A stretch of DNA of 64,000 nucleotides, from the NCBI GenBank assembly GCA_036517475.1, contig DATDVZ010000010.1:15338-79337 (forward strand), read 5' to 3'. The notes under the pieces are model-generated. The model was not told where the DNA came from, did no database searches, and was given only the letters and a program-made list of their open reading frames with translations. The translations under genes and the position numbers were made by a program. This DNA comes from Minisyncoccota bacterium (GTDB taxonomy: Bacteria > Patescibacteriota > Minisyncoccia > Phycocordibacterales > Zambryskibacteraceae). How positions within the stretch are numbered: the first letter of the stretch is position 1; each line of letters begins with the position of its first letter. Positions 1 to 64,000 of the stretch are shown here, one piece after another.

Positions 1-926
1 TCAAGAAAAAGAACACCTTTGTGGGCAAGGGTTGCTTCTCCCGGTTTAGGAGTGGCTCCGCCTCCGACAATTGAAACATAAGAAGATGTATGATGCGGTG
101 CTCTGAAAGGCGGGTCAATAATAAGCGAGCCAGAAAGTGTTCCCGCAACTGAATGAATTCCTGTCGCTTCAAGGATTTCATCAAAAGAGAGAGGTGGCAG
201 GATTCTGCTGAAAGCTTTTGCAAGCATCGTCTTGCCCGTGCCCGGCGGACCATAAAGAGCTACGTTGTGCCCGCCAGCAGCGGCAATTTCTAATCCTCTT
301 TTGGCCGACTCCTGCCCGCGAATATCTTCAAAATCAATTCCCTCGCCTTTTTTGCTTGGCGGAATCTTGGTTTTGGGCTGTACTGGGATTTGCAAGGCCT
401 CTTCTCTTGTCGTATCAACATGATTTAAAACTTCTTCAAGGGTTTCTACCCCATAGACTTCAATGCCGTCAATCAAAGCTGCTTCCTCGGCATTTTCCTT
501 CGGAACGAAAACTTTTTTAAACCCTTTCTCTTTTGCGTGTTTTACCAAAGGCAGTACACCATTAATTTTTCTGAGTTTTCCATCAAGCGAAAGTTCGCCC
601 AAAAAAATTATTTTTTCAGGGTCAAAATCAATTTCCTCTGCTGCCAGAAGATAGGCAAGAGCCATTCCCAGATCAAAGAACGGACCTTCCTTTTTGATAT
701 CTGCGGGAGCAAGAGAGATTACAACTTTCTGATTTTTATTTTTTGGAGATTTAAAACCGGAATTTTTTATTGCTGCTGAAATCCTGTCACGAGCTTCTTC
801 CACTGCTTTATCCGGAAGGCCCACAATTGCAAAACTATGCAGACCTTTTGAAAGATCCACTTCAATATCAATAATATGAGCTTTTAAAAAAGAAGTTTGC
901 GCGCTATGAACTTTAGCAAAAGACAT
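1..926 (-). CDS. Mg-chelatase-like AAA+ ATPase YifB/ComM family, N-terminal part (3' end runs off the window edge)
   Basis: Reverse-strand translation from ATG at 926-924: MSFAKVHSAQTSFLKAHIIDIEVDLSKGLHSFAIVGLPDKAVEEARDRI..., Lon-like N-domain then Walker A ALYGPPGTGKTMLAKAF. Frame open to position 1. Plus-strand ORFs 218-779 are shadow ORFs. Confidence 0.8.
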   Translation of the reverse strand, partial: MSFAKVHSAQTSFLKAHIIDIEVDLSKGLHSFAIVGLPDKAVEEARDRISAAIKNSGFKSPKNKNQKVVISLAPADIKKEGPFFDLGMALAYLLAAEEIDFDPEKIIFLGELSLDGKLRKINGVLPLVKHAKEKGFKKVFVPKENAEEAALIDGIEVYGVETLEEVLNHVDTTREEALQIPVQPKTKIPPSKKGEGIDFEDIRGQESAKRGLEIAAAGGHNVALYGPPGTGKTMLAKAFSRILPPLSFDEILEATGIHSVAGTLSGSLIIDPPFRAPHHTSSYVSIVGGGATPKPGEATLAHKGVLFL

Positions 927-1016
927 AAATCATTATTCATAAAACACAGAACATATACTGAAATTAATTATAAAAATAATATGAACTCTTATTTTTCATG
1001 TTTCATATTTAATGCT

Positions 1017-1388
1017 TTATTTACTCATGTGACTTCTACAAGTTGTGGCAGCTGGGTTTGCTTCCAGGCGGTCCTCTTCAATTTCTTCCCCACCCACGGA
1101 GCATATTCCATATTTACCAGTTTCAGTTTTTTTTAGAGCATCTTGGATTTCATTAAATCGGATTTCAAGCTGCTTTAAAATAGCGGTATTGTTCTCAAAC
1201 TCCTCAATTGTGTCTGCAACTTCATTTTCATCGGTGTTTAATCCTGTATCCATGACAGGAGGAGTTGCTTGCCAATCAGAAGGGTTTTCGGGGTTAATTC
1301 TGCCCACAGACTGAAGCTCTTTCTCCAAAAGAGCTTTTTCCTTTTCAAGTTTATCTTTAAAATATTTAAGTTTCTCTGAATCAAACAT
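1017..1388 (-). CDS. DksA/TraR-family C4 zinc-finger protein
   Basis: 123 aa, coiled-coil N-term, C-terminal CxxG...C motif (GKYGICSVGGEEIEEDRLEANPAATTC). Confidence 0.55.
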   Translation of the reverse strand: MFDSEKLKYFKDKLEKEKALLEKELQSVGRINPENPSDWQATPPVMDTGLNTDENEVADTIEEFENNTAILKQLEIRFNEIQDALKKTETGKYGICSVGGEEIEEDRLEANPAATTCRSHMSK

Positions 1389-1433
1389 TGTGGCTATATT
1401 AACAAGTCGGAGGATTTAAGGCAAAGGTCAATT

Positions 1434-2528
1434 TTATCTTGTCACAGTTGAGGTAAGAATTTTATCTATCATCGCTTTTAGTACCTCAACACTGGAGGTT
1501 ATTAGTAGAGTATTTTTATTGACGAAAGAATAAAGAATAATTGTCTCCCCTTTTGAGTTTTTTAGAATTCTTAAATCTTTGTTTCTTATTGTCTCGTCAC
1601 TCCAACCACTTTCAGTTTCTGGATTCAGTATCATGGTCGTTGTGCCAGTTACATCTCTCACAGGCAAAGAATACCTACTGAAGATCGCACCGATATCATC
1701 ATTCATTAATGACTCCCATTTGAGCATACCGCTGTAGGTATGATCAAAAGATGAAATAGAGAGAAGTAAAAATGGTTCATTTCTTGAACCTCCGTAGTAT
1801 CCGAACATAAATCTGGAACCAAATGAACGCAATAATGAGCTGGGTGCATTGATTTTCAAAATATTCAGGAATTCTGAAGCATCAATATCAGTTTCAACCT
1901 CGCCATTTTTTTTAATAAAATTTATATAGAAAATTTCAGACGGATTAACCTGCAATTTATCTCTTTGTGAAATAAGAAATTCCAATAACTTCTCACGGCT
2001 GCTTTGAGTTGTGTCAAAGACCGTTTTCTGATTGAAAGGAATTATGGAATTTTCTGAGGGCGTTACGTCTACAATTCCCATGTTGTCCTTTTTAAGAGTA
2101 AAAAGAAAATAAACTGATCCGGCGCCCAAAATTACAAGAGTGGCGCTTACAATCAAAGTAATAATTTTTTTTCTCCTTTCAGGATTAACCTGGGGTTCTG
2201 TTTTTTTTCTTTCCTGCTCTCTTTTTTTCTCGGCAAGAGCTAAATCCAGTACTGAAGTTTTTTCTCTTTTTATTGCTTCGGCGGCATCACCCTGAAAAGT
2301 CCGAAGATTTCTTAATTTAACATCGGGAAACTGCTCTCTGAGACTGGTTCTCTGGGGAACATTTTGATTAATAGTGTCGGGTTTAGAATTAACGACTTGC
2401 TCCTTTGGGAATATGTCCTCTCCGAGAGCTTTTTTTGCTTCAATAAATTTTTTTTCGCCCCCCGAAGTCAGATTTTGAGTAATTTTTGATATTTCTTCAT
2501 CATCTAATTTCAAGTCATCTTGTACCAT
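1434..2528 (-). CDS. hypothetical single-pass membrane protein
   Basis: 364 aa, charged N-terminal region, one TM helix (IITLIVSATLVILGAGSVYFLF), no recognised domain. Confidence 0.45.
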   Translation of the reverse strand: MVQDDLKLDDEEISKITQNLTSGGEKKFIEAKKALGEDIFPKEQVVNSKPDTINQNVPQRTSLREQFPDVKLRNLRTFQGDAAEAIKREKTSVLDLALAEKKREQERKKTEPQVNPERRKKIITLIVSATLVILGAGSVYFLFTLKKDNMGIVDVTPSENSIIPFNQKTVFDTTQSSREKLLEFLISQRDKLQVNPSEIFYINFIKKNGEVETDIDASEFLNILKINAPSSLLRSFGSRFMFGYYGGSRNEPFLLLSISSFDHTYSGMLKWESLMNDDIGAIFSRYSLPVRDVTGTTTMILNPETESGWSDETIRNKDLRILKNSKGETIILYSFVNKNTLLITSSVEVLKAMIDKILTSTVTR

Positions 2529-2610
2529 GAGATAATTTTAGCACCCCGTTAAAATAATTTCACAAATTAAATTCCTGGGACGAGAGAGTTTAAGGCACTT
2601 TTTGAAATTT

Positions 2611-3135
2611 TTAGCGTGATTTTGCGCGCCCAAAACCCATAAGATATTTCCTGGGATTTTCATCAAGATCAAGAAAGTCGTCCACTGTTTCAATAAGGCG
2701 GCTTGAAGTTGATTTTCCGAACCCAACAGCTTCAACTTGGCAGCCGCGTGTATTTTTCAAGTATTCAACTAAGGGAATATAATCTCCGTCTCCTGAAACT
2801 AGAATTATTGTATCCAAATTCTGTGCCATTTTAACTGCATCAATTGCAATCCCGACGTCCCAGTCAGCTTTTTTTGCACCTCCAAAAAATATCTGAAGGT
2901 TTTTAGTTTTTGTTTCAATCCCAGCTTTAGCAAGCGCCTCAAAAAAAGCCTTTTCTTCTCCAGTTTCTGTGGTTATCACGTAAGCAATTGCTCTAATAAG
3001 GGTTCTTCCGGCAAGGGCGTCCTTAACCACTTGGGCAAAATTAACTTTAGCTTTGTATAGATTTTTCGCGCTGTGATAGAGATTCTGCGTATCTATTAAA
3101 ATTCCAACTCTCTGTTCTTTATGTTTGATGGCCAT
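2611..3135 (-). CDS. NYN (LabA-like, PIN-like) domain protein
   Basis: 174 aa; RVGILIDTQNLYHS...ILVSGDGDYIPLV pattern typical of NYN/LabA. Confidence 0.65.
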   Translation of the reverse strand: MAIKHKEQRVGILIDTQNLYHSAKNLYKAKVNFAQVVKDALAGRTLIRAIAYVITTETGEEKAFFEALAKAGIETKTKNLQIFFGGAKKADWDVGIAIDAVKMAQNLDTIILVSGDGDYIPLVEYLKNTRGCQVEAVGFGKSTSSRLIETVDDFLDLDENPRKYLMGFGRAKSR

Positions 3136-3268
3136 GATTGATTTTTCTTATGAGCAAAGCGAATTAGAAATAATCATCACCCTGTTAAATCCTGCTTTGC
3201 AGGAATCCGCCATGGGCGGATTATTTAACAGGGTTAAGTAAATCATACTCGCTATACTCGTTGATTTT

Positions 3269-3541
3269 CTAAACTTTCTTCTTCAGTCCCATTTTCTTTA
3301 CTAGAGCTGAATATCTTTTGGGATTTTTCTTCTGCAGATAGCCCAAATGGGTCTGCCTCTGCGAAACCATACCAAGAAGACCTCTGCGGGAATGATTATC
3401 TTTTTTATTTTTTTTAAGATGCTTTGTTAATTCATCTATCCTTTTGGACAAAATAGAAATCTGGACCTCAGGGGACCCCGTGTCCTTGTCGTGAATTTGA
3501 ACTTCACCAATAATTCTGTGCTTTTTAGTCTTTGATATCAC
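3269..3541 (-). CDS. rpsO: 30S ribosomal protein S15
   Basis: 90 aa; [48 protein letters not shown] matches uS15. Confidence 0.9.
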
Positions 3542-3659
3542 TTATCTAAAATATCACAAATATCGTTTAATAGCAAGTATTTAACTGTGAAATTCCTCAA
3601 ATCAGCAATAAAATTATAGACAATGACTAAGTCGCACAATATTTTGATAGAATAGAGAA

Positions 3660-4616
3660 ATGAATGATATAGACAAGTTAAAAAGAGACTTTCTTGAATA
3701 TCTGGAGATTGAAAGAGGTTCGGCCTTAAAAACTATTGAGAACTATGACTTATACCTAAGCCGCTTCTTGGATTTTGCCCAGGTAAAAAAACCAAATGAT
3801 ATTACAGAAAATAGCGTCAGACAATTCCGTCTTTCACTTAATAAGCAGCTTGTTGGTAATGGTCAGACTCTTTCCAAAAAAACTCAAAATTACTACATGA
3901 TTGCTTTGAGAATGTTTCTCAAATACCTTGCTAAAAGAAATATCAAAGCCATGCCGGCAGACCAGATTGAACTTGCAAAAGTTAAGGAACATTCTTTAAA
4001 TTTAATAACCCCCAAAGAGCTTGAACGACTTCTTGATGCTTCAAAAGGTAATGATTTGAAGAGTCTGCGCGATAAGGCAATACTTGAACTCCTTTTTTCT
4101 ACAGGTATGAGGGTCTCCGAACTTTGCTCCCTGCCGCGCGATATATCCACATCATCAGAAGAGCTCTCCATCCGAGGCAAGGGCGGTAAGATCAGAGTAG
4201 TCTTTATTTCAGAGAGTGCGCGTGAAGCGCTAAAAAAATATCTCAACGCCCGCAAGGATATGGAAGAAGGGCTTTTTATACGTTTAGGCAATCTTTCAGG
4301 TAAAAATAAGAATCCACCAGAGCAAAAAAAAGGAAAGGAGAAAAAAAAGAAATATCTCGGCAAAGATTACGGCAACCTAGACCGACGATCCGTTGAAAGT
4401 ATTGTAAAACACTATGCAATAAAAGCTGGCATTTCAAAAAAAGTTACTCCGCATGTCATAAGACACTGCTTCGCCACTGATCTTCTGCAAAATGGAGCGG
4501 ACTTGCGTTCAGTGCAGATGCTTTTGGGACACGCTAATATTGGCACTACTCAAATTTATACTCATATTACCGACAAGCACTTGAGAGAGGTTCATAAAAA
4601 ATATCACTCAAAATAA
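3660..4616 (+). CDS. tyrosine site-specific recombinase, XerC/XerD-like
   Basis: 318 aa; N-terminal SAM-like domain, catalytic HVIRHCFATDLL...LLGHANIGTTQIYTH. Carries a Lys-rich about 30-aa insertion (GKNKNPPEQKKGKEKKKKYLGKDYGN). Confidence 0.8.
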   Translation: MNDIDKLKRDFLEYLEIERGSALKTIENYDLYLSRFLDFAQVKKPNDITENSVRQFRLSLNKQLVGNGQTLSKKTQNYYMIALRMFLKYLAKRNIKAMPADQIELAKVKEHSLNLITPKELERLLDASKGNDLKSLRDKAILELLFSTGMRVSELCSLPRDISTSSEELSIRGKGGKIRVVFISESAREALKKYLNARKDMEEGLFIRLGNLSGKNKNPPEQKKGKEKKKKYLGKDYGNLDRRSVESIVKHYAIKAGISKKVTPHVIRHCFATDLLQNGADLRSVQMLLGHANIGTTQIYTHITDKHLREVHKKYHSK

Positions 4617-4628
4617 ATTTCGCAGTGC

Positions 4629-4657
4629 TTGACAAGTAATTCATAATTTGCTATAAT
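4629..4657 (+). promoter_or_regulatory. sigma70-like promoter (TTGACA-17-TATAAT)
   Basis: ttgaca at 4629-4634, tataat at 4652-4657. Confidence 0.5.
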
Positions 4658-4683
4658 CTAAATAACCCTAACAAAAGGAGTTC

Positions 4684-4833
4684 ATGCATATCAACCGCCG
4701 GAAACTCCGTCAGGAACTCGGGAGTCGCGTCGGTCGTCGACGAGGCACCAAAAGTGGGCCGATGGGCGTCCGAGTTCCTCGCCCTCGCATCCGCCTCGCC
4801 GAGAAAATCGAGCGGATGAAGGTCAAGAGCTGA
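4684..4833 (+). other. GC-rich islet: 49-aa Arg-rich small ORF (MHINRRKLRQELGSRVGRRRGTKSGPMGVRVPRPRIRLAEKIERMKVKS), or alternatively a structured ncRNA
   Basis: Strong SD aaaaggag 3 nt before ATG. About 60% GC in a roughly 35% GC genome. Long internal inverted repeat aggaactcgg...ccgagttcct. Followed by an intrinsic terminator. Confidence 0.3.
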
Positions 4834-4844
4834 TAGTACTGCAC

Positions 4845-4880
4845 GAAAACCGCACAAGGTTTCGTGCGGTTTTGTTTACT
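4845..4880 (+). terminator. rho-independent terminator (aaaaccgcac-loop-gtgcggtttt + T-rich)
   Basis: 10-bp stem, T-run follows. Confidence 0.7.
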
Positions 4881-4883
4881 AGA

Positions 4884-4911
4884 AGCTGAAAGCTAAAAGC
4901 TGTAAGCTAGA
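4884..4911 (+). repeat. four tandem heptamers AGCTNNN (agctgaa agctaaa agctgta agctaga) directly 5' of the xth ATG
   Basis: exact 7-nt phasing of the AGCT core. Confidence 0.6.
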
Positions 4912-4914
4912 GTC

Positions 4915-5682
4915 ATGCGTATTATTTCGTGGAATGTAAATGGATTGCGCGCCTTACACAGAAAAGGTAAGTGGAATGAGATTCTTGATCTTGATCCTGA
5001 TATTCTCTGCCTTCAGGAAATCAAAGCAGAAGTAAAAGATCTTCCAGCAGAAGTACAGAGTCCGCTCAATTTTTATTCATATTTTGACTCTCCAAAAGAA
5101 AAAAAGGGTTACAGCGGAGTTGCCATGTACTCCAAAGTCAAAACAGAGGGTGTTAGTTATGACTTCCACGGCGATAAAGAGGGGCGTCTCATTGAAGCTC
5201 ATTTCAAGGATTTTATTCTTTTTAATGTTTATTTTCCCAACGGAGGGGGTGGCCCGGAAAGACTTAAATACAAATTAGAGTTTTACGAAAAGTTTTTGAA
5301 ATTTATTGAAAAGCACAGAAATCCGCCAACTGGCGGAAAGCCGATAATTTTCTGCGGAGATATAAATACTGCTCACAAGGAAATTGATCTAGCTAGACCA
5401 AAAGAGAATGAAACTAGGACAGGTTTTTTACCGGAGGAAAGAGTATGGATAGATAAAGTAGTAAAAAAAGGTTATGTAGACATTTTCCGTCATCTTAATC
5501 CAGATAGATCGGGTGCATACACTTACTGGGATATGAAAACATTTGCACGCGACAGAAATGTCGGCTGGAGGATAGATTATTTTTTTATTTCGCCAGAATT
5601 GCTCTCAAAAGTTAAAAAGGTTGAAATTTTAGATGATATTTTTGGTTCCGATCACTGTCCTATCAGTTTGGAATTAAATTAA
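4915..5682 (+). CDS. xth: exodeoxyribonuclease III (AP endonuclease)
   Basis: 255 aa; MRIISWNVNGLRA...LCLQE...SDHCP motifs. Confidence 0.9.
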   Translation: MRIISWNVNGLRALHRKGKWNEILDLDPDILCLQEIKAEVKDLPAEVQSPLNFYSYFDSPKEKKGYSGVAMYSKVKTEGVSYDFHGDKEGRLIEAHFKDFILFNVYFPNGGGGPERLKYKLEFYEKFLKFIEKHRNPPTGGKPIIFCGDINTAHKEIDLARPKENETRTGFLPEERVWIDKVVKKGYVDIFRHLNPDRSGAYTYWDMKTFARDRNVGWRIDYFFISPELLSKVKKVEILDDIFGSDHCPISLELN

Positions 5683-5713
5683 AAAAGCGGACGTATGGTC
5701 CGCAAGTTAATCA

Positions 5714-6136
5714 CTAGCAATTTAATCTACCCCTCTCGCACTCGGTTATTGCCGCCAGAACCCTAACTCCAGCATGACGAACGATTTCTGCGGCATCCTG
5801 AATCTTCGAATACGGGAGATTTTTGTCTGCGCGAAAGAAAATAATTCTGTCAGTTCTGTCGTTATAGATTGATCGCAATCGAGGCCCCAGAGCATCTGCA
5901 GAAATAGGCGAACCATTCAGGAAATAGTTACCAGACTCATCAAGACCGAGAGTTATGTCTTCCTTTTCTTCAGGACGAGACAAGAGGTTCACTCCGACTG
6001 GTATACTTGCTTTGAAGCCGCCCATAAGAGGTGTTACCACCATAAAGATAATCAATAGGACCAGCATGATATCAATCATGGGAATGACGTTAGGCTCTGA
6101 ACTGATATCAGACTGCGGATATACTGATCGTGACAT
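5714..6136 (-). CDS. exbD: ExbD/TolR biopolymer transport protein
   Basis: 140 aa; IPMIDIMLVLLIIFMVVTP TM segment plus periplasmic domain. Confidence 0.75.
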   Translation of the reverse strand: MSRSVYPQSDISSEPNVIPMIDIMLVLLIIFMVVTPLMGGFKASIPVGVNLLSRPEEKEDITLGLDESGNYFLNGSPISADALGPRLRSIYNDRTDRIIFFRADKNLPYSKIQDAAEIVRHAGVRVLAAITECERGRLNC

Positions 6137-6175
6137 CTAAGATCTCCTTGAAAGAGCGTCCTTTATTATTATATA

Positions 6176-6203
6176 TTGACATAAATAATTTTGCGAGTAT
6201 AAT
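6176..6203 (+). promoter_or_regulatory. sigma70-like promoter for nusA (TTGACA-16-TATAAT)
   Basis: ttgaca 6176-6181, tataat 6198-6203. Confidence 0.5.
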
Positions 6204-6216
6204 GGGTCATTATTAT

Positions 6217-6247
6217 TAATGGTTCGCCCGAAAGGGCGAACCATTAG
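6217..6247 (+). promoter_or_regulatory. perfect 13-bp stem hairpin in the nusA 5' leader (taatggttcgccc gaaa gggcgaaccatta)
   Basis: seen directly, lies between the predicted TSS and the nusA ATG. Confidence 0.5.
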
Positions 6248-6281
6248 TTTAAATTATTCATTTCATTCATATAAATTTGGC

Positions 6282-7493
6282 ATGTTTGATCTAAAAGTAA
6301 TACATTCTGTTCTAGACCAGCTTCAAGATGAGAGGGGTATTCCAAAAGAAAAAGTCATTGAAGCAATAGGAGCTGCATTAGCAACAGCATACAGAAAAGA
6401 GTACGGGAAACGCGGACAGATTATTCGTGCTAATTTTGATATTAATACAGGAAAAACTGAATTTTATCAGGTAAAGGTTGTGGTTGATGAAAGCCGTGTG
6501 ATTTTTGCCGAAGAAGGTGAGGATGTTGAGAGGGCGGAAGGTGATGAGAGACCTTTTTTCAACCCAGAACACGACATAATTATTAATGATGCCAAAAAAA
6601 TAAAAAAAGACGTTGCGCTTGATGAGGAGTTGGTTTTCCCTCTGGAGACAAAAGATGATTTTGGCAGAATTGCATCTCAAACCGCAAAGCAGGTCATAAT
6701 GCAAAAAATACGCGAGGCGGAAAAAACTTCCGTTTTTTCCGAATTCGGCGAAAGAGAGGGAGAAATTGTTACTGGAACGGTGCAGAGGATTGAGAGAGGA
6801 AATATTTTTGTTGATATGGGAAGAGCAACTGGAATTCTCCCTTACGAAGAGCAGATTCCAACGGAGCGCTTCAGGCAAGGTGAGAGAGTACGTGCATATC
6901 TTTACAGAGTTGAAGAAACTCCCAGAGGAATTTTTCTTCGCCTCTCACGTTCTCATCCTAAACTTCTAGAAGAGCTTTTCAGGCAGGAAACCCCGGAAAT
7001 TGCAAATGATGTGGTAGAAATCAAAGCCGTGGCAAGGGAAGCGGGCTTTAGAAGCAAAATTGCAGCTTATTCAAAAGATGAACACATTGATCCAGTCGGT
7101 TCTATGGTCGGCCAAAGGGGGGTGCGAGTTTCAACTGTCATGAGCGAGCTTGGTGGAGAAAAAATCGATATTATTGAGTGGTCAGAGGATCCGAAGAAAT
7201 TTATTGAAGACGCCTTATCTCCCGCAAAAATCCTCTCTGTAGATGTTGATGAGGTGAATCATACTGCCAAAGTTGGGGTTTCAGAAGATCAGCAATCATT
7301 GGCAATTGGCCGTGGCGGACAAAACGTGCGTCTTGCGGCAAAACTCACGGGATGGAAAATAGACATCCAATCTGTCAAAGGGGAGAGTCTGGCAAATTCT
7401 GAAGTAGAGGAAAGTGAAATCCCAGAGAGGAAAGAAGGAAGGGAAATGACACCAGATATAGATATCCCATCTGAAAATCCCCAACTTACTTAA
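6282..7493 (+). CDS. nusA: transcription termination/antitermination factor NusA
   Basis: N-terminal domain, S1, two KH domains. Start placed at MFDLKVIHSV, since the ORF-track start at 6219 lies inside the leader hairpin. Confidence 0.9.
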   Translation: MFDLKVIHSVLDQLQDERGIPKEKVIEAIGAALATAYRKEYGKRGQIIRANFDINTGKTEFYQVKVVVDESRVIFAEEGEDVERAEGDERPFFNPEHDIIINDAKKIKKDVALDEELVFPLETKDDFGRIASQTAKQVIMQKIREAEKTSVFSEFGEREGEIVTGTVQRIERGNIFVDMGRATGILPYEEQIPTERFRQGERVRAYLYRVEETPRGIFLRLSRSHPKLLEELFRQETPEIANDVVEIKAVAREAGFRSKIAAYSKDEHIDPVGSMVGQRGVRVSTVMSELGGEKIDIIEWSEDPKKFIEDALSPAKILSVDVDEVNHTAKVGVSEDQQSLAIGRGGQNVRLAAKLTGWKIDIQSVKGESLANSEVEESEIPERKEGREMTPDIDIPSENPQLT

Positions 7494-7935
7494 AAATATA
7501 GACCCCCGAGGCAAGCCCCGAGGTAATTAATACCGAGCTCATTCCACTCGCATTGAAACGCGGCAAAGCCGTACGGTATTGGACTATATTATTTCATTAC
7601 ATGAACTGTACACTTTTCGCTCCGATAATATCGGAGCTCAAAGTCTTGCAGAAGCTCCATGTATTCGCTTCCTCACCTCGGCTCGTAAGTGAGAAAGTAA
7701 ACTTTCTCACTTCTCTATCAAAAGTATTTTTCTACTGAAAAATCTTTCGATCCTGTCTCGCACCGTCGTTCTCCGACCTTGCAAAAGCTCCATGTATTCG
7801 CTTTTTCACTCTACGTCGCTAATAAAATCACTGACAAACCCCTTAAATAAGGGGTTTATTACTACCTGACAAGAGTTATAATGTAAGGAAGAATATTCAA
7901 TAACGTCATTAATATTATTAAAATTAATTTTTAAA
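7494..7935 (+). other. 440-bp non-coding spacer with direct repeats and multiple hairpins
   Basis: 23-nt direct repeat gcaRaagctccatgtattcgctt (7660 and 7783). Hairpins at 7625-7645, 7689-7710, 7838-7860 (the last is terminator-like). Confidence 0.4.
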
Positions 7936-7937
7936 GT

Positions 7938-8639
7938 ATGATTACAAAAAAAATCGGGTTCACCTTGGCAATTACAATGATTGCAATAGGCGCTTATGCA
8001 AATGAAGTGAAGGTTAAAAGTGACGTTCGGGCAGATGTTAAGGCAAATATAAATATTGAACGCCCAAAACTTGATAAAATCCTCCAGAAATTTGCTTCAT
8101 CAAGTGATCGTATAAAGGAAGAGAGGGAGAAAAAAATGGAAAAGTTAAGTGAAAGAACTGAAAATAAACTTGAGAAGAAAAGAGAGCAGACAGAAAGAAG
8201 AGTGAAACATGAGCTTGAAATGATGAGTAGAAGAATCAAAGCCGCAATTGAAAGACTGGAAAAATTTGTTGAACGTATAAATTCAAGGATTGATAAAATC
8301 GAATCTCAGGGCAGAGATACCACCGTTGCAGAAAATGCAATGGTTGAGGCAAAAGCAGATATAAGTTCGGCTAAAATTAACTTTGAGGTCTTAAAAACAA
8401 TGACAGCAAATATTTCAGTCTGGGTAGGAACTTCAACTGCGACTTCTACAAACGCAACCTCAACAAAAGCAGAACTTAAGGCAAAATTTGCTGAACTGAG
8501 AGAACAAGTCAAAAAAATAAAACAAAACCTCAAGGATGCTCATAGCCATATTGTGGATGCTGTAAATAGCCTAAAAGGTCTTCGTATTGGAGTAGAATCC
8601 AATGCAACCACAACAGTTAACGCTACTACAACTCCATAA
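7938..8639 (+). CDS. secreted coiled-coil protein (signal peptide)
   Basis: 233 aa, N-terminal hydrophobic signal, Lys/Glu-rich heptad region, Thr/Ala-rich tail. Confidence 0.4.
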   Translation: MITKKIGFTLAITMIAIGAYANEVKVKSDVRADVKANINIERPKLDKILQKFASSSDRIKEEREKKMEKLSERTENKLEKKREQTERRVKHELEMMSRRIKAAIERLEKFVERINSRIDKIESQGRDTTVAENAMVEAKADISSAKINFEVLKTMTANISVWVGTSTATSTNATSTKAELKAKFAELREQVKKIKQNLKDAHSHIVDAVNSLKGLRIGVESNATTTVNATTTP

Positions 8640-8683
8640 ATGTTGATGATACAATTAACATAATAAAAATTAAATAATTAATC

Positions 8684-8992
8684 TTGATGGACCCAAATAA
8701 TCAAAATACTAACCAGACCCAAGAAAATCCGAAATCAATTGGACCGGCAATTGGAATAATTATCATTATTGCAATTATAGTTCTAGGGGGATTATATTTC
8801 TGGAATCAAAGGCAGAAACAAAATATAAACCCACAAACTCCCGCCAGTGAAGACGAGGTTACAAATCAGTTACAAGCCCAGAGTTCTTCCGATGAACTTG
8901 ATTCGATAGACGCCGATGCTAAGGCAACAAATTTCAACTCTATTGGAGGAGAAGTGGATTCGGCTGAGAGGGCGGCTGCAGAAGATCAATAG
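8684..8992 (+). CDS. small single-TM protein
   Basis: 102 aa, IGPAIGIIIIIAIIVLGGLYFW TM. Confidence 0.35.
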   Translation: MMDPNNQNTNQTQENPKSIGPAIGIIIIIAIIVLGGLYFWNQRQKQNINPQTPASEDEVTNQLQAQSSSDELDSIDADAKATNFNSIGGEVDSAERAAAEDQ

Positions 8993-9038
8993 TGTGAACT
9001 TTTTAGATGTTCATCTTGAACGATTCGAAAAAAATCCA

Positions 9039-9416
9039 TCAGAGATAAGTTAAAATACTAAAAAGGGTTATCATTGCTGAGGTAATATGCCAAAAACTAT
9101 GCCACAGTAAAAAGTCTTTATTTTGCAGGTAAAAATATTGATAAAGTGCAGTAAATACAAGAACTACTACGAATAAAAAATAAGGGAAAGAGAAATTTCC
9201 CAAATAACAAATATAAAAATTAGAAGCTATTAAAACCCACGCAAAAAAATTATCGTAAAAATAATATCTTTTTTGATCATGATAATGATATAAGAAAGAA
9301 AAAATTGTTACTCCAAGTAATGTTATCGCTGTGATCCAAATTTTATTGTAAAAAGCTACAAATAATGGGATTAGGAAAGCCAAAATACTTGCTTGTAAAA
9401 AACGTTTTGAATTCAT
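9039..9416 (-). CDS. small polytopic membrane protein
   Basis: 125 aa, 4 predicted TM helices, aromatic-rich. Confidence 0.35.
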   Translation of the reverse strand: MNSKRFLQASILAFLIPLFVAFYNKIWITAITLLGVTIFSFLYHYHDQKRYYFYDNFFAWVLIASNFYICYLGNFSFPYFLFVVVLVFTALYQYFYLQNKDFLLWHSFWHITSAMITLFSILTYL

Positions 9417-9419
9417 TTT

Positions 9420-10115
9420 TTACTGCAGTAATATTAAACTAGACACTGCAATTGCTGCAGTTTCTGATTTTAAAACCACATTTCCAAGCGAATAAATCTT
9501 CACTGAATTTTTATTGAAAAGAAATAGTTCCTTTTCGCTCCAGCCTCCTTCAGGACCAATAAAAACTCCTATTGGTGAGAGGTTATGGATATGTTCAATC
9601 CTGAACTCTTCCCCCTTTGTATGAAAAGCAAAACAAGGAAATTCATGGCTCAACGAATGCTCAAAGTGTTTTATTTCCGTGATCTCCGGAATCAGCGCCT
9701 TTTCTGATTGCTCAGCAGCTTCTTTGAGAATTACGCGAGCTCTGTCAAAATTAATTTCTTTTTTTTCGCTTCGATCAGAAATGATGGGAAAAAATTTTGA
9801 AACACCCAGTTCTGTCCCCTTTTCAATAATCCACTCAAATTTGTCTTTCTTTGTAAGAGAACAGAACAGATAAAGCTCGCGGTTAGGAATATTTTTACTT
9901 TCCTTGCGTGAAACTATTGAAAACATCAGATCACCCCTCTCAAAACTTGAGATCAAAGCGTGATATTCATAACCTGTATTATCTAGGAGTATAACCTGCC
10001 CACCTATATTGAATCTGAAAACGTTTCTCAACTGATTGTATAAAGAAGAATCACGAACAACAATCTCCTTTTTCTTGTCAATTTCTTTTGAAACAAAAAA
10101 ACGATGAAGTCTCAT
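9420..10115 (-). CDS. rsmE: 16S rRNA (uracil1498-N3)-methyltransferase RsmE
   Basis: 231 aa; MRLHRFFV N-term, GPEGGWSEKE SPOUT motif. Confidence 0.8.
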   Translation of the reverse strand: MRLHRFFVSKEIDKKKEIVVRDSSLYNQLRNVFRFNIGGQVILLDNTGYEYHALISSFERGDLMFSIVSRKESKNIPNRELYLFCSLTKKDKFEWIIEKGTELGVSKFFPIISDRSEKKEINFDRARVILKEAAEQSEKALIPEITEIKHFEHSLSHEFPCFAFHTKGEEFRIEHIHNLSPIGVFIGPEGGWSEKELFLFNKNSVKIYSLGNVVLKSETAAIAVSSLILLQ

Positions 10116-10215
10116 ACATTAGCAATTTAGCTATTAGGCATTAGGCTTTAGAATAATATAATTGTTCTGAGAAACAAAATTTTACTTTTAAATATGTTTT
10201 GTGTATTCTTTGTAT

Positions 10216-10236
10216 TGCTAAAAGCTAACAGTTAAA
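10216..10236 (+). repeat. three heptamers tgctaaa agctaac agttaaa upstream of the clpP leader
   Basis: same AGCT-heptamer family as 4884 and 19715. Confidence 0.35.
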
Positions 10237-10246
10237 AACTACTTAT

Positions 10247-10306
10247 ATGTTAATACCTACGGTTACCCCAGTACTGAGCAAAGCTCGCTACGGGGCAAGA
10301 AGTTAA
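10247..10306 (+). other. 19-codon leader ORF (MLIPTVTPVLSKARYGARS) duplicating the first 14 nt of clpP
   Basis: atgttaatacctac is identical to the clpP start. Contains a GC-rich imperfect hairpin ccccagtactgagc/gctcgctacgggg. Confidence 0.4.
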
Positions 10307-10353
10307 GACCGAGTGCATGATAATATAATTACCTGAAATTTAAATATTAAAAT

Positions 10354-10941
10354 ATGTTAATACCTACAGTAATAGAAAAATCCCAGTTCGGAGAGCGAGC
10401 ATATGATATTTACTCGCGTCTACTTAAAGATCGTATTATGTTCTTGGGCGGGTCAATAGATGACGATGTTGCAAATATTGTAATTGCTCAGCTTCTTTTC
10501 CTTGAGAATGAAGACTCTAAAAAAGATATCCATCTCTATATACATTCGCCCGGGGGTAATGTCTATTCTGGCTTAGCTATTTACGATACGATGCAGCATA
10601 TAAAACCCAGTATTGCCACATACTGCATTGGCATCGCTGCTTCGATGGCATCTATTTTGCTTTCTGCCGGCGCAAAAGGGAAAAGATTTGTTCTGCCAAA
10701 TGCTGAGGTTATGATTCACCAACCCCTCGGTGGTGCTGAAGGCCAAGCTTCTGACATAGAAATTTCCGCTCGTCAAATTCTTAAGGCAAAAGCCAGAATT
10801 AATGAAATACTAGCTAAAAATACTGGCCAACCAATATCAAAAATTGAAAAAGATGCTGATAGAGATTTCTTTTTAACTGCTGAAGAGGCAGTCAAATACG
10901 GCATTGTTGATAAGATTCTCAAGCCAAAAAACGGCCACTAA
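10354..10941 (+). CDS. clpP: ATP-dependent Clp protease proteolytic subunit
   Basis: 195 aa; catalytic GIAASMAS (Ser) and MIHQP (His). Confidence 0.92.
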
Positions 10942-11147
10942 ACCAAAATTGATACCCCTTTTCTTGACTGATAGACCATTTTTTTGTAGATTATACTTGT
11001 TAATCTTTAAAAAATTTAATTTTTACATTGTCCAGATTTTCCTTAATTTTCTGAAATTCTCTTTCCAAAACCGCATTATACATTATGAGTATTCAAGCCG
11101 TTTGACTAACTTAGTGTGATTTGATTTAAGAAATCTCTGGGCAATTA

Positions 11148-12683
11148 TTGCCTATGTCATTAAAAATAGTTCTGTTACTGCTAACCATTGCAGCATCTGC
11201 CGGTATTGCTTTCGGTTATTTTTTACGCTGGATAATATCTCTGGGTCAGAAGGGCTCAGTTGAATTGGATATTAAGGAGAAACTGCTTAATACGGAAGAG
11301 CAGGCAAAAAAAATCACTAACGAAGCGGAAAATAAAGCCGAGCAAATTATCAATGAAGCCAGAATAGAAATAAAAGAGCGAGAAGAAAAAATAAAAAAAA
11401 GCGAGGATCGTATTATTAAGAAAGAAGACTTTCTCGATAAGCGACAACTTGATATTGATAAAGAAATTGAGGCCGTCAAGGAAAAAATCTCTGAGGTGCG
11501 TGGCCTCAAGGAAAAAACTGAAGAGCTTCTCAATGAACGTCTTGAGGCCCTGCAAAAAATTTCAAAGCTATCAAAAGAAGAAGCCAAATCAGAACTCCTT
11601 AAAGAAATAGAGAAGGAGGCCGAGGAGGACGCCCTCTCAAGAGTCAGAAAGTTTGAAATGCACGCTTCTGAAATAATGGAGGAAAAAGCAAAGGAAATTC
11701 TTGCTTCCTCTATTCAACGACTTGCTTCGTCAGTTCCTTCTGAAATTATGGCTACAGCCGTTTCAATTCCTTCTGAGGAGGTAAAAGGTAAAATTATAGG
11801 TAAAGAAGGGCGTAATATAAAAGCCTTTGAAAGATCTACGGGAGTTGAAATAATAATTGACGACACTCCGGGATCAATCACACTCTCTTCCTTTGACCCA
11901 GTCAGACGCCAGATTGCGAGAGTAGCTTTGGAAAATCTAATCTTGGATGGCAGAATTCAGCCAGCAAAAATTGAAGAAGCTGTAGAAAAAGCAAAACAGG
12001 ATGTTAATAAAATTATCAAAGAAAAAGGCGAGCAGGCAGTATATGAATGCGGTGTTTATAATCTTGATCCAAGGGTTATTTCAATTCTCGGAAGATTATA
12101 TTTTCGTACAAGTTATGGACAGAATGTTCTTCAACATTCAATTGAGATGGCGCACATTGCAAGAATGCTTGCTGAAGAACTCGGTGCTGATGTTGCAGTG
12201 GCAAAAGCTGGAGCCCTGCTTCATGATATAGGCAAAGCCGTAGATCATGAAGTGGTTGGAACACATGTTGAAATTGGTAGAAGAATACTTCAGAAATTCG
12301 GAGTCAGTAATGAAATTATCAAGGCAATGCAGTCTCATCACGGTGAATATCCTTACGAAACAGTTGAATCAATAATTGTTCAGACAGCAGATGCTATTTC
12401 CGGCGGAAGGCCCGGCGCAAGACGCGATACTGTAGAAAATTATCTAAAACGATTGAAAGAACTTGAGGCAATTGCAGCCAGCTTTAGCGGTGTTGAGAAA
12501 TCATATGCAATAGCAGCAGGAAGAGAAATAAGAGTTTTTGTAACACCGGGCGAAATTTCAGATTTTGAAGCTCAAAAACTTGCAAGAAGTATTGCAAATA
12601 AAATAGAAAATGAACTCAAATATCCTGGAGAGATAAAAATAACAGTCATCCGGGAAAACAGGATTGTGGAATTTGCCCGCTAA
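11148..12683 (+). CDS. rny: ribonuclease Y
   Basis: 511 aa; N-terminal TM, coiled coil, KH domain, HD domain (LLHDIGKA). Confidence 0.9.
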   Translation: MPMSLKIVLLLLTIAASAGIAFGYFLRWIISLGQKGSVELDIKEKLLNTEEQAKKITNEAENKAEQIINEARIEIKEREEKIKKSEDRIIKKEDFLDKRQLDIDKEIEAVKEKISEVRGLKEKTEELLNERLEALQKISKLSKEEAKSELLKEIEKEAEEDALSRVRKFEMHASEIMEEKAKEILASSIQRLASSVPSEIMATAVSIPSEEVKGKIIGKEGRNIKAFERSTGVEIIIDDTPGSITLSSFDPVRRQIARVALENLILDGRIQPAKIEEAVEKAKQDVNKIIKEKGEQAVYECGVYNLDPRVISILGRLYFRTSYGQNVLQHSIEMAHIARMLAEELGADVAVAKAGALLHDIGKAVDHEVVGTHVEIGRRILQKFGVSNEIIKAMQSHHGEYPYETVESIIVQTADAISGGRPGARRDTVENYLKRLKELEAIAASFSGVEKSYAIAAGREIRVFVTPGEISDFEAQKLARSIANKIENELKYPGEIKITVIRENRIVEFAR

Positions 12684-12898
12684 ATCAGATGTATCTTCTG
12701 TTTTAACTGATTATAGCTTTATTTTAAGCCATATTTTTTTATAATGGAAAAAATACCTTTATTTTTCAATAGATTTTACTTGCCACTAAAATAGCTTGAT
12801 ATATAATGGCTCTACGACTAGAGATAAGGTTGGCAGCATATTATTCCTTAGTCTCGACGGTCGAGGATATTAACAGAAATAAATTTTCAATATAGAAA

Positions 12899-13171
12899 AT
12901 GAATAAAGCAGCATTAATTGAGGCGGTTCACGCTAAACTTGGAGGAACTAAAGTCCAAGCAGAACAAGCAGTTGAAACAATGATTGATACAATCGTTGAC
13001 ACTCTTAAAAAAGGCGGCGAAATGTCAATTGCTGGTCTTGGAATTTTCTCAACTAAGACTCGCGCAGCCAGACAAGCTCGCAATCCCCGAACCGGCGAAA
13101 CTATTCAAGTTTCAGCTATGAGAGTTCCTAAATTCCGCGCCGCAAAAGCTCTCAAGGACGCAGTAAAATAA
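12899..13171 (+). CDS. hup: HU family DNA-binding protein
   Basis: 90 aa; MNKAALIEAV...RNPRTGETIQV... Confidence 0.9.
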   Translation: MNKAALIEAVHAKLGGTKVQAEQAVETMIDTIVDTLKKGGEMSIAGLGIFSTKTRAARQARNPRTGETIQVSAMRVPKFRAAKALKDAVK

Positions 13172-13189
13172 TTTTTAAGATTTCATACA

Positions 13190-13218
13190 AAAAAAACGCG
13201 ATCTAACGCGTTTTTTTG
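13190..13218. terminator. bidirectional intrinsic terminator (aaaaaacgcg atctaa cgcgttttttt)
   Basis: 8-bp stem flanked by A-run and T-run. Confidence 0.7.
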
Positions 13219-13235
13219 TATGTAAAATCCCGCAA

Positions 13236-13631
13236 CTAAGTTACGGGATTGTCCTCTACCTCCAGTGGATCTCGAACGAAGGCCTCCGCTCCGAACCACT
13301 CGCCAGAACTTCTTTGAGAAAATCCGGTTTCCTCTGATTCCTCTCTAATAAGACCGGACTTGATCATAACCCTTCGGATTCTCATCTGTTTTTCATTCCG
13401 ACAGATATGAATGTACTCTTGCAAGAGCCAAACAAAAAATGGGTTGATTCTTTTAATTCCTTCCCTCTCCTGAATCTCCATTTGTTTAGCAAATGGAGTC
13501 CCCTCTCCAGTAAGACCAACCTCATATACATCAATTCTATCAAGAAGATTTTTATACCAGAGATGAAATTTTGGAATTCTGATTTGCAATTTACCGAATA
13601 CCAGCAAGATCAGATTCCTTAACAAATTCAT
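13236..13631 (-). CDS. hypothetical protein (131 aa), last gene of the tRNA-mRNA island
   Basis: no recognised domain; hairpin aatcccg...cgggatt at 13226-13251 overlaps its stop. Confidence 0.35.
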   Translation of the reverse strand: MNLLRNLILLVFGKLQIRIPKFHLWYKNLLDRIDVYEVGLTGEGTPFAKQMEIQEREGIKRINPFFVWLLQEYIHICRNEKQMRIRRVMIKSGLIREESEETGFSQRSSGEWFGAEAFVRDPLEVEDNPVT

Positions 13632-13805
13632 ATCCCACCTCCAGAGCTAGAGAGTTTGTTAGAAAAGCGCATCTGAGTAATAAACTAATATGGATAACAA
13701 ATTAATGCAATATTCCATTCAAATTTAAGAAAATTTATTTGCGTCAGTGCGACGCGCTTTGCGCCTTCCACCTTCTGGCTTTGAAAAAGCCGTTGAGTTC
13801 TGTAT

Positions 13806-13879
13806 TGGTGCGGCCAGCGAGAATCGAACTCGCGTCCCGTCCTTGGCAAGGACGTATTCTGCCACTAAACCATGGCCGC
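13806..13879 (-). tRNA. tRNA-Gly (GCC), CCA encoded
   Basis: GCGGCCA acceptor, anticodon stem CGTCC/GGACG, loop TTGCCAA, T-arm GCGAG-TTCGATT-CTCGC. Confidence 0.8.
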
Positions 13880-13926
13880 ATAAAAAAGAATTTTAAAATC
13901 CTATCAAATTAATAGAAATCAAACAA

Positions 13927-14466
13927 TTATTTGGCACCTAAGAAATTTATTATCTTTAATGCACATTTTTGTGGAGATAGGTGCGTATTGTTAATAATAA
14001 TTGGCGGATAAGATTTTAATCCTTGAAAAATTTTCGCTTTCAATTTTTCTTTAAACTTTTTGATTGTATTAGTTTTTGTTTTTTCTTTTCTTGAAGGCAT
14101 TAGAATTCTATTTTTATGCTCCTGCCAATCACACTCTATCCTGAAGAAAAAAATTTCGGCGTTCATTTTTTTTGCTAATTGTACAGATTTTTTCGCAATC
14201 TGCGTTGTTGGATGAAGTCTTATACTCAAAGTACAAATAATACCCCCTACTCCTGACTTAAGAAGCATTTTGAGTATTGCTAGATGCATTTTTCCATTTA
14301 GTAGGTGTGCATTTGGGGTTCCTTGGGGTATGAAATGACAGATCTCTCTGTAAGTAAGATGGTTATCCAACAATGCATATCCAGTCAACTTGCTGATAGC
14401 AAGACCGATCGTAGTTTTACCCACTCCAGGCAAACCAATCAAATAAATTACTCTTTTTCTTCTCAT
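13927..14466 (-). CDS. P-loop NMP/shikimate-kinase-like protein
   Basis: Walker A LIGLPGVGKTTIGLAISKLTGYALLDNHL (shikimate/gluconate kinase-like N-term). ATG at 14466. Confidence 0.5.
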   Translation of the reverse strand: MRRKRVIYLIGLPGVGKTTIGLAISKLTGYALLDNHLTYREICHFIPQGTPNAHLLNGKMHLAILKMLLKSGVGGIICTLSIRLHPTTQIAKKSVQLAKKMNAEIFFFRIECDWQEHKNRILMPSRKEKTKTNTIKKFKEKLKAKIFQGLKSYPPIIINNTHLSPQKCALKIINFLGAK

Positions 14467-14543
14467 TTTATTGCTTAATGCCAATATTTACTCAGGCAAT
14501 CCCAACCAAAGGATAATCAATTATATTTTAACCCTAATTATAT

Positions 14544-14614
14544 TCGGGCTGCCGGGAATTGAACCCGGGCCTTACCCACCCCATGGGCAAATACTACCGT
14601 TATACTACAGCCCG
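14544..14614 (-). tRNA. tRNA-Pro (GGG), no encoded CCA
   Basis: C1:G70 first pair, discriminator A, loop ATGGGGT, T-arm CCGGG-TTCAATT-CCCGG. Confidence 0.75.
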
Positions 14615-14617
14615 TTA

Positions 14618-15130
14618 TTATTCAAAAAAACCCTTCTCTTTGTACTCCTTTACCAATGCATCCGCAGTTTCTTTTTCAAGGTCTATGGGAATCTGGCTTG
14701 CCCACTCTTCAGCCTCTTCCAATTTATCATTTATCAAAAGATATAGAAGTTTTGTGATGGTATTTGGGTGATTCTCAGACTGGTACTCGAGTGCTTTTGC
14801 AGCATGAAACTGTGCTTTTTCTTTATCTTTATATCTCCATGTCGCACAGCTAATTGCATGATGATGCCAAAACCAGAGAATTTCTTGCCAATATTCTTTT
14901 TCTTCTTCCGTAAGAGTTGCTGAATCAACAGCTTCTAAAATTTCTTTTACTTTATTTACTACTAGATTAGGATTGTTATAATCCCAGGAACCATCCTTCA
15001 TGAGTTTCTGATCTTCTTCGCTGTATCTATGCGACAACCCAAGAGGTGTTTTTGCCGCCAGCAGAACATAAGCTGCCCTTAGTGGGCTTCTCTCTATTTC
15101 AAATACTTCATTACCGGTGGAACCTTCCAT
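14618..15130 (-). CDS. hypothetical protein (170 aa) wedged between two tRNA-Pro genes
   Basis: ATG 2 nt after the tRNA-Pro(UGG) 3' end; stop 3 nt before the tRNA-Pro(GGG) 5' end. Confidence 0.4.
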   Translation of the reverse strand: MEGSTGNEVFEIERSPLRAAYVLLAAKTPLGLSHRYSEEDQKLMKDGSWDYNNPNLVVNKVKEILEAVDSATLTEEEKEYWQEILWFWHHHAISCATWRYKDKEKAQFHAAKALEYQSENHPNTITKLLYLLINDKLEEAEEWASQIPIDLEKETADALVKEYKEKGFFE

Positions 15131-15132
15131 TG

Positions 15133-15203
15133 TCGGGGCGCCGAGAATCGAACTCGGCCCTCATGCTCCCAAAGCATGCATACTACCGATATACTACGCC
15201 CCG
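15133..15203 (-). tRNA. tRNA-Pro (UGG), no encoded CCA
   Basis: C1:G pair, anticodon stem CATGC/GCATG, loop TTTGGGA, T-arm CCGAG-TTCGATT-CTCGG. Confidence 0.8.
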
Positions 15204-15252
15204 AATTTCGGATTAATTTACACTGGTCGGCACCTCACTGGTATTCATTCGT

Positions 15253-15323
15253 TCGGGGTGCCGGGAATTGAACCCGATTCTCACGAACCCGAATCGTGTA
15301 TACTACCGGTGTACTACACCCCG
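15253..15323 (-). tRNA. tRNA-Pro (CGG), no encoded CCA
   Basis: C1:G pair, anticodon stem CACGA/TCGTG, loop TTCGGGT. Confidence 0.75.
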
Positions 15324-15370
15324 AAAATAACTTTCAAATCCTATCATAGAGACAGAAGAGCAGCGAATTT

Positions 15371-15754
15371 TTACAAAACAATATTTTCCATGTACTTCAC
15401 CTTAACTTTTTTATTCCCCTCATCAATCACCACTACCGCTACATCAAATTGCCAGTCAACCTCTAAATCTTTTTCAAGTAAATAAGTCTGAATTGTTCTT
15501 GATAACCTTTTCATTTTCCAGGGGTGAATGTTATCCTCCGGATTCCAAGAATCTAATGTTTCACGTGAAAACTCAGAAAAACTGACTGTTTTTACCTCAA
15601 CAAAATGAATTTTCCCGTCAATTTCTGCAATTATGTCAATTTCGCCCCATTTTCTTAGATAATTTCTTTCAATAATATTAGATTTTCTACTCTCAAGAAA
15701 TTTACAGGTAATTTCCTCACCAATATCACCAAATCTTCTTCTCTCGCTTTTCAT
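15371..15754 (-). CDS. YraN-family (UPF0102) endonuclease
   Basis: 127 aa; GDIGEEITCKFLESRKSNIIERNY...GEIDIIAEIDGKIHFVEVKT. Confidence 0.7.
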   Translation of the reverse strand: MKSERRRFGDIGEEITCKFLESRKSNIIERNYLRKWGEIDIIAEIDGKIHFVEVKTVSFSEFSRETLDSWNPEDNIHPWKMKRLSRTIQTYLLEKDLEVDWQFDVAVVVIDEGNKKVKVKYMENIVL

Positions 15755-15970
15755 AATTTAATTGATTTCACGTGAAACTAAAATATTAGTTACTAAGTAA
15801 CTTATTCAAAAATGTTACTTAGAAACACAATTAACTGATCTGTAATTAAATTCCTAATTAAAGGACGTCCTTTATACACATATCCACAGTTTTATCCCCA
15901 ATTCTTTGTCCTTTATATTTTAAATACAACCATACATATTTAAAGAATTGGGATTAAAATAAAGGACATT

Positions 15971-16041
15971 TGCGGGATGGGAGAATCGAACTCCCGACCA
16001 CAGTTTGGAAAACTGTTGTTTTGCCACTAAACTAATCCCGC
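15971..16041 (-). tRNA. tRNA-Gly (UCC), no encoded CCA
   Basis: GCGGGAT acceptor, anticodon stem ACAGT/ACTGT, loop TTTCCAA. Confidence 0.8.
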
Positions 16042-16043
16042 AT

Positions 16044-16115
16044 CGCACCCGTCAGGAATCGAACCCGAAATACGAAGTCCGAAGCTTCGCGTGATATCCG
16101 TTTCACTACGGGTGC
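16044..16115 (-). tRNA. tRNA-Arg (UCG), no encoded CCA
   Basis: GCACCCG acceptor, anticodon stem CGAAG/CTTCG, loop CTTCGGA. 2 nt from tRNA-Gly. Confidence 0.8.
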
Positions 16116-16157
16116 ACAGCTATATCATAACTTCAATTCTCCTAAATTTAAGGCTTA

Positions 16158-16186
16158 ATATTAAACTAAAAGAATAAATGATACAA
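16158..16186 (-). promoter_or_regulatory. candidate promoter of the tRNA-mRNA island (TTGTAT-17-TAATAT on the minus strand)
   Basis: located about 40 nt upstream of the tRNA-Arg 5' end. Confidence 0.35.
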
Positions 16187-16194
16187 TCATTCTT

Positions 16195-17667
16195 ATGTCA
16201 AATTCTACCTTTGAAATACCCCCCGAAGTTTCACGTATAACCAAAAAATTAGAGGAAAATGGTTTTGAAGCTTATTTAATAGGTGGATGTGTACGTGACT
16301 TATTTCTTGGTAAAAAACCAAAAGATTGGGATATAACAACTAATGCTAAACCTGATGATATAGTTTCACTCTTTGAAAACACATTTTACGAAAACGAATT
16401 TGGCACAGTGGGGGTGGTAAACGAGACTGATGACCAAACTCTTAAGGTTATTGAGGTTACACCTTACAGAACAGAGGGTAAGTACACGGACAGAAGAAGG
16501 CCTGATAATGTTTCATTTGATGCCACTTTAGAGGATGACCTGAAAAGACGTGATTTTACCATTAATGCTATTGCATTAAATAGTGAGAAAAACATCGTTG
16601 TTGACCCTTTTTTGGGCAGAAAAGATATTCAGGATGGTCTAATCCGGACAGTTGGTAATCCAAATGACAGATTTGAGGAAGATGGATTAAGGCTTATTAG
16701 GGCAATAAGAATTTATTCAGAGTTAGGTTTTTATGTTGAAAAGGAAACTCTTAATGCAATAGAGGGTACGTCTTATCTGCTTAAAAATATTGCTAAGGAA
16801 AGAATCCGTGATGAATTTATAAAAATTATTGAATCCCCGAACCCAATGAATGGCCTAATACTTGCTCAAAAAACCGGTGTTCTAAAGTATATTATTCCTG
16901 AACTCCAGGATGCGGTCGGGATTGAGCAAAATAAAGCACATGCCTACGATGTCTGGACCCATTTGCAAAAAACACTACAGCATTCAGCAGATAAGAAATT
17001 ACCCCTTCATGTCCGTCTGGCAGCTTTGTTTCATGATATTTCCAAACCGGCTGCCCGCCGAAGATCAGAAAATGGCGAAGATTGGACATTTTATGGTCAC
17101 GATGTACTGGGCGCCAAGATTACAGAGAAAATACTTGAAGACCTAAAGTTCCCAAGGGACACAATTAATAAGGTAGCTAAACTGGTACGCTGGCATATGT
17201 TCTTTTCAGACACTGAAAAAATAACCCTTTCTGCCGTCAGACGCCTAGTTGCTAATGTCGGAGAACAAAATGTATGGGATTTAATGGATTTAAGAGCCTG
17301 CGACAGGGTGGGGACAGGCAGACCCAAGGAACATCCCTACCGCTTGCGCAAGTATAAAGCTATGGTGGAAGAGGTGATGCGTGATCCTGTAACAGTCGGG
17401 ATGTTGAAAATTAATGGAGATAAAATTATGAAAATTACCAGTCTGCCAGCTGGTCCAAAAATTGGGTTTATACTTCACGCCCTACTTGAAGAAGTTCTTG
17501 AAAAACCAGATCTAAATACAGAGGAGGAATTGATAAAAATAACTAAGAAATTAGGCCTACTTTCTGATGATGAATTAAAAAAAATAGGAGAAGCGGGAAA
17601 AAGAAAAAGAGAAGAAGAGGAAGAAAAGGTTATCAAAGAAATTAGGGGTAAATACTGGGTCAAGTAA
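16195..17667 (+). CDS. cca: CCA-adding tRNA nucleotidyltransferase with HD domain
   Basis: 490 aa; GGCVRDLFLGKKPKDWDITT head motif, HD domain LFHDISKP. Confidence 0.85.
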   Translation: MSNSTFEIPPEVSRITKKLEENGFEAYLIGGCVRDLFLGKKPKDWDITTNAKPDDIVSLFENTFYENEFGTVGVVNETDDQTLKVIEVTPYRTEGKYTDRRRPDNVSFDATLEDDLKRRDFTINAIALNSEKNIVVDPFLGRKDIQDGLIRTVGNPNDRFEEDGLRLIRAIRIYSELGFYVEKETLNAIEGTSYLLKNIAKERIRDEFIKIIESPNPMNGLILAQKTGVLKYIIPELQDAVGIEQNKAHAYDVWTHLQKTLQHSADKKLPLHVRLAALFHDISKPAARRRSENGEDWTFYGHDVLGAKITEKILEDLKFPRDTINKVAKLVRWHMFFSDTEKITLSAVRRLVANVGEQNVWDLMDLRACDRVGTGRPKEHPYRLRKYKAMVEEVMRDPVTVGMLKINGDKIMKITSLPAGPKIGFILHALLEEVLEKPDLNTEEELIKITKKLGLLSDDELKKIGEAGKRKREEEEEKVIKEIRGKYWVK

Positions 17668-17761
17668 ATTTAAATCAAAATGTAAATATTAAATTGTAAA
17701 ACTCTGGAATCCCGCGAGGCGGGATACAATAATTTTGATTTTTAAATTTTAATTTTTTATC

Positions 17762-18047
17762 TACAATAAAAAACCGCACTGCGTTGCGGAGCAGAGCGGC
17801 TTCTAGAAAGTACTCATCAGCCAAATTCAAGGGAAACATCAATCGTTCGCAAAAAATAGGTGGGGAACGTGACGATCCTCCCAAGAAAACACCAATGAAC
17901 CTTCCTTAGGTTATAACCATAAAGATCAATGCCCCGGCTTCACTCTTATAAGTTCCGCCGAAACGTCCGATATGATTATAACACGTGTCAAGGACAAAAA
18001 TCAGTAGCTGTGGAAAACTTTGTCCTTTAATTAAATATTGAAATATT
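17762..18047 (-). ncRNA. candidate small RNA: extended -10 promoter (TGTTATAAT) to intrinsic terminator, minus strand
   Basis: minus-strand ttgacacgtgttataat at about 17985-17968; terminator ccgcaacgcagtgcgg+T6 at 17790-17762; no convincing ORF. Confidence 0.25.
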
Positions 18048-18073
18048 AAAAAAACCCATTACTTAATGGGTTT
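18048..18073. terminator. hairpin aaacccatt-actta-atgggttt overlapping the stop of the 18059 gene
   Basis: 9-bp stem, A/T runs on both sides. Confidence 0.6.
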
Positions 18074-19513
18074 TGACCAATTTAAAACTGTGTCTTGTAT
18101 CTGAAAACTCATAGTCTTGACTTGTTTTGCCATTAAGCCAGGTAAAGAATCTGCCTGTGTTACTGATGTAAGCCAAGGATTATCATTCATAGCATTTCTC
18201 ACCCCAATAGGAACATTCGGTCCGTACCAATCATTACCTCCGGGGTCTATTTCATCAAACCACTCTCCATCGCATATTCCATTTGGCGCCAAATTCCCTC
18301 CAAACATGATGTCACTGCAATTATCGGTTGTATGGCCAGGATTCAGATTGTCATGATTTGGGGCGTTTTGGTCGACAAATTGTATCGTGTGAAAATATTC
18401 ATGGATTAAGGTAGTGCTTTTAGCGGGGTGAATAATCTGAGGACACTCATCACCACTACCCGTAATAATTGCCCCCCACCACGCAGCAACTCCGCCATGA
18501 CCAGCTGGATTGATACCTTGATAGAAGATCATCTGCTTTACTGAATCTCTTATCAGGTTGTAAGACTTCAGCTCATTATGTATGACTCCAAAGGCATTAC
18601 TTTCGCCCGGACCCATAATTTCAGAATGAGAGTATTTTGATTGAAAGAAAAGTATATCAAACTGACCCCCAAAAAGGTCAAATTCAATAGTCTTTCCTAT
18701 ACCATACTTTTGAATTGACTTATTTGCCAGCCAGAACCTTGCATTCTGAATGACCACCCTTAAATATCCAGTTGTATCTAGACCACAATCGGTTGCACCT
18801 CGTGGCAAAAGATAAATAACTTTTGCCATATGGTGGCTTAAAACAGGACTATCCATGCGATTCTTCGTTACCCTCTTTTCAGGAGAGGGGGGCGCAGATA
18901 CAGTCACTTTTATTGTGTCTTCAACAAATCCGTTGTTATTTACACAGCGGATAATGTATAAGCTGGTGGTATCGGGCGAGAACTTCTCTATCAGGGGAGG
19001 ATTTTTTGCACCACTCCAACCACCAGAAGCATTGCAATATAGCGAGTACTGAGCCTCAAGTTCAATTGTTGCCGAATCTGTAATTGAAAAAGCTATTGAA
19101 ACGGGGGTTGCCGTGAATTTTACGATAACAGGCAATTGCGGAGGGGGTGCCACCAAAACCTCCGAACTTGCAGTCGCACTAAGACCTTCCCTTTCAACTT
19201 TTGCAACAATCTTATGGCTACCTTGATTAAACGTCCGTGCAGTGGAATAAAGACTGTTTTCAGAAATCGTATCCACTTCAAATGTCTGTCCGTTATTGAA
19301 ACTTACAAGATAACGGACAGGTCCTTTAGCCGTGCCACCGACAGAGACACCGACATTTACAGAAAGTGGTTCATTCCCGGATTGGGTTGAAAGACTAATT
19401 AAAGCGGATAGAGTTAGGGGAGGTGGAGGCGGGGGTAAGATGATTTCTCCACCGCCACAGGCCGCAAGTGCCAATGCACTTACGGCAATGAAACTGCTCT
19501 GCCGTTTGTGCAT
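18059..19513 (-). CDS. lipoprotein with C-terminal HEXXH zinc-metalloprotease-like domain
   Basis: 484 aa; lipobox LALAACGGG, poly-Pro linker, Ig-like beta region, HEYFH motif. GC visibly above local average. Confidence 0.5.
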   Translation of the reverse strand: MHKRQSSFIAVSALALAACGGGEIILPPPPPPLTLSALISLSTQSGNEPLSVNVGVSVGGTAKGPVRYLVSFNNGQTFEVDTISENSLYSTARTFNQGSHKIVAKVEREGLSATASSEVLVAPPPQLPVIVKFTATPVSIAFSITDSATIELEAQYSLYCNASGGWSGAKNPPLIEKFSPDTTSLYIIRCVNNNGFVEDTIKVTVSAPPSPEKRVTKNRMDSPVLSHHMAKVIYLLPRGATDCGLDTTGYLRVVIQNARFWLANKSIQKYGIGKTIEFDLFGGQFDILFFQSKYSHSEIMGPGESNAFGVIHNELKSYNLIRDSVKQMIFYQGINPAGHGGVAAWWGAIITGSGDECPQIIHPAKSTTLIHEYFHTIQFVDQNAPNHDNLNPGHTTDNCSDIMFGGNLAPNGICDGEWFDEIDPGGNDWYGPNVPIGVRNAMNDNPWLTSVTQADSLPGLMAKQVKTMSFQIQDTVLNWSKPIK

Positions 19514-19714
19514 TTTTTTCTCCTATGTCAAAGAACTACGGGGGTTCTCAAAATCTATTCTAATTGTCCAACTTTGAGATGAATTAATCAAGAATTGACA
19601 ATTTATTAAAATGATTTGAAATTTTAAATTCAAAAATTATCTTGTACAGAAGTTAATCCACAATTATCAGTAGTAAACTGAAATTTATGATAAAATATGA
19701 CTAATTATTCTAAA

Positions 19715-19742
19715 AGCTTACAGCTTGTAGCTAAAAGCTGAC
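19715..19742 (+). repeat. four tandem heptamers AGCTNNN (agcttac agcttgt agctaaa agctgac) ending 5 nt before the ATG of the 19748 gene
   Basis: same family as 4884-4911. Confidence 0.6.
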
Positions 19743-19747
19743 ATAAT

Positions 19748-20275
19748 ATGCCCCCAGAAAATAATTCCAATTCATCATCTAACAAAAAACTGATTACTTT
19801 GGTCGTTGTTTTTGTCGTATTAATCGCATTGGCATTTCTAATGTTAAAAAGTACCCCCCAAACAGTTACTGATACAGGAACATCTGATCAGGTAACCAGG
19901 GAAAGTGTGAAATTTGAACAGGTTAACTTAGAGGGGGTAATAAGTGAAGAAGAAAAATTGCCTTCCGGCTTTCCAAGAGACATCCCTATTGAAACAAAAG
20001 AAATATTTATAAGCGACACGAAAGTTTATACTGACAGAACTCCAAACGTAACTCTTTATACAGTAAATTACAGAACAGACAAAAGTGTTTCCGTAAAATA
20101 TTCGGAATATTTAAACTACATGACTAAGGCTCTATACTCTTTTGAACAAAACGGTAAAGATGAAAAAAATCATGCACTATACGGTTCCAAAAGTGGAAAC
20201 ACACTCTTAGTTGCTATTTCCAACACTGAAGGTAAAACTGTAGTACAAATTGTTTATACAAAGATAGGTAACTAA
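19748..20275 (+). CDS. membrane-anchored hypothetical protein
   Basis: 175 aa, N-terminal TM (LITLVVVFVVLIALAFLML). Confidence 0.35.
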   Translation: MPPENNSNSSSNKKLITLVVVFVVLIALAFLMLKSTPQTVTDTGTSDQVTRESVKFEQVNLEGVISEEEKLPSGFPRDIPIETKEIFISDTKVYTDRTPNVTLYTVNYRTDKSVSVKYSEYLNYMTKALYSFEQNGKDEKNHALYGSKSGNTLLVAISNTEGKTVVQIVYTKIGN

Positions 20276-20279
20276 AACA

Positions 20280-23200
20280 ATGACTAAAAAAAAATCTATA
20301 AAGAAACCAGAAAGGTTCTCTCGACTAAATTTATTTTTCCTATCAGCTTCTTTATTTATAATTCTAGGAATTATCCCTGGTGCAAAGACTGATGCCCAAG
20401 CAAATGTTCGATTTGATGTGGTTGCAACTTCAGTAAATGACCTTGTAACTGCAAAAAGTAGTAGTCCCGGAACATCTTTCACATCAAACGGGATTTCGGG
20501 AACAACAGGAAGATTAATCACACCAAATGGATCGATAACAATAAGCCTTACACCTGAACAAGCGCTTCCAAACGGTTGGGAATGGCACCTTCTATGGGGA
20601 GATGGTGGACCGATACTGGCAAATAGTTCAACACCTCTGCCTGCAAATGCGGCGACAACTCCTGGCTGGCCTGGATACCCCGCATATGTTGACGCAAGTA
20701 CCCCAGGAACTCCCGGAAGTCCTGGCTTTAGCCCGCAATGTTCTGACAACTCCGATAACGATAACAACAGTTTAACTGATTATCCAAATGACCCAGGCTG
20801 TTTAGACCCAGAAGACAATGATGAAAGCGGTGGGGCAGCAAGTTTTAAATGGTTTAAACCCAAAAATGTATATGCTCAAACTTCTCAAACATTTACATTC
20901 AATATTTCAGGTCTTGATACAAGCCGCTTTTATTCCTTCGCTGTAGAACTTTGCGAACCACCAGGAATAACAACTTGCGGACAGATAGCTTGGGTAAGAG
21001 TAGGCGGACTTGATTTGAGAGGAACTTTAAATCAAACTGACTGGCAAAATTTTAATTTTTCAAATTATTCAAACGGACCAATAAGCGTGTCAGGAGATAA
21101 CTTGTATTTAGGTTCAGTGTGGGGTTCACCTGATGTCAGTTCTTGTCAATTAGTAAGTCCTTATAATACCAACTGGACAGTAAACTCATTCGGGGGGCCT
21201 GATTTGCAAAGATCACTTGGTCTACCATACTTTCCATCAACTTCAGGAAGTACTTACACTGTCATATGCACTTTTACTGATGGTGATGATGTTGCAGATA
21301 GTTTAACTGCAACAGATGCTGCTACAGCAACGATAAATGTAAACCAGCTTTGTACTAACGCTCAACCTGTATCATCCGGCGGCAGTTGGACTCTTAATCC
21401 AAGCGGACAAACTGGAGTTACAAATGCAGTTGTTCCCGGGACATACAATCTCACAGTTAACACACTACCTTCAAATGCCCTGTCAGTTTCATCCGTTACA
21501 AGCTCTGATGGGGGAAACAGCTTAAACATAATTTCCGGCCAGACTAAATCTTTTACAATCAATTACATCTGTATTCCTCCTTCCAATAATCCACCGGATG
21601 CTTATGCCGGACCCGATAAATTCATAACTTTACCAACTTCTTCTTCAGCCCCCACAGGAACATCGGCAACAGATTCAGACGGAACTATTTCAAGTACAGT
21701 CTGGACTAAAATTTCCGGTCCGTCGGCAACAATTACAAACGGAAATACTTTAAATCCCACATTCTCAAACATGAGTAGTGTCGGAACATATGTCTTCCAA
21801 TTAACAGTAACTGATAATGGAAGCCCGGCGCTTACAGATACTGATGATATGCAAGTTGTTGTCTCTGCAGCCCCAAACATTCCTCCTTCCGTATATGCCG
21901 GTACTGATAAAACAATTACTTTGCCGACAACAACTTCTGCCCCGACCAGCGCTTCAGCAACAGATTCAGATGGAACAATTATAAGCCAAAATTGGACTAA
22001 GATTTCAGGTCCATCTGCAACAATTACAAATGGCTCAACTCTCAATCCGACTTTTTCCAATATGAGCAGCGTCGGAACTTATGTTTTCAGATTAACAGCA
22101 ACAGATGACGATGGGGCTTCAGCTTCTGACGATATGCAGGTTACAGTCAATGACGTTTCACCACCGCCACCACCTGCTGGATTAACGGTCACAACATCTT
22201 CAACATGCGGCGGTTATATTAATGTCAGCTGGAATTCTGCCTCTGGAGCAACTGGCTATAAAATTTACAGAGATGGCAGTGGGTCAGGAATTGATGTTGG
22301 AAATGTTTTGACTTACTCTGATGGACCTTTTGCACTCGGTTCAAGTCACTCCTATAGAGTCACGGCGTATAATTCTGGCGGAGAATCTTCTCAAAGCGGC
22401 TCGCAATCAGGCACAGCTTCGGGAACTTGCAACATCTCTCCCACAGCAAATGCCGGACCAGATAAACCAATACAACTTCCAACAACAACATCGGCTCCAA
22501 CCGGAACATCTGCAACAGATTCAGACGGAACTATTTCAAGCACGGTTTGGAGTAAAGACTCTGGGCCGTCGGCAACAATTACCAATGGAAACACTTTGAA
22601 TCCCACATTCTCCAACATGACTACAGCTGGAACATATGTTTTCCGCCTGACTGTTACGGATAATCAAGGTTCGCAAGGATTTGATACTATGCAGGTGGTG
22701 GTGTCTCCGGCGGGCAACATCTCTCCCACAGCAAATGCCGGACCAGATAAATTCATAACTTTACCAACTTCTTCTTCAGCCCCCACTGGCACTTCCGCTA
22801 CTGATTCTGATGGAACGATTACAAGCACCGTTTGGAGTAAAATTTCGGGACCCTCAGCTACTATTTCCAATGGTTCAAGTTTGAGCCCAACATTTTCAAA
22901 TATGAATACTGTTGGAACTTACGTTTTCAGATTAACAGCAACAGATGATGATGGGGCATCGGCAACTAACGATATGCAAGTAGTTGTTTCTGCTGCAGCA
23001 AATGCTCCGCCATCAGCAAATGCCGGACCAGATAAATCAATACAACTTCCGACAAGCACATCAGCACCAACCGGAACTTCTGCGACTGACTCTGACAGCA
23101 CAATTTCAAGTACAGTCTGGACTAAAATTTCCGGTCCGTCGGCAACAATTACAAACGGAAGTACTTTAAATCCCACATTCTCAAACATGAGTAGTGTCGG

Positions 23201-24407
23201 AACATATGTATTCCGATTAACAGTAACTGATAATGGAAGCCCAGCGCTTACAGACACTGACGATATGCAGGTTGTAGTTACTCAATCAACGATAACAGTA
23301 ACAGAAAATGGTGGAGCTGGTGGTACTTGGACAATTAATCCAGGGGGCTATACTGGGGGAAATAACACAGTTACTCCCGCCGCAGCTCCAGGGGGAACAA
23401 CCTACACATTAACAGTTAATAGCGTGCCGGCGGGAAAAACTGTTTCTTCAATTACCTCAACTGATGGTGGCAACTCCCTGAATTTAATTCCTGGACAGAC
23501 GAAAAATTTCACAATCAATTACGGCAGTAACGCCGCACCCACTGCAAATGCTGGACCAGATAAGCCAATTACCCTCCCGACAACAACTTCTGCCCCAACA
23601 GGAACATCTGCTACTGACTCTGATGGAACAATAGCAAGTACAATCTGGAGTTTTCAGGGGGGACCGGGGCCGACTCCGACAATTACAAATGGTTCTACTC
23701 TTAACCCATCATTTTCTGGTATGACTGTAGCAGGAACTTATACTTTCCGTCTGACAGCAACCGATAATCTGGGTGCCACAGGGTCGGATAACATGAATGT
23801 TGTAGTATCTTCTCCGCCTTTTAACTATTCACTTTCAAATAATGGCCCGATAACAATTGTTAAGGGTGGCTCACAGGGCCAAGTTACAATAACTAAAACT
23901 TTAAGTAGCGGCACTGGCCAGAACGTAACCTTAACTGCAACAGGACAACCCGCAGATGTGTCAGTAACATATCCAAATCAGGATTGTGCTCCGACTTGTT
24001 CTGGTTTTGTGACATTTCAAGTCCCCGCTGGTTCCTCTGATAGCCCCGGTCCTTACACCATTACAGTTACTGGACAACCCCTTGGAAAAACTACAATTTT
24101 CAATCTTACAATAAACAATCCAGCCAATGTAACAATCTCACCGTGTAACTCTTTGGGATGCCCGAGTGGAGGCGGACTTATTGGAGACCCAAACACATTT
24201 ACAGCAAATCCAGTGGGGTGCAGTTCTTATACATGGAGCGGAACTGATTTACCAACATCCCCGGCCCCAACAGGCAACCCCCTAAGTTGGACTTATCAGA
24301 CTACTGGCCTTAAAACCATAACAGTTGATACAGTATGTAGTGGAGTACCACGCCAAGGCCAGACAACATTACAGATAAATGTGAATCCATTGTTTAGAGA
24401 ATTTTGA
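20280..24407 (+). CDS. giant secreted surface protein with 7 PKD-type repeats and one FN3 domain
   Basis: 1375 aa; signal peptide; repeated AGPDKxIxLPTxxSAPTGTSATDSDGTIxSTVWxKISGPSATITNGxTLNPTFSNMxxxGTYVFRLTVTDxxG units; FN3 at about 22160-22430. Stop TGA is followed by a terminator. Confidence 0.75.
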   Translation: MTKKKSIKKPERFSRLNLFFLSASLFIILGIIPGAKTDAQANVRFDVVATSVNDLVTAKSSSPGTSFTSNGISGTTGRLITPNGSITISLTPEQALPNGWEWHLLWGDGGPILANSSTPLPANAATTPGWPGYPAYVDASTPGTPGSPGFSPQCSDNSDNDNNSLTDYPNDPGCLDPEDNDESGGAASFKWFKPKNVYAQTSQTFTFNISGLDTSRFYSFAVELCEPPGITTCGQIAWVRVGGLDLRGTLNQTDWQNFNFSNYSNGPISVSGDNLYLGSVWGSPDVSSCQLVSPYNTNWTVNSFGGPDLQRSLGLPYFPSTSGSTYTVICTFTDGDDVADSLTATDAATATINVNQLCTNAQPVSSGGSWTLNPSGQTGVTNAVVPGTYNLTVNTLPSNALSVSSVTSSDGGNSLNIISGQTKSFTINYICIPPSNNPPDAYAGPDKFITLPTSSSAPTGTSATDSDGTISSTVWTKISGPSATITNGNTLNPTFSNMSSVGTYVFQLTVTDNGSPALTDTDDMQVVVSAAPNIPPSVYAGTDKTITLPTTTSAPTSASATDSDGTIISQNWTKISGPSATITNGSTLNPTFSNMSSVGTYVFRLTATDDDGASASDDMQVTVNDVSPPPPPAGLTVTTSSTCGGYINVSWNSASGATGYKIYRDGSGSGIDVGNVLTYSDGPFALGSSHSYRVTAYNSGGESSQSGSQSGTASGTCNISPTANAGPDKPIQLPTTTSAPTGTSATDSDGTISSTVWSKDSGPSATITNGNTLNPTFSNMTTAGTYVFRLTVTDNQGSQGFDTMQVVVSPAGNISPTANAGPDKFITLPTSSSAPTGTSATDSDGTITSTVWSKISGPSATISNGSSLSPTFSNMNTVGTYVFRLTATDDDGASATNDMQVVVSAAANAPPSANAGPDKSIQLPTSTSAPTGTSATDSDSTISSTVWTKISGPSATITNGSTLNPTFSNMSSVGTYVFRLTVTDNGSPALTDTDDMQVVVTQSTITVTENGGAGGTWTINPGGYTGGNNTVTPAAAPGGTTYTLTVNSVPAGKTVSSITSTDGGNSLNLIPGQTKNFTINYGSNAAPTANAGPDKPITLPTTTSAPTGTSATDSDGTIASTIWSFQGGPGPTPTITNGSTLNPSFSGMTVAGTYTFRLTATDNLGATGSDNMNVVVSSPPFNYSLSNNGPITIVKGGSQGQVTITKTLSSGTGQNVTLTATGQPADVSVTYPNQDCAPTCSGFVTFQVPAGSSDSPGPYTITVTGQPLGKTTIFNLTINNPANVTISPCNSLGCPSGGGLIGDPNTFTANPVGCSSYTWSGTDLPTSPAPTGNPLSWTYQTTGLKTITVDTVCSGVPRQGQTTLQINVNPLFREF
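21590..23810 (+). repeat. intragenic tandem repeat region (about 280-bp PKD units). Units 21706-21870 and 23123-23285 are about 95% identical.
   Basis: seen directly at DNA and protein level. Confidence 0.8.
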
Positions 24408-24408
24408 G

Positions 24409-24445
24409 CGAGGACACATAATAACTTTCCATCAGGAAAGTTATT
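24409..24445 (+). terminator. perfect 13-bp stem hairpin (ataataactttcc atcag ggaaagttattat) after the adhesin gene
   Basis: seen directly. Confidence 0.6.
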
Positions 24446-24497
24446 ATGTTTGCGGTATTGTCCGAGCTCACCCTGTCAAATAAAATCAAATTCAAAT

Positions 24498-24761
24498 ATG
24501 GGTAGATATTATTATGTGTATGCCCTGCTATCAAAAAAAGATAAAAAATTCTATACTGGTTACACAAATAATTTGATTTTAAGATTTGAGCAACATCAAC
24601 TCGGTCGGGTTGAATCAACGAAATTACGTGGGCCATTTATTCCTGTATATTATGAGGCATGCTTAAGCAAGAAGGATGCTATTCATTGAGAAAGATACTT
24701 GATAACCACATACGGTAAAAGATATCTAAGAAACAGGCTCAAATCTTATTTGACAGGGTAA
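24498..24761 (+). pseudogene. GIY-YIG nuclease family gene with in-frame TGA at 24687-24689 (likely CGA to TGA); reading frame and conserved C-terminus continue to TAA at 24759
   Basis: MGRYYYVYALLSKKDKKFYTGYTNNLILRFEQH...YYEACLSKKDAIH-TGA-ERYLITTYGKRYLRNRLKSYLTG. The C-terminal ERY.KTT.GK..LR motif is typical of this family. Confidence 0.5.
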
Positions 24762-26513
24762 ATGCACATTGAAGAAAAACAACTGAAAGAATTTATTCTT
24801 GATTCGGGACTTGTGTCTCGAAGCCAGATTGATGCGGCGGAAAAAGAGGCAAAAGCAAAAAAACAAAGCGTGGGTAAAATTCTGGTAAGTCAGGGCAAAA
24901 TTACAGAGGACGACCTAAGAAGAATCCAGGCCTATATACTTGGAATCCCCTTCGTTGACCTCAAGACCACTCATACTGATTTTGAAACCCTCTCCCTTAT
25001 ACCCGAGCCGATTGCAAGAAGCCATAATATTATCGCTTTCCGCAGGAAAGATGATTCTCTAGAAGTTGCCATGCTTGAAATTGAGGATTTGGCAGCAATT
25101 GATTTTATCCGGAAAAAAACAGGACTCAAAATTCTGCCCCGTCTTACTGACACTGAGTCAATAAAAAGCGCGCTTCTCTCATATCAAAAATCCCTTAAAG
25201 CAGAGTTCGGCGATATTATTGAAAAAGAGGTTGGATCAATAAAAAATCTCAAGGTCGGAACAGATGAAGACTTAAATGAAGTTGATTTAAAAAAACTTGC
25301 CGAAGATATTCCTGTTGTCCGCATAGTAGATACGCTGCTCAAGCATGCCATCATTCAGGATGCTTCAGATATCCATATTGAACCTCAAGAAAAAGAGGTA
25401 TTGGTACGTTATCGTATTGACGGAATTTTGCGTGATGCTATGGTCTTGCCCAAAAATACAGCGGGAGCAATAACTGCAAGAATAAAAGTCCTTGCAAATT
25501 TAAAGCTAGATGAAAAAAGAATCCCGCAGGACGGCAGATTTAAAATAGATACCAGCAGTGAAAGAGTTTCGCTTCGAGTTTCTACTCTGCCTACATATTT
25601 CGGTGAAAAAACAGTCATGAGACTTCTGCGCGAGGGTTCTTCAGGATTTACTCTTGAAGCTTTGGGCTTCCATGGTGATGGTCTTGAGAAATTGCATAAG
25701 GCGGTCAAACTTGCAAATGGCATGATTTTAACAACTGGCCCGACAGGTTGCGGTAAAACTACAACTCTTTACACCCTCCTTGATATTTTAAACACTCCGG
25801 ACGTCAATATTTCCACAATTGAAGATCCTATTGAATATCAGATTCAAAGAATTAACCAGACACAAGTTAAACCTGAAATTGGTTTTACTTTTGCAACAGG
25901 ATTAAGAACCCTTGTCCGTCAGGATCCAGATATAATCATGGTTGGAGAAATCAGAGATACCGAGACGGCCGCCCTTGCGGTAAATGCGGCCCTGACCGGA
26001 CATTTGGTCTTATCGTCTCTGCATACCAACTCCGCCGCCGGAACAATAGCGCGTTTAATTGATATGAAAATTGAGCCGTTTCTCCTGACTTCCACGCTTT
26101 CAGTTATTGTTGCCCAACGTCTTATCAGGCGTCTTTCTGAAACTAAAGAAAAATATTTTATGTCAAAAGAGGAAATCGACTCCCTTTCCAAAATTGTTGA
26201 TCTTGAAAGAGTTATGCGTTTTCTGAAAGAAGAAAAGATAGTAACTAAAAACACCGAATGGCAGGAAATACCAGTTTACAAACCGATTCCTTCATCAGAA
26301 AGTGAGGATGGTTATAAATCTAGAATCGGCATCCACGAGGTTTTGGTCGTAAGCCAATCAGCGCGTGACCTTATTATGAAAGGAGTTACCACAGAAGAAT
26401 TAGAAGAGCAAGCAAAAAAAGAGGGGATGCTTACAATGCTTGAAGATGGAGTATTCAAAGTAGTTCAAGGTATTACAACAGTGGAGGAAGTTTTGAGGGT
26501 AGTTTCAGAATAG
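24762..26513 (+). CDS. pilB: type IV pilus assembly ATPase PilB (GspE family)
   Basis: 583 aa; N-terminal T2SE_N-like domain, Walker A TGPTGCGKTTTL, Asp/His boxes. Confidence 0.9.
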   Translation: MHIEEKQLKEFILDSGLVSRSQIDAAEKEAKAKKQSVGKILVSQGKITEDDLRRIQAYILGIPFVDLKTTHTDFETLSLIPEPIARSHNIIAFRRKDDSLEVAMLEIEDLAAIDFIRKKTGLKILPRLTDTESIKSALLSYQKSLKAEFGDIIEKEVGSIKNLKVGTDEDLNEVDLKKLAEDIPVVRIVDTLLKHAIIQDASDIHIEPQEKEVLVRYRIDGILRDAMVLPKNTAGAITARIKVLANLKLDEKRIPQDGRFKIDTSSERVSLRVSTLPTYFGEKTVMRLLREGSSGFTLEALGFHGDGLEKLHKAVKLANGMILTTGPTGCGKTTTLYTLLDILNTPDVNISTIEDPIEYQIQRINQTQVKPEIGFTFATGLRTLVRQDPDIIMVGEIRDTETAALAVNAALTGHLVLSSLHTNSAAGTIARLIDMKIEPFLLTSTLSVIVAQRLIRRLSETKEKYFMSKEEIDSLSKIVDLERVMRFLKEEKIVTKNTEWQEIPVYKPIPSSESEDGYKSRIGIHEVLVVSQSARDLIMKGVTTEELEEQAKKEGMLTMLEDGVFKVVQGITTVEEVLRVVSE

Positions 26514-26541
26514 CTAAAATTTTAATTTAAATTTTAATATC

Positions 26542-27759
26542 GTGGCAATATACAAATTTAAGGCAATAGGAAAAGAAGGAAAAACTTACGAGAGTACGAT
26601 TGAAGCAACTGATCGTGCCGCAGTATTTGAGAAAATAAAAAAGGATGGCGGAACGATCCTATATCTTGATGAGATAAAATCAAAAGTAAATCCTCTTTCA
26701 AAAATATTTTCCCAGTTTTCAACAATAAAAACGTATGAAAAAATTACTTTTGCTAGAAACCTTGGATCAATGATTGAGGCGGGTCTTTCAGTCACACGTG
26801 CTCTAGGAGTTATGGAAAAACAAACTAAAAACAAAAAACTTAAGGAGCTCCTTAACAAAGTCTACGATGACATTTCACATGGTAAAAATTTAAGTGAGGC
26901 CTTAAGAAATTTTCAGAAAGTTTTTTCACCGCTTTTTATCTCAATGGTTAAGGCTGGAGAAGAGAGCGGCAATCTGGCTCAATCTTTAAAAATCATATCT
27001 TTGCAGATGGAGCGTTCCTATGCATTAGTAAGAAAAGTTCGTGGCGCCCTAATCTATCCTGCAGTGATAATTTCAGTTATGATCGTAATCGGTATTCTTA
27101 TGATGATTTATATGGTTCCTACTCTTTCTGCGACCTTTCAAGGTCTGGGAATTGATTTGCCTCTTACAACTAGAATAATAATTTCAATAAGTGATTTCTT
27201 GAGATATAAATTCTTGCTATTCATTAGCATTGTGGTTGTAATCGCACTTGGAACCATACTTTTCTTCAGAAGTGTGAAGGGTAGAAGGATTTTTGATTTT
27301 CTGGTTATAAGATTGCCGCTTGTTGGATCTCTTGTACGCGAAGTTAATGCCGCTAGAACCGCCAGAACTCTTTCTTCGCTCTTATCCTCTGGAGTTGAAG
27401 TGGTGGGAGCGCTATCAGTTACTAGAGATGTGATACAAAACAGTTATTACAAGGAAGTCTTAGGAAAGGCGGAAGTTGTAATTCAAAAAGGAGAACCAAT
27501 ATCATCAATCTTTATCCAAAATGAAAAACTTTATCCCATTTTCGTCGGTGAAATGATTGCGGTGGGGGAAGAAACAGGAAAACTCTCCGACATGCTTCTG
27601 GGGGTTGCAAACTTTTATGAAGAGGAGGTTGATCAAAAAACAAAAAATCTCTCAACTGTCATTGAGCCGGTTTTGATGGTGATAATCGGGGTAGCTGTCG
27701 GAATTTTTGCAATATCAATGCTTATGCCGACATACTCTTTGGTTGATAAAATCGGTTGA
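26542..27759 (+). CDS. pilC: type IV pilus platform protein PilC (GspF family)
   Basis: 405 aa, two GspF repeats, 3 TM. Confidence 0.88.
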   Translation: MAIYKFKAIGKEGKTYESTIEATDRAAVFEKIKKDGGTILYLDEIKSKVNPLSKIFSQFSTIKTYEKITFARNLGSMIEAGLSVTRALGVMEKQTKNKKLKELLNKVYDDISHGKNLSEALRNFQKVFSPLFISMVKAGEESGNLAQSLKIISLQMERSYALVRKVRGALIYPAVIISVMIVIGILMMIYMVPTLSATFQGLGIDLPLTTRIIISISDFLRYKFLLFISIVVVIALGTILFFRSVKGRRIFDFLVIRLPLVGSLVREVNAARTARTLSSLLSSGVEVVGALSVTRDVIQNSYYKEVLGKAEVVIQKGEPISSIFIQNEKLYPIFVGEMIAVGEETGKLSDMLLGVANFYEEEVDQKTKNLSTVIEPVLMVIIGVAVGIFAISMLMPTYSLVDKIG

Positions 27760-27768
27760 TAAAATCCA

Positions 27769-28269
27769 ATGAGACCAAATGTTAATTACAAAAAAAAGAG
27801 ACTCTTTACCCCGTTAGAGAAAACCCCAACTGGGTTTACTGCAATAGAAATCTTAATATCTGTGGCAATTCTTGCCGCCCTTGCAATTCTTACCTTCTCA
27901 TCATTTTCTAGCCTCTCTCAAAGCCAGATTTTGGAAAAAGAGTCTCTAAATGTTCTTTCAGCAATTGAAAAAGCCCGGTCAATGACTCTATCGTCAGAGA
28001 AGGATTCAGTGTGGGGGGTTCGTTTTGACACAGACTCCGTTGTAATTTTTAAGGAGAATTACTCTTCAGGAGACCCAGATAATATTACAATTGATCTTAA
28101 CTCTGGAGTTACGATAAGTTCCACCAACTTAAACGGGGGTGGAAGTAGTGTTATTTTTGAAAAATTAACTGGTGAAACACAAAACTTTGGTACTACCACA
28201 TTGAGATCTAAGATAAATTCAACAAAAAATATTATAATTTTAAGTACCGGAATAGCCCAAATAAAATGA
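27769..28269 (+). CDS. prepilin-type N-terminal domain protein (pilin/pseudopilin)
   Basis: GFTAIEILISVAILAALA class III signal motif. Confidence 0.6.
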   Translation: MRPNVNYKKKRLFTPLEKTPTGFTAIEILISVAILAALAILTFSSFSSLSQSQILEKESLNVLSAIEKARSMTLSSEKDSVWGVRFDTDSVVIFKENYSSGDPDNITIDLNSGVTISSTNLNGGGSSVIFEKLTGETQNFGTTTLRSKINSTKNIIILSTGIAQIK

Positions 28270-28751
28270 TAAAGTTCAAACAACAAAAAAAGGAAGGGCT
28301 AGCATTACTTGAGGCAGTTATTGCTACTTCAATTGTTGTTTTGTTTCTCTCGTCCCTAATTGGCGCTTACAACCTTTATCTGCGAGTTTCTCTAGAAAAT
28401 TTAAGAAAAGTCCAGGCAACTTTTCTGGCAGAAGAAGGAGTTGAGGCGCTGAGACTGCTACGGGACAACTCCTGGTCAAATATTTCAAACTTGTCTCTTA
28501 CTACTGATTACAAACTAGTTTGGAACGGCGTTTCTTGGGCAACCACAACAAACACTATTGTGAGTGATGGCAAATTTTTCAGAACATTCAGACTGGGAGA
28601 AGTGCTGAGAGATTCTAATTCTGACATAGTTTTAAGCAGTGGAACAAGCGATCAAAACAGTCGAAAAATTACAGTCAAGGTTGAGTGGAACGAACACGGA
28701 GCTACTAGTACAAAAATTATTGAGGCTTATACTAGTAATCTTTTTAACTGA
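28266..28751 (+). CDS. prepilin-like minor pilin
   Basis: EGLALLEAVIATSIVVLFL N-terminal motif. Confidence 0.5.
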   Translation: MIKFKQQKKEGLALLEAVIATSIVVLFLSSLIGAYNLYLRVSLENLRKVQATFLAEEGVEALRLLRDNSWSNISNLSLTTDYKLVWNGVSWATTTNTIVSDGKFFRTFRLGEVLRDSNSDIVLSSGTSDQNSRKITVKVEWNEHGATSTKIIEAYTSNLFN

Positions 28752-29272
28752 TGGCTATTCAAACAAAAAAAATTTATAAGAGGGGAACTTCAATTGTGGA
28801 AATGCTTATTTACTTAGCAATTCTTTCATTTTTGCTTGTTGTAATCGTCAGCCTGCTTTCAAACTTGCTAAATTCCCAAAAAAGATCCAATGCCTCAAGG
28901 AATGTCGAAAGAGCTGGTATTTTCGCAATCGAAAGAATAGTCAGGGAGATCCGCAATGCCTCAAGTGTTGATACGGCCGGATCTGTTCTTTCCTCAAATC
29001 CGGGAGTACTGAAGTTAAATTACACATCCGGAGGCGCCAGTCATAACGTGAGATTCTATCTTGAGAACGGCATTTTATATCTGGAGGAAGACGGCAACCT
29101 TGTGGGAGCGCTAACTAATGACAAATCTAGGCTTACAAATTTGGTTTTTTATAGAATTTTAAGTTCAAATTCTGAGGCAATAAAAGTTGAAGTGACTGCG
29201 GAATCAGGCCTTGAGGAAGCGTATAAATCGGCAAATTTCTTTACCACTGCTGTTATGCGTGGCTCATATTAA
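28751..29272 (+). CDS. prepilin-like minor pilin
   Basis: RGTSIVEMLIYLAILSFLLVV N-terminal motif. Confidence 0.55.
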   Translation: MAIQTKKIYKRGTSIVEMLIYLAILSFLLVVIVSLLSNLLNSQKRSNASRNVERAGIFAIERIVREIRNASSVDTAGSVLSSNPGVLKLNYTSGGASHNVRFYLENGILYLEEDGNLVGALTNDKSRLTNLVFYRILSSNSEAIKVEVTAESGLEEAYKSANFFTTAVMRGSY

Positions 29273-29420
29273 TATGAAAAATATTTTTGAAAAAATTTTG
29301 AAAGACTATAAGAGTTATTACGGGCTCGGCCACCGAAATCCCGCCACGGCGGGATTAGACGGCCAAGCCCCGTTAGAAACTTTTAATTCAAAAGATAAGC
29401 AAAATCATGATCGATTTCAA

Positions 29421-31157
29421 ATGGGGCAAGCAATGATAATAGCTGTTATGTTATTCGTCTTTATCTCACTTGTAGTATTAATGGGTATAGTTGGACCCTC
29501 CCTACGGCAAAAGGCAATCGTGGCTGATTTACTGCAGTCCAGAGACAGTTATTTTTTGGCTGAATCCGGAACAGAGGATGTGATTTACAGACTCAAAAAT
29601 AATCTGCCTGTTGCCTCAAACGGTCAGACAACAAACATTTCAGGAAAGGTTGGGACAACAAATACGGTCGATGCCGGCGGCACAAAAACTGTCACAACAG
29701 TAGCCGACTGGAACGGCAGAATAAGAAAAGTCTCAGTTGAGCTAAACGCCGGTGTCGGAATTTCATTCAGCTACGGAATTCAAACTGGTTACGGCGGTCT
29801 GATTCTGAGTAACAATGCAGGTATAAACGGCAATGTTTATGCCAATGGAAATATTTTTGGGGAAAATGGATCATTTATTACCGGCGGGGCAATAGCTGCC
29901 AACAGTCCTTCTCTTACGGCGGATCAAAGCAATCTTCAACCAACTTCGCCGCCCCATTCAATTAAATTCAGAGACACGTCGGGAACTCAGGACTTGGGAC
30001 AAAAATTTCAGGTAAGCACCACTGCGCCGTTAAACAAACTGCAGTTTTATATAAAAAAGAACGGAAGTCCCTCAAGTGCGACTGTAAAAGTAGTAAATGA
30101 CAACGGCGATAAGCCCGGAACAACTGTATATGCTTCTGGTTCGCTTATCTCATCTCAAGTAACAACAAACTATTCTCTTGTTGATGTGGTTTTGACTTCA
30201 AACCCCTCCCTTCTTCTTAATACAAACTACTGGGTAGTAATTGATAACAGTAGCCAGTCCACTACCAACTACTACACTGTTGCAGCAAACACTTTTTATG
30301 CTTCAGGTTACGCAAAAGTCGGTCAGCAGGGCGGCACATGGAATAACACTTCACCTTCAGCGCTTGACTCCTATTTTTCTGTTCTTGTCGGCGGAACTGT
30401 GGCAACTATAAGCGGAGTAACCATAGGATCGGCAGGCACGGGGGATGCATGGGCTCACATTGTAAACAACTCATCAATAGCTGGAAACCTTTACTGCCAT
30501 ACTGGTTCAAACAACAACAAATCCTGCAATACCTCACGATCTGATCCGAGTCAGCAGCCTTTTCCAATCTCTCAGGGTAATATTGACCAATGGAAAACTG
30601 AAGCTGAATCCGGAACTATATTCAACGGCAATAAAACAATAACTTCAACAAATGCGAGTCTTGGGCCTATGAAAATTGTTGGGAATCTAACTATTTCAAA
30701 CAATGCTACTCTGACGGTAACCGGAACAATATGGGTTACTGGTGATGTAAGTACTTCAAACAACGTTAACGTTCGGCTCTCACCTTCATACGGAGCCGGA
30801 AGTGGAGTGATAGTAACTGACGGAAAGATAAACATTTCCAACAATGCCACCTTCAGCGGCTCAGGAACACAAGGAAGTTATCTGATGGTCCTTTCTACAA
30901 GCAACTGTCCGACAGGACCATCATGCGGCGGTAGTAATGCAGTAAGTGTTGGCAATAATGCCGGCGCAGTAATCCTAGTTGCCCAAGACGGAACAATATA
31001 TTTCAGCAATAACGCTGGTGCAAAAGAGGTAATAGCTGGCAAACTTTCTTTGAGCAATAACGCCGTAATTACATATGAAAGCGGCCTCATTGATCTAAAC
31101 TTTACTAACGGACCTTCCGGGGGTTGGGATATCTTAAACTGGACTGAAACAGAATAA
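29421..31157 (+). CDS. large PilX-like minor pilin / pilus-associated beta-rich adhesin
   Basis: N-term GQAMIIAVMLFVFISLVVLMG resembles the PilX N-domain, then a Ser/Thr/Asn-rich beta region. The ORF-track start 29211 was rejected because the upstream part is a GC-rich hairpin region. Confidence 0.5.
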   Translation: MGQAMIIAVMLFVFISLVVLMGIVGPSLRQKAIVADLLQSRDSYFLAESGTEDVIYRLKNNLPVASNGQTTNISGKVGTTNTVDAGGTKTVTTVADWNGRIRKVSVELNAGVGISFSYGIQTGYGGLILSNNAGINGNVYANGNIFGENGSFITGGAIAANSPSLTADQSNLQPTSPPHSIKFRDTSGTQDLGQKFQVSTTAPLNKLQFYIKKNGSPSSATVKVVNDNGDKPGTTVYASGSLISSQVTTNYSLVDVVLTSNPSLLLNTNYWVVIDNSSQSTTNYYTVAANTFYASGYAKVGQQGGTWNNTSPSALDSYFSVLVGGTVATISGVTIGSAGTGDAWAHIVNNSSIAGNLYCHTGSNNNKSCNTSRSDPSQQPFPISQGNIDQWKTEAESGTIFNGNKTITSTNASLGPMKIVGNLTISNNATLTVTGTIWVTGDVSTSNNVNVRLSPSYGAGSGVIVTDGKINISNNATFSGSGTQGSYLMVLSTSNCPTGPSCGGSNAVSVGNNAGAVILVAQDGTIYFSNNAGAKEVIAGKLSLSNNAVITYESGLIDLNFTNGPSGGWDILNWTETE

Positions 31158-31189
31158 TTATATGAAAATTTTCAAATTAGAATTACATC

Positions 31190-31951
31190 ATGTCTAAACG
31201 ACTAATCATTGCAAACTGGAAAATGAACCCCACTACTTTAATTGAGGCGAAAAAAATCTTCATTAAATCAAAACTACTGTCGGCAAAATTAAAAAAAACA
31301 TCAATAATAGTTTGTCCACCATCTGTATACCTATCAGCTTTCAGAATTAAAAAATCACAAAAATTTTCTTTAGGTGCACAGGATATTTTCTGGAAATTAA
31401 GCGGAGCCCATACCGGAGAAATTTCTCCTCTCATGATTGCAAACTTAGGGGCGAGCTTCTGTATTGTTGGCCACTCAGAAAGACGAATTCTGGGTGAAAC
31501 TGATGAAGTTGTTTCAAAAAAATTGAGATCTCTATTTAAGGAAAAAATTACTCCAATACTTTGTGTGGGTGAAAGAGAAAGAGACGTTCAGGGGCACTAT
31601 CTAGAGACTTTATCAGCTCAGATAAGAGGTTCACTACGCAGTGTGGAAAGAAAGAATGCTTCAAAATTAATCATAGCCTACGAACCAATCTGGGCAATAG
31701 GCAAAACTGCTGACGACGCAATAAATCCACGTAAATTGCATGAAATGGTCATATTTGTCCGCAAAGTTCTTGCGCAAATTTTCGGCGCTGAAACTGCAAA
31801 AAAAATCAGAATTCTCTACGGGGGTTCTGTTGAGGGCAAAAATGCGCATGAACTTATATCAAACGGCCATGTTTCAGGTTTTCTTGTGGGACACGCCTCG
31901 CTTGATATGCGGGAATTTAGCGAAATTATTAAAGCAGTAGAAAAATCTTAA
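31190..31951 (+). CDS. tpiA: triosephosphate isomerase
   Basis: NWKMN, GHSERR, AYEPIWAIGKTA catalytic motifs. Confidence 0.9.
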   Translation: MSKRLIIANWKMNPTTLIEAKKIFIKSKLLSAKLKKTSIIVCPPSVYLSAFRIKKSQKFSLGAQDIFWKLSGAHTGEISPLMIANLGASFCIVGHSERRILGETDEVVSKKLRSLFKEKITPILCVGERERDVQGHYLETLSAQIRGSLRSVERKNASKLIIAYEPIWAIGKTADDAINPRKLHEMVIFVRKVLAQIFGAETAKKIRILYGGSVEGKNAHELISNGHVSGFLVGHASLDMREFSEIIKAVEKS

Positions 31952-31965
31952 TCCTGAACGACATC

Positions 31966-33075
31966 ATGCGTTTTGTAAAAGACATAGGTGACATAAAAGG
32001 TAAAACAATTTTACTCCATCTTGATTTAAATGTTGAAATTTTAGGCAATGAGGTGGCCGATGACTTCAGAATCAAGAAATCGATGCCACTAATTGATTTT
32101 TTGAGAAATAAGGGAGCAAATTTGATTTTTGCAAGCCATATTGACCCAGACCCGGAAACTTCCTTGCGACCAGTTTTTGAATATTTGAAAAAACAGTTAC
32201 CTGTTGTCCTCCTGGAAGACTATTTTCCAGAAGCTCCTGATCTTAATGTTCATTTTGCAAAAGGTAATATTGTTCTCCTAGAAAATCTGCGTAAGTACAA
32301 AGAAGAAAAGGAGAATGACGAAAATTTCGCGCGGCATTTGGCATCATTTGCAGACTTTTTTGTGAATGAGGCTTTCTCAATTTCCCATCGCAAACACGCT
32401 TCAATTGTCGGCATCCCAAAATATCTCCCGAGTTTTGCTGGTTTTGCCTTTGAAGAAGAAATGGTTAATTTGAGCAGAGCTTTTAGTCCTCCGCATCCTT
32501 TTTTATTTGTTCTGGGCGGGGCTAAATTTGATACAAAACTTCCGCTTTTGAAGAGGTTTTTTAATTTAGCTGACTCAATCTTTATTGGCGGAGCACTAGC
32601 CAATGATTTTTTGAAAGCTAGGGGCTATAGTGTCGGAAAATCTCTTGTTTCAACGGAAAATATTAATTTAGATGAATTTCCTGAAGATAAGTTAATTATG
32701 CCAATAGATGTGGTCGTAAAAAATTCAAATGGTTTATCTACAAAAAAGATTGAAGAAGTGATTGCACAAGATTGCATAGTAGATGTTGGTCTGCAGTCTG
32801 TAACTGCGTTATATTCAACCATTGAAAATGCAAATTTTATTCTTTGGAACGGACCCTTGGGTAATTATGAGGAAGGCTTTAAACAAGCAACTCTGACTTT
32901 GGCAAAAAAAATTGCGGAAGCAAGTGCAACTTCAATTGTTGGTGGCGGAGATACTATCGCATCTATCGCAGAACTTGGGTTAGGAGATAAATTTTCTTTT
33001 ATTTCTACCGGCGGTGGTGCAATGCTTGAATTTTTAGCCAACGAAACCTTGCCAGGTATAGAGGCTTTGGGCTAG
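31966..33075 (+). CDS. pgk: phosphoglycerate kinase
   Basis: 369 aa; FVLGGAKFDTKL, ILWNGPLGNYE, GGGDTIASI motifs. Confidence 0.85.
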   Translation: MRFVKDIGDIKGKTILLHLDLNVEILGNEVADDFRIKKSMPLIDFLRNKGANLIFASHIDPDPETSLRPVFEYLKKQLPVVLLEDYFPEAPDLNVHFAKGNIVLLENLRKYKEEKENDENFARHLASFADFFVNEAFSISHRKHASIVGIPKYLPSFAGFAFEEEMVNLSRAFSPPHPFLFVLGGAKFDTKLPLLKRFFNLADSIFIGGALANDFLKARGYSVGKSLVSTENINLDEFPEDKLIMPIDVVVKNSNGLSTKKIEEVIAQDCIVDVGLQSVTALYSTIENANFILWNGPLGNYEEGFKQATLTLAKKIAEASATSIVGGGDTIASIAELGLGDKFSFISTGGGAMLEFLANETLPGIEALG

Positions 33076-33102
33076 TTTGCTTGAATTTTAAATAAAGAAA
33101 AT

Positions 33103-33124
33103 GCACGGACTTCTTAGTCCGTGC
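33103..33124. terminator. hairpin gcacggact-tctt-agtccgtgc between pgk and a minus-strand small gene
   Basis: 9-bp GC-rich stem. Confidence 0.5.
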
Positions 33125-33371
33125 GGCGACTTTCTCTTATCACTCTCCTTATATGTTTCTGGGTGTTCCAGCGTCTCCACCCCAGGATTAGGAATATTGT
33201 CCCCGGCATTGCACCAAGAACAGTTCCAGTAGCGCGGAGAACCCATTTGGATGTGGGACTCAGTGGTGGGGTTTCTAAAAAAGATCTGAGCCAAAATGCT
33301 CCTGCAACAACAAAAAGTAGTAACCCCACCAAGATGTCTTGTCGGATGGGATTTGAGGAACGAGGTGTCAC
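33114..33371 (-). CDS. small 2-TM membrane protein (GC-rich)
   Basis: 85 aa; doubtful, the region is GC-rich and has an overlapping plus-strand ORF. Confidence 0.3.
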   Translation of the reverse strand: MTPRSSNPIRQDILVGLLLFVVAGAFWLRSFLETPPLSPTSKWVLRATGTVLGAMPGTIFLILGWRRWNTQKHIRRVIRESRRTD

Positions 33372-33493
33372 AACATGCTCCCGGTTAAGGTTCTATTGAA
33401 AGTCTAGCTTATTAAATTTAACTTTCAAGTTGTTTCATTTTTGTTCTAATCTTCTCTCCGATTTATTCAATTTTTAGAGAACTGTCATGTTTT

Positions 33494-33931
33494 TTACTGC
33501 CCCCGAATCCTTTCACAGATTTGCTCAAGAGTTTCTGTCGGTGGATTGTGAACAATAGTTTGCATGATTCCACCCTTATCATTTTCCCAACGTGGAATTA
33601 TATGAATATGAAGGTGAGGAACACCCCGTTTTTCCATGTGGTTTATGCCAATTGTAAGTGAATCTGGAGAAAGAGCGAGAGAAATTTTTTCTGAGACTTT
33701 TTTAACCGAAGCCATAATTAAACCCAACTCCTTTTCTTCGAAATCTAAAATTGATTCCCCGTGTTTTTTAGGAATAACCATCGTGTGACCGGGGGCTGAT
33801 GGTTTTATTTCCAAAAAAGCTATTGTGTTTTCATTTTCAAATATAATTTCAGCGGGAATCTCTTTCTTAATAATATTACAGAACACGCAACTTGCCCGTT
33901 CAGAATTTTCACTCGCCTCAGTTTTTATCAT
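33494..33931 (-). CDS. HIT-family (histidine triad) hydrolase
   Basis: 145 aa; HLHIHIIPR triad. Confidence 0.85.
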   Translation of the reverse strand: MIKTEASENSERASCVFCNIIKKEIPAEIIFENENTIAFLEIKPSAPGHTMVIPKKHGESILDFEEKELGLIMASVKKVSEKISLALSPDSLTIGINHMEKRGVPHLHIHIIPRWENDKGGIMQTIVHNPPTETLEQICERIRGQ

Positions 33932-34075
33932 AATATTGGGTTTCTATCTTAACCTTATAAATTGGTGAGTGGTATCAATTTTTAAAAAATTCTGTGTGGG
34001 TTTGGATCAATGTTATTCATAAAATAATCATACAATATAAAGTAAGAATTACATTCTAGTGTTACAATATCCTGC

Positions 34076-35827
34076 ATGTCCACAGATCTAGCTAGACCTG
34101 AAATTTCAGTTGATAATAGCCTTGAAATCTATCCGGAATTCTTAAGAAAACTTCTTTTAAACCGCGGAATCACAAATCTAGAGGAAGCACAAAATTTTTT
34201 GGAGCCTGACTATGAAAACCACCTGCATGACCCTTATTTGTTAAAGGATATTGAAAAAGCAGTTGAGAGAATCCTAAAAGCTGTTGAAACTGGTGAAAAA
34301 ATATTAATTTACAGCGATTACGACGCGGATGGGATTCCGGGTGGAGTAATTTTGCGCGAATTTTTTGAAAGAATTGGGCATAAAAACGTTGAAAATTATA
34401 TACCTGACCGCCACGAAGAAGGCTTTGGAGTCCATAAACAGGCGGTTGAAAATTTTGCAAAGGAAGGAATTAAACTTTTAATTACAGTTGACTGCGGAAC
34501 AGCGGACGTGGAATCCATCAACCGCGCCGTAGAACTCGGCCTTGACGTAATCATAACTGACCACCACGAGCCAAACGGTCATTTTCCAAAAGCTTGCGCC
34601 ATTATTAATCCCAAACAAAAAGACTGCCATTATCCTTTCAAAGAACTTTGCGGAAGCGGAGTTGTTTATAAGCTAATTCAGGCAATTCTTGCAAAAAACC
34701 GTTTTGAAATGAAAGAGGGATACGAAAAATGGTTTTTGGACTTAGTGGGACTTGCCACTTTATCTGACATGGTCCCGCTAGTGGGTGAAAATCGGGTGCT
34801 CTCCCACTACGGGCTCAAAGTAATCCGCAAATCACCACGCCCCGGACTTCAAAAGCTTTTCAGTAAAGTTAGAATTAGCCAGCCGAATATAAATGAAGAT
34901 GATATTACTTTTTCAGTAACGCCGCGCCTCAATGCCGCATCCCGTATGGGGCACCCCATGGATGCTTTTAAACTTCTGAGAACCAAAGATGAGATTGAAG
35001 CAGATCAATTGAGCGATTATCTCAATCGCATCAATGATGAACGCAAGGGGGTTGTGGCAGCTATTGTAAAAGATATTAAAAAACATTTAAAAGAAAGAGG
35101 TGAACTTAAAAAAGTAATTGTTCACGGCAACCCAGAATGGAAGCCAGCACTTCTTGGTCTTGCGGCAAGCTCAGTCATGGCAGATTTTCCGAGAACAATT
35201 TTCCTTTGGGGCAGAAATGGCGATTCTATTATCAAGGGTTCGTGCCGCTCCGAAGGCAATATCAATCTGATGGCTCTTATGGAGAGCGCAAAAGATTCGT
35301 TTCTGCAATTTGGTGGACATAAATTAGCGGGGGGTTTTTCAATTTCAACTGAAAAGGTCCATACTCTTGAAGATGAGCTCAACCGAGCGTATGAAAAATT
35401 GTTTCCGGTACACCACGAGAGTTCCCCTCAGATTTCAATTCCCGAGGGGAACTCTCGTGGCTCTGATGAAAACTGGATTGATATGAAGTTAAATTTAAAT
35501 GATGTGAACTGGGACACATATAAGCACATTGAAAGACTCGCGCCATTTGGCATCGGCAATCCCAAACCCACTTTTCTTTTTGAAAATGTTTCACCGAAAA
35601 CTGTTAAGCAGTTTGGCAAAGAGAAAAATCACCTAGAGTTAATCTTTTCCGCCCCAGGCGGATCCGCCTCTGGCGGAGCAATATCTGCCATAGCTTTTTT
35701 CAAAAGACCTGAAAGTTTTGAAACAAAACTTGAGGAGGGTAAACCCATTAACCTCATAGCCACATTTGAAAAATCGAATTTTAGAAACTATCCGCAATTG
35801 CGACTGCATATAGTTGACATTGTGTAA
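34076..35827 (+). CDS. recJ: single-stranded-DNA-specific exonuclease RecJ
   Basis: 583 aa; DHH motifs (YSDYDADGI, ITDHHEP), DHHA1 GGHKLAGG. Confidence 0.85.
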   Translation: MSTDLARPEISVDNSLEIYPEFLRKLLLNRGITNLEEAQNFLEPDYENHLHDPYLLKDIEKAVERILKAVETGEKILIYSDYDADGIPGGVILREFFERIGHKNVENYIPDRHEEGFGVHKQAVENFAKEGIKLLITVDCGTADVESINRAVELGLDVIITDHHEPNGHFPKACAIINPKQKDCHYPFKELCGSGVVYKLIQAILAKNRFEMKEGYEKWFLDLVGLATLSDMVPLVGENRVLSHYGLKVIRKSPRPGLQKLFSKVRISQPNINEDDITFSVTPRLNAASRMGHPMDAFKLLRTKDEIEADQLSDYLNRINDERKGVVAAIVKDIKKHLKERGELKKVIVHGNPEWKPALLGLAASSVMADFPRTIFLWGRNGDSIIKGSCRSEGNINLMALMESAKDSFLQFGGHKLAGGFSISTEKVHTLEDELNRAYEKLFPVHHESSPQISIPEGNSRGSDENWIDMKLNLNDVNWDTYKHIERLAPFGIGNPKPTFLFENVSPKTVKQFGKEKNHLELIFSAPGGSASGGAISAIAFFKRPESFETKLEEGKPINLIATFEKSNFRNYPQLRLHIVDIV

Positions 35828-35830
35828 TTA

Positions 35831-36088
35831 TTGTTTATTCTTTCTTTTGGATCTATTCAGGAGGTAGTGATGGTCAAGTCTTTGTTCGTAATTTCTTTAG
35901 TAAATATAATTAAATCTCCCCACGCAACTTTCTTGCTGGGAATGCTGATACTTGGATTTATTGTCATATTAGATCCTACTATTGGTGATACAAAAGTCTG
36001 GAGACTTGCTTTTGTACTAAATTTCCTATGGGGAGTATTTGGACCTTATATATTGGGGTGGATAAGAAAGGAAAAAACCCATAGCTAA
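35831..36088 (+). CDS. small 2-TM membrane protein
   Basis: 85 aa. Confidence 0.3.
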   Translation: MFILSFGSIQEVVMVKSLFVISLVNIIKSPHATFLLGMLILGFIVILDPTIGDTKVWRLAFVLNFLWGVFGPYILGWIRKEKTHS

Positions 36089-36118
36089 TTGCTAAGGGTT
36101 TTTTGTTATACTTTTTTA

Positions 36119-36883
36119 ATGAAAATAACTATTTTTACTGATGGTGCGGCCAGAGGAAATCCAGGTCCCGGCGGATGGGGAGCAATCGTTATTTTTCCAG
36201 TAAGAAAGACACCGATTGCGAATAACAATCGAATAACGAATAAGGAATGGGTGCAAGAACTCGGCGGATCGGAAAAACACACGACCAATAATCGAATGGA
36301 GCTCACTGCAGTTATAAAGGCGCTTGAATTTATATCTAAAAAAATCGTTATTCCTAATTCCTCATTCATAATTCTTCTTTGCACCGATTCCTCCTACGTC
36401 ATGCGTGGTGCAAAGACCTGGGTTCATGATTGGGCTAAAAACAAGTGGAAAACAAAGCAAAAAAAGGATGTTTTGAATAAAGATTTATGGAAAAAATTTT
36501 TAAAAGTCAGTAAAGACTTTAATATTGGATGGAAATTATTGCCTGGACACTCTGGAATTCCCGCAAATGACCGCTGTGACCAAATTGCAACTGCATTTGC
36601 AGATAACAAGAAGCCAAAACTATATTCTGGAATTCTGCAGAATTATGGAATAGATATTCAAGGTCGAATCTTAAGAATCCCTAAAGGTTCGACCTTAATT
36701 TCAAAGAAGAAAAGAAGTTCCTCAAAACCATATTCATACGTCAGTTTAGTCGGTGGAATTGTGCAAACTCACGTCACCTGGGCAGAGTGCGAGAGACGTG
36801 TAAAAGGTGTAAGTAATGCTAAATTTAAAAAATCAATTTCTTTTGAGGACGAGCAATTAATAATTAATAGGTTCAGAGTTTAA
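36119..36883 (+). CDS. rnhA: ribonuclease HI with C-terminal RNA-DNA hybrid-binding (HBD/Cauli_VI-like) domain
   Basis: TIFTDGAARGNPGPGGWG, NNRMELTAV, CTDSSYV, HSGIPANDRCDQ catalytic core, plus C-term YSYVSLVGGIVQTHVTWAECERRVKGVSNAKFKKSISFEDEQ. Confidence 0.75.
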   Translation: MKITIFTDGAARGNPGPGGWGAIVIFPVRKTPIANNNRITNKEWVQELGGSEKHTTNNRMELTAVIKALEFISKKIVIPNSSFIILLCTDSSYVMRGAKTWVHDWAKNKWKTKQKKDVLNKDLWKKFLKVSKDFNIGWKLLPGHSGIPANDRCDQIATAFADNKKPKLYSGILQNYGIDIQGRILRIPKGSTLISKKKRSSSKPYSYVSLVGGIVQTHVTWAECERRVKGVSNAKFKKSISFEDEQLIINRFRV

Positions 36884-36946
36884 ATGATTAATCTATTCTC
36901 TTATTCGTGAGAATAAGAGAATAGATTTGAAAAAAGTCTCAGGAAA

Positions 36947-38422
36947 ATGCTAAATGATTTGTTAAAAGATTTGCTTATTGTCTCTGGATTAGCCTTTCTT
37001 CTAGGAATAGCAACCTCTTCTTTTATTAACTTGGGTTTAGTGTTTGCCTTATTCATTTTATTTTTGGGAGTAATAATCACTGCCTATACATTGATCTTTG
37101 TTGAATCTGAAAGCAGAAATATTTTTAAGATAGTCGCTCTAGCACTAATATTTTTCTCACTAGGGCTAGCCAGATATGATTTAAAAGAGAGATACAACCC
37201 AGATCCAAAATTAATTTCAGCTATAAACTCTAAAACTGAAATTATTGGTGTAGTTGTAGAAGAGCCAAAATATAAAAATACATATCGTGAATACATAATT
37301 AAAACAGAGGCTGGAGATAAAATTTTAGTTAGAGCGGAAGTATATCCAGAATATAGATACGGCGATAGGATCAAATTCAGAGGCAAACTTGAAAAGCCTA
37401 AAAATTTTGAAGATGAGCGAGGAAAAACCTTTGATTATAGCTCTTTCCTAGCTAAAGAAGATATTTACTTTATTCTCTCATTTGCTAAAGGAGAGTTTAT
37501 TGAGAATGACCAGGGTTCTAAGTTAAAATCCACTCTTCTTACTTTTAAAAGTCAGTTGAAGGAAAGTTATGAAGCAAGAGTGGGTGAACCCGCTTCATCT
37601 TTACTTGGTGGAATTCTTCTTGGTTTTGACGAAATTGGCAAAGAATGGGAGGAAATTTTTCGTCAGATCGGAATAATTCATATTATAGTGCTCTCAGGTT
37701 ACAACATTACTATTATTGCAGATTCAATCTATTGGCTCTTATCCCGTATTAAGTACTTATCAAAAAAATGGATACTTTCCACAGAGTTAATCGGAATAAT
37801 TTTATTTGTAATTATGGTAGGAGGGACTCCTTCAATTATACGCGCCGCCCTAATGGCGCTTCTGGTTCTGCTCGCTCGCTATACAGGCAGAACTTTTCTA
37901 GCTGGCAGGGCGCTTCTGGCGGCTGCTTCCTTTATGGTTTTGTGGAACCCTAAAGTTTTAGTTTTTGATACGGGATTCCAGCTTTCATTTCTTGCTACAG
38001 CCGGATTAATCTGGGTGACACCTCTCTTAAAAAACAAACTAAACTGGATCACTGAAAAATTTGCCTTGCGCAATATTGTTACTGATACAATCTCAACGCA
38101 AATTCTGGTTTTACCACTTCTTCTTTATAAAACTGGATTATTTTCAGTAGTATCCATTCCGGCAAATATTCTTGTTCTTCCAGCAGTTCCCTTTGCCATG
38201 TTTTTTGGATTTTTAACAGGTATAATGGGCCTAATATCTTCAATCGCTGCGGTTCCTTTTGCATTTATTTCACAAATTTTGCTTGACTACATATTGAAAA
38301 TCTCAGAGTTGTCCGCCTCTTTGCCTTTATCTTCAGTTTCAGTGGCAGAGTTTCCGTTGATTTTTACACTTTTTATTTATTTAGCTTACTGCTTATTTTA
38401 TTTAAAAATACGGACAAAATGA
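36947..38422 (+). CDS. comEC: ComEC/Rec2-family competence channel protein (no beta-lactamase domain)
   Basis: 491 aa polytopic; GIIHIIVLSGYNITII competence motif. Confidence 0.7.
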   Translation: MLNDLLKDLLIVSGLAFLLGIATSSFINLGLVFALFILFLGVIITAYTLIFVESESRNIFKIVALALIFFSLGLARYDLKERYNPDPKLISAINSKTEIIGVVVEEPKYKNTYREYIIKTEAGDKILVRAEVYPEYRYGDRIKFRGKLEKPKNFEDERGKTFDYSSFLAKEDIYFILSFAKGEFIENDQGSKLKSTLLTFKSQLKESYEARVGEPASSLLGGILLGFDEIGKEWEEIFRQIGIIHIIVLSGYNITIIADSIYWLLSRIKYLSKKWILSTELIGIILFVIMVGGTPSIIRAALMALLVLLARYTGRTFLAGRALLAAASFMVLWNPKVLVFDTGFQLSFLATAGLIWVTPLLKNKLNWITEKFALRNIVTDTISTQILVLPLLLYKTGLFSVVSIPANILVLPAVPFAMFFGFLTGIMGLISSIAAVPFAFISQILLDYILKISELSASLPLSSVSVAEFPLIFTLFIYLAYCLFYLKIRTK

Positions 38423-39213
38423 TCTTCCATAAGAAAAAGTCATTAGGCCAAAATTTCCTTATAAATAAAGGGATTCTGGAGATAATTGCCAAAGAAGCAG
38501 AAATAAAAAAGGGGGAGATTGTAGTTGAAGTGGGCCCAGGTAGTGGGTATCTAACTCAAAGTCTTCTTGAGGCAGGAGCAGTAGTATTTGCGATAGAAAA
38601 AGATAACCGCCTGATACAAATTTTAAATGAAAAATTTACCAAAAAAATAAAAAATAAAAGATTAATTTTGATTAATGATGATATTCTAAAATTTAATTTT
38701 GCAAAATTAGTCAGAAGTAAAAAGTATAAAATTGTTGCAAATATTCCTTATTATATAACTGGTGCCTTGTTCAAAAAAATCTTTTCTCAAAAAAATCTAC
38801 CGAGTCTGGTTGTTCTTACGCTCCAGAAAGAGGTTGCAAAAAGAATAATTGTAATGGATGGTAAAGAAAGCATTTTATCAATTTCAGTTAAAGCATATGG
38901 CAAGCCAAAAATTGTAAAAATTGTCTCACGGGGAAGTTTTTCACCTGTGCCGAGTGTTGATTCTGCGATATTAAAAATTACCGATATCTCAAAAAACTTT
39001 TTTAAGGAATTTCCAGAGGAGAAATTTTTTAGTATTTTACATGCTGGATTTTCTTCAAAAAGAAAATTTTTAATTAGTAATCTTCAAAAAATTGAAAGTA
39101 AAGAGAAATTAGAAAAAATCTTTAACAGACTAAATATAAACAAAAAAATCCGCGCAGAAGATCTGGATTTAAATGAATGGAAAAAATTAACCACCATGCT
39201 TCATGATCTATGA
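38419..39213 (+). CDS. rsmA: 16S rRNA A1518/A1519 dimethyltransferase
   Basis: KSLGQNFLINKGIL, VVEVGPGSGYLT SAM motif. Confidence 0.9.
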   Translation: MIFHKKKSLGQNFLINKGILEIIAKEAEIKKGEIVVEVGPGSGYLTQSLLEAGAVVFAIEKDNRLIQILNEKFTKKIKNKRLILINDDILKFNFAKLVRSKKYKIVANIPYYITGALFKKIFSQKNLPSLVVLTLQKEVAKRIIVMDGKESILSISVKAYGKPKIVKIVSRGSFSPVPSVDSAILKITDISKNFFKEFPEEKFFSILHAGFSSKRKFLISNLQKIESKEKLEKIFNRLNINKKIRAEDLDLNEWKKLTTMLHDL

Positions 39214-39251
39214 TCTATGTTCTATGTTCTATGTTCTATGTTCTATGGTAA
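39196..39251. repeat. heptamer tandem array (atgcttc atgatct x2 atgttct x4 atggtaa) between convergent rsmA and the 39243 gene
   Basis: 8 units; overlaps the TGA of rsmA and the TAG of the minus-strand gene. Confidence 0.85.
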
Positions 39252-39662
39252 CGCTCCCGGCGCGCTTGTGCCCACTCTGGCAATTTGGCCAAATGAAGGA
39301 AGCGGGACACAAAAAGGAGGAAAACCAATCCAACATGATTGTACTGCCGGTACATAGTCACCCAGATGTGCTGTGGTTGGAATTCCAATAAAAAAATTGG
39401 CAAATAGAGTACTGATGCCAAGATTAAATGTCAGGGCTCCCGCAAAAGGAAAGGGTACCGGGGCGGGGTAAAGTGGGGCCATAAATATCCATAATCCAGG
39501 GGGTGGACAGGTACATGGAATAAAAAACTGAACAAACCCCCCAAAAGGGATACCTGTCGCAATATTTGATCCAGCCTGCCCAAAAGCCGAAAATGGAATC
39601 ACAAATATAAATATGATCAAAAATATTATTATTTTTTTTCTTGTAGATTGTTCCTTGTTCAT
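39243..39662 (-). CDS. hypothetical hydrophobic Pro/Phe-rich protein
   Basis: 139 aa, signal-like N-term. Confidence 0.3.
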   Translation of the reverse strand: MNKEQSTRKKIIIFLIIFIFVIPFSAFGQAGSNIATGIPFGGFVQFFIPCTCPPPGLWIFMAPLYPAPVPFPFAGALTFNLGISTLFANFFIGIPTTAHLGDYVPAVQSCWIGFPPFCVPLPSFGQIARVGTSAPGALP

Positions 39663-39672
39663 TGCTCCTTGT

Positions 39673-40701
39673 CTAATTAATTCTTAGTATAACCTTTTGG
39701 GGGTTAAGCGTCACACCGTGGGAGTTTTTTACAAAGAAATACAAATCAATTGACTGGCCCTGAAGATATTTAAATGCTTTTGCAAAATCACTTGCCTTTG
39801 GAAAATCCGAGAGATGAATTTTTATTTCACCCCCATTTGATACAACCCCTCCTAGATTTCCCAGAGACGACCAAACTTCATTTGAAGATTCAAAGTTGTC
39901 CCCTCTTAAAATTATTACATCCCCCAAACTTGAAACAGAGATAACTGAAGTTGAATTAAATGTCGGCGGATTCGTGGGATCTGGGGTCACTGTAAAAAAT
40001 TTCTCTTTAATCTGGTTTCTGCTGTTTCCTCTTTCATTCTCAATCCAGATATTATATTTACCAAGTTCGACGCTTGAAGGAACAATGAATTTCAAATTTT
40101 TACCCTCGCTGCTTTCCAAATTCTCCACAATTTTTTTATCGTCAAAATAAATTGAATTATTTTTTGTAAAATACCAACCTGTTATCTCAACAGTATCTCC
40201 CGGAGCTGCTTCAATTTTTGAAAAATTCAAAACCTGCGGTGGCTGTAAAAATAATTTATTAGTCAGAGGTTGTAAATCTGAATTCTGAAACTTTTGGTTT
40301 TGGTTTTCTGGTAACTGTGTGTTTGTTGTTTGTTGTTTGTTGTTAGTTGTTAGTTCATTTAGCTTTTTTCTCGTTAGTGGCCCCACATAACCAGTGCCTA
40401 CAAAACTTGTGTCATTTCCCACAATTTCTTCCCTGTAAAGATTTTGAAAACGTATCACAGCATCAAGTGTAAGTTTGCCGAAATATGTCGTTTCATTACC
40501 AAATGAGCCGTAGCCATTGTTAGAAACGATAGTCTTTGAATAACTGTTTAATATTTTCTGTAATTGCTTAACGTCTTCGACGTTATCTCCAATTCTTAAA
40601 TTACGGCTAAAAATAAAGTTCTGTTGGGCTTTGGAATCAGGAATCACGAATGAAGAATAAAGAATAAAAATTAAAGTAACCAGTAAAAATCTTCTAAGCA
40701 T
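39673..40701 (-). CDS. secreted protein with N-terminal peptidoglycan-binding-like domain and IPT/TIG-like repeats
   Basis: 342 aa; LRIGDNVEDVKQLQKILNS...GKLTLDAVIRFQ. Contains the TTNNKQQTTNTQ low-complexity stretch. Confidence 0.45.
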   Translation of the reverse strand: MLRRFLLVTLIFILYSSFVIPDSKAQQNFIFSRNLRIGDNVEDVKQLQKILNSYSKTIVSNNGYGSFGNETTYFGKLTLDAVIRFQNLYREEIVGNDTSFVGTGYVGPLTRKKLNELTTNNKQQTTNTQLPENQNQKFQNSDLQPLTNKLFLQPPQVLNFSKIEAAPGDTVEITGWYFTKNNSIYFDDKKIVENLESSEGKNLKFIVPSSVELGKYNIWIENERGNSRNQIKEKFFTVTPDPTNPPTFNSTSVISVSSLGDVIILRGDNFESSNEVWSSLGNLGGVVSNGGEIKIHLSDFPKASDFAKAFKYLQGQSIDLYFFVKNSHGVTLNPQKVILRIN

Positions 40702-40815
40702 GGGGAAATTATAACAAAATATGGCTAAATACGTGTTAAAATTTAATTAAATCTAGTGTAAATTATTGTAGTCATTCATAGATTCGTATCTATTCGTAGA
40801 TTTGTATATTTTTTA

Positions 40816-41769
40816 ATGAAGCTCCCAAGCAAAAAAATTATCGCCCTGATTATTGTCTGCGTTTCAGCTGTGGTTTTCGCATTTTCTTATCAAAAATACA
40901 GCAATAGAACTGTGGCAGGAAGCATAAAACAAGCTGATTTGGTTCAGGTAGCCGGTGAAAAGGACTCTGATACAGACGGTGTTTCAGACTGGCAGGAAGT
41001 TTTATGGGGTCTTGACCCCCAAAACGCCGTCAGTAATACCGACAAAATTCCCGATAGCGAATATTTAAATAAAAAGAAAGAGGAATTGGCCAAAAACCCC
41101 AGTCAAATAAAAAACCAATTTGACACAACAGGTAGTAATGCGGGCACGACTTCAAATTTGAGCCCGACTGAAAAACTTGCCATAGAAACATTCAGTGAGT
41201 ATACATCTTTAAAACAATCAGGTGTTTTAACCACACCAAACATTAATATTACTACTGAAGGTATTGCTAATAATAACTCCTATACATTTGAGAACTCTTA
41301 TAAAATCAGTGATATTAAAACTATACCTGACTCTGATCTGGGTGGTGTAAAACTATATGGCAATGAGTTTGCCGCCCTGCGTTCAAAATACGTAAACCAA
41401 TATCAAAAAAACCCTCTGACCTCGGATATTTTCAATCAGGACAATGTTTCGGGTAATAATTTTCAAAACAAAATAAACTCCATATCAAATATATATCTTT
41501 CTCTTTCAAACGAACTCTCAATACTAAAAGTTCCTTCTTCTCTGGCACAAACTCATCTAAAACTAATAAATAACTACGCAAAAAGCGCCTCTGCATTCAA
41601 GATATTGAGTAATCTTTCAGAAGATCCGCTTTCTGCAGCCTATGCCCTCAATGAACACTCCATTGCCGAAAGTGAGGAACCCCAATTACTAAGCCAGATA
41701 AGGCTCTTTTTCCAAAGTAATGGTATAATTTTTTTATCCGATGAGACTGGGATTTTTTGGTCACAATGA
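40816..41769 (+). CDS. secreted hypothetical protein (first gene of the T4SS-like cluster)
   Basis: 317 aa, N-terminal TM, DSDTDGVSDW calcium-binding-like motif. Confidence 0.35.
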   Translation: MKLPSKKIIALIIVCVSAVVFAFSYQKYSNRTVAGSIKQADLVQVAGEKDSDTDGVSDWQEVLWGLDPQNAVSNTDKIPDSEYLNKKKEELAKNPSQIKNQFDTTGSNAGTTSNLSPTEKLAIETFSEYTSLKQSGVLTTPNINITTEGIANNNSYTFENSYKISDIKTIPDSDLGGVKLYGNEFAALRSKYVNQYQKNPLTSDIFNQDNVSGNNFQNKINSISNIYLSLSNELSILKVPSSLAQTHLKLINNYAKSASAFKILSNLSEDPLSAAYALNEHSIAESEEPQLLSQIRLFFQSNGIIFLSDETGIFWSQ

Positions 41770-43400
41770 AATTTTTTAAAAAAACTCTTTGCTTGATTCT
41801 TGTAGTAAGTATTATACTTCCCTCTCTTTTATTTTCTCCAAAGAAAGTTTCAGCTTTTACACTTCCCCCCGGCTTAGTTCCCATTCCGGCAGATAAACTT
41901 CCGCCAGTACCAACATCTGATGCTAGTATAAGACAAAAAGAGGTCGGGATTACGATTTTTGGCATTACAATACCGGGAATTACCCTTGATTCCTTTATGA
42001 TAATTTTTGCAAAAATTCTCCTTTCAAGAATGGCTGATGCTACTGTGGATTGGATAAACCGCGGTTTTGACGGCTCACCAGTATATGCCACAGACCCGCA
42101 GGCATTTTTTCTTCAAACCGCAGACAATGTTGCTGGAGAATTTCTAAACAGTGCCGGCTGGGGAGCCCTATGCTCACCCTTCAGGCTTGAGGTCAATACG
42201 GCTCTGCGAAATATTTACTCATCTTCAAGAATCACTTCTCGCACGCCTTTCCAAGCCAGATGCCCGCTATCGCAAGTAGTAAATAATATTGATGCATTTC
42301 TTAATGGTGATTTCAGTCAAGGGGGGTGGGATGCCTGGTTTGCTATGACACAAAATGCTTATGGAAATCCTTTTGATGCAACTCTTAATGCTCAGGCCCA
42401 ACTTTCACTGAGGATAAACAACGAGAAAACAATTGAACTTGCGAAACTAAACTGGGCCGGGGGATTTCTTTCGTGGTCGGATTGTATTGAAAGGGAAGGT
42501 AATGACGATTCGGGCGGTCCTGATGGGGACCCAGCTACCTCTGACGGTGAATGTACAAAACGCGGACCGACAAAGACTCCCGGAAAAGTTATAGAAACCC
42601 AGCTTGAAAATGTTCTGGGTTCTGAGGTTAAACAACTGGAACTTGCTGATGAATTTGATGAGATGGTAAGCGCCCTTGTGGGACAACTGGTTAAAAAAAT
42701 ATTCACTTCCGCAGGCGGTCTTTTCTCCGGCGGAGGATCAAATCGCTACTCTGATGGAGGCAGACAGCAAGATACTGGGGGCAGTTGTTCTGCAAACAGA
42801 GATACTGCCGTAATTGGCGATGAAATAACTTGGACTGTTTCTGTTTTTGGAACGGATCCGGAAAATTCAACAATTCAATGGAGTGGTGATGAAGGATTAT
42901 CTGGCAACACAAATCAGGTTAAGAAAGTTTACACAATACCGGGAGTAAAATCCGCAAGTGTTGTCATAACTGATCCGGCCGGTAGAACTTCAACTGTTAC
43001 TTGCACTGATACAGTTGAAGTTTCCAGATACCCCGCTCTTGCCGGATCATGCAGGCCAAACAGATACTCTGCTGGTGCATTTATTATAACTTCTAGCGGA
43101 GATCCGGTAACTTGGTATGGCACATTTACCGGCGGCTCCGGAGTTTTGGATCAGGCAATCTTTAGTGATCAGTTTGAGGGGGATTCGGAGGGCGCCGCAA
43201 TCGTTCCTCCATCATCTCCGCCCCCAGGAATAACTTTCAATCCTCCAGTAGGGGGGGGTGTCAGAGGCGTTTACGCAACATTTCAATACAATAGAATTGG
43301 CGATCACAATGTAACACTGCGATTAATTGATACAGATCCGACGGTACGACCAGCCACAATTCAATGCACTGATTCCGTAACAGTCTTCCTCAAACCATGA
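41757..43400 (+). CDS. secreted protein with C-terminal PKD-like domain
   Basis: 547 aa, signal peptide, Cys-containing globular region, PKD-like GDEITWTVSVFGTDPENSTIQWSGDEG. Confidence 0.4.
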   Translation: MVTMKFFKKTLCLILVVSIILPSLLFSPKKVSAFTLPPGLVPIPADKLPPVPTSDASIRQKEVGITIFGITIPGITLDSFMIIFAKILLSRMADATVDWINRGFDGSPVYATDPQAFFLQTADNVAGEFLNSAGWGALCSPFRLEVNTALRNIYSSSRITSRTPFQARCPLSQVVNNIDAFLNGDFSQGGWDAWFAMTQNAYGNPFDATLNAQAQLSLRINNEKTIELAKLNWAGGFLSWSDCIEREGNDDSGGPDGDPATSDGECTKRGPTKTPGKVIETQLENVLGSEVKQLELADEFDEMVSALVGQLVKKIFTSAGGLFSGGGSNRYSDGGRQQDTGGSCSANRDTAVIGDEITWTVSVFGTDPENSTIQWSGDEGLSGNTNQVKKVYTIPGVKSASVVITDPAGRTSTVTCTDTVEVSRYPALAGSCRPNRYSAGAFIITSSGDPVTWYGTFTGGSGVLDQAIFSDQFEGDSEGAAIVPPSSPPPGITFNPPVGGGVRGVYATFQYNRIGDHNVTLRLIDTDPTVRPATIQCTDSVTVFLKP

Positions 43401-45583
43401 TTAGTTATTTTATTAAAAATGAAAAAATAGTCCGCTTAATAACAATAGGATTATTGGTTAGCGTTTCATTTATCGCTCCAATTCAAACTTATGCTGCCTG
43501 GTGGTTTATTCCAGCAGCAGTTGGAGGAGTGTTTGCAGCATTGGGTATTGCGAAGGGCACAATTGGTGAAGCGGTTGATTATGTGACTAGATTCGTTGGA
43601 AATTTGATTTTGGGAATAATGGGCGTTTTGCTTGGTATAGCCGGTCTTCTTATAAATCAGGTAATAAATTTTACGGTAGTTGAACTCAAGGAAAATATCG
43701 ACAAAATTGGCGGAATTAATACGGTTTGGGGAGTAATAAGAGATTTAATAAATATTTCATTCATTTTTGTTCTTCTTTACGGTGCAATAAAAACAATTCT
43801 TGGAGTAGGTGATGTCAAAGTCAAAAATTTGATTATTGGAGTAGTGATTTCTGCGATACTCATTAACTTCAGCATGTTTTTTACCAAGTTAATGGTGGAC
43901 GCATCAAATATCGTTGCTTTGGTTTTTTACGAAAAGATAGCGCCCCAAAGTCAAACACTTACAGGCGGCATATCAGACACTTTTATGGATAGACTGGGGT
44001 TGGTTTCACTTTATGACCCTGAAGAAGGAGTGCTTGAAGAGGTTGGCAAGACTTTTCTTAGGACATTATTGAGTTCAATAATATTGGTTATTGCGGCATT
44101 CACTTTCTTTGCCGGAGCAATTATGTTTTTAATCCGGTTTGTAAATATCATCTTGCTTATAATGCTCTCCCCTGTCGCTTTTCTTATAGGAATAAACATC
44201 CCTGCCATCAACGAACAAGCAAAATGGTGGTGGGGAATAATGAATAAAGAGCTGTTATGGGCACCTGTTTATATGATTTTAATGTGGATGGTTCTTACAG
44301 TAATTGGAACGGCAAATTATTTCGGATCTGAAGACTCAGGACTTAGTCTGTTAGTCAACTTTGGAATAGTAATAATCTTACTTAATGCGGTGCTTATAAT
44401 TTCCAGAAAACTTGCCGGTCAGGGTGGAACTATTGGAGCACAAGTAGTTGGAAAATTTGTTGGTGGTGTGGGTGGTTGGGCGGGCAGACAAGCAATCGGT
44501 CGCCCAATGCATAAAATCGGCCAGAGTAAATGGTTCAATAAAGCTGCTAGTAAAATGCCTTTGGTAGGTGCTGCAGCAATACGTGGTGTAAAGCAAGTCG
44601 GAGAAAAATCCACTTTTGATGTTCGTGCTGGAAAGACTTTTGGTGACTTGGGAGCAGGTACGCCAAAAGGTGGTGGGTTCAGAGAAAGACAAATGGCTGA
44701 TGAAAAAGAAATAATGGGAGCTAAAGAAAGAGTAAGGATCGCCGAAGCCAAAGAAAGCATCAAAAAGGGCACCCGAGCTGCTGAAGACCCGGCTTATGCT
44801 GCTGCATTAGCTACAACCGTTGGGGCAAGAACACTACAACAACAAGCTCTGGTTGACGCAGTTGACCAGATGGAAATAGCTATTGGGAAAATGACTGGTA
44901 AGGAAATTGAAACTATTGTCTATGAGAATAAAAAATTACTACAAAGTGAGGCGTTTGCAAACAAAATCAGCGTTCAGCAGTTAGATACCCTTAACAAAAG
45001 CGAGAAATTATCAGAGGCTGAGAAAAATATTCTTAAAGACGCTCGTTTTGGTGAGATTGCTAGAGCAATCAGAACAGGTCCCTTGGCAACAGGTTCAAAT
45101 GAAGAAAAGAGACTTAAGGCTCTCACTGATACAGAACTTGAAATGTTGCCTGCAGACTTATGGCAAACTCACGGTGCAAATTTTGCTAATAATCTTAAGC
45201 GATCACAGATCGACGACATTATGAAAAGTAAAGCCATCACTAGCTCACAAAAGAAAGCAATTACAGACAGTAGAAAAGCCGCTCAACTTAATAACATTGC
45301 AGTGGGTGTCCCGGCTGGTCCAGGCGTGCCAATGTTCCTTGCTCCCGGTGAATACGTTAAAAAAATGGACATAAAGGATATCGCTGGTTTAGATTTCTTC
45401 ACAGCTGGTGTGCCGAACCCCGCGCTTGATCCTATATATCAATACATTACCCCACAAATGATTAGAAAGATTGGTAGAGAACTTGAACCACAAAAAGCAC
45501 TTGAACTAAAAACTCAAATTATGGCACATGGAGATCCAGCAACAATAACATGGCTTAATAATCATCCTGATGCGCTCGGCTAA
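43397..45583 (+). CDS. polytopic membrane protein, VirB6/TrbL-like topology
   Basis: 728 aa, at least 6 TM in the first 350 aa, long hydrophilic C-terminal domain. Confidence 0.35.
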   Translation: MISYFIKNEKIVRLITIGLLVSVSFIAPIQTYAAWWFIPAAVGGVFAALGIAKGTIGEAVDYVTRFVGNLILGIMGVLLGIAGLLINQVINFTVVELKENIDKIGGINTVWGVIRDLINISFIFVLLYGAIKTILGVGDVKVKNLIIGVVISAILINFSMFFTKLMVDASNIVALVFYEKIAPQSQTLTGGISDTFMDRLGLVSLYDPEEGVLEEVGKTFLRTLLSSIILVIAAFTFFAGAIMFLIRFVNIILLIMLSPVAFLIGINIPAINEQAKWWWGIMNKELLWAPVYMILMWMVLTVIGTANYFGSEDSGLSLLVNFGIVIILLNAVLIISRKLAGQGGTIGAQVVGKFVGGVGGWAGRQAIGRPMHKIGQSKWFNKAASKMPLVGAAAIRGVKQVGEKSTFDVRAGKTFGDLGAGTPKGGGFRERQMADEKEIMGAKERVRIAEAKESIKKGTRAAEDPAYAAALATTVGARTLQQQALVDAVDQMEIAIGKMTGKEIETIVYENKKLLQSEAFANKISVQQLDTLNKSEKLSEAEKNILKDARFGEIARAIRTGPLATGSNEEKRLKALTDTELEMLPADLWQTHGANFANNLKRSQIDDIMKSKAITSSQKKAITDSRKAAQLNNIAVGVPAGPGVPMFLAPGEYVKKMDIKDIAGLDFFTAGVPNPALDPIYQYITPQMIRKIGRELEPQKALELKTQIMAHGDPATITWLNNHPDALG

Positions 45584-45585
45584 AT

Positions 45586-46335
45586 ATGACTTTCACACAA
45601 CAACAAAAAAAAACTGCCTACATTTCGCTTAACCCAAGTGTTCAGTATTTTATAACTGACCCGGAAAGCAGAGAAATTTCAGAGAAAATTTCAAAACAAT
45701 ACTCACTTGATTTTGATCAGACAGATAATCTTGATGAGGAGATAGACAATACAATTTTAGGCCTCCAAAGTTTTAGAGAAATGATTATTAATCTTAGACA
45801 AAAACTTGGATTATCGGACGATAAAATAATTGAACTTGCTCGTGATCTTAAACAACAAATCTTTGACAAGTTGGATGAAATTAAAAAAGGAGAAATACAA
45901 TATCAAATTCCGGAAACTTTTATTTCGACACCCACACAGTTGAAAGCGAAAATTAACCCACCAACAACCTACAACTCACAACCAACAACTTATAAAGAAC
46001 CCAATCAAACAAATACTAAGCAAAATGCTTTGGAAAGGATGGATGGAGTTTTTAATAAGACAGCGCCGGCGCCGGGGAATTTACCGAGTCAACCAACAAC
46101 CGACAACAAACAACAAACAACAAACTTTCAAATTCCGAAAACTAAAGTAGTGGAGGAATATCATCAGGAATTAAAACCACCAACAACTAACAACCAACAA
46201 CTTACAACAAATAATAGACAACCTAATCAACCTATACAAAAATCACCCATGGAGAGGAAATTGGAGCAAAATCCAAATGTTATGAAAAGTTCATATGGTA
46301 ATAAACCAGATCCTTATCGCGAGTCACCACAATGA
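45586..46335 (+). CDS. Gln/Asn/Thr-rich low-complexity protein
   Basis: 249 aa; contains QLTTNNRQPNQP. Confidence 0.35.
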   Translation: MTFTQQQKKTAYISLNPSVQYFITDPESREISEKISKQYSLDFDQTDNLDEEIDNTILGLQSFREMIINLRQKLGLSDDKIIELARDLKQQIFDKLDEIKKGEIQYQIPETFISTPTQLKAKINPPTTYNSQPTTYKEPNQTNTKQNALERMDGVFNKTAPAPGNLPSQPTTDNKQQTTNFQIPKTKVVEEYHQELKPPTTNNQQLTTNNRQPNQPIQKSPMERKLEQNPNVMKSSYGNKPDPYRESPQ

Positions 46336-46745
46336 TATTCAAATTTCCGCAATATATTGATGTTGAAGACAAAATTTTCGGGCCGCTTACTATAAAGCAG
46401 TTCATTTATCTTCTAGGTGGGGCTGGAATTATCGTCACCATTTTCAGATTCTTGCCGGGTTTTATAGCCTTTTTTCTTGCTATACCAATAATTGCCCTGT
46501 CGCTTTCGCTTGCGTTTTGGAGAGTCAATAATCAACCTTTTATAAGTGTATTGGAATCCTTTATGAAATATGTCTTTGGGGAAAAGCTCTATATATGGAA
46601 AAAAGAAGCAAAAAAAATATCAAAAAAAGAACAAGAATCTATTAATCCACAGGTTTATATTCCAAAAGTTACTGATGGAAACCTTAAAAACTTGAAATGG
46701 AACATTGACGTTAAAAAATCACAGGACATAGAACCTGAGACATAG
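46332..46745 (+). CDS. small 2-TM protein, VirB3-like
   Basis: 137 aa; GPLTIKQFIYLLGGAGIIVTIFRFLPGFIAFFLAIPIIAL. Confidence 0.35.
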   Translation: MIFKFPQYIDVEDKIFGPLTIKQFIYLLGGAGIIVTIFRFLPGFIAFFLAIPIIALSLSLAFWRVNNQPFISVLESFMKYVFGEKLYIWKKEAKKISKKEQESINPQVYIPKVTDGNLKNLKWNIDVKKSQDIEPET

Positions 46746-46824
46746 AACATGGAACATGGGGCATGAGGCATGGAACATAAAACATGGAGCGTAAAACATT
46801 AAACATATAACAAGGAATATGGAA
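46727..46824. repeat. heptamer array, 14 units (catagaa cctgaga catagaa catggaa catgggg catgagg catggaa cataaaa catggag cgtaaaa cattaaa catataa caaggaa tATGgaa)
   Basis: begins inside the last codons of the 46332 gene (TAG in catagaa) and ends with the ATG of the 46819 gene. Confidence 0.85.
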
Positions 46825-47169
46825 AAAAGTTACAATGAGAGGTTGAAAAAATTAATAAATCAGTATGTCCATAAAGTTTATGATTACAGCGTTAACTTTC
46901 CAAAGAATGAAGTATTTGGACTAACTTCTCAACTCAAACGCTCTGCAATGTCTGTCGCATTGAACTATGTCGAGGGATACGCCAGAAGAAGAAAGCTTGT
47001 TTTTAAAAATTTTATTGAAATTTCCTACGGCTCATTGAAAGAAAGTGTTTATTTAGTTGAATTCTCGTATAATAGAAAGTACCTGAATATAAACCAATAT
47101 AAGGAACTAAACAATTTAGCAGAAGAAGTAGCTAAAATGCTTTGGGGAATTATGGATAAGTTAGACTAA
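46819..47169 (+). CDS. four-helix-bundle protein (23S rRNA intervening-sequence protein family)
   Basis: 116 aa; FPKNEVFGLTSQLKRSAMSVALNYVEGYARR...ISYGSLKES. Confidence 0.6.
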   Translation: MEKSYNERLKKLINQYVHKVYDYSVNFPKNEVFGLTSQLKRSAMSVALNYVEGYARRRKLVFKNFIEISYGSLKESVYLVEFSYNRKYLNINQYKELNNLAEEVAKMLWGIMDKLD

Positions 47170-47203
47170 TGGTCTATGTTCTATGATAAATGATCTATGA
47201 CTT
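47169..47203. repeat. heptamer array, 5 units (atggtct atgttct atgataa atgatct ATGactt)
   Basis: the last unit is the start codon of the 47197 gene. Confidence 0.8.
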
Positions 47204-47832
47204 TAAACGCAAAAGCAACACAAGAGTTTGTTCCAATTGAAGAGGTGCGTGACGGCATTATTGTCATGAAAGACAGCGGAATGCGCGCTGTTCTTCTGTG
47301 TTCTTCTCTGAATTTTTCACTCAAATCAGATGATGAGCGAACAGCAACCCTTCTGCAATTTCAGGACTTTTTGAATTCTCTGGATTTTTCGATTCAAATT
47401 TATATTGAGTCCCGCCGGCTTGATATCAGGCCGTATCTTGCGCTGTTGGAGAACCAGAAAAAGAATCAGACAAACAGTCTGATGAAAATACAGATTCAGG
47501 AATATATTGAATTTGTTAAAAGTTTCACTGAACAAACAAATATAATGAAAAAAAGTTTTTATGTTGTCGTGCCGTTTTCTCCAGCGATAATAAGACAAAA
47601 AGGAAACATTCTTTCAAACATATTGCCGTCACAGAAACAAACAAGCGAGAAAGAGTCCGCAAACTTTGAGGAGAGTCGTACCCAAATTGAACAGCGTCTC
47701 TCGGTTGTTGAACAAGGACTCATGCGCTGCGGTATAAGAGTTGCCAGACTCGGTACAGAAGCAATAGTTGAATTGTTCTATAAAATATTTAATCCGGGGG
47801 AAAGCGAAAAACCGATTCAGTTGAAGACATAG
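47197..47832 (+). CDS. VirB4/TraC N-terminal-domain-like protein (N-terminal fragment of a split VirB4)
   Basis: 211 aa; FVPIEEVRDGIIVMKDSGMRAVLLCSSLNFSLKSDDE...RLGTEAIVELFYKIFNP. Confidence 0.5.
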   Translation: MTLNAKATQEFVPIEEVRDGIIVMKDSGMRAVLLCSSLNFSLKSDDERTATLLQFQDFLNSLDFSIQIYIESRRLDIRPYLALLENQKKNQTNSLMKIQIQEYIEFVKSFTEQTNIMKKSFYVVVPFSPAIIRQKGNILSNILPSQKQTSEKESANFEESRTQIEQRLSVVEQGLMRCGIRVARLGTEAIVELFYKIFNPGESEKPIQLKT

Positions 47833-47947
47833 AACATTAAACATGAAACATAGAATATTAGACATAGAACATAAAACACTTGAATTGAAAGTCCGAATTC
47901 AAAGCATGTTTCATGCTTCATGTTCCATGACTAATGATAAATGACCA
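47828..47947. repeat. inverted heptamer array: 8 units in catagaa phase, central gaattgaaagtccgaattc, then 6 units in atgttct phase ending in the ATG at 47941
   Basis: imperfect palindrome about 120 bp. The TAG stop of the upstream gene is inside the first unit. Confidence 0.85.
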
Positions 47948-49770
47948 CAATGGGAATATTTGATTTTTTAAAAAAGAAAAAAAGTGAAAATTCATTAGCG
48001 AGTATATCTATTCTGCCCCATGAAATTTATGAGGCAAATACTCTTGATTTAAAGGATATTATCGCTCCCAGCGCCCTTAAGGTCGGGCCAAAGGATATTA
48101 ACCTCGGCGAAAAGATAATGCGCTCTTTCTTTGTTATTTCCTATCCTTCTTCTTTGGGAGAAAGCTGGTTTGCGCCGATAATAAATTTGGACAGAGTTTT
48201 TGATGTTGCTATATTCGTCCACCCTATTGAAACTTCAAAAATTCTCAAGAAATTTCAAAAAAAAGTCGCAGAAGTCCAGAGTCAGATCCATGAAAGAGAA
48301 GAGAAGGGGCTTGTGCGCGATCCCATGCTTGATATTGCCTACCAAGACCTGGAAAATCTGCGGGATCAGCTGCAGCAAGCGCAAGAAAAACTATTTGACG
48401 TAGGATTATATATTTCAATTTACGCTGATAACGAAAATGAGCTGGATAAAATTGAATCTGAAATTAAGTCCATTCTTGAGTCCAAACTTGTCTATATCAA
48501 GCCGGCTCTTTTCCAGCAACAAGAAGCATTTAAAAGCATCCTGCCTATGGGAGATGATATTATTGCGGTAAATTCAAAACTTAACTCCTCCCCGCTTTCA
48601 TCACTTTTCCCTTTTATATCATTTGATCTTTCTACCGAGGAGGGAATTCTTTATGGCATTAACAGACATAACTCATCTCTTGTACTTTTTGACCGTTTTT
48701 CGCTTGAAAATTACAACTCAATAATTTTTGCAAAATCCGGTGCCGGCAAAAGCTATGCCACCAAGCTTGAAATCCTAAGGACACTAATGTTTGATACGGA
48801 AGTCATAGTAATTGACCCGGAAAGAGAATATGAATTCATGGCTGACGCCATCGGCGGAAGATATTTTAAAATTTCTCTGACCTCCGAACACCACATCAAC
48901 CCTTTTGATCTTCCGCCACCCGGACCGGATGAATCATTCGCCAATATTTTGCGCTCCAATATTATTAATCTTGTCGGACTCTTCCGCCTGATGATGGGGG
49001 GTCTCAGCGCCGAGGAAGATGCAATAATTGACAGGGCAATTACTGAAACTTACGCTCTCAAAGACATAACACCAGATTCGGATTTTACAAATATTGAACC
49101 TCCGCTTCTTACTGACTTTGAGCTAGTTCTATCTGGAATGGAGGGCGGAGCATCTTTGGCCCAGCGTCTTACAAAATACACAAAGGGTACGTGGGCCGGG
49201 TTTATAAACCGGCCGACAAATGTGGATATAAACAAGAAATTTGTTGTTTTTTCTTTGCGTGACATGGAAGACGAACTCAAGCCCATTGCAATGTATATCG
49301 TCACTCATTACATCTGGAGTGCTGTTAGAAAAGAACTTAAAAAAAGGCTTTTGGTTATTGACGAAGCTTGGTGGATGATGAAATCGGAAGATACCGCCTC
49401 ATTTGTGCTCAATATTGCAAAAAGGGGTAGAAAATATTTCTTAGGTCTTGCCACAATAACGCAGGATGTGGACGATTTCCTTGCCTCTCCCTACGGCACT
49501 CCTATCATTACCAATTCCTCAATTCAACTGCTCTTGAAACAGTCTCCGACAGCCATTGACCGCCTTCAGGGGGTTTTTAATCTGACTGATGAAGAAAAAT
49601 ATCTTTTACTTGAATCAAATGTTGGGGAAGGAATATTTTTTGCCGGGCTAAAGCACGTGGCGATAAAAATCGTTGCCTCTTATACCGAAGATCAGATTAT
49701 AACTTCCGATCCTGCCCAGATATTGGCAATACAAAAAGCAAAACAAGAACTCGAATCTGCTTCCGCGTAA
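47941..49770 (+). CDS. VirB4/TrbE/CagE-family T4SS ATPase (C-terminal ATPase part)
   Basis: 609 aa; Walker A SGAGKSYATK, Walker B LLVIDEAWWMM, RGRKYFLGLATITQ. Confidence 0.7.
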   Translation: MTTMGIFDFLKKKKSENSLASISILPHEIYEANTLDLKDIIAPSALKVGPKDINLGEKIMRSFFVISYPSSLGESWFAPIINLDRVFDVAIFVHPIETSKILKKFQKKVAEVQSQIHEREEKGLVRDPMLDIAYQDLENLRDQLQQAQEKLFDVGLYISIYADNENELDKIESEIKSILESKLVYIKPALFQQQEAFKSILPMGDDIIAVNSKLNSSPLSSLFPFISFDLSTEEGILYGINRHNSSLVLFDRFSLENYNSIIFAKSGAGKSYATKLEILRTLMFDTEVIVIDPEREYEFMADAIGGRYFKISLTSEHHINPFDLPPPGPDESFANILRSNIINLVGLFRLMMGGLSAEEDAIIDRAITETYALKDITPDSDFTNIEPPLLTDFELVLSGMEGGASLAQRLTKYTKGTWAGFINRPTNVDINKKFVVFSLRDMEDELKPIAMYIVTHYIWSAVRKELKKRLLVIDEAWWMMKSEDTASFVLNIAKRGRKYFLGLATITQDVDDFLASPYGTPIITNSSIQLLLKQSPTAIDRLQGVFNLTDEEKYLLLESNVGEGIFFAGLKHVAIKIVASYTEDQIITSDPAQILAIQKAKQELESASA

Positions 49771-49807
49771 TTTTTAATTTCAAATTAAAAATTATATAAT
49801 CAATTAA

Positions 49808-50536
49808 ATGAACCTTGATTCAGATATAAATGAAAATATAGGGAGAGGCCACTCTGCTCTCATCAGAAGTCCGGAAATTGACAGGCAGAGGGCAGAACAG
49901 AAAAAGCGCGCCGGACAAGTTCTTCAGAGTGCCGGTAAAGTCCTATCAAAAACGGGGGAAGGAGCAATAGTGGGAGTTCCAATGCAAGTTGCAGGAACAA
50001 TTTTAAGAAATAGAAACAATAAACAAAGAACGGGGGACGAGGAACAAGAAACAATTGGAACAACAGTGCCAAGTATTACAAGTGAATTTTCAAAGGATTC
50101 TAAAATTGTAAACGAATCGGCACAAAGATCGGAAAAAAGAAATAGAGTGACATTAACAACTACATATCTAATGTTTGGAACGGCTCTCTTTTTTGATTCC
50201 CTGCAATTTGTATTCAGTTTTGTGCCATTTCTTGGCTGGATATTGTCGGGCATCGTTGGTATTTTTGCCTGGTTAACTTTCTATACATGGACCTCAATAA
50301 AGGGCTGGGGCTGGTCAGATACTGTCAAAAAGATTGCAATTAATTGGGCATTGCCTTTGGTAGAAGTTTTTCCCATTATTAACGGCCTGCCACTGTGGAC
50401 ATTGCGAGTAGCAATACAAATTGCAATTATTAAAGCAGAAGATGTCCTATACAACAGTACTCAAGGAAAGGTGGATGTAAAAAATATACTCAATTTCAAA
50501 AGCAAGTATGGGGCAATCTTGAAACCTAGAACATAG
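49808..50536 (+). CDS. membrane protein (3-4 TM in the C-terminal half)
   Basis: 242 aa; stop TAG inside catagaa. Confidence 0.35.
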   Translation: MNLDSDINENIGRGHSALIRSPEIDRQRAEQKKRAGQVLQSAGKVLSKTGEGAIVGVPMQVAGTILRNRNNKQRTGDEEQETIGTTVPSITSEFSKDSKIVNESAQRSEKRNRVTLTTTYLMFGTALFFDSLQFVFSFVPFLGWILSGIVGIFAWLTFYTWTSIKGWGWSDTVKKIAINWALPLVEVFPIINGLPLWTLRVAIQIAIIKAEDVLYNSTQGKVDVKNILNFKSKYGAILKPRT

Positions 50537-50574
50537 AACATGCTTCATGCTCTATGTTTTATGTTCCATGATCA
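50525..50574. repeat. inverted heptamer array (cctagaa catagaa | atgcttc atgctct atgtttt atgttcc atgatca)
   Basis: seen directly. Confidence 0.8.
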
Positions 50575-50592
50575 ACAGGTTATAATTAAAAT

Positions 50593-51582
50593 ATGAGAAA
50601 AATTTTACTTCTTCTGACTGCATTTTTTTTAGTTAATGTCGGGATTATCTTTGCACAGATCAATATCAGCGACATTATCCCCAGTTTCAGTATAAAAATT
50701 TTTCCGGAAATCCCTGTTTCCGGAGACAAAATCAATATTTCAGTTGACAGTTTCTCGGGAATCAATATTGATTCTGCCTCCATTCGTTGGAGTATTAACA
50801 GCAAAATAGTTAAAGAGGGTGTTGGAGAAAAAAATTTCTCCTTTCAGGTAGGAGAATCAGGAAGTGAGACGGAGATCAGAGTGGATATCAACCCTCAAAA
50901 AGGACTGCCTTTTTCAAAAACAATTATTATTCGCCCTTCCGAAATTGATCTAGTATGGGAGGCAGATACATCAGTCCCCCTCCTTTACAGTGGAAAATCG
51001 CTTTTTTCCAGAGAAAGTCTCCTTAGATTTGAAGCTATTCCACATTTTGTTAGAAGAGATAAGACAGAAATCCCAAAAGAATCTTTAATTTATGAATGGA
51101 GAGCAAATAACAAGCTTTACCCAAATTCTTCAGGATATGGAAAAAACTTCTTTTCAATTTCCGGATCGCAATTTGAACAGGTTGAAACAATTGAGGTCAC
51201 GGCTCGTTCAACAGATGGGGGGTTTATTGCAAAGAAATTCGTAACAGTTGAACCTGTTTCTCCGGAAGTTTTAATTTATGAGAACAATCCGCTTCAGGGA
51301 ATACTTTATAATAGAGATGTCGGCTCACAATACAAGCTTTCAAATCAGGAAATCACCTTTAGAGCCGCCCCTTATTATTTTTCCACAAAGGATATCTTCT
51401 CATTTACATTTGACTGGCTTATAAACGGAGCAAAAGTAAGTGCTCCAGAAAAAGACGAGATGACATTAAGAGTGGAAGATGACTCTGCCGGATCATCACG
51501 AATATCAATTCAGGTCAAAAATCCAAAAAAAATTTTCCAGAATTCTAAAAAGGAATTCCTAATAAATTATGGCAATAACTAA
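50593..51582 (+). CDS. secreted beta-rich protein
   Basis: 329 aa, signal peptide. Confidence 0.35.
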   Translation: MRKILLLLTAFFLVNVGIIFAQINISDIIPSFSIKIFPEIPVSGDKINISVDSFSGINIDSASIRWSINSKIVKEGVGEKNFSFQVGESGSETEIRVDINPQKGLPFSKTIIIRPSEIDLVWEADTSVPLLYSGKSLFSRESLLRFEAIPHFVRRDKTEIPKESLIYEWRANNKLYPNSSGYGKNFFSISGSQFEQVETIEVTARSTDGGFIAKKFVTVEPVSPEVLIYENNPLQGILYNRDVGSQYKLSNQEITFRAAPYYFSTKDIFSFTFDWLINGAKVSAPEKDEMTLRVEDDSAGSSRISIQVKNPKKIFQNSKKEFLINYGNN

Positions 51583-52708
51583 CTCACAACTTACAACCAA
51601 CAACCGACAACCAAAATTGCTTTTGATTTTATTTTTATTTCTCTTCCTTTTTCCTTTTTCCTTTGTCAGCGCTGAAATACCACAGTCTGCCAGAGGTAAG
51701 CAATGTTTTGTTTTTGGATATGGCGGAGCAGCAAGTCTTTTCCCCTGTGAAAATCCACCAGCACAAGTGGTCGGCAGAGACTGTGTTGTTTGTGGTAACC
51801 CATCAAATGGTCAGTGTCCAACGCCAATTTCTACAACAAACGGAGGTGGGACAACATTCATATGCGAAGTAGGAACTGCTACTCCACCACCAAACAATCC
51901 TCCACCAACAAGTCTAGGATATATTCCATTGGCCCCACTTCCAGGTGATACACCAGGTCAACCTATAAAAGTTACTGACTATATTCCGAAGGTTTTTAGA
52001 CTTGCCATTGCTGTAGCAGGAGCACTGGCAGTAATTATGATTACAATCGGCGGAATTGAATACATTACTTCCGAAACTATTAACGGCAAAAAGGACGGCA
52101 AAGAAAAAATAACAAACGCTCTGGTTGGACTTCTTTTGGCAATCGGTTCCTGGATTATTTTAAATACGATTGCTCCCGACAGATTCACCCAATTTGATTT
52201 GAGTACGATAAGAACACCGCCACAAATTACAACCGCAACAACCACACCACCATCGCCTGGAAGCTGGCCGAGTGATCAGGGCGTCAGACAAAGGCTTGGG
52301 CTTAGCGGAATATCCATTAATAATAGTAACTGCACTTATATTGGACAGGTCGGATGCACTAGCGTCTATGGATTGAGAGAGAATATTATAAGTGGTCTTG
52401 AGCAGTTAGTGCGGGATTGTTTCGGCCAGTGCAATATCGTAATAACCGGCGGCACTGAATGGTGGCTGCACGGTAACAGAATTGATATCAATTCTACCCA
52501 GCATCGACCAGGTGGAAATGCTGTTGATTTGTCAAAAAATGATTCAGTATTAAATAACTTCATCATGCGTTTCCCGAAGATAGGTTCAGCAACTGGCGGA
52601 AACGGCTGCGCTACAGGCCAAGGATACAATGTTGGCGGAAAAATTTATGTTGATGAGATAAGTTCAGGGGCAAGCACCGGTCCTCATTGGCATATATGTT
52701 TTCCATAA
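51569..52708 (+). CDS. fusion: VirB2/TrbC-like two-helix membrane hairpin plus C-terminal peptidase M15-like (VanY/L-Ala-D-Glu peptidase-type) domain
   Basis: 379 aa; Cys-rich secreted N-region, FRLAIAVAGALAVIMITIGGIEYITS...ALVGLLLAIGSWIILNTI, then STQHRPGGNAVD (SxHxxGxAxD) and GPHWH. Confidence 0.45.
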   Translation: MAITNSQLTTNNRQPKLLLILFLFLFLFPFSFVSAEIPQSARGKQCFVFGYGGAASLFPCENPPAQVVGRDCVVCGNPSNGQCPTPISTTNGGGTTFICEVGTATPPPNNPPPTSLGYIPLAPLPGDTPGQPIKVTDYIPKVFRLAIAVAGALAVIMITIGGIEYITSETINGKKDGKEKITNALVGLLLAIGSWIILNTIAPDRFTQFDLSTIRTPPQITTATTTPPSPGSWPSDQGVRQRLGLSGISINNSNCTYIGQVGCTSVYGLRENIISGLEQLVRDCFGQCNIVITGGTEWWLHGNRIDINSTQHRPGGNAVDLSKNDSVLNNFIMRFPKIGSATGGNGCATGQGYNVGGKIYVDEISSGASTGPHWHICFP

Positions 52709-53976
52709 AAATGAAAATATTTAAAAACAAAAAAAATATTTACATCAGTTTAGGTATTGTCGCAATTCTTATAATCGTATTTGCCTCATTTTTTATTTTT
52801 TCTGGAAAATCAACTCCCTCTCAAAATCAAATAGACACCAATGCACCCTTTGGCACAGGAGGAGGTGATACTTCTTTTCCCACTGAAGTTAGTGGCGAGG
52901 GTTTTGAAAACACATCGCCAGTAAATCCACCAACAGGCTTGTCTATGTGGAAAATCTCTGAAATTCCAGTTACAGGAGCGGGGATTTTTGGTACAGGAAC
53001 CAGCACAACTATAAAGTTTGTTGAGAAAGCTACGGGACATGTGTACAAATACGATCCTGTTTCTGGAGTTAAAGAAAGAATTTCAAACACAACTATCCCA
53101 AAAACTTCAAAAATTGTCTGGGGAAAGGGCGGTGATTCTTTATTATTTCAATATGAAGAAAACGGCTCTATTAAAACCTATTACGCCCAAATTGCCACAA
53201 GCTCTGCCACCTCAACCCCTTCTGGGGATCAGGGATTAGTTAATGGATTTTTCTTTGAAGATAATATTAATAATTTAGTCACTTCGCCCAGTGGAAACAA
53301 AATTTTTTACACGCTTTCCGGAGGAAGCATTTTTAACTTCATAATTTCAGAATTTAATGGATCCAAACCTCTGAAAATCTATTCATCACGGCTTAAGGGG
53401 TGGCAAAATTCATTCCCGAATGAAAATTCTGTGTCAATTACTTCTAGTCCTTCATATGCGGCAGAAGGATACTCATATCTTATAAATTTAAAAAGTGGGT
53501 TGGTAGAAAAAACTATCGGCGGCAAAATTGGATTAACAACCCTTTATTCAAGCAGTACAAAGGGTGTTTTATATTCAAAGAGTGTGAACAATAGTTTCAC
53601 ATCATTTCTACTCAACAGGGAAAATAAAATCGATTTAGAAACAAACATATCAACCCTTCCGGAGAAATGTGTTTGGGGAGAAAAAAATTCTTCATTTATT
53701 TACTGCGGTGTTCCTAAAAATATCCCGGCTGGCACTTACCCCGATGATTGGTATAAAGGCAAGATATCGTTCTCCGATAATGTTTGGATCTATGATACTA
53801 ATACCAGTGCAACAGAATCAGTTATTGATCCGTTGAAAAGCGTTGGAGAGGATATTGACATGGTTGAACCGAAGTTGAGCAAAGATGAAACACTGCTAAT
53901 AATCAGAAACAAAAAAGATTCCTCTCTCTGGGCGCTGAAGCTTGATCCAAAGAGAATTATTGAGTATGTGGATTAG
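52687..53976 (+). CDS. membrane-anchored secreted protein (beta-rich, possibly propeller-like)
   Basis: 429 aa, N-terminal TM. Confidence 0.35.
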   Translation: MAYMFSIKMKIFKNKKNIYISLGIVAILIIVFASFFIFSGKSTPSQNQIDTNAPFGTGGGDTSFPTEVSGEGFENTSPVNPPTGLSMWKISEIPVTGAGIFGTGTSTTIKFVEKATGHVYKYDPVSGVKERISNTTIPKTSKIVWGKGGDSLLFQYEENGSIKTYYAQIATSSATSTPSGDQGLVNGFFFEDNINNLVTSPSGNKIFYTLSGGSIFNFIISEFNGSKPLKIYSSRLKGWQNSFPNENSVSITSSPSYAAEGYSYLINLKSGLVEKTIGGKIGLTTLYSSSTKGVLYSKSVNNSFTSFLLNRENKIDLETNISTLPEKCVWGEKNSSFIYCGVPKNIPAGTYPDDWYKGKISFSDNVWIYDTNTSATESVIDPLKSVGEDIDMVEPKLSKDETLLIIRNKKDSSLWALKLDPKRIIEYVD

Positions 53977-54078
53977 TTAAAAATATAAAAATCAAAATAA
54001 AAGTAATGGTAGTTATTTAGACACTAGGTTTTGTTAACAATTTTGAATTTTATAAATCGTAAATTTTAAATCTTAAGT

Positions 54079-54792
54079 CTACACTTTGAATTTTCTTCTG
54101 ATGAGTTTTTCCTGCACTAACGTAAAAATATTGCTTGTAAACCAATATAGAGCCACCACTCCTGAAATACTATAGGAAATAAAAAGGACAATCACAGGAA
54201 AAAAATATCTCATTTGGATATTCATACTTCTGGCCAGATCACTCTGAAAACTGCGTTTGCCGTCTGTGGATATTGGCGGGGCGGAAACCCGCATCTGGAA
54301 AAAGCTCGATACACCAGCAGCAATAGCAAGTATCCAGCTCTTGCCAGTGATATCAATAAATCCGAGAAAGTTCATGTTAATTTTTTCTGGCAAAGGAATA
54401 AATGAATATTTAAGTGTCTCATCAACAGCCGGTAGACCAGATTTTAAAAATATAAAATAGAGAGCAAAAATTATCGGAAGTTGTATGAGAATGGGTAAAA
54501 TACTTCCAAAGGGGCTGACTTTTTTATTTTTATACAATTCCCATGTTCTCTTAGCTTGTTCCTGCTTGTCAGTTTTATATTTTTCTCTAATTTTGGTGAG
54601 CTCAGGCTCAATCTTTTTCATTTCAATTCCTGCAACTGTAGCTTTGCGTGATAAGGGAAAAAGTATGAATTTCACAATAAGAGTAAAGAATATGATAGCG
54701 AAACCAGCATCCAACCAAGGAAAAGTATGTATAAAGAGAATAAGGCCATTATATAGAGGCTGATAGAAGACATCATGGAAAATAGATTTCAT
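54079..54792 (-). CDS. yidC: membrane protein insertase YidC (short form)
   Basis: 237 aa; LFPLSRKATVAGIEMKKIEPELTKI...PILIQLPIIFALY. Confidence 0.85.
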   Translation of the reverse strand: MKSIFHDVFYQPLYNGLILFIHTFPWLDAGFAIIFFTLIVKFILFPLSRKATVAGIEMKKIEPELTKIREKYKTDKQEQAKRTWELYKNKKVSPFGSILPILIQLPIIFALYFIFLKSGLPAVDETLKYSFIPLPEKINMNFLGFIDITGKSWILAIAAGVSSFFQMRVSAPPISTDGKRSFQSDLARSMNIQMRYFFPVIVLFISYSISGVVALYWFTSNIFTLVQEKLIRRKFKV

Positions 54793-54872
54793 CCTTTGTT
54801 GAAAAATGGTACCACTCTTATGAGCCTTGCCACTTTATTTAATAATATTTCCCCATTGAAATATTAGTAATA

Positions 54873-55202
54873 TTATATCAGACCGCTTTTGCTAAGAAGA
54901 CTCTCTATATCATCATACAAATCTTCTTTAGATATATTACCCAACCTGGATTTAAAATAAAATGCTAACAAAAAACCATCGGTGATTTTTTTCAGAAAAC
55001 TTTTTATCTGCCCGTAACCCCTTCTTCTGAGACGGTTGCGGTCAGCTGCATTCTTTGCAACTTTTTTTGAAACAATAAAAGTAACTTTTGAATTTCCACT
55101 GGCGCGAGACACTTTCAATGACAAAAAATTCCCGCTGAAAGTTTTTCCACGTGACAAAAGATCGAAATCACTTCTCTTTATCCTTCTGTTCTTTGGAAGC
55201 AT
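54873..55202 (-). CDS. rnpA: ribonuclease P protein component
   Basis: 109 aa; Arg/Lys-rich, RNR-like motif. Confidence 0.85.
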   Translation of the reverse strand: MLPKNRRIKRSDFDLLSRGKTFSGNFLSLKVSRASGNSKVTFIVSKKVAKNAADRNRLRRRGYGQIKSFLKKITDGFLLAFYFKSRLGNISKEDLYDDIESLLSKSGLI

Positions 55203-55251
55203 AAATAAACCATTTGTATTTAAATGTATTTAAAAGTTTTAAATCTGGAAA

Positions 55252-55386
55252 TTAAACAGAAATTAACTTTCTGCCTTTTTGCCTTCGTCTCTTTAGTGTT
55301 CGTCGTCCGCCTGAGGATTTTTTTCTTTTAATAAACCCGTGAGCTCGGCTTCTTTTTCTTTTTTTTGGTTGATATGTACGAGACAT
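55252..55386 (-). CDS. rpmH: 50S ribosomal protein L34 (44 aa; not in the ORF track)
   Basis: [44 protein letters not shown]; classic rpmH-rnpA-yidC order. Confidence 0.85.
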
Positions 55387-55388
55387 AG

Positions 55389-55433
55389 AACTAACATAAT
55401 AACAAACAACTTATAACTTACAACTAGTAACTG
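55389..55433 (-). repeat. heptamer array 5' of rpmH on the minus strand (cagttac tagttgt aagttat aagttgt ttgttat tatgtta gttct-ATG)
   Basis: AGTT/TGTT core at 7-nt spacing. Confidence 0.5.
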
Positions 55434-55624
55434 AATTTCTTAAAAAAGTTTGCTTATTTGCCTAAATTTTTATTGATAAAAATTCAAACAGGTCAAGTTA
55501 TGATGTCCACTTTTTTTCCACTGTTTATCAACATAAAACATGCTTTTTTTCAAGTTTTTTAATATTTGGAGAAGTATATACTACGGGTACTATAACCCTG
55601 TTAATTTCATTCTTTTACTAAAAC

Positions 55625-56974
55625 ATGCCAGATCACAAAGAACTATGGAACTCCGTCCTGGTAGAAATGGAATTAAGTGTTTCCAAACCCAACTTTAACA
55701 CCTGGTTTAAAGACACCAATATCGTCCGACATGACGATAACACGGTTTATCTGGCTGTTCCTAACGCTTTTGTGAAAGAGTGGCTCCATAATAAATACCA
55801 CAACACAATATTGCGCCATATCCGTTCCATTGTGCCCTCCGTCCATTCAGTGGAATACATTATTACAAGGGAAGATGGTAAAAAAACCGAAACAAGGAGG
55901 GAAGAGATGTTGATTGCGCCCGTCCAAGAACTTCCTCTAAGCGATTATTACATCAACAAGGAGGATAATCTGAACCCCAGATACACATTTGAAAGTTTTA
56001 TAGTGGGTCCGTTCAATGAATTGGCACACGCTGCTTCCCAAGCTGTAATAAAAAAGCCGGGATTAACATATAACCCTCTTTTCATTTACGGAAATACGGG
56101 TCATGGCAAAACTCACCTCATACAGGCAGTTGGAAACCATATTAAAAACTTGTATAAGGATAAAAAAGTGATCTATGTTACCTCCGAAAAATTCGCTTCT
56201 GATGTGATAGGTGGAATTCAGAGCGGAAAAATTGCCCAAATCAAAGAAAAGTACAGAAAATATGATGTTTTAATCATGGATGACATCCAGTTTCTCTCCA
56301 GAACGGAAAAGACTCAGGAGGAGCTATTTCACCTCTTCAATACTCTTTTTGACAACAACAAACAAATTGTATTTTCTTCTGACAAACACCCCAATCTCAT
56401 ACCGGGAATAGAGGACCGCCTTAAAGGTAGATTTTCTGCAGGAATGACTGTAGATATTCCCGCCCCAGATCAGGATTCGCGAGCGGCAATAATAAAAGCC
56501 AAAACAACACAGAATAATTTCTCGCTTTCACAGGAAGTAATTGATTTTCTTGCTTTAAGTATTATTGGAAATATACGTGATCTGGAGGGGGTAATTAATC
56601 TCATAATCTGCCAGTCCCAACTTAAAGGTAGGGAACTCAGCCTCAATGAGGTCAAAAACACCATAAAGGCAAGCGCCAAACCAAAGAAGTCAGTGTCCAT
56701 TAAGGAGGTTGTTAAAATGGTCGCAGATTACTATAGAATCGAGGAAAACAACATTTACGAAAAAACCAGAAGAAAGGAAATAATAAAACCAAGACAAGTT
56801 GCTATGTATATATTAAGGGAGGATTTTAATATTTCTTACCCATCGATTGGACAGAAGTTGGGTGGTAGGGATCATACAACCGTAATTCACTCTTGTGAAA
56901 AAATCAAATCAGAAGTAAAAGATGATCAGATGCTGGCTCAAGAGATTGCACAACTACGTTCAATGATTGTTTAA
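55625..56974 (+). CDS. dnaA: chromosomal replication initiator DnaA
   Basis: 449 aa; AAA+ (GNTGHGKTHL), C-terminal DNA-binding domain. Confidence 0.95.
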   Translation: MPDHKELWNSVLVEMELSVSKPNFNTWFKDTNIVRHDDNTVYLAVPNAFVKEWLHNKYHNTILRHIRSIVPSVHSVEYIITREDGKKTETRREEMLIAPVQELPLSDYYINKEDNLNPRYTFESFIVGPFNELAHAASQAVIKKPGLTYNPLFIYGNTGHGKTHLIQAVGNHIKNLYKDKKVIYVTSEKFASDVIGGIQSGKIAQIKEKYRKYDVLIMDDIQFLSRTEKTQEELFHLFNTLFDNNKQIVFSSDKHPNLIPGIEDRLKGRFSAGMTVDIPAPDQDSRAAIIKAKTTQNNFSLSQEVIDFLALSIIGNIRDLEGVINLIICQSQLKGRELSLNEVKNTIKASAKPKKSVSIKEVVKMVADYYRIEENNIYEKTRRKEIIKPRQVAMYILREDFNISYPSIGQKLGGRDHTTVIHSCEKIKSEVKDDQMLAQEIAQLRSMIV

Positions 56975-57184
56975 AAGGTGTTGAATATTAAACTGATACT
57001 CTGTTGAAAATTACTAACAAAAAACCGATTTTAAAAATCAATGGGAAATTATTAACAATCAAAATTAATAGTAAACAGTTTATTAGTTTTGGTGGTGTTT
57101 GAATTGTGTTGTTATAAAACAATAAATATCATTTATCCACAAATCCACACAACTAAAAGTAGTAATAGTATTTATTTATAGAAA
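56975..57184 (+). promoter_or_regulatory. candidate oriC / DUE in the dnaA-dnaN spacer with DnaA boxes
   Basis: perfect TTATCCACA at 57133-57141, AAATCCACA at 57142-57150, very AT-rich flank. A further 1-mismatch box TTATCAACA lies at 55525-55533 upstream of dnaA. Confidence 0.55.
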
Positions 57185-58282
57185 ATGCATATTGAAACTA
57201 TAAAAGAAAAGTTACTTGATGCGGTATATAAAGCGGAAAAAATTACCGGTAGAAATATGGCCTTACAAATACTTTCAAATCTTGCAATTGAGGTATCTGG
57301 TTCTCAATTTAAAATAAAAGCTACAAATTTAGATCTTGGTTTGGAAATAATTGTGCCAGTTAAAGTAAAATCTCCCGGTAAAATCACAGTTTCTGCATTA
57401 ATACTTTCAAATTTTTTAGCAAACCTTCCAGTTGAGACAAAAATTGATATTCAAAGCAAGGAAAATGATGTTTTTATTCATACATCAAAAACCTCAACAA
57501 AAATTAAAAACCAGAATTTTTCCGATTTCCCCCTAATTCCAAAACTTGAAGGAAAGAAGTTTAAAATCGAGGCAAACTCAATTGTGAAAGGTTTAAAATC
57601 TGTTGTTTTCTCTGCTGCAACCTCATCAATAAAACCCGAGCTCTCAAGTATTAATATTTACCATGATGGTGAAAGTTTGGTTTTTGTTGCGACAGACTCA
57701 TTCCGACTCGCTGAAAAAAGAATCAAGACTACAAAAGCCAAGGAAATTAGCCAAATTTTAATACCTTTTAAAAATACCACTGATATTATTAGAATATTAG
57801 AGTCTGTTAATGGTGAATTAGATTTAACAATTTCCCAGAATCAAATATCGTTTAAAACTGATGAAATCTATCTGGTTTCAAGAGTTATTGAAGGGAATTT
57901 TCCAGATTATAAACAAATAATACCAAAAGAGACTAAAACTGAGGTTACTCTTTTGAAAGCTGACCTTCTTTCCGCACTTAAATTATCAAACGTTTTTTCT
58001 GACAGTTTCAATCAGGTTGTACTGAAAGTGATCCCAGATGAAAAATTATTTGAACTTACTACTAAAAATTCAGATGTTGGGGAAAATCACTATACACTTG
58101 ATTCTGTAATGAAAGGTGATGAAATTACTCTCGGTTTTAACCATAAATACATCGCCGACTGCCTTAACTCAATTGATTCTGACAGTATAACTCTTTCATT
58201 TGTTGGTCCGGGCAAACCCGTAATGATCAAGGGTGTTTCAGATAAGTCATTTTTATATATAGTAATGCCAATGAATAGATGA
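57185..58282 (+). CDS. dnaN: DNA polymerase III beta sliding clamp
   Basis: 365 aa, three-domain clamp, dnaA-dnaN order. Confidence 0.9.
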   Translation: MHIETIKEKLLDAVYKAEKITGRNMALQILSNLAIEVSGSQFKIKATNLDLGLEIIVPVKVKSPGKITVSALILSNFLANLPVETKIDIQSKENDVFIHTSKTSTKIKNQNFSDFPLIPKLEGKKFKIEANSIVKGLKSVVFSAATSSIKPELSSINIYHDGESLVFVATDSFRLAEKRIKTTKAKEISQILIPFKNTTDIIRILESVNGELDLTISQNQISFKTDEIYLVSRVIEGNFPDYKQIIPKETKTEVTLLKADLLSALKLSNVFSDSFNQVVLKVIPDEKLFELTTKNSDVGENHYTLDSVMKGDEITLGFNHKYIADCLNSIDSDSITLSFVGPGKPVMIKGVSDKSFLYIVMPMNR

Positions 58283-58537
58283 GTGATGAAGGATATAAGT
58301 GAATATTTAAAAAAGTTCAGGAGAATTATTTCTTCAGGAGATGAGGAGCGGGAAATAATATCAAAAGAAATTTCAGGAAAAGTAAATATAAAAATAATGC
58401 CAGCTGAAATTGATTTTCATGGCGGAATAGTTTATTTAAGTGTAAAACCAGCAGTCAGAAGCGAAATTTATATTAACAAAACAGAAATCATTAATGAATT
58501 ATTAAGGAAAGGATTAAATGTGAGTGACCTAAGGTAG
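58283..58537 (+). CDS. DUF721-like (DciA-like) small protein
   Basis: 84 aa, position immediately after dnaN, IVYLSVKPAVRSEIYINKTEII pattern. Confidence 0.35.
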   Translation: MMKDISEYLKKFRRIISSGDEEREIISKEISGKVNIKIMPAEIDFHGGIVYLSVKPAVRSEIYINKTEIINELLRKGLNVSDLR

Positions 58538-61060
58538 ATTAACCAAAAAAGTTATGACACTTTCACCTTTATTATAAATTTCATCATACAAAACCACCCT
58601 TAGACTGTTTTGTTTTTGAATAAAGGTTAAATTTTCCGGTATAAACGAAAACCTTAAAGGGATCGTAGTACTTTCTCCCAAATAACTGCCGTTTAGATAA
58701 AATTCTGCTTTTTTAATCCTATATCTTGATTCCCCCTGAACTAAAATGTCAATATTTTGATTTATATTGTAAACATCATTGTTTTTTGGGTTAAAAATAA
58801 TTACTTTAGGGGAAGATTGTGGATTGTGTATATCGTCATTTTCTGTAGGAATCATTGGGTTTATTGGTGGTGTATAACCAGTTTGTTTCAAGTATGTCTG
58901 TACGCCATATTCCCATCTTTCAAACTGTTGATCCTCGGCTGGATTACTCGGTTTCTGACCCCTTGGGTCATTCTTTTTAAGCCAATAAAGAATACTATGA
59001 ACCCCACCATCTAGAATTTCCTGGATAACTTCCCTTGGTGTATCTGCGGTTGCAAGTTTTCCTGAAACTGAATCTATCAGGTTTGAAAATCCACCCTGCC
59101 ATTTACCTCTTAATACTGGTTTTAAATCGTATGAATCTATGACCTGTGGCTCGGGGAAAAATTCCGGCGTAGTAGTTGCGAGGATTTTATCCATAAAGAC
59201 TCTCCACATCGGAGCCACTATGAGTCCTGAAATCTTTTTTTCCATCGGTGAGTTGTCATTATTTCCTGCCCAAGCACCCAGTGCCACAGAGGGTGTATAT
59301 CCGATTATCCAAGCATCTCTATAATCATTTGTTGTACCGGTTTTAACCGCCACATCTCTACTCTCAAAATTTATTACTGAACTCGGCCCGTAAAGAGGAG
59401 ACCTTGCCACATTATCGGAAAGAATACTTGAAATTTTTAAAGCAATCTCCTTTTCTAAAACTTGGTTTGGCGCTCTCTTCCATTCTTCCAAAATATTATC
59501 GCTTTTGTCTTTAACCTCAATTATTGAATGGTGGGGGTTTCGGACTCCTTCGTTTGCAAAAACTCCGTAGCCACTCACAATATCAAGAAGTGAAACCTCA
59601 CCACCCCCCAATACAAGCGTTAATCCATATTGATCGGCTACTCCCAAACTCTCTATTCCCATATTTTTTGCAAGTGAAATGGAATCTCTTATACCAGCAA
59701 GGTAGAGAGTCTTAACAGAAGTAACGTTAACCGACTGAGCGAGAGAGTCTCTCATTGAAATAGGCCCTCTGAATTTCTCGTCATAATTATCAGGTGAGTA
59801 ACATGGAAAAATTTTTGAAAAATCATCCGGCCGGCACTCGGAGGAGAATTGGGTTCTTACGTCAAATACCACCGTTTCTGGGGTATATCCTTTTTGAAAT
59901 GCCTTTGCGTATACGAATGGTTTAAAAGCTGAACCAGGCTGACGGTGAGCGGTTGCCACATTGAAGTTACCATCAATTTCTTTGTCAAAATAATCTCTGG
60001 AACCGACCATACTAAGAATTCCACCAGTTTTTGGGTCAATTGCTACGAATGCCGCGTTTTCGGCATTAAAACTGACTTTGTTCTTCAGGGCGTATTCCTT
60101 TGCAATTTCCTCTCCCTGTTTTTGTATTGCATAATCAAGAGTTGTTTTTACTCGCAACCCGCCATCTCTTACTGTTTCCTCTCCGTATTTTTTATTGAGT
60201 TCCTCTAAAACAAAAAATACAAAGTGCGGAGCTTTAATACCCGATGTTTCTCTTGGTTTGAACTGCACTTCTTCAGATAAAGCTTCTTTATATTCATTTT
60301 CATCTATAAAACCATTGCGAAGCATTTCTGAGAGCACAAGATTTTTACGCTCCTCCAACCTGTCTCTATGAGTACCATAAGGTGAATAGAAGGTTGGTGC
60401 CTGAGGCAGTGCCGCAAGATATGCCGACTCTGCTACAGAGAGTTCTGATGCACTCTTGCCCAAGAAAGCCAGGCTTGCTTCCTCAATCCCATAAAGATTG
60501 CCCCCGTATGGAATTTCATTCAGGTAAAGATATAAAATTTCATCCTTGGAAATAACTTTCTCGAGCTTTATGGCAATAAAAACCTCTTTTATTTTTCTTG
60601 TTATGGTTTTTTTTGGAGAAAGCAAAGAAACTTTTACCACCTGTTGGGTTATTGTTGACCCCCCCTGACTGAACCCAAGACTTGTTGTGTTTGCGAAAAA
60701 CGCTCTTAAAATTGACTTGATTTGAATTCCGTTATGCTCGTAAAATTCCCGATCCTCAATTGCAATGGTGGCATTTTTTGTATTCCTTGAAATTTTGTCA
60801 AAAGGAACAACTGTTCTTCTTATATCCTGATTGACATCATATAAAAGCACCTCGCCTGTACGGTCATAAATTTTTGTTGATTCAACGACTTTTCTTTTGG
60901 CAAATGAATCAAGAGCTGGTATTTCAAAAGTAGAAACCCAAAGAAAAAAAATCCCACCAAAAAATATTATTACTGAAACCACCAACATAAAAAGGTGTTT
61001 TCTGCTTAAACTGCGAAACTCTCTAATTATTTTTTTTGATTTACTTATATACCAAGACAT
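58529..61060 (-). CDS. class A penicillin-binding protein (glycosyltransferase + transpeptidase) with C-terminal extension
   Basis: 843 aa; GT51 motifs EDREFYEHNG, GGSTITQQ; SAFKPFVY (SxxK), SxN, KTG. Confidence 0.85.
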   Translation of the reverse strand: MSWYISKSKKIIREFRSLSRKHLFMLVVSVIIFFGGIFFLWVSTFEIPALDSFAKRKVVESTKIYDRTGEVLLYDVNQDIRRTVVPFDKISRNTKNATIAIEDREFYEHNGIQIKSILRAFFANTTSLGFSQGGSTITQQVVKVSLLSPKKTITRKIKEVFIAIKLEKVISKDEILYLYLNEIPYGGNLYGIEEASLAFLGKSASELSVAESAYLAALPQAPTFYSPYGTHRDRLEERKNLVLSEMLRNGFIDENEYKEALSEEVQFKPRETSGIKAPHFVFFVLEELNKKYGEETVRDGGLRVKTTLDYAIQKQGEEIAKEYALKNKVSFNAENAAFVAIDPKTGGILSMVGSRDYFDKEIDGNFNVATAHRQPGSAFKPFVYAKAFQKGYTPETVVFDVRTQFSSECRPDDFSKIFPCYSPDNYDEKFRGPISMRDSLAQSVNVTSVKTLYLAGIRDSISLAKNMGIESLGVADQYGLTLVLGGGEVSLLDIVSGYGVFANEGVRNPHHSIIEVKDKSDNILEEWKRAPNQVLEKEIALKISSILSDNVARSPLYGPSSVINFESRDVAVKTGTTNDYRDAWIIGYTPSVALGAWAGNNDNSPMEKKISGLIVAPMWRVFMDKILATTTPEFFPEPQVIDSYDLKPVLRGKWQGGFSNLIDSVSGKLATADTPREVIQEILDGGVHSILYWLKKNDPRGQKPSNPAEDQQFERWEYGVQTYLKQTGYTPPINPMIPTENDDIHNPQSSPKVIIFNPKNNDVYNINQNIDILVQGESRYRIKKAEFYLNGSYLGESTTIPLRFSFIPENLTFIQKQNSLRVVLYDEIYNKGESVITFLVNLP

Positions 61061-61135
61061 AAGTTTTTTCTGGCAAGGACTACTATAACATAATTATATG
61101 TTCCAAATTAGAAAATTTATGTTAGATTAATTGGG

Positions 61136-62512
61136 ATGAAAACATCTGATGAAACGGAGGATTTGTTGAGGCGGGGCGTGGCTGAGTTTGTTGATCCTGA
61201 AGATAAATTCAAAAACAAACTCCGTAACAGCCCGGATAAGGTAATTATAAAACTCGGGGTTGACCCGACTAAGCCTGACATTCATTTGGGTCATGCTGTT
61301 GTTCTGCGGAAACTTCGCCAGTTCCAGAATCTAGGATGCAAGGTGGTTTTTCTGATAGGGGATTACACTGCCCAAATAGGCGATCCCAGCGGAACAAGTA
61401 AAACCAGACCTGATCTTGAACAGAAAGAAATCGAGATAAATGCTAAAACCTATATTGATCAAGTTGGAAAAATTTTAAGCACAGATGCCAAGGTTTTTTC
61501 ATGGATTAGGAATTCTGATTGGTTCTACAGCGCATCAGATCTCACACCTGATCCGAACATCAAAACAATAGATTTGGAAATCAACAAATCTTCAGGAAAA
61601 GAAAAAATTTCACTCCAACCGGAATCTTTTTTAGGCAAATCAATTTTCTATGAAAGCACTAGAATGCAAACAAGCCACCTAAAAAAGAAGGAAATTGTCT
61701 CGGTTACTCTGCGAGGTCTTTTGTGGACTCTCAAACACCTTACACATTCTCGCCTTATCAGCAGGGATATGTTTCAGGAGCGCCTTAAAAAAGGAGACGA
61801 GCTTTATATGCATGAAGTACTCTATCCCGTTCTTCAGGGCATAGACTCATATGCCATTGCTAAAATTTACGGGTCGTGCGATTTAGAGGTTGGCGGCACT
61901 GATCAGGTTTTTAATATGCTTTTGGGCCGCGACATAATGAAAGACAATGGCGTAGAACCGCAGTCGGTTTTAGCCTTCGAAATTCTTACCGGAACTGACG
62001 GCAAGGAGAAAATGTCAAAAAGTCTGGGCAATTTCGTGGGTATTACCGAAAAACCAGATGAAATGTTCGGGAAAATCATGTCCATGCCGGACTATTTGAT
62101 AGTTAAATATTTTAATCTCTGCACTTACACCCCCCTGAAAGATATTGAGAACATTCAAAAGGAAATGGAGAGTGGTAATCCACGAGATTTTAAGTTACGG
62201 TTGGCAAAAGAAATTGTTGAAATTTATCACGGCAAAGGGGCTGCAGAGGAAGCAAATAAATTTTTTATTGAGACCTTCAGTAAGGGGAGCATCCCCCAGA
62301 ATATTCAGGAAATTGAAATTAAAAATGGGGAACTACTTTCAGAGACAATGGTTAGATCGGGTCTGGTTTCATCAAAAAGTGAGCTTCGCCGCTTGTTTGA
62401 GGGCGGAGCAGTTGAAAATCTTGATAGAAAGGAAGTTATAAACAAGACAGACACAAAAGCTCTATCAGGGACCTACCGAATCGGCAAAAAGAAATTTTTA
62501 AGACTCAAGTAA
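61136..62512 (+). CDS. tyrS: tyrosyl-tRNA synthetase
   Basis: 458 aa; HLGH (HIGH), GDYTAQIGDPSG, KMSKS, C-terminal S4-like domain; about 90-aa insertion. Confidence 0.85.
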   Translation: MKTSDETEDLLRRGVAEFVDPEDKFKNKLRNSPDKVIIKLGVDPTKPDIHLGHAVVLRKLRQFQNLGCKVVFLIGDYTAQIGDPSGTSKTRPDLEQKEIEINAKTYIDQVGKILSTDAKVFSWIRNSDWFYSASDLTPDPNIKTIDLEINKSSGKEKISLQPESFLGKSIFYESTRMQTSHLKKKEIVSVTLRGLLWTLKHLTHSRLISRDMFQERLKKGDELYMHEVLYPVLQGIDSYAIAKIYGSCDLEVGGTDQVFNMLLGRDIMKDNGVEPQSVLAFEILTGTDGKEKMSKSLGNFVGITEKPDEMFGKIMSMPDYLIVKYFNLCTYTPLKDIENIQKEMESGNPRDFKLRLAKEIVEIYHGKGAAEEANKFFIETFSKGSIPQNIQEIEIKNGELLSETMVRSGLVSSKSELRRLFEGGAVENLDRKEVINKTDTKALSGTYRIGKKKFLRLK

Positions 62513-62525
62513 ACAAAAATTGTAA

Positions 62526-62562
62526 ACAAAAAACAATGTCAGCTGACATTGTTTTTTGTTAT
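62526..62562. terminator. bidirectional terminator, perfect palindrome aacaatgtcag/ctgacattgtt flanked by A- and T-runs
   Basis: seen directly. Confidence 0.75.
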
Positions 62563-62762
62563 TAAATAGGTCCCTTTTCTTCTCCCATATCCTCAACCTC
62601 AGCTTCTACTTCTTCATCTTCTTCATCGTCTTCAACTTCATCTCCTACCAATTCTCCATCATCCACAAGAGAATCATCTTTTTGATCGTCCATATTCATT
62701 ATTTTTTTACTTTTAATTTCCGCATTTATACGAACCCACTTACCCCGTAAGATTATCATCAC
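62562..62762 (-). CDS. small highly acidic protein (Asp/Glu-rich)
   Basis: 66 aa; low complexity, doubtful. Confidence 0.3.
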   Translation of the reverse strand: MMIILRGKWVRINAEIKSKKIMNMDDQKDDSLVDDGELVGDEVEDDEEDEEVEAEVEDMGEEKGPI

Positions 62763-62981
62763 ACAAAATCAATTTGATGAAATAATTTTGAGACTGATAT
62801 TTATTCCGCTCAGAATTATTTTTTTAATTATCATTCTGGGGTAAGGATTCCATATTTGTACCAGATCATTTGGTCTTTGCAAGTGGTCAAAAATTATTCT
62901 GTGGAAAACCTCGTAGTAGATTTTACCCTAGCAACCAAGGTGTAATGATAAAACAAGGGCAGTTCACTCGGGCGGAAAACT

Positions 62982-63461
62982 CTATATAGACAGCCTGTTA
63001 GTTGCAAGATGCGTCAGAGCAATAGCTATGGCATCATACTCGTCGTCGTATTTTGGCAGTTTTGATACTTTCGTCAACCTTTTTACCATATTTGTAACCT
63101 GACTTTTATCTGCTCTGCCATAGCCTGTTATAGCAATTTTTATTTCAAGTGGCGTATATTCGCTTACATCAATACCTTTTTTTGAAGCTGCTCTAATAAT
63201 TGCTCCCCGTGCCTCGGAAACTTTCATAGCAGTTTTTTGGTTGCTGTTGAAAAAAAGTGTTTCAATACTCATTGAGTCTGGTCTATACTGATCAATCAAT
63301 TTCTCAACCTCGCTGCAGATTTCCTCAAGACGCTGTGAATGGGCCGATTTTCTAGAAGTTGTTATGCAGTCTGAAAAAACCAGAATTTCTTCGCTTCTAT
63401 CCTTGTCAACTATCGCAACTCCCACTCTCTCGTATCCGGGATCAATTCCTAGAACTCTCAT
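62982..63461 (-). CDS. ruvC: Holliday junction resolvase RuvC
   Basis: 159 aa; MRVLGIDPGYERVGVAIVD. Confidence 0.85.
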   Translation of the reverse strand: MRVLGIDPGYERVGVAIVDKDRSEEILVFSDCITTSRKSAHSQRLEEICSEVEKLIDQYRPDSMSIETLFFNSNQKTAMKVSEARGAIIRAASKKGIDVSEYTPLEIKIAITGYGRADKSQVTNMVKRLTKVSKLPKYDDEYDAIAIALTHLATNRLSI

Positions 63462-63504
63462 AAATTAACTTTACCACTTACAACCTATAACCAACAACCT
63501 CAAC
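63462..63504 (-). repeat. heptamer array 5' of ruvC on the minus strand (gttgagg ttgttgg ttatagg ttgtaag tggtaaa gttaatt-t-ATG)
   Basis: GGTT/TTG core at 7-nt spacing. Arm ccacttacaac (63470-63480) is inverted against gttgtaagtt (63518-63527). Confidence 0.45.
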
Positions 63505-63536
63505 TATATTCAAGTCGTTTGTTGTAAGTTGTCTAT

Positions 63537-64000
63537 TTATTCTGCATTCGTATAGACTTCCTGTACCTCATCATTATCTTCTAAATCATCAAGTAACTGT
63601 GAAAGTTTATTTCCATCTTCCTCCGACAAGGCAATGGAGTTTTTTGCAGTCCAGCTACTACCAGATTTTTCAAAAGCCCAAGTTGCCGAACCCATTCCAG
63701 CAAGCGATAACCCGTGTTCTCCCAGAATATGTTTTATTTCCTGTGATGCTTTATTACGGTTTGAAGTAAGAGCCTCAACTATTATGGCGCACCCGCCTGG
63801 TCCGTATGTTTCGTAAATCACAGTTTCAAGATTTTCTTTAATATCAGAAGCTTTTTTGATTGCTCTCTCTATGTTTTCATTGGGAACATTTGCGGCGCGG
63901 GCTTTCTCTACTGCCGTCTTAACGGTGGGAGAATTTGATCCCCCAATTTTTACTTCAGTAGAAATAGCACGCAGGAGTTTTCCAAAAATCTTACTTTTCT
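63537..64000 (-). CDS. YebC/PmpR-family (DUF28) transcriptional regulator, C-terminal part (5' end beyond the window)
   Basis: ...NVPNENIERAIKKASD...VIYETYGPGGCAIIVEALTSNRNKASQEIKHIL...; frame open to 64000; the ORF-track start is an internal GTG. Confidence 0.8.
   Translation of the reverse strand, partial: KSKIFGKLLRAISTEVKIGGSNSPTVKTAVEKARAANVPNENIERAIKKASDIKENLETVIYETYGPGGCAIIVEALTSNRNKASQEIKHILGEHGLSLAGMGSATWAFEKSGSSWTAKNSIALSEEDGNKLSQLLDDLEDNDEVQEVYTNAE

What the first reader, a model, noticed from the sequence alone, without database searches (positions are those of the whole stretch)
4629..4880. GC-rich (about 60% GC) 190-bp islet with own promoter, SD and terminator: Arg-rich 49-aa protein or structured RNA
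The islet sits between the xer recombinase and xth in a roughly 35% GC genome. It has a TTGACA-17-TATAAT promoter, then aaaaggag and an ATG opening a 49-codon ORF (MHINRRKLRQELGSRVGRRRGTKSGPMGVRVPRPRIRLAEKIERMKVKS, rich in CGN/GGN codons). It ends at a strong intrinsic terminator. The segment also contains a long imperfect inverted repeat (aggaactcgg...ccgagttcct), compatible with an extended RNA hairpin. It does not match any ribosomal small protein I recognise; L34 is elsewhere, at 55252-55386. The composition jump suggests horizontal acquisition or an RNA whose structure constrains GC.
Basis: seen in the sequence. Interest (0 to 1): 0.6.

Follow-up and report, generated by a model that had tools for sequence, protein, structure and literature searches.

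The report
Foreign small basic-protein gene cassette
The GC-rich islet is a real, horizontally acquired gene for a 49-residue, very basic protein with its own promoter and terminator, from a tiny unnamed protein family; it is not a structured RNA, and it is only mildly unusual.

Summary
The islet has a perfect TTGACA-17-TATAAT promoter with an upstream TG. It also has an AAGGAG box, a 49-codon ORF (4684-4833), a 10-bp-stem terminator, and the highest GC peak in the 64-kb window.

The RNA reading fails:
- No Rfam match, even at E<=10.
- The coding part folds no better than shuffles.
- The hairpin is not kept in homologues.

The protein reading is supported. Three homologues exist among about 15 billion proteins (48, 69 and 80 aa), sharing M-x-[IV]-NRRK[LI]R-xx-LG[ST]R-xx-RR-x-[GS]TK. 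Synonymous sites between members are saturated (pS 0.67-0.93) while pN is 0.25-0.39. Gaps are multiples of three. All four have a Shine-Dalgarno box before the same start.

Codon usage is foreign: GC3 is 0.67 against 0.33 for the host, and all 12 Arg codons are CGN. The host's own Arg-rich rpmH is 37% GC.

In related Patescibacteria, xer and xth are adjacent, usually 1-126 nt apart. So the cassette is a lineage-specific insertion in a slot that holds unrelated cargo in other genomes.

Function is unknown. I infer a nucleic-acid-binding peptide from a mobile element. No Pfam, PHROGs, NCBIfam, PADLOC, PDB or fold match was found. Modest interest.

The parts
4629..4657 (+). sigma-70-type promoter: TTGACA, 17-nt spacer, TATAAT, with TG before the -10. 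The inferred transcription start is near 4664-4666.
   Evidence: 12/12 match, TG present; only 2 such sites in 64 kb on both strands, against 0.04 expected. The start site is inferred from the usual 6-8 nt distance and was not measured.
4675..4681 (+). Shine-Dalgarno-like box AAAGGAG, 2-3 nt before the ATG. This spacing is short.
   Evidence: All three homologues also carry a purine-rich GGAG/GAGG box before the aligned start. Host genes rarely have one (3 of 35 long ORFs).
4684..4833 (+). Coding sequence for a 49-aa protein, MHINRRKLRQELGSRVGRRRGTKSGPMGVRVPRPRIRLAEKIERMKVKS. It has 12 Arg, 5 Lys, pI about 12, and three predicted helices.
   Evidence: homologues P0003, P0004, P0005. (codon-position skew, pS saturated, pN 0.25-0.39). 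(gaps of 6 and 12 nt in a DNA-only alignment). (AlphaFold2 model, pLDDT 76). (GC3 0.67, all Arg codons CGN).
4712..4779 (+). Inverted repeat (10 perfect base pairs, extended imperfectly) inside the coding sequence. It is not conserved and is probably incidental to the GC-rich, Arg/Gly codon content.
   Evidence: pair I3; fold; pairs not kept in homologues; z = -0.97 for the ORF alone; 11/500 shuffles reach 10 bp.
4846..4880 (+). Intrinsic terminator: AAAACCGCAC, 8-nt loop, GTGCGGTTTT, then GTTT.
   Evidence: pair I2, 10/10 complementary; the hairpin forms in the minimum-energy fold. It is not listed by the simple scanner.

Best explanation
The islet is a self-contained, horizontally acquired small-protein gene.

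A consensus sigma-70 promoter (4629-4657) should drive a transcript of about 215 nt. That transcript has a leader of about 20 nt with an AAGGAG box, a 49-codon ORF (4684-4833) and an intrinsic terminator (4846-4880).

The product is a very basic peptide (12 Arg, 5 Lys, pI about 12) with three predicted helices. It belongs to a very rare, unnamed family of which I found four members. The shared N-terminal core is M-x-[IV]-N-R-R-K-[LI]-R-x-x-L-G-[ST]-R-x-x-R-R-x-[GS]-T-K, followed by P-R-x-R-L-A-E in three of the four members. The other three members sit inside runs of tightly packed small ORFs with overlapping stops and starts, on contigs of about 1 kb. That layout is typical of phage or other mobile-element operons.

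In this Patescibacteria chromosome the gene has been dropped between xer and xth. That junction is usually 1-126 nt long in relatives and holds unrelated cargo in others.

Shown: the gene signals, the family, selection on the protein, the foreign codon usage and the insertion.

Inferred: the gene is expressed, it came from a mobile element, and the protein acts by binding nucleic acid (RNA or DNA) through its Arg-rich amphipathic helices. This would resemble Arg-rich-motif peptides and small basic phage or ribosomal proteins.
For: 1. Gene signals. The promoter is 12/12 with TG and such sites are very rare by chance. The terminator is and the ORF.

2. Family.
- A phmmer search of 1.84 billion representatives gave P0003 at E = 2.2e-4, with 61% identity over residues 1-46.
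- A profile of two sequences found P0004 (E = 1.6e-16) and P0005 (E = 9.9e-7) in 5.8 billion clusters.
- A profile of four found no more.
- tblastn of each homologue against the window hits only 4684-4830, at E = 1e-9 to 3e-11.

3. Coding signature.
- Between the window and L083, differences by codon position are 15, 11 and 34 of 45 codons. Among unchanged residues, 22 codons differ and only 5 are identical, including CTC to TTG/TTA and CGC to AGA.
- pS is 0.67-0.93 (saturated) and pN is 0.25-0.39.
- MAFFT on DNA alone places gaps of 6 and 12 nt.
- All four ORFs start at the same aligned codon, behind a GGAG-type box.

4. Foreign origin.
- GC3 is 0.67 against a host value of 0.33 (binomial p about 1e-6).
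- None of the 12 Arg codons is AGR, against 61% AGR in the host.
- Synonymous-usage log-odds is -0.31, against a host mean of 0.10 (sd 0.035).
- The host's own Arg-rich rpmH is 37% GC.

5. Insertion.
- xer lies directly upstream of xth in 58 of 80 related loci.
- The spacer is 1-126 nt in 34 of them and never holds this sequence.
- Longer spacers hold unrelated genes: a ParE toxin, a methyltransferase, VanY and small membrane proteins.

6. Structure. AlphaFold2 gives helices at 5-11, 15-23 and 34-48, with mean pLDDT 76.
Against: - The family has only four members, and the first link (E = 2.2e-4) is between Arg-rich sequences. Because homologues were found by protein similarity, the excess of synonymous differences is partly expected by construction. 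The independent supports are the shared start codon, the Shine-Dalgarno boxes, the in-frame gaps and the later profile E-values.
- The GGAG box is only 2-3 nt from the ATG, which is short for efficient initiation. The host seems to use Shine-Dalgarno boxes rarely, so translation in this host is not assured. The host 16S 3' end is not in the window.
- There are no expression data.
- I found no larger contig for the homologues, so 'mobile element or phage' rests on gene packing alone.
- Nucleic-acid binding is inferred from composition only. No fold or family match supports it.
Confidence: 0.8

Rival explanations
1. The islet is a structured non-coding RNA gene (an sRNA, or a divergent 6S or SRP-like RNA). 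On this reading the GC content is imposed by its helices and the ORF is incidental.
For: - A strong promoter plus terminator and a GC-rich body in an AT-rich genome is the usual look of a stable RNA.
- The whole 217-nt unit folds better than shuffles (z = -3.48).
- The 10-bp perfect inverted repeat is reached in only 11/500 shuffles.
Against: - No Rfam family matches at gathering score or at E<=10.
- Without the terminator, the ORF part folds at z = -0.97. The three homologues fold at 0.10, 1.11 and -0.76.
- The opposite strand folds equally well (z = -3.22).
- On the four-sequence alignment, 60% of cells pair overall. I calculate that without the window itself (100% by construction) about 45% pair, close to the slid controls at 33-39%.
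- Sequence conservation follows the reading frame: third-position changes dominate and gaps are in frame.
Confidence: 0.05
2. The islet is a cis-regulatory leader (riboswitch or attenuator) of xth. Transcription would start at 4629-4657 and either stop at the 4846-4880 terminator or read through into xth.
For: - The order is promoter, structured leader, terminator and then a gene 35 nt downstream on the same strand.
- An alternative pairing of 4693-4705 with 4859-4871 could compete with the terminator stem (pair I1).
Against: - xth in relatives has no leader. A -10 box sits 6-9 nt before its ATG in L003, L004, L012, L026, L047 and L068.
- The window keeps the same geometry (TAAGCT, 6 nt, ATG at 4915).
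- No relative has this element upstream of xth.
- No Rfam riboswitch matches.
- The same sequence occurs in unrelated gene contexts as an ORF.
Confidence: 0.03
3. The islet is an inert relic: a recently inserted fragment of foreign DNA whose ORF is intact but not usefully expressed in this host. The promoter and terminator would be host intergenic signals (for example the xer terminator) that happen to flank it.
For: - Codon usage has not adapted to the host.
- The Shine-Dalgarno spacing is short and the host mostly lacks such boxes.
- Only this one genome carries it.
- Terminator hairpins occur in the xer-xth spacer of some relatives (L068 and L072), so the terminator could predate the insertion.
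Against: - The ORF is full length relative to the 48-aa homologue P0005 and keeps all 16 family-invariant residues.
- A 12/12 promoter with TG at the right distance is very unlikely by chance (0.04 expected per window).
Confidence: 0.1
4. The islet is an assembly chimera or contamination.
For: The GC jump is abrupt, and no close relative carries the islet.
Against: - Identical sequence across both junctions is present in a JGI assembly (22,959-bp contig) and a Logan assembly of SRR2090153.
- The flanks continue the conserved xer-xth synteny.
- The AT-rich promoter and terminator fit the ORF exactly.
Confidence: 0.02

Closest known systems
Phage 'morons' (independent promoter-ORF-terminator units inserted between genes, described for lambdoid phages by Hendrix and colleagues; cited from my own knowledge)
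   Same: It has its own promoter, a single small ORF, its own terminator and a base composition unlike its surroundings. It is inserted between two genes that are adjacent in relatives.
   Different: It sits between chromosomal housekeeping genes (xer, xth) of a Patescibacteria genome, not inside a recognisable prophage. No phage gene is seen nearby.
Arg-rich-motif RNA-binding peptides (for example the N-terminus of lambda N; my own knowledge) and small basic DNA-packaging proteins such as phiX174 J
   Same: Short, helical, very Arg-rich and carried by mobile or phage-like gene sets. This is a plausible way for a 49-aa protein of pI 12 to act.
   Different: There is no detectable sequence or profile similarity in PHROGs, Pfam or PDB. 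No boxB-like or nut-like target was identified. The comparison is an analogy only.
Ribosomal protein bL34 (rpmH)
   Same: Similar size and a similar Arg/Lys-rich composition, with a loosely similar G-x-R...TK-x-G stretch by eye.
   Different: Pfam gives no match at E<=1. The genuine rpmH is at 55252-55386 on the minus strand, with host codon usage (37% GC). ORF49 is absent from relatives.
Mitochondrial ribosomal protein mS22 (PDB 7pnt chain R)
   Same: It is the only PDB sequence hit of the family profile: E = 0.0098, 19 bits, over a basic N-terminal stretch.
   Different: The score is marginal, the region is low-complexity and basic, and the target is a 359-aa protein. I treat the hit as compositional.

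Membership tests
Any Rfam RNA family (SRP, 6S, tmRNA, RNase P, riboswitches, sRNAs) | Covariance-model score at or above the family gathering score | tested here: not met
   only six tRNAs elsewhere in the window; at E<=10 there are only five chance-level matches to eukaryotic snoRNA and miRNA families, at 14-16 bits.
Structured RNA (generic) | Folds more stably than shuffles, and the pairs are kept by compensatory changes in homologues | tested here: not met
   ORF-only z-scores are -0.97, 0.10, 1.11 and -0.76. I calculate about 45% pairing in the homologues, against 33-39% in slid controls.
Protein-coding gene under purifying selection | Homologous ORFs share a start, gaps are in frame, third-position changes dominate, and pN is below pS | tested here: met
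   pN/pS is 0.32-0.55 with pS saturated. Gaps are 6 and 12 nt. A Shine-Dalgarno box and an ATG or GTG are aligned in all four.
Ribosomal protein bL34 (Pfam Ribosomal_L34) | Match to the Pfam model, and presence as a single conserved gene next to rnpA | tested here: not met
   no Pfam match at E<=1; the real rpmH-rnpA pair lies at 54873-55386 on the minus strand.
Phage moron | Own promoter and own terminator flanking one ORF | tested here: met
Phage moron | Composition unlike the neighbours, and absence from the same junction in relatives | tested here: met
Phage moron | Located inside a prophage or phage genome | tested here: not met
   the flanks are rpsO, xer, xth, exbD and nusA. PHROGs gives no hit. 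Viral contig scans found nothing.
Known phage protein families (PHROGs) or defence proteins (PADLOC) | Profile match | tested here: not met
   nothing below E = 0.19.
Arg-rich-motif antiterminator (lambda N-like) | Binding to a boxB-type RNA hairpin and NusA-dependent antitermination | not testable with these tools
   There is only a compositional resemblance. No sequence similarity was detected.

The most novel reading that the evidence does not exclude
The four sequences define a new family of small Arg-rich nucleic-acid-binding proteins carried by mobile elements or phages of Patescibacteria and their neighbours. In this genome one copy has been domesticated under a consensus promoter as a highly expressed accessory protein. 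It could be a nucleoid-, ribosome- or RNA-associated factor, or an anti-defence or antitermination peptide. It would be translated through a Shine-Dalgarno box in a host that otherwise looks largely leaderless.
Probability: 0.15. Interest if true: 0.5.

Novelty: new member of a known kind. Interest (0 to 1): 0.25.

Why it matters
A GC-rich islet with a promoter and terminator in an AT-rich candidate-phyla-radiation genome looks like a stable RNA, but here it is a foreign small-protein gene.

It adds one unannotated family of very small basic proteins: four members among about 15 billion predicted proteins. It also shows that the xer-xth junction is a variable cargo slot in Paceibacteria-type genomes.

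This is useful for annotating small proteins and for reading recent gene flow into reduced genomes. It does not open a major question unless the peptide turns out to have a defined nucleic-acid target.

Tried and rejected
- Rfam at gathering score and at E<=10 gave nothing.
- blastn and nhmmer of the islet against 80 related xth loci (+-10 kb) hit only the two contigs that duplicate the window.
- blastn against phage and plasmid collections gave only chance hits of 30-40 nt.
- Pfam, PHROGs, NCBIfam, PADLOC, a PDB sequence search, and Foldseek against PDB and BFVD gave no credible hit for the family.
- I tried to find larger contigs carrying the family or its neighbours. I used family profile scans of viral and metagenome contigs, the 96/98-aa neighbour in viral, metagenome, phage and plasmid collections, and other neighbours in viral contigs. 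All were negative, so the element that carries the homologues stays unidentified.
- I considered a target-site duplication: TCATGCATAT at 4682 against TCATGCGTAT at 4913. I rejected it. By my estimate about two such 9-of-10 matches are expected by chance in 400 bp, and the first copy is part of the conserved M-H-I-N start of the family.
- I considered a dif-like Xer site in 4637-4665. I rejected it by eye because the arms are not palindromic and the region is simply the promoter.
- A literature search for the motif NRRKLR returned no paper.

Full report
**What is in the sequence**

Between the stop codon of a tyrosine recombinase gene (xer, 3660-4616) and the start of an exonuclease III gene (xth, 4915-5682) lie 298 nt (Pfam assignments). 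This spacer contains:
- TTGACA, a 17-nt spacer and TATAAT, with TG before the -10 (4629-4657; 12/12).
- AAAGGAG at 4675-4681.
- An ATG at 4684 opening a 49-codon ORF that ends at 4833.
- A hairpin, AAAACCGCAC-8 nt-GTGCGGTTTT followed by GTTT (4846-4880).

A 12/12 promoter match occurs only twice in the 64 kb on both strands, against 0.04 expected from shuffles. The other precedes nusA.

GC reaches 66.7% in a 120-nt window. This is the highest value in a window that averages 38.3%. Every other peak I checked lies in a tRNA or inside a long ORF. The high-GC stretch coincides with the ORF (61% GC).

The same sequence with both junctions is found in two assemblies.

**Is it an RNA?**

- Rfam gives nothing for this region at gathering scores or at E<=10.
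- The whole unit folds better than shuffles (z = -3.48), but so does its reverse complement (z = -3.22).
- The signal comes from the terminator. The ORF alone gives z = -0.97.
- A perfect 10-bp inverted repeat is reached in 11 of 500 shuffles of the ORF.
- When the window's minimum-energy structure is laid on an alignment with the three homologues, 60% of cells pair. That figure includes the window itself at 100%. I calculate about 45% for the other three, against 33-39% for slid controls.
- The homologous stretches fold at z = 0.10, 1.11 and -0.76.

Nothing supports a conserved RNA structure.

**Is it a protein?**

A word-indexed search of 5.8 billion protein clusters found only the ORF itself.

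An exhaustive phmmer search of 1.84 billion representatives found P0003 (69 aa) at E = 2.2e-4, with 61% identity over residues 1-46. It also returned a repetitive 959-aa protein, which I discount as unrelated.

A profile of the two sequences then found P0004 (80 aa, E = 1.6e-16) and P0005 (48 aa, E = 9.9e-7). A profile of four found no more. Each is a singleton cluster without a name.

The four share M-x-[IV]-NRRK[LI]R-xx-LG[ST]R-xx-RR-x-[GS]TK. Three of them also share P-R-x-R-L-A-E.

At the DNA level:
- Window against L083 differs at 15, 11 and 34 of 45 first, second and third codon positions. Among conserved residues, 22 codons differ and only 5 are identical.
- pS is 0.67-0.93, which is saturated. 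pN is 0.25-0.39.
- A MAFFT alignment of the DNA alone places gaps of 6 and 12 nt.
- All four ORFs begin at the same aligned ATG or GTG, behind a GGAG-type box.

Because the homologues were found by protein similarity, the synonymous excess is partly built in. The shared start, the ribosome-binding boxes, the in-frame gaps and the profile E-values are independent of that. I conclude that 4684-4833 is a protein-coding gene.

**Where did it come from?**

The organism is a Patescibacteria (Paceibacteria-type) bacterium. The best xth relatives are 67% identical or less and are all such genomes.

In 58 of 80 related loci, xer lies directly upstream of xth. In 34 of those the spacer is 1-126 nt, and in 24 it is 160-1427 nt. 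None contains the islet.

The longer spacers hold unrelated genes on either strand: a ParE toxin with a partner ORF, a methyltransferase, a VanY peptidase, small LiaF-like membrane proteins and unnamed ORFs. The junction is therefore a variable slot, and the islet is a lineage-specific insertion into it.

The codon usage is foreign to the host:
- GC3 is 0.67 against 0.33 (p about 1e-6).
- All 12 Arg codons are CGN, while the host uses AGA or AGG for 61% of Arg.
- The synonymous-usage score is far outside the host range.
- The host's own Arg-rich rpmH is 37% GC, so Arg content alone does not explain the GC jump.

The three homologues lie on contigs of about 1 kb (43-58% GC). There they sit inside runs of small ORFs whose stops and starts overlap. 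This layout is typical of phage or other mobile-element operons. None of their genes matches Pfam or PHROGs convincingly, and I could not find longer contigs.

**How it probably works**

Shown: a complete transcription and translation unit, selection on the protein, and recent foreign origin.

Inferred: the consensus promoter makes it strongly transcribed. The peptide has 12 Arg, 5 Lys and pI about 12, with three predicted helices at 5-11, 15-23 and 34-48 (pLDDT 76). It probably binds RNA or DNA through its Arg-rich amphipathic helices, as Arg-rich-motif peptides and small basic phage or ribosomal proteins do. No fold or family match supports a more specific function.

One caution applies. The GGAG box is only 2-3 nt from the ATG. 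Only 3 of 35 long host ORFs have such a box, and many look leaderless. Translation efficiency in this host is therefore uncertain.

**Rivals**

| Reading | Confidence | Main reason |
|---|---|---|
| Structured RNA | 0.05 | Disfavoured by the tests above |
| xth leader or attenuator | 0.03 | xth keeps its own -10 box 6 nt before the ATG, as in relatives; the element occurs elsewhere as an ORF in other contexts |
| Inert relic | 0.1 | Cannot be excluded without expression data; the intact family-invariant residues and the perfect promoter argue against it |
| Assembly chimera | 0.02 | Two assemblies agree |

**Verdict**

This is an ordinary kind of thing: a horizontally acquired, moron-like small gene. 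The instance is slightly unusual because it is a very rare, unannotated small basic-protein family in a reduced Patescibacteria genome, placed in a recurrent cargo slot. Interest is 0.25. Novelty: new member of a known kind.

Noticed in passing
window 4617-4914; loci L003-L082 upstream of the xth match: The xer-xth junction is conserved in 58 of 80 related Patescibacteria loci, but its length varies from 1 to 1427 nt. The 24 long spacers carry unrelated cargo: a ParE toxin pair in L026, a methyltransferase in L069, VanY in L047, small LiaF-like membrane proteins in L036 and L072, and unnamed 94-122-aa minus-strand ORFs in L006, L007, L021, L027 and L031. It looks like a recurrent insertion slot next to a recombinase gene.
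   Followed up: partly
window, upstream of long ORFs (e.g. 3660, 16195, 34076, 49808, 50593; minus strand 23300, 61473): Only 3 of 35 long ORFs have a GGAG/GAGG/AGGA box within 25 nt upstream. By eye, at least 10 have a TAnnnT -10 box ending 6-8 nt before the ATG, so they look like leaderless mRNAs. The xth genes of relatives show the same geometry.
   Followed up: partly
window 4879-4909: A tandem 7-nt repeat (consensus CTAAAAG, 4.4 copies; also reads as 14 nt x 2.2) sits directly before the xth start. It overlaps the presumed xth -10 box (TAAGCT).
   Followed up: no
window 6176-6203: The only other perfect TTGACA-16-TATAAT in the window lies 15 nt upstream of the nusA start at 6219. This shows that the host does use consensus sigma-70 promoters.
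   Followed up: no
window 13806-16116, minus strand: A cluster of six tRNA genes (Gly-GCC, Pro-GGG, Pro-UGG, Pro-CGG, Gly-UCC, Arg-UCG) is interleaved with ORFs of 120-185 aa. All three Pro isoacceptors lie within 800 nt.
   Followed up: no
window 54873-56974: rpmH (55252-55386) is on the minus strand, not the plus strand. It is followed by an rnpA-like ORF (54873-55202, minus) and faces a 449-aa dnaA-like ORF (55625-56974, plus; identified by eye). The window probably spans the replication origin region.
   Followed up: partly
L083 293-487 and 712-1002; L084 408-704: Two neighbours of the family's homologues stand out. One is a 64-aa CxxC...CxxH protein with a weak Endonuclease VII / treble-clef hit (E = 0.007). 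The other is a 96/98-aa protein conserved between L083 and L084 (65% identity), with no match in Pfam, PHROGs, phage, plasmid, viral or metagenome collections.
   Followed up: partly
L083 1-154: An ORF running in from the contig start, in another frame, overlaps the first 68 nt of the P0003 gene. It is unclear whether this is a real overlapping gene or an open frame arising by chance.
   Followed up: no

What the first reader, a model, noticed from the sequence alone, without database searches (positions are those of the whole stretch)
4884..4911. AGCTNNN heptamer quartets immediately 5' of start codons (xth, clpP leader, 19748 gene)
There are three independent loci. At 4884-4911: agctgaa agctaaa agctgta agctaga, then gtcATG. 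At 19715-19742: agcttac agcttgt agctaaa agctgac, then ataatATG. At 10216-10236: tgctaaa agctaac agttaaa. The AGCT core recurs with exact 7-nt phase, within 3-10 nt of the ATG, at genes that lack a Shine-Dalgarno. The 11-mer agctgtaagct/agcttacagct is shared between the first two loci in opposite orientation. This looks like a conserved cis element: an operator for a common regulator, an SD-independent translation initiation element, or a contraction/expansion-prone promoter spacer.
Basis: seen in the sequence. Interest (0 to 1): 0.55.

Follow-up and report, generated by a model that had tools for sequence, protein, structure and literature searches.

The report
AGCT heptamer repeat arrays before genes
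The AGCTNNN quartets are real, non-random 7-base tandem repeats. They are two (perhaps three) members of a much larger crop of 7-base repeat arrays that fills the non-coding DNA of this groundwater Paceibacteria (CPR) genome, not a dedicated start-codon signal.

Summary
Two of the three loci hold up. AGCTNNN x4 occurs exactly at 4884-4908 and 19715-19739, against 0.00 expected. The third locus (10216-10236) is a decayed copy, linked to the others only by the shared 9-mer CTAAAAGCT.

The window comes from a Rifle-aquifer Paceibacteria (CPR) genome. It carries 17 arrays of a 4-base core repeated at period 7 (0.0 expected; other periods give 0-1). These fall into a few unit families and lie in promoters, in leaders, between convergent genes and inside coding linkers.

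Missing Shine-Dalgarno sequences are the norm here: only 5 of 56 genes have one.

- **xth:** it looks leaderless. The repeat junction gTA|AGCT gives TAAGCT exactly 6 nt before the ATG, where 36 of 55 orthologues place their -10 box.
- **Gene at 19748:** the array sits in a leader of about 45 nt behind a conserved extended -10. Three orthologues keep that promoter but lack the array.
- **Variation:** copy number does not vary across about 13 sample assemblies.
- **Elsewhere:** 290 AGCT arrays sampled from metagenomes and viral contigs are mostly intergenic, with no preference for gene starts.

Best reading: slippage-born heptanucleotide repeats, like cyanobacterial STRRs or Beggiatoa TAACTGA repeats, tolerated or co-opted as promoter and leader DNA. 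This is a new member of a known kind. The conserved core with a variable spacer remains unexplained.

The parts
4884..4911 (+). AGCT heptamer array 1: AGCTGAA AGCTAAA AGCTGTA AGCTAGA. It runs from -31 to -4 relative to the xth ATG.
   Evidence: (TRF period 7, 4.4 copies). Identical in 6 independent contigs.
4903..4908 (+). TAAGCT, the putative -10 hexamer of a leaderless xth promoter. It is formed by the junction of units 3 and 4 and lies 6 nt before the ATG.
   Evidence: TAnnnT sits exactly 6 nt before the ATG in 36 of 55 xth orthologues (sequences). The window-wide TAnnnT peak is at gaps 6-7. This is inferred; no TSS data.
4915..5682 (+). xth (exodeoxyribonuclease III, 255 aa)
   Evidence: Pfam PF03372, E = 6e-26. 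Orthologues.
4629..4878 (+). Upstream inserted unit. It has a consensus promoter TTGACA-17-TATAAT (4629-4657), a G+C-rich structured region with an orphan 49-codon ORF (4684-4833, AAGGAG SD), and a hairpin plus U-tract terminator (about 4840-4878). Its end sets the 5' boundary of the xth promoter space.
   Evidence: fold z = -4.4; 12/12 promoter match; no homologue. In orthologues xth follows the integrase gene directly.
19715..19742 (+). AGCT heptamer array 2: AGCTTAC AGCTTGT AGCTAAA AGCTGAC, preceded by the partial unit TTCTAAA at 19708-19714. It runs from -33 to -6 relative to the ATG at 19748.
   Evidence: Identical in 10 contigs. Not called by TRF.
19688..19696 (+). Extended -10 promoter element TGaTAAAAT for the 19748 gene. 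It implies a 5' leader of about 45 nt that contains array 2.
   Evidence: Sequence. The same TGTGATAGAAT / TGTGCTAAAAT element lies 33-40 nt before the ATG in orthologues L097-L099. Inferred.
19748..20275 (+). 175-aa membrane-anchored protein with no known domain. It is the first gene of a cluster with a 1375-aa PKD-repeat protein and pilus/secretion-type genes.
10216..10236 (+). Decayed third array: TGCTAAA AGCTAAC AGTTAAA. It lies upstream of a 19-codon duplicate of the clpP 5' end (ATG 10248); the real clpP starts at 10354.
   Evidence: shared 9-mer CTAAAAGCT at 10218-10226; clpP.
10124..10154 (-). Loosely related heptamer array. On the sense (-) strand it reads AAAGCCT AATGCCT AATAGCT AAATTGC. 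It ends 11 nt before the start of the divergent rsmE-like gene (9420-10115).
   Evidence: (TRF 10133-10151, period 7).
46740..46818 (+). Context example of the wider class: about 11 units of (A/G)CATNNN running up to the ATG of a PF05635 gene. The inverse array TCTATGN lies at 47169-47200 on the gene's other side.
39197..39247 (+). Context example of the wider class: ATGATCT/ATGTTCT x6.4 between the 3' ends of two convergent genes, with no start codon nearby.
46090..46125 (+). Context example of the wider class: CAACCAA/CAACAAA x5 inside an ORF (45586-46335), encoding a Q/T/N/K-type low-complexity linker.

Best explanation
The AGCTNNN quartets are short heptanucleotide tandem-repeat arrays of one unit family, with consensus AGCTAAA. 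There are two intact copies and one decayed copy.

They belong to a genome-wide population of period-7 arrays in this Paceibacteria (CPR) genome. These arrays most likely arise by slipped-strand mispairing, with the 7-nt unit preference already described for bacterial long simple sequence repeats and cyanobacterial STRRs. They persist wherever sequence is not tightly constrained.

They end up beside start codons for three reasons:
- the genome is 88% coding;
- it almost never uses Shine-Dalgarno sites;
- its mRNAs are leaderless or have short leaders.

Almost any intergenic insertion therefore lies within about 40 nt of an ATG.

The arrays are not a shared regulatory signal, but they are part of working DNA:
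- **xth:** the array fills the 36 nt between an upstream terminator and the ATG. Its unit junction gTA|AGCT supplies the -10 hexamer (TAAGCT) of a leaderless promoter.
- **Gene at 19748:** the array lies inside the 5' leader behind a conserved extended -10. It makes that leader 11-18 nt longer than in orthologues. The leader stays A-rich and weakly folded, with an unpaired start codon.

Shown: the periodicity, its statistical excess, the family structure, the positions, the absence from orthologues, and the lack of copy-number variation.

Inferred: the slippage origin, the transcription start sites, and the promoter role of TAAGCT.
For: **Excess at period 7.**
- Arrays of at least 4 copies of a 4-mer core number 17 at period 7 against 0.0 in shuffles. 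Periods 5, 6 and 8-12 give 0-1.
- Lag-7 self-similarity arrays number 10 against 0.2.
- A scan that allows any 4 invariant columns finds 22 regions at period 7, against 3, 1 and 6 at periods 6, 8 and 9.

**Arrays in every kind of context.** They occur upstream of starts, between convergent genes (39197-39247, 17729-17762, 54049-80), and inside ORFs (40316-59, 45958-46214, 51580-616).

**Unit families recur at several loci** (CATG/ACAT, CAAC, GAAT, AGCT), as in STRR or TAACTGA systems.

**SD-less and leaderless architecture.**
- SD-like motifs occur in only 5 of 56 genes. TAnnnT peaks 6-7 nt before the ATG.
- 36 of 55 xth orthologues carry TAnnnT exactly 6 nt before the ATG, the register of TAAGCT in the window.
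- Orthologues of the 19748 gene keep the extended -10 and an AT-rich leader of 33-40 nt but have no array. The window's gap is 51 nt.

**Absent from relatives.** No AGCT array occurs in about 640 kb of related Parcubacteria loci. Relatives L098 and L099 have no period-7 arrays at all.

**Other tests.**
- The arrays fold weakly (about -8 kcal/mol, z from -0.9 to -1.4) and leave the ATG unpaired.
- 290 AGCT arrays from metagenome and viral contigs are 83% intergenic, with no bias towards starts over stops.

**Literature.** Heptamers are the most abundant long-SSR class in many bacteria, and a polymerase-slippage explanation has been proposed (as reviewed in PMC4679880 and PMC4692102).
Against: - The AGCT core is far better kept than the 3-nt spacer: 2 of 44 core positions deviate against 12 of 33 spacer positions (Fisher p = 6e-4). 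Simple neutral decay of a slippage product does not predict this. The test is biased because the loci were picked by their cores.
- The same unit recurs at separate loci, and the 9-mer CTAAAAGCT is 6-fold over-represented with 4 of 6 copies just upstream of ATGs on the sense strand. Random seeding of slippage does not predict this either. It suggests a unit-specific process or selection.
- Both intact arrays end at nearly the same distance from the ATG (-4 and -6).
- TAAGCT is a poor -10 with no convincing -35 (one search finds no promoter there). xth may instead be read through from the strong upstream promoter, which would put the array in the mRNA.
- No transcription data were available.
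- Only 81 kb of the genome could be examined.
Confidence: 0.6

Rival explanations
1. The arrays are periodic binding sites in the 5' leader RNA, or on one DNA strand, for a nucleic-acid-binding protein that reads a 4-nt core every 7 nt. Candidates would be an S1-, cold-shock-, KH- or HutP-like protein. Such a protein would give SD-independent control of translation, as proposed but never shown for the TAACTGA repeats of Beggiatoaceae.
For: - The core is conserved while the spacer varies.
- The 9-mer CTAAAAGCT is over-represented and lies on the sense strand upstream of ATGs.
- Both intact arrays end 4-6 nt before the ATG.
- The genes lack SD sequences.
- The arrays are weakly structured and A-rich.
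- A close literature parallel exists: most TAACTGA sets lie within a few nt of a start codon and without an RBS (PMC4679880).
Against: - xth has the signature of a leaderless gene, with its -10 inside the array, so that array would not be in the mRNA.
- The arrays are absent from all orthologous leaders.
- Lack of an SD is not specific to these genes.
- Other period-7 arrays of the same build lie at 3' ends and in ORFs.
- AGCT arrays elsewhere show no preference for starts.
- No candidate binding protein was identified.
Confidence: 0.2
2. The arrays are contingency loci. Gain or loss of 7-nt units would change promoter spacing or leader length and so switch xth and the 19748 surface-protein operon on and off. 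Known examples are the hmw ATCTTTC repeats of H. influenzae and the ctxAB TTTTGAT repeats.
For: - The arrays lie in promoter or leader DNA.
- The 19748 gene heads a cell-surface, pilus-like cluster.
- Heptamer repeats in promoters and 5' UTRs are proven switches in other bacteria (PMC12721329; bioRxiv 10.1101/2021.05.14.444153).
Against: - There are only four units and their spacers differ, so few registers are available for misalignment.
- Sequences are identical across 6 and 10 independent contigs from about 13 sample assemblies.
- xth is a housekeeping repair gene.
Confidence: 0.06
3. The arrays are operators: direct-repeat DNA sites for one transcription factor that co-regulates xth, the 19748 operon and clpP.
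For: - A shared motif occurs at three upstream regions.
- Three units span 21 bp, which is two helical turns.
Against: - There is no functional link between the three genes.
- The motif is absent from orthologous promoters.
- A 7-bp spacing puts successive sites on different faces of the helix.
- The arrays sit in different positions relative to the inferred promoters: over the -10 at xth, and at about +13 to +40 at the 19748 gene.
- Many other unit families have the same architecture.
Confidence: 0.05
4. The arrays are clusters of a palindromic methylation or restriction target (AGCT, the AluI-type site) that act as epigenetic marks or as decoys.
For: The AGCT and CATG cores of two array families are palindromic tetramers.
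Against: - AGCT and CATG are neither avoided nor enriched overall: 196 observed against 185 expected, and 138 against 145.
- Other array families have non-palindromic cores (CAAC, GAAT).
- No methyltransferase was linked to the arrays.
Confidence: 0.03
5. The pattern is chance similarity in AT-rich intergenic DNA.
For: Locus 3 taken alone is at chance level.
Against: - The quartet pattern occurs twice against 0.00 expected.
- Period-7 arrays number 17 against 0.0 expected.
Confidence: 0.01

Closest known systems
Heptanucleotide 'long simple sequence repeats' of prokaryotes (Mrazek, Guo and Shah 2007, as summarised in PMC4679880 and PMC4692102)
   Same: Both are head-to-tail 7-nt units, a strong excess specific to period 7, mostly intergenic, and lineage-specific in abundance. 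Replication slippage is the proposed source.
   Different: The AGCT arrays are short (4 units) and imperfect, with an invariant 4-nt core and a variable 3-nt spacer. They are not near-perfect repeats. The host is a small-genome CPR bacterium; I found no paper on such repeats in CPR in the searchable library.
Cyanobacterial STRR sequences (short tandemly repeated repetitive heptamers of Calothrix, Nostoc and Anabaena; cited in PMC4692102)
   Same: In both, a handful of heptamer unit families each recur at many intergenic loci. Some form inverted pairs, and their function is unknown.
   Different: The phylum and the unit sequences differ. The STRR units I recall from memory (CCCCAAT, TTGGTCA, CAACAGT) and the G-rich GGGGA(T/C)T repeats studied in PMC4692102 contrast with AGCTAAA, ACATNGA, CAACAAA and GAATAAN here.
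TAACTGA direct repeats of marine Beggiatoaceae (MacGregor 2015, PMC4679880)
   Same: Both are heptamer direct repeats of 2-6 copies, sometimes split by related 7-mers. They lie in forward orientation within a few nt upstream of start codons that lack an RBS. They contain stop codons. No binding factor is known.
   Different: In Beggiatoa one exact unit occurs in 169 sets with a clear preference for start-proximal positions. Here there are only 2-3 AGCT arrays in 81 kb, alongside other unit families at 3' ends and inside ORFs. At xth the array overlaps the -10 box of a leaderless promoter.
Phase-variable heptamer repeats in promoters and 5' UTRs: H. influenzae hmw (ATCTTTC)n (PMC12721329) and V. 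cholerae ctxAB (TTTTGAT)n (bioRxiv 10.1101/2021.05.14.444153)
   Same: Both are 7-nt tandem units between the promoter and the start codon that can set expression level.
   Different: The known switches are perfect repeats with strain-to-strain variation in copy number. For hmw there is also an RNase III-processed hairpin. Here the units are imperfect, the copy number is invariant and no hairpin forms.
Nostoc PCC 7120 TTTTGAA heptamer repeats near start codons of recF and recO (bioRxiv 10.1101/2022.06.06.494920)
   Same: Both are contiguous heptamers next to or overlapping promoters and start codons of DNA-repair genes with poor SD sequences. Deleting the Nostoc repeats changed reporter output.
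   Different: The unit and the organism differ. The mechanism is unresolved in Nostoc as well.

Membership tests
Heptanucleotide simple sequence repeat (LSSR-type) | Head-to-tail copies with a 7-nt period, longer than chance allows | tested here: met
   The AGCTN3 x4 pattern occurs twice against 0.00 expected. TRF gives period 7 and 4.4 copies at locus 1.
Heptanucleotide simple sequence repeat (LSSR-type) | Genome shows an excess specific to period 7 | tested here: met
   17 arrays at period 7 against 0-1 at periods 5, 6 and 8-12, with 0.0 in shuffles.
Heptanucleotide simple sequence repeat (LSSR-type) | High identity between units (perfect or near-perfect repeats) | tested here: not met
   Only the 4-nt core is invariant. 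All four spacers differ at each locus. TRF gives 75% matches at locus 1 and does not call locus 2.
STRR-like dispersed heptamer family | The same unit recurs at several separate loci | tested here: met
   The unit AGCTAAA and the 9-mer CTAAAAGCT occur at three loci. The CATG, CAAC and GAAT families each occur at 3-7 loci.
STRR-like dispersed heptamer family | Membership in the cyanobacterial STRR sequence classes | tested here: not met
   The organism is a Paceibacteria/Parcubacteria CPR bacterium. The units found here differ from the published STRR and G-rich units.
TAACTGA-type start-codon-proximal repeats | Forward orientation, ending within a few nt of a start codon that has no RBS | tested here: met
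   The arrays end 3 and 5 nt before the ATG on the sense strand, and neither gene has an SD.
TAACTGA-type start-codon-proximal repeats | Genome-wide preference of the unit for start-proximal positions | tested here: inconclusive
   Only 81 kb of the genome was available, holding 2-3 arrays. AGCT arrays in other organisms show no start preference. Other unit families in the window occupy 3' ends and ORFs.
Phase-variable (contingency) SSR | Copy-number polymorphism within or between populations | tested here: not met
   Sequences are 100% identical across 6 and 10 contigs from about 13 assemblies. Read-level heterogeneity was not tested.
Transcription-factor operator / conserved cis-regulatory element | Conservation at orthologous promoters in relatives | tested here: not met
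   0 of 55 xth orthologue upstream regions and 0 of 3 upstream regions of the 19748-gene orthologues carry it. The closest relatives share only 64-69% protein identity.
Transcription-factor operator / conserved cis-regulatory element | A cognate binding protein | not testable with these tools
   No candidate was identified. A binding experiment would be needed.
Structured cis-regulatory RNA (riboswitch or leader) | A stable or covarying secondary structure, or an Rfam match | tested here: not met
   No Rfam hit at gathering threshold. For the xth region, only a sub-threshold chance-level hit appeared at E up to 10. Folds are about -8 kcal/mol with z from -0.9 to -1.4.

The most novel reading that the evidence does not exclude
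Heptamer arrays with an invariant 4-nt core (AGCT, or CATG) and a free 3-nt spacer are a cross-phylum class of intergenic element. They are made or read by a conserved machine with a 7-nt step. That machine could be a periodic single-strand-binding protein or a dedicated repeat-generating activity. In this SD-less CPR genome the AGCTAAA family would serve as a start-codon-proximal signal for initiation or its control. The core-versus-spacer asymmetry, the recurrence of identical units at separate loci, and the abundance of AGCT-cored arrays in unrelated metagenomic and viral contigs (often between a terminator and the next gene) are all compatible with this and are not explained by plain slippage.
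Probability: 0.1. Interest if true: 0.65.

Novelty: new member of a known kind. Interest (0 to 1): 0.3.

Why it matters
If the main reading holds, the finding is a clean example from a candidate-phyla-radiation genome of the still unexplained bacterial preference for 7-nt tandem repeats. It shows such repeats being absorbed into working promoter and leader DNA: the xth -10 box is built from a repeat junction.

It also documents that this lineage starts most genes without Shine-Dalgarno sites and often without leaders. That matters for gene calling and for expression studies in CPR bacteria.

The wider puzzle remains open and would become testable with the complete genome and the Rifle metatranscriptomes. 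The puzzle is why a 4-nt core is kept while the spacer drifts, and why identical units appear at unlinked loci. The finding does not reveal a new regulatory system by itself.

Tried and rejected
- **Cyanobacterial origin (STRR proper).** Rejected. Exact-protein look-ups and orthologue searches place the window in a Rifle-aquifer Paceibacteria genome.
- **Copy-number variation.** Aligned 6 and 10 contigs. There is none.
- **Closer relatives for conservation tests.** None exist above 69% (xth) or 64% (19748 protein) identity among 5.8 billion proteins, so intergenic alignment was impossible. Only presence or absence could be scored.
- **Known RNA family or stable RNA structure.** None found.
- **Restriction or methylation-site avoidance for AGCT and CATG.** None.
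No control scans were run.
- **AGCT arrays as flanks of PF05635 (23S rRNA IVP) genes, as the CATG arrays are in the window.** Only 4 such genes occur in 1.64 Mb of array-bearing loci, 3 of them within 100 nt of an array. This is too weak.
- **Extending the genome.** Two flanks added 17 kb and no further AGCT arrays.
- **Test for contiguity of variable columns.** 10 of 22 against 20% expected. My window choice mixes array edges, so I give it little weight.
- **The 49-codon ORF upstream of xth.** No Pfam family and no homologue.
- **Literature on leaderless or SD-less CPR genes and on heptamers in CPR.** Nothing relevant in the held library.
Full report
**1. The observation**

Reading the three loci confirms the first two exactly.
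- 4884-4911 is AGCTGAA AGCTAAA AGCTGTA AGCTAGA, followed by gtc and ATG (4915).
- 19715-19742 is AGCTTAC AGCTTGT AGCTAAA AGCTGAC, followed by ataat and ATG (19748).

The pattern AGCTN3AGCTN3AGCTN3AGCT occurs twice in 64 kb. It never appears in 100 dinucleotide-preserving shuffles. All six AGCTN3AGCT pairs in the window lie in these two arrays (0.68 expected).

The third locus (10216-10236, TGCTAAA AGCTAAC AGTTAAA) has one exact core and matches only at two mismatches, where chance gives about two hits. It does carry the 9-mer CTAAAAGCT. That 9-mer occurs six times in the window (0.99 expected; 0 of 100 shuffles reach six). I therefore read locus 3 as a decayed (AGCTAAA)n array of the same family.

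The ATG after locus 3 (10248) is not clpP. It opens a 19-codon fragment duplicating the first 14 nt of clpP, which starts at 10354.

The 'shared 11-mer in opposite orientation' follows almost automatically from palindromic cores (p about 0.13).

**2. The organism**

Exact-sequence look-ups of the xth and 19748 proteins return contigs from the Rifle aquifer metagenomes, including the 157.7-kb ERZ28563803 scaffold_193.

The best xth relatives among the species-representative genomes searched are all Patescibacteria/Parcubacteria (Paceibacterota) at 67% identity or less. In a 5.8-billion-protein collection nothing is closer than 69%.

My first guess, a cyanobacterium with classical STRR repeats, was wrong.

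**3. The arrays are part of a much larger period-7 population**

TRF lists dozens of period-7 rows. Three separate counts give the same picture:
- Self-similarity arrays at lag 7: 10 against 0.2 in shuffles.
- Arrays of at least 4 copies of an exact 4-mer core: 17 at period 7 against 0.0 expected, and 0-1 at periods 5, 6 and 8-12.
- A scan allowing any four invariant columns: 22 regions at period 7 against 3, 1 and 6 at periods 6, 8 and 9.

The arrays fall into a few unit families:
- (A/G)CATNNN and its complement, about 7 loci;
- CAAC/ACAA, about 6 loci;
- GAATNNN, 3 loci;
- AGCTNNN, 2-3 loci;
- singles.

Their positions are varied:
- directly upstream of starts (xth, 19748, 46819, 47197, 47941, 49808, 50593);
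- between convergent genes (39197-39247, 17729-62, 54049-80);
- inside ORFs as Q/T/N/K-type linkers (40316-59, 45958-46214, 51580-616).

Most sit in a type-IV-secretion-like cluster at 40.8-54 kb.

Another 17 kb of the same genome adds two more arrays but no AGCT array. The two more distant relatives, L098 and L099 (32 kb), have no period-7 arrays. About 606 kb of other Parcubacteria loci have roughly six-fold fewer per base.

**4. Why the arrays sit beside SD-less start codons**

The window is 88% coding. Only 5 of 56 genes of at least 100 codons have an SD-like motif. TAnnnT hexamers pile up 6-7 nt before the ATG in 14 of 56 genes, often with an upstream TG, which is the signature of leaderless mRNAs. 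The absence of an SD therefore does not mark these genes out.

*xth.* The comparison with orthologues is sharp. Of 55 orthologous loci whose match starts at an ATG, 36 have TAnnnT exactly 6 nt upstream (typically TATACT or TATAAT), and 47 have it at gaps 6-8. In the window the junction of units 3 and 4 reads gTA|AGCT, giving TAAGCT (4903-4908) followed by agagtc and ATG. That is the same register.

In most orthologues xth follows a xerC/D-like integrase gene by a few tens of nt. In the window a separate unit of about 260 nt has been inserted between them. It has these parts:
- a 12/12 consensus promoter (4629-4657);
- a G+C-rich, strongly folding segment (z = -4.4);
- an orphan 49-codon ORF;
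- a hairpin plus U-tract (about 4840-4878).

The AGCT array fills the 36 nt left between that hairpin and the ATG. So the array most probably is the xth core promoter, not part of its mRNA. This is inferred. TAAGCT is a weak -10, and the simple promoter scan finds no -35/-10 pair there.

*Gene at 19748.* An extended -10 (TGaTAAAAT, 19688-19696) lies 51 nt before the ATG. Three orthologues (64%, 51% and 49% identity) keep the same element (TGTGATAGAAT or TGTGCTAAAAT) 33-40 nt before their ATG. Their leaders are AT-rich and SD-less and hold no AGCT heptamers. Here the array lies inside the leader and accounts for the extra 11-18 nt.

The two intact arrays thus occupy different places relative to transcription. 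That argues against one shared mechanism.

**5. Other tests**

- No AGCT x3 pattern occurs in any of the 83 loci fetched up to that point from other genomes.
- The repeat regions are identical in 6 (xth) and 10 (19748) contigs from about 13 sample assemblies, so there is no sign of phase variation at consensus level.
- As RNA the arrays form only nested 4-bp AGCU:AGCU pairings (about -8 kcal/mol, z from -0.9 to -1.4) and leave the ATG unpaired.
- No Rfam family matches.
- AGCT and CATG are not avoided in the window.

**6. AGCT arrays elsewhere**

They occur at 36-70% G+C, usually as true heptamer arrays with a kept core. Often they form inverted pairs that would make long hairpins. Sometimes they lie between a terminator and the next gene's SD and ATG (L225, L248). 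In L188 the array lies 6 nt before an ATG.

Over 290 arrays, 83% are intergenic by rough ORF calls. There is no start preference:
- 42 lie in divergent and 42 in convergent spacers;
- in co-directional spacers, 51 are nearer the stop and 43 nearer the start.

**7. What is not explained**

The core is far better conserved than the spacer: 2 of 44 positions deviate against 12 of 33 (Fisher p = 6e-4; biased by how the loci were found). Identical units also recur at unlinked loci.

Plain slippage followed by neutral decay predicts neither. The same puzzle exists for STRRs and TAACTGA repeats.

**8. Comparison with the literature**

- Heptamers are the most abundant long-SSR class in many bacteria, and a polymerase-slippage explanation has been proposed (Mrazek et al. 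2007, as summarised in PMC4679880 and PMC4692102).
- The TAACTGA repeats of Beggiatoaceae lie mostly within a few nt upstream of RBS-less start codons. They are proposed, without proof, to act in translation (PMC4679880).
- Nostoc TTTTGAA heptamers near the recF and recO starts affect reporter output (bioRxiv 10.1101/2022.06.06.494920).
- The hmw ATCTTTC and ctxAB TTTTGAT repeats are proven expression switches (PMC12721329; bioRxiv 10.1101/2021.05.14.444153).
- I found no paper on such repeats, or on leaderless or SD-less initiation, in CPR bacteria in the searchable library.

**9. Verdict**

- The interpretation as a dedicated start-codon or operator element is not supported. The 'promoter spacer' idea is close to what happens at xth.
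- Best explanation (confidence about 0.6): heptanucleotide repeat arrays of slippage origin, tolerated in and co-opted as promoter and leader DNA in a compact, SD-less, largely leaderless genome.
- Main rival (about 0.2): a periodic protein-binding element of the TAACTGA type.
- Novelty: a new member of a known kind.
- Interest: 0.3.

Noticed in passing
window 46740-47200; 47827-47936; 50523-50575; 39197-39247: Heptamer arrays of the CATG family come as inverted pairs that would fold into long hairpins between genes of a type-IV-secretion-like cluster. The forward form is ACATAGA/ACATGGA and the reverse form is TCTATGT/CATGTTC. One pair brackets a PF05635 '23S rRNA intervening sequence protein' gene (46819-47169). 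That recalls the stem that flanks such genes inside rRNA intervening sequences.
   Followed up: partly
window 40320-40355, 45958-46214, 51580-51616: CAAC/ACAA-type heptamer arrays lie inside ORFs. One ORF is a peptidoglycan-binding/TIG protein, one has no known domain, and one carries a T4SS-pilin domain. A 7-nt unit repeated three or more times encodes the same Q/T/N/K heptapeptide in all three frames. Gain or loss of one unit would frameshift everything downstream, so these are possible phase-variation sites.
   Followed up: no
window 4629-4878: A G+C-rich segment (about 60% against 38% for the genome) is strongly structured (fold z = -4.4). It has a perfect TTGACA-17-TATAAT promoter, an AAGGAG SD, an Arg-rich 49-codon ORF with no homologue anywhere, and a terminator hairpin. 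It is inserted between the integrase gene and xth. It could be a novel small RNA or a foreign cassette. No Rfam family matches.
   Followed up: partly
whole window (gene starts); xth orthologue loci L017-L096: The genome almost lacks Shine-Dalgarno sites (5 of 56 genes). Many genes have TGnTAnnnT ending 6-7 nt before the ATG, implying widespread leaderless mRNAs. The same holds for xth in 36-47 of 55 Parcubacteria genomes. I found no paper describing this for CPR bacteria in the held library.
   Followed up: partly
window 10248-10370: The first 14 nt of clpP (ATGTTAATACCTAC) occur twice, 106 nt apart. The upstream copy opens a 19-codon ORF. The intervening segment carries its own TGATAATATAAT promoter-like box. 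This looks like an insertion into, or duplication of, the clpP 5' end.
   Followed up: no
window 55203-55624 (arrays at 55397-55435): The rnpA-dnaA intergenic region is the likely replication origin, flanked by yidC, rnpA, dnaA and dnaN. It contains period-7/14 repeats (AACTTAT AACTTAC AACTAGT AACT).
   Followed up: no
L097 3777-3813 (relative at 64% identity) and window 36219-36248, 40633-40675: A related genome carries an ATGAATA/CGAATAA heptamer array of the same unit family as two arrays in the window, at a non-orthologous site. An IS200/IS605-type Y1 transposase gene lies on the same contig. Unit families may therefore be shared between related genomes.
   Followed up: no
L225, L258, L262, L248, L281 (viral contigs, 58-66% G+C); L101, L102, L164, L218 (metagenome contigs): Some high-G+C contigs carry 3-5 AGCT-cored heptamer arrays each (units AGCTAGN, AGCTGAN, AGCTNTC). 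These typically lie between terminator-like hairpins and the next SD and ATG. Others form inverted arrays that make long perfect hairpins centred on an AGCT core.
   Followed up: partly
window 10124-10154 (- strand sense): The divergent rsmE-like gene (9420-10115) also has a heptamer array ending 11 nt before its ATG. On its sense strand it reads AAAGCCT AATGCCT AATAGCT AAATTGC and includes one AGCTAAA unit. The 10116-10353 spacer therefore has arrays facing both flanking genes.
   Followed up: no
window 13806-16116: Six tRNA genes on the minus strand are interleaved with short ORFs: Gly-GCC, Pro-GGG, Pro-UGG, Pro-CGG, Gly-UCC and Arg-UCG. All three Pro isoacceptors lie within 0.8 kb.
   Followed up: no

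What the first reader, a model, noticed from the sequence alone, without database searches (positions are those of the whole stretch)
13236..16186. Alternating tRNA-mRNA island: six CCA-less tRNAs interleaved with four protein genes at 2-3-nt junctions, next to cca
On the minus strand in transcription order, from a TTGTAT-17-TAATAT promoter at 16186-16158: tRNA-Arg(UCG), tRNA-Gly(UCC), the yraN-like gene, tRNA-Pro(CGG), tRNA-Pro(UGG), orf170, tRNA-Pro(GGG), a shikimate-kinase-like P-loop gene, tRNA-Gly(GCC), orf131, then terminator hairpins. Orf170 starts 2 nt after one tRNA and stops 3 nt before the next. RNase P/Z processing of the tRNAs would therefore define the mRNA ends, a punctuation arrangement like that in mitochondrial transcripts. 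Only tRNA-Gly(GCC) encodes CCA; the other five need the CCA-adding enzyme encoded divergently at 16195. All three Pro isoacceptors are clustered. Both tRNA-Pro(UGG) and tRNA-Pro(CGG) show the bacterial C1:G72 signature.
Basis: partly seen in the sequence, partly recalled or inferred. Interest (0 to 1): 0.55.

Follow-up and report, generated by a model that had tools for sequence, protein, structure and literature searches.

The report
tRNA-flanked gene in conserved tRNA locus
Six real tRNA genes of an uncultured Paceibacteria (CPR) bacterium sit in a locus conserved across its relatives, and one small protein gene is wedged 2-3 bases from a tRNA on each side, so its mRNA can probably only be made by tRNA-processing cuts, a bacterial echo of mitochondrial "tRNA punctuation" that has not been tested experimentally.

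Summary
The description is accurate. ARAGORN and Rfam confirm six minus-strand tRNAs with the stated anticodons. orf170 starts 2 nt after A73 of tRNA-Pro(UGG) and ends 3 nt before tRNA-Pro(GGG). Only tRNA-Gly(GCC) templates CCA, and cca lies divergently upstream.

Two points fail:
- Only orf170 has 2-3-nt junctions; the other ORFs have 46-215-nt spacers.
- The proposed promoter is wrong. Its "-35" TTGTAT is the reverse complement of the cca -10.

In 72 related loci the scaffold cca<>tRNA-Arg-tRNA-Gly-yraN-tRNA-Pro(UGG)-small ORF-tRNA-Gly...hup-rny is conserved, while the ORFs in the slots vary. Conserved promoters precede tRNA-Arg, the Pro tRNAs and tRNA-Gly(GCC), and a conserved DnaA-box cluster precedes yraN. 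The island is therefore several transcription units, not one polycistron.

The core unit is promoter-tRNA-Pro(CGG)-tRNA-Pro(UGG)-orf170-tRNA-Pro(GGG). It leaves no room for a promoter or ribosome-binding site for orf170. This genome almost lacks Shine-Dalgarno sites and shows the leaderless signature. An RNase Z/P-excised, UTR-less orf170 mRNA is thus plausible but inferred. ORF starts within 12 nt of a tRNA 3' end recur in relatives (18/242).

Verdict: a new variant of known tRNA-mRNA co-transcription, of moderate interest.

The parts
16195..17667 (+). cca: class II tRNA nucleotidyltransferase with an HD domain, divergent from the island
   Evidence: Pfam PolyA_pol 1.5e-35, PolyA_pol_RNAbd, HD. 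The best NCBIfam hits are CCA tRNA nucleotidyltransferase, 1e-83, below the equivalog cut-off.
16179..16187 (+). Extended -10 TGATACAAT of cca, 7 nt before the ATG (leaderless-type).
   Evidence: The -10 to ATG distance of 6-8 nt matches the genome-wide peak.
16124..16151 (-). Promoter of tRNA-Arg(UCG): TTAAAT-16 nt-TATGAT. The -10 ends 8 nt before G+1, giving a leader of about 2 nt.
   Evidence: The homologous TTGAWT-N16-17-TATGAT element is conserved in relatives. 40 of 62 tRNA-Arg genes have a -10 ending 7-11 nt before +1, and the histogram shows a sharp peak.
16044..16115 (-). tRNA-Arg(UCG), no CCA, discriminator G
   Evidence: 56.9 bits
15971..16041 (-). tRNA-Gly(UCC), no CCA, 2 nt (AT) after tRNA-Arg
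   Evidence: 70.5 bits
15860..15900 (-). Conserved non-coding element: three tandem DnaA-box-like 9-mers (TGGGGATAA, TGTGGATAT, TGTGTATAA) followed by the palindrome AAAGGAC/GTCCTTT
   Evidence: It is found in about 45 related loci, always between tRNA-Gly and yraN and in the orientation of yraN.
15371..15754 (-). yraN (UPF0102, PD-(D/E)XK nuclease)
   Evidence: Pfam 2.8e-19 and NCBIfam YraN. Present at this position in 35 of 35 loci with enough sequence.
15332..15346 (-). Internal promoter: extended -10 TGATAGGAT (15346-15338) inside the exact 15-mer TGATAGGATTTGAAA, 14 nt before tRNA-Pro(CGG)
   Evidence: two exact copies in 64 kb, both upstream of tRNAs; 23 of 44 relatives versus 1.3 expected.
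15253..15323 (-). tRNA-Pro(CGG), C1:G72, A73, no CCA
15133..15203 (-). tRNA-Pro(UGG), C1:G72, A73, followed by CA and then the ATG of orf170
   Evidence: In the fold of the precursor, the acceptor stem ends 3 nt before the AUG.
14618..15130 (-). orf170: conserved Patescibacteria-specific TPR-like all-alpha protein with no UTR space on either side
14544..14614 (-). tRNA-Pro(GGG), C1:G72, A73, no CCA; begins 3 nt after the orf170 stop codon
13927..14466 (-). Rare P-loop NTPase (AAA_33-like; an alternative TTG start lies at 14484)
   Evidence: There are only 6 homologs among 5.8 billion proteins, and none of the three fetched lies near a tRNA.
13890..13906 (-). Promoter of tRNA-Gly(GCC): TGATAGGAT (13906-13898) and/or TAAAAT (13895-13890, 10 nt before G+1)
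   Evidence: 24 of 51 tRNA-Gly(GCC) genes have a -10 ending 7-11 nt before +1.
13806..13879 (-). tRNA-Gly(GCC) with templated CCA
   Evidence: 66 bits
13236..13631 (-). orf131: very rare protein, and the only gene here with a canonical SD (GGAGG)
   Evidence: one homolog, 40% identity. That homolog lies in the same context, tRNA-Gly(GCC)...GGAGG-ORF-hup.
13184..13250 (.). Two hairpins: 13250-13226 over the orf131 stop codon, and 13222-13184, an A-run/T-run bidirectional terminator shared with hup
   Evidence: -33.2 kcal/mol, z = -6.6
11148..13171 (+). rny (RNase Y) and hup (HU), the conserved far border of the locus

Best explanation
This is the species-specific version of a chromosomal locus conserved across Paceibacteria: cca <> tRNA-Arg(UCG)-tRNA-Gly-[DnaA-box cluster]-yraN-tRNA-Pro(UGG)-small ORF-tRNA-Gly ... 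hup-rny.

In this species the Pro set is complete (CGG, UGG, GGG). Three lineage-restricted genes occupy the variable slots between the tRNAs: TPR-like orf170, a rare P-loop NTPase, and orf131.

The island is transcribed from several promoters rather than one:
- one at the 5' end of tRNA-Arg;
- a region carrying DnaA boxes upstream of yraN;
- an extended -10 upstream of tRNA-Pro(CGG);
- another upstream of tRNA-Gly(GCC).

The unit promoter-tRNA-Pro(CGG)-tRNA-Pro(UGG)-orf170-tRNA-Pro(GGG) must be one transcript. On this model, RNase Z-type cleavage after A73 of tRNA-Pro(UGG) gives an mRNA 5' end of pCA-AUG. RNase P cleavage at +1 of tRNA-Pro(GGG) gives the 3' end ...UAA-UAA. The excised RNA has essentially no UTRs. 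It would be translated like the leaderless mRNAs that dominate this Shine-Dalgarno-poor genome.

Shown: the anatomy, the conservation, the promoter motifs and the leaderless signature. Inferred: co-transcription, the identity of the nucleases, and translation of the processed RNA.
For: - Anatomy: tRNA boundaries and junctions.
- orf170 is a real gene: 64 homologs with a conserved N-terminus and a confident fold.
- Scaffold conservation in 72 non-redundant loci: tRNA-Arg next to cca in 55/59, yraN in 35/35, the full Arg-Gly-yraN-Pro(UGG) scaffold in 31/35.
- Slot content is variable. orf170, the P-loop gene and orf131 are absent from the slots of relatives, except for a frameshifted orf170 in L047.
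- In relatives an RNHCP zinc-ribbon gene usually follows tRNA-Pro(UGG), at 2-32 nt in at least 9 loci.
- Promoters: conserved -35/-10 upstream of tRNA-Arg; a -10 peak 8-10 nt before tRNA +1; the exact 15-mer with an extended -10 twice, only upstream of tRNAs; TGnTAnnnT upstream of tRNA-Pro(UGG) in 23/44 relatives versus 1.3 expected.
- Translation context: 1 of 55 window genes has a canonical SD. A strict -10 hexamer peaks 6-8 nt before the ATG in 198 of 938 genes. This is the accepted leaderless signature (PMC6028130).
- The first 50 nt of the excised mRNA are weakly structured (-3.8 kcal/mol; 170 of 200 shuffles fold at least as well).
- ORF starts are densest 0-12 nt after tRNA 3' ends and rarest at 30-100 nt.
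Against: - No transcript data exist. Co-transcription, cleavage sites and translation are all inferred.
- RNase Z and RNase P genes were not seen, because only 64 kb of the genome is available.
- The 2- and 3-nt junctions are unique to this species. In the closest syntenic relative (L047), orf170 lies 240 nt from tRNA-Pro(UGG), is frameshifted, and has no tRNA after it. The tight geometry is therefore recent and may be neutral compaction.
- Enrichment of tight tRNA-to-ATG junctions over random positions is modest (5.3% versus 2.2% for -3 to +6 nt).
- An RNase Z product carries a 5' monophosphate and a 2-nt leader, which reduces leaderless translation in E. coli (own knowledge).
- The -35 elements of the internal promoters are weak, and the consensus scan does not report them.
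Confidence: 0.6

Rival explanations
1. One reading: one long polycistronic tRNA-mRNA precursor. It starts at TTGTAT-17-TAATAT (16186-16158), runs through all six tRNAs and four ORFs to the terminators, and is cut up by RNase P/Z.
For: All ten genes are on one strand. No canonical intrinsic terminator was found between 16116 and 13250. The only strong hairpins are at the end.
Against: - TTGTAT is the reverse complement of the cca extended -10.
- The conserved tRNA-Arg promoter is 30 nt further downstream.
- Extended -10 elements precede tRNA-Pro(CGG) and tRNA-Gly(GCC) and tRNA-Pro(UGG) in relatives.
- A 215-nt spacer with a conserved DnaA-box cluster separates tRNA-Gly(UCC) from yraN.
- Individual tRNAs are inverted in many relatives without loss of the locus. 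This argues against an obligate single transcript.
Confidence: 0.1
2. Neutral compaction at a gene-flux hot spot. orf170 landed between tRNAs in a variable slot, and deletions removed its flanks. It is now poorly expressed, or on its way to loss, and the junctions have no function.
For: - The slots hold 106 different families in about 70 loci, mostly singletons.
- The orf170 homolog in L047 is frameshifted.
- orf170 homologs elsewhere are usually not near tRNAs.
- The tight geometry is species-specific.
Against: - orf170 is intact and identical on 14 contigs from several samples.
- It belongs to a conserved family with invariant motifs and folds confidently.
- Tight tRNA-to-ATG junctions recur with different genes, including essential cca at 6-12 nt (L069, L120, L114, L127) and another orf170 homolog 4 nt after tRNA-Cys (L014). 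Such junctions are therefore compatible with expression in this clade.
Confidence: 0.2
3. orf170 is expressed without tRNA processing: either from a promoter inside tRNA-Pro(UGG), or by ribosomes initiating on the unprocessed precursor.
For: TAGTAT-like hexamers occur inside the tRNA D-arm region. Non-SD initiation is the rule in this genome.
Against: The AUG lies 3 nt from a stable 7-bp acceptor stem in the precursor, inside the ribosome footprint. An internal promoter would give a 5' UTR of about 50 nt made of the tRNA T-arm, which is unlike the leaderless or A-rich leaders of other genes.
Confidence: 0.07
4. The island is, or derives from, a mobile element (phage or integrative island) that carries or targets tRNA genes.
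For: There is a cluster of six tRNAs, with rare or orphan ORFs between them and hypervariable neighbours in relatives.
Against: - No integrase, transposase or repeats flank the island.
- Composition matches the flanks.
- The tRNA set and its order are conserved chromosomal features in 72 loci down to 59% cca identity.
- orf170 and orf131 have no phage matches.
- Cargo in relatives consists of ordinary enzymes.
Confidence: 0.03

Closest known systems
Mitochondrial tRNA punctuation (Ojala, Montoya and Attardi 1981; reviewed in PMC10941002 and PMC3790967)
   Same: An mRNA is bounded within 0-3 nt by tRNAs on both sides. Its ends would be set by RNase Z and RNase P. The resulting mRNA has no 5' UTR, and the translation system already uses leaderless messages.
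   Different: Here only one gene is bounded on both sides. The locus has several promoters, and stop codons are complete (TAA TAA), so no polyadenylation is needed. It is a free bacterial chromosome, and nothing has been shown experimentally.
Bacterial mixed tRNA-protein operons, e.g. E. coli thrU-tyrU-glyT-thrT-tufB and secG-leuU (own knowledge; RNase P processing of polycistronic tRNA transcripts, PMC2190699)
   Same: tRNAs and protein genes lie on one strand and are driven by a tRNA promoter, and tRNA processing separates the tRNA from the mRNA.
   Different: In the classical cases the mRNA keeps a 5' UTR with a Shine-Dalgarno site and spacers of tens to hundreds of nt. Here the spacer is 2 nt, there is no SD, and a second tRNA abuts the stop codon.
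Leaderless-transcription genomes (GeneMarkS-2 'group C': Actinobacteria, Deinococcus; PMC6028130, PMC3898074)
   Same: The Pribnow box lies 6-8 nt before the start codon in a large fraction of genes, and SD motifs are scarce.
   Different: The lineage is Patescibacteria. The library searches found no paper describing this for that lineage. The orf170 message would become leaderless by processing, not by transcription initiation.
Nanoarchaeum equitans leaderless tRNAs (cited in PMC10941002)
   Same: Promoters sit at a fixed short distance from the mature tRNA 5' end (-10 ending 8-10 nt before +1 for many Arg and Gly tRNAs).
   Different: The spacing predicts a 2-3-nt leader rather than none. 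tRNAs inside arrays and the C1 Pro tRNAs still need a 5' endonuclease.

Membership tests
tRNA (Rfam RF00005) | Cloverleaf covariance-model score above the gathering threshold, with an anticodon assigned | tested here: met
   All six score 54-70 bits against a 29-bit threshold. ARAGORN gives the same anticodons and strand.
tRNA punctuation-type mRNA | The mRNA is directly abutted by tRNAs on both sides, on the same strand | tested here: met
   orf170: 2 nt after A73 of tRNA-Pro(UGG) and 3 nt before +1 of tRNA-Pro(GGG). This does not hold for yraN, the P-loop gene or orf131.
tRNA punctuation-type mRNA | A polycistronic precursor containing both tRNAs and the mRNA is demonstrated | not testable with these tools
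   No transcript data. This is inferred from the lack of space for a promoter.
tRNA punctuation-type mRNA | Ends are generated by RNase P and RNase Z | not tested
   Neither enzyme gene is in the 64-kb window. Rfam finds no RNase P RNA in the window.
tRNA punctuation-type mRNA | The translation system accepts leaderless or UTR-less mRNA | tested here: met
   This is an indirect sequence signature: 1 of 55 genes has a canonical SD, and the -10 peaks 6-8 nt before the ATG.
   There are conserved promoter motifs upstream of tRNA-Arg, tRNA-Pro and tRNA-Gly(GCC) and a DnaA-box cluster upstream of yraN.
YraN / UPF0102 | Pfam PF02021 above the gathering score | tested here: met
   69.7 bits versus 23.6. 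NCBIfam YraN models hit at 1e-22 but below the equivalog cut-offs.
CCA-adding enzyme (class II nucleotidyltransferase) | PolyA_pol head domain plus RNA-binding domain, with CCA-adding rather than poly(A) or A-adding specificity | tested here: inconclusive
   The domains are present. The best NCBIfam hits are CCA tRNA nucleotidyltransferases, but all are below the curated cut-offs. Specificity cannot be read from sequence here.
Shikimate kinase | Full-length match to the SKI family | tested here: not met
   Only Walker A residues about 6-38 match, and all scores are below cut-off.
Mobile genetic island at or with tRNA genes | Integrase or recombinase, flanking repeats, atypical composition, patchy presence | tested here: not met
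   No such genes or repeats were found. GC resembles the flanks, the scaffold is conserved, and there are no phage hits.

The most novel reading that the evidence does not exclude
In Paceibacteria, tRNA 3'/5' processing may be a regular route for making translatable mRNAs. tRNA promoters would drive adjacent protein genes, and RNase Z/P cuts would create leaderless-type messages. Examples are cca after tRNA-Arg, RNHCP or orf170 after tRNA-Pro(UGG), and orf170 after tRNA-Cys. This would be a bacterial counterpart of mitochondrial punctuation, made possible by a translation apparatus that largely ignores Shine-Dalgarno sites.
Probability: 0.35. Interest if true: 0.65.

Novelty: new variant of a known kind. 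Interest (0 to 1): 0.45.

Why it matters
If the excised, UTR-less orf170 message is real, a free-living-type bacterial lineage uses the mitochondrial solution: tRNA cuts define mRNA ends, and ribosomes start at or next to the 5' end.

This would link three traits of CPR bacteria that are seldom discussed together: extreme genome compaction, loss of Shine-Dalgarno dependence, and CCA-less tRNAs that require endonucleolytic 3' processing.

There are practical consequences. Gene callers and operon predictors should treat tRNA 3' ends as potential mRNA 5' ends in these genomes. Expression of such genes would also be tied to tRNA promoter strength and tRNA-processing capacity.

The comparative work also defines a conserved locus, with promoter motifs and a DnaA-box cluster upstream of yraN. 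This locus can be used to study CPR transcription signals.

Tried and rejected
- Consensus promoter/terminator scan. It found fewer promoter-like sites than shuffles and no terminators. It is too strict for these extended -10 promoters and for the A/T-stemmed terminator, so it was replaced by comparative motif analysis and folding.
- Association of the orf170 family with tRNAs. Most of the 43 genomic loci have no tRNA nearby. A family-wide link to tRNAs was rejected; only the window, L014, L006 and L047 show one.
- Search for the RNHCP gene (cluster c6) in the window by HMM. It is absent.
- Tests of whether the P-loop gene or orf131 travel with tRNAs elsewhere. The three fetched P-loop homolog contexts have none. 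The single orf131 homolog lies in the same tRNA-Gly(GCC)/hup context.
- Phage origin of orf170 and orf131. No match.
- Rfam search for other RNAs in the spacers. Only sub-threshold chance hits.
- oriC at the island. GC skew is uninformative. dnaA-dnaN lies 40 kb away with its own box-plus-trio arrangement. The DnaA-box cluster upstream of yraN is therefore treated as a secondary or regulatory site, not as the origin.
- Literature searches for a bacterial or CPR precedent for tRNA-punctuated or processing-generated leaderless mRNAs. None was found in the held library.

Full report
**1. Observation**

ARAGORN finds exactly six tRNA genes in the 64-kb window. Rfam's tRNA model confirms all six at 54-70 bits against a 29-bit threshold, and finds no other RNA family above threshold anywhere in the window.

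Reading the sequence with Rfam boundaries gives these junctions:
- tRNA-Arg(UCG) ends with discriminator G16044. tRNA-Gly(UCC) starts at G16041, leaving a 2-nt spacer.
- tRNA-Pro(UGG) ends with A15133. The next bases are CA, then the ATG of orf170 at 15130.
- orf170 stops with TAA at 14620-14618. A second TAA follows, and tRNA-Pro(GGG) starts at C14614.
- Only tRNA-Gly(GCC) is followed by CCA.
- All three Pro tRNAs have C1:G72 and A73.

The other junctions are not tight:
- 215 nt before yraN and 46 nt after it;
- 47 nt between the first two Pro tRNAs;
- 59-77 nt before the P-loop gene and 47 nt after it;
- 174 nt before orf131.

The title's 'four genes at 2-3-nt junctions' is therefore true only for orf170.

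Two very stable hairpins follow orf131 (-33 kcal/mol, z = -6.6). The second has an A-run and a T-run and can serve as a bidirectional terminator shared with hup.

**2. The proteins**

- *yraN* is a clear UPF0102/YraN member (Pfam 2.8e-19; NCBIfam). A recent preprint shows that YraN is an ssDNA endonuclease that resolves the transformation D-loop together with ComM (10.1101/2024.02.06.579203). It is a DNA enzyme, not a tRNA enzyme.
- *The P-loop protein* matches kinases only over Walker A. It has six homologs among 5.8 billion proteins. The three whose contigs I fetched are not near tRNAs.
- *orf131* has one distant homolog (40% identity). That homolog sits in the same place, after a tRNA-Gly(GCC) and before a convergent hup, and has the same GGAGG Shine-Dalgarno site. 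It is therefore a real but very rare gene.
- *cca* has the class II nucleotidyltransferase head, RNA-binding and HD domains. Its best family hits are CCA-adding enzymes, although below the curated cut-offs.

**3. Source and relatives**

orf170 is found identically on 14 contigs annotated as Candidatus Paceibacterota.

Searching metagenome contigs with the cca protein gave 80 loci at 59-70% identity. I mapped tRNAs and window proteins onto them. Among 72 non-redundant loci:
- 55 of the 59 with at least 400 nt upstream have tRNA-Arg(UCG) within 1 kb of cca (40 divergent, 15 on the cca strand).
- All 35 with at least 2.5 kb upstream have yraN.
- 34 have a tRNA-Gly between yraN and cca.
- 32 have tRNA-Pro(UGG) within 500 nt after yraN.
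- 31 have the complete Arg-Gly-yraN-Pro(UGG) order.
- Where the contig continues, a second tRNA-Gly, hup, rny, clpP and rsmE follow.

The tRNA scaffold is thus an old chromosomal feature. What lies between the tRNAs is not. Clustering all ORFs of these loci shows that orf170, the P-loop gene, orf131 and the neighbouring orf484 are absent from relatives. The one exception is L047, where an orf170 homolog lies 240 nt after tRNA-Pro(UGG), is frameshifted, and has no tRNA behind it.

The usual occupant after tRNA-Pro(UGG) is a 100-aa RNHCP zinc-ribbon protein (Pfam 2e-29), which the window lacks. Across loci the slots hold 106 different families, mostly singletons with ordinary functions such as NUDIX, hydrolases, Ddl and MatE. 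No recombinase is apparent among the families listed.

GC content is like the flanks, and there are no phage matches. A mobile-element origin is therefore unlikely.

**4. Transcription signals**

On the other strand, TTGTAT reads ATACAA. This is part of TGATACAAT (16179-16187), an extended -10 that ends 7 nt before the cca ATG.

*The tRNA-Arg promoter.* Alignment of the cca/tRNA-Arg intergenic regions of relatives shows a conserved TTGAWT-N16-17-TATGAT element whose -10 ends 8-10 nt before the tRNA's G+1 (40 of 62). The window has TTAAAT (16151-16146)-16 nt-TATGAT (16129-16124), 8 nt before G16115. Over all tRNAs in the related loci, strict -10 hexamers pile up 8-10 nt before +1 (56 of 228, against a background of about 2 per position). 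This predicts primary transcripts with only 2-3-nt leaders.

*Internal promoters.* The 15-mer TGATAGGATTTnAAA occurs exactly twice in 64 kb. One copy lies 14 nt before tRNA-Pro(CGG) and the other 18 nt before tRNA-Gly(GCC). It contains an extended -10 (TGnTAnnnT). Relatives carry the same kind of element (TGGTAGTAT, TGCTAGACT) 5-30 nt before tRNA-Pro(UGG) in 23 of 44 cases, against 1.3 expected.

*The yraN spacer.* The 215-nt spacer before yraN contains a 31-41-nt element conserved at 93-100% identity in loci whose proteins are only 40-60% identical. It consists of three tandem DnaA-box-like 9-mers followed by a short palindrome.

*Conclusion.* The island is several transcription units: tRNA-Arg + tRNA-Gly(UCC); yraN; the Pro-tRNA/orf170 unit (possibly extending into the P-loop gene); tRNA-Gly(GCC); and orf131, either with its own promoter or as the trailer of tRNA-Gly(GCC).

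**5. The part that survives**

Between the extended -10 at 15346-15338 and tRNA-Pro(GGG) there is no room for another promoter. orf170 has neither a promoter nor a ribosome-binding site of its own. Its upstream 20 nt are the T-arm and acceptor stem of tRNA-Pro(UGG).

The genome context makes a processed, UTR-less mRNA plausible:
- Only one of 55 window genes has a canonical SD (orf131).
- Strict -10 hexamers peak sharply 6-8 nt before start codons: 198 of 938 genes in the window plus relatives, against about 8 per background position. This is the diagnostic used to call leaderless transcription (PMC6028130).

Cutting after A73, the standard RNase Z reaction for CCA-less precursors, would leave 5'-pCAAUG.... 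RNase P at tRNA-Pro(GGG) would leave ...UAAUAA-3'. The first 50 nt of that RNA are less structured than most shuffles.

The motif is not isolated. 18 of 242 tRNAs in the related loci have an ORF of at least 80 aa starting within 12 nt of their 3' end. These include:
- tRNA-Pro(UGG) followed by RNHCP at 1-8 nt in seven loci;
- tRNA-Arg(UCG) followed by cca at 6-12 nt in four loci where the tRNA is inverted;
- tRNA-Cys followed by an orf170 homolog at 4 nt (L014).

The density of starts is highest at 0-12 nt and lowest at 30-100 nt. The excess over random positions is only about 2.4-fold.

**6. What remains inference**

There are no RNA data. The RNase Z and RNase P genes are outside the window. 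The 2/3-nt geometry is specific to this species. A 5'-monophosphate, 2-nt-leader mRNA is not guaranteed to be translated efficiently. Neutral compaction at a gene-flux hot spot, with weak expression, remains a serious rival (about 0.2).

CCA-less tRNA genes are ordinary in bacteria (PMC5143459). In this clade only 39 of 225 tRNA genes template CCA. The 'need' for cca is therefore true but not special. The conserved cca-tRNA-Arg adjacency is the more notable fact.

**7. Comparison and novelty**

Mixed tRNA-protein operons (E. coli tufB, secG-leuU; own knowledge) and mitochondrial punctuation are both known. This case combines bacterial chromosomal context, double-sided 2-3-nt junctions and a leaderless-type translation regime.

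I found no description of this for bacteria or CPR in the held literature. Absence from that library is not proof of novelty.

I rate it a new variant of a known kind, interest 0.45. The generalised reading, that tRNA processing is a routine source of leaderless mRNAs in Paceibacteria, has probability about 0.35 and would merit about 0.65.

Noticed in passing
window 15860-15900 (and about 45 related loci, e.g. L115 6495-6535, L052 6404-6449): A highly conserved non-coding element lies between tRNA-Gly and yraN. It consists of three tandem DnaA-box-like 9-mers (consensus AAAACTGTGGATAAsTCTGkGGAyATGTGTATAAAGGACA) followed by the palindrome AAGGAC/GTCCTT. It always has the orientation of yraN, even where yraN is inverted (L090). 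It is the only cluster of such boxes in the window. It may be a DnaA-controlled yraN promoter, a DnaA-titrating cluster, or part of an origin.
   Followed up: partly
window-wide, e.g. 16179-16194 (cca), 1434-2528, 3660-4616, 34076, 39673; plus all related loci: Canonical Shine-Dalgarno motifs are nearly absent (1 of 55 genes). Strict -10 hexamers peak sharply 6-8 nt before ATG codons (198 of 938 genes). This is the signature of prevalent leaderless transcription in this Paceibacteria clade. The literature searches found no paper describing it for CPR.
   Followed up: partly
upstream of tRNA-Arg(UCG), tRNA-Gly(GCC) and tRNA-Gly(UCC) in the window (16124-16129; 13890-13895) and in relatives: -10 boxes end 8-10 nt before the mature tRNA 5' end, with a conserved purine at the 7th position after the box. 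This predicts primary tRNA transcripts with only 2-3-nt 5' leaders. Pro tRNAs (C at +1) instead have extended -10 boxes 13-25 nt upstream.
   Followed up: partly
219 tRNA genes in loci L006-L128: The gene-encoded tail after the discriminator is most often 'CA', not 'CCA'. Position 74 is C in 84% of genes. Position 75 is A in 61% and C in 29%. Full CCA occurs in only 17%. No explanation was found.
   Followed up: no
related loci, e.g. L074 (1 nt before tRNA-Arg), L084, L094, L065, L119, L093: A roughly 225-aa protein has an N-terminal HTH and a 'LYWAEGGK' motif (cluster c11; Pfam detects only the HTH). It repeatedly ends 1-38 nt upstream of a tRNA (Arg or Gly). In the same set of loci, individual tRNA genes are often inverted. 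This may be a homing-endonuclease-like gene associated with tRNA genes.
   Followed up: no
window 55625-58282, intergenic 56975-57184: dnaA (Pfam 1e-64) and dnaN are present. The only perfect DnaA box, TTATCCACA (57133-57141), is followed by AATCCACAC and then TAG/TAA-type trinucleotide repeats and AT-rich sequence. This is a likely oriC unwinding module, 40 kb from the island.
   Followed up: partly
L047 4780-4975: The 240-nt spacer between tRNA-Pro(UGG) and the frameshifted orf170 homolog holds three direct repeats of about 17 nt (CTGTAAGGsrAGATTCC-like) with a period of about 40 nt.
   Followed up: no
window 13632-13650 and L133 180-198: orf131 and its only homolog both keep a canonical GGAGG 6-7 nt before the ATG, in genomes that otherwise hardly use SD. 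Both lie between tRNA-Gly(GCC) and a convergent hup.
   Followed up: partly
window 15793-15822: A perfect 9-bp inverted repeat, CTAAGTAAC-N12-GTTACTTAG, lies about 40-70 nt upstream of the yraN ATG and overlaps a TTGAAT/TAATAT promoter-like pair. It may be an operator.
   Followed up: no
window 11148-12683, 16195-17667, 9420-10115, 6219-7493: RNA-metabolism genes flank the tRNA island on both sides (rny/RNase Y, cca, rsmE, nusA). The cca...hup-rny-clpP-rsmE order is conserved in relatives.
   Followed up: partly
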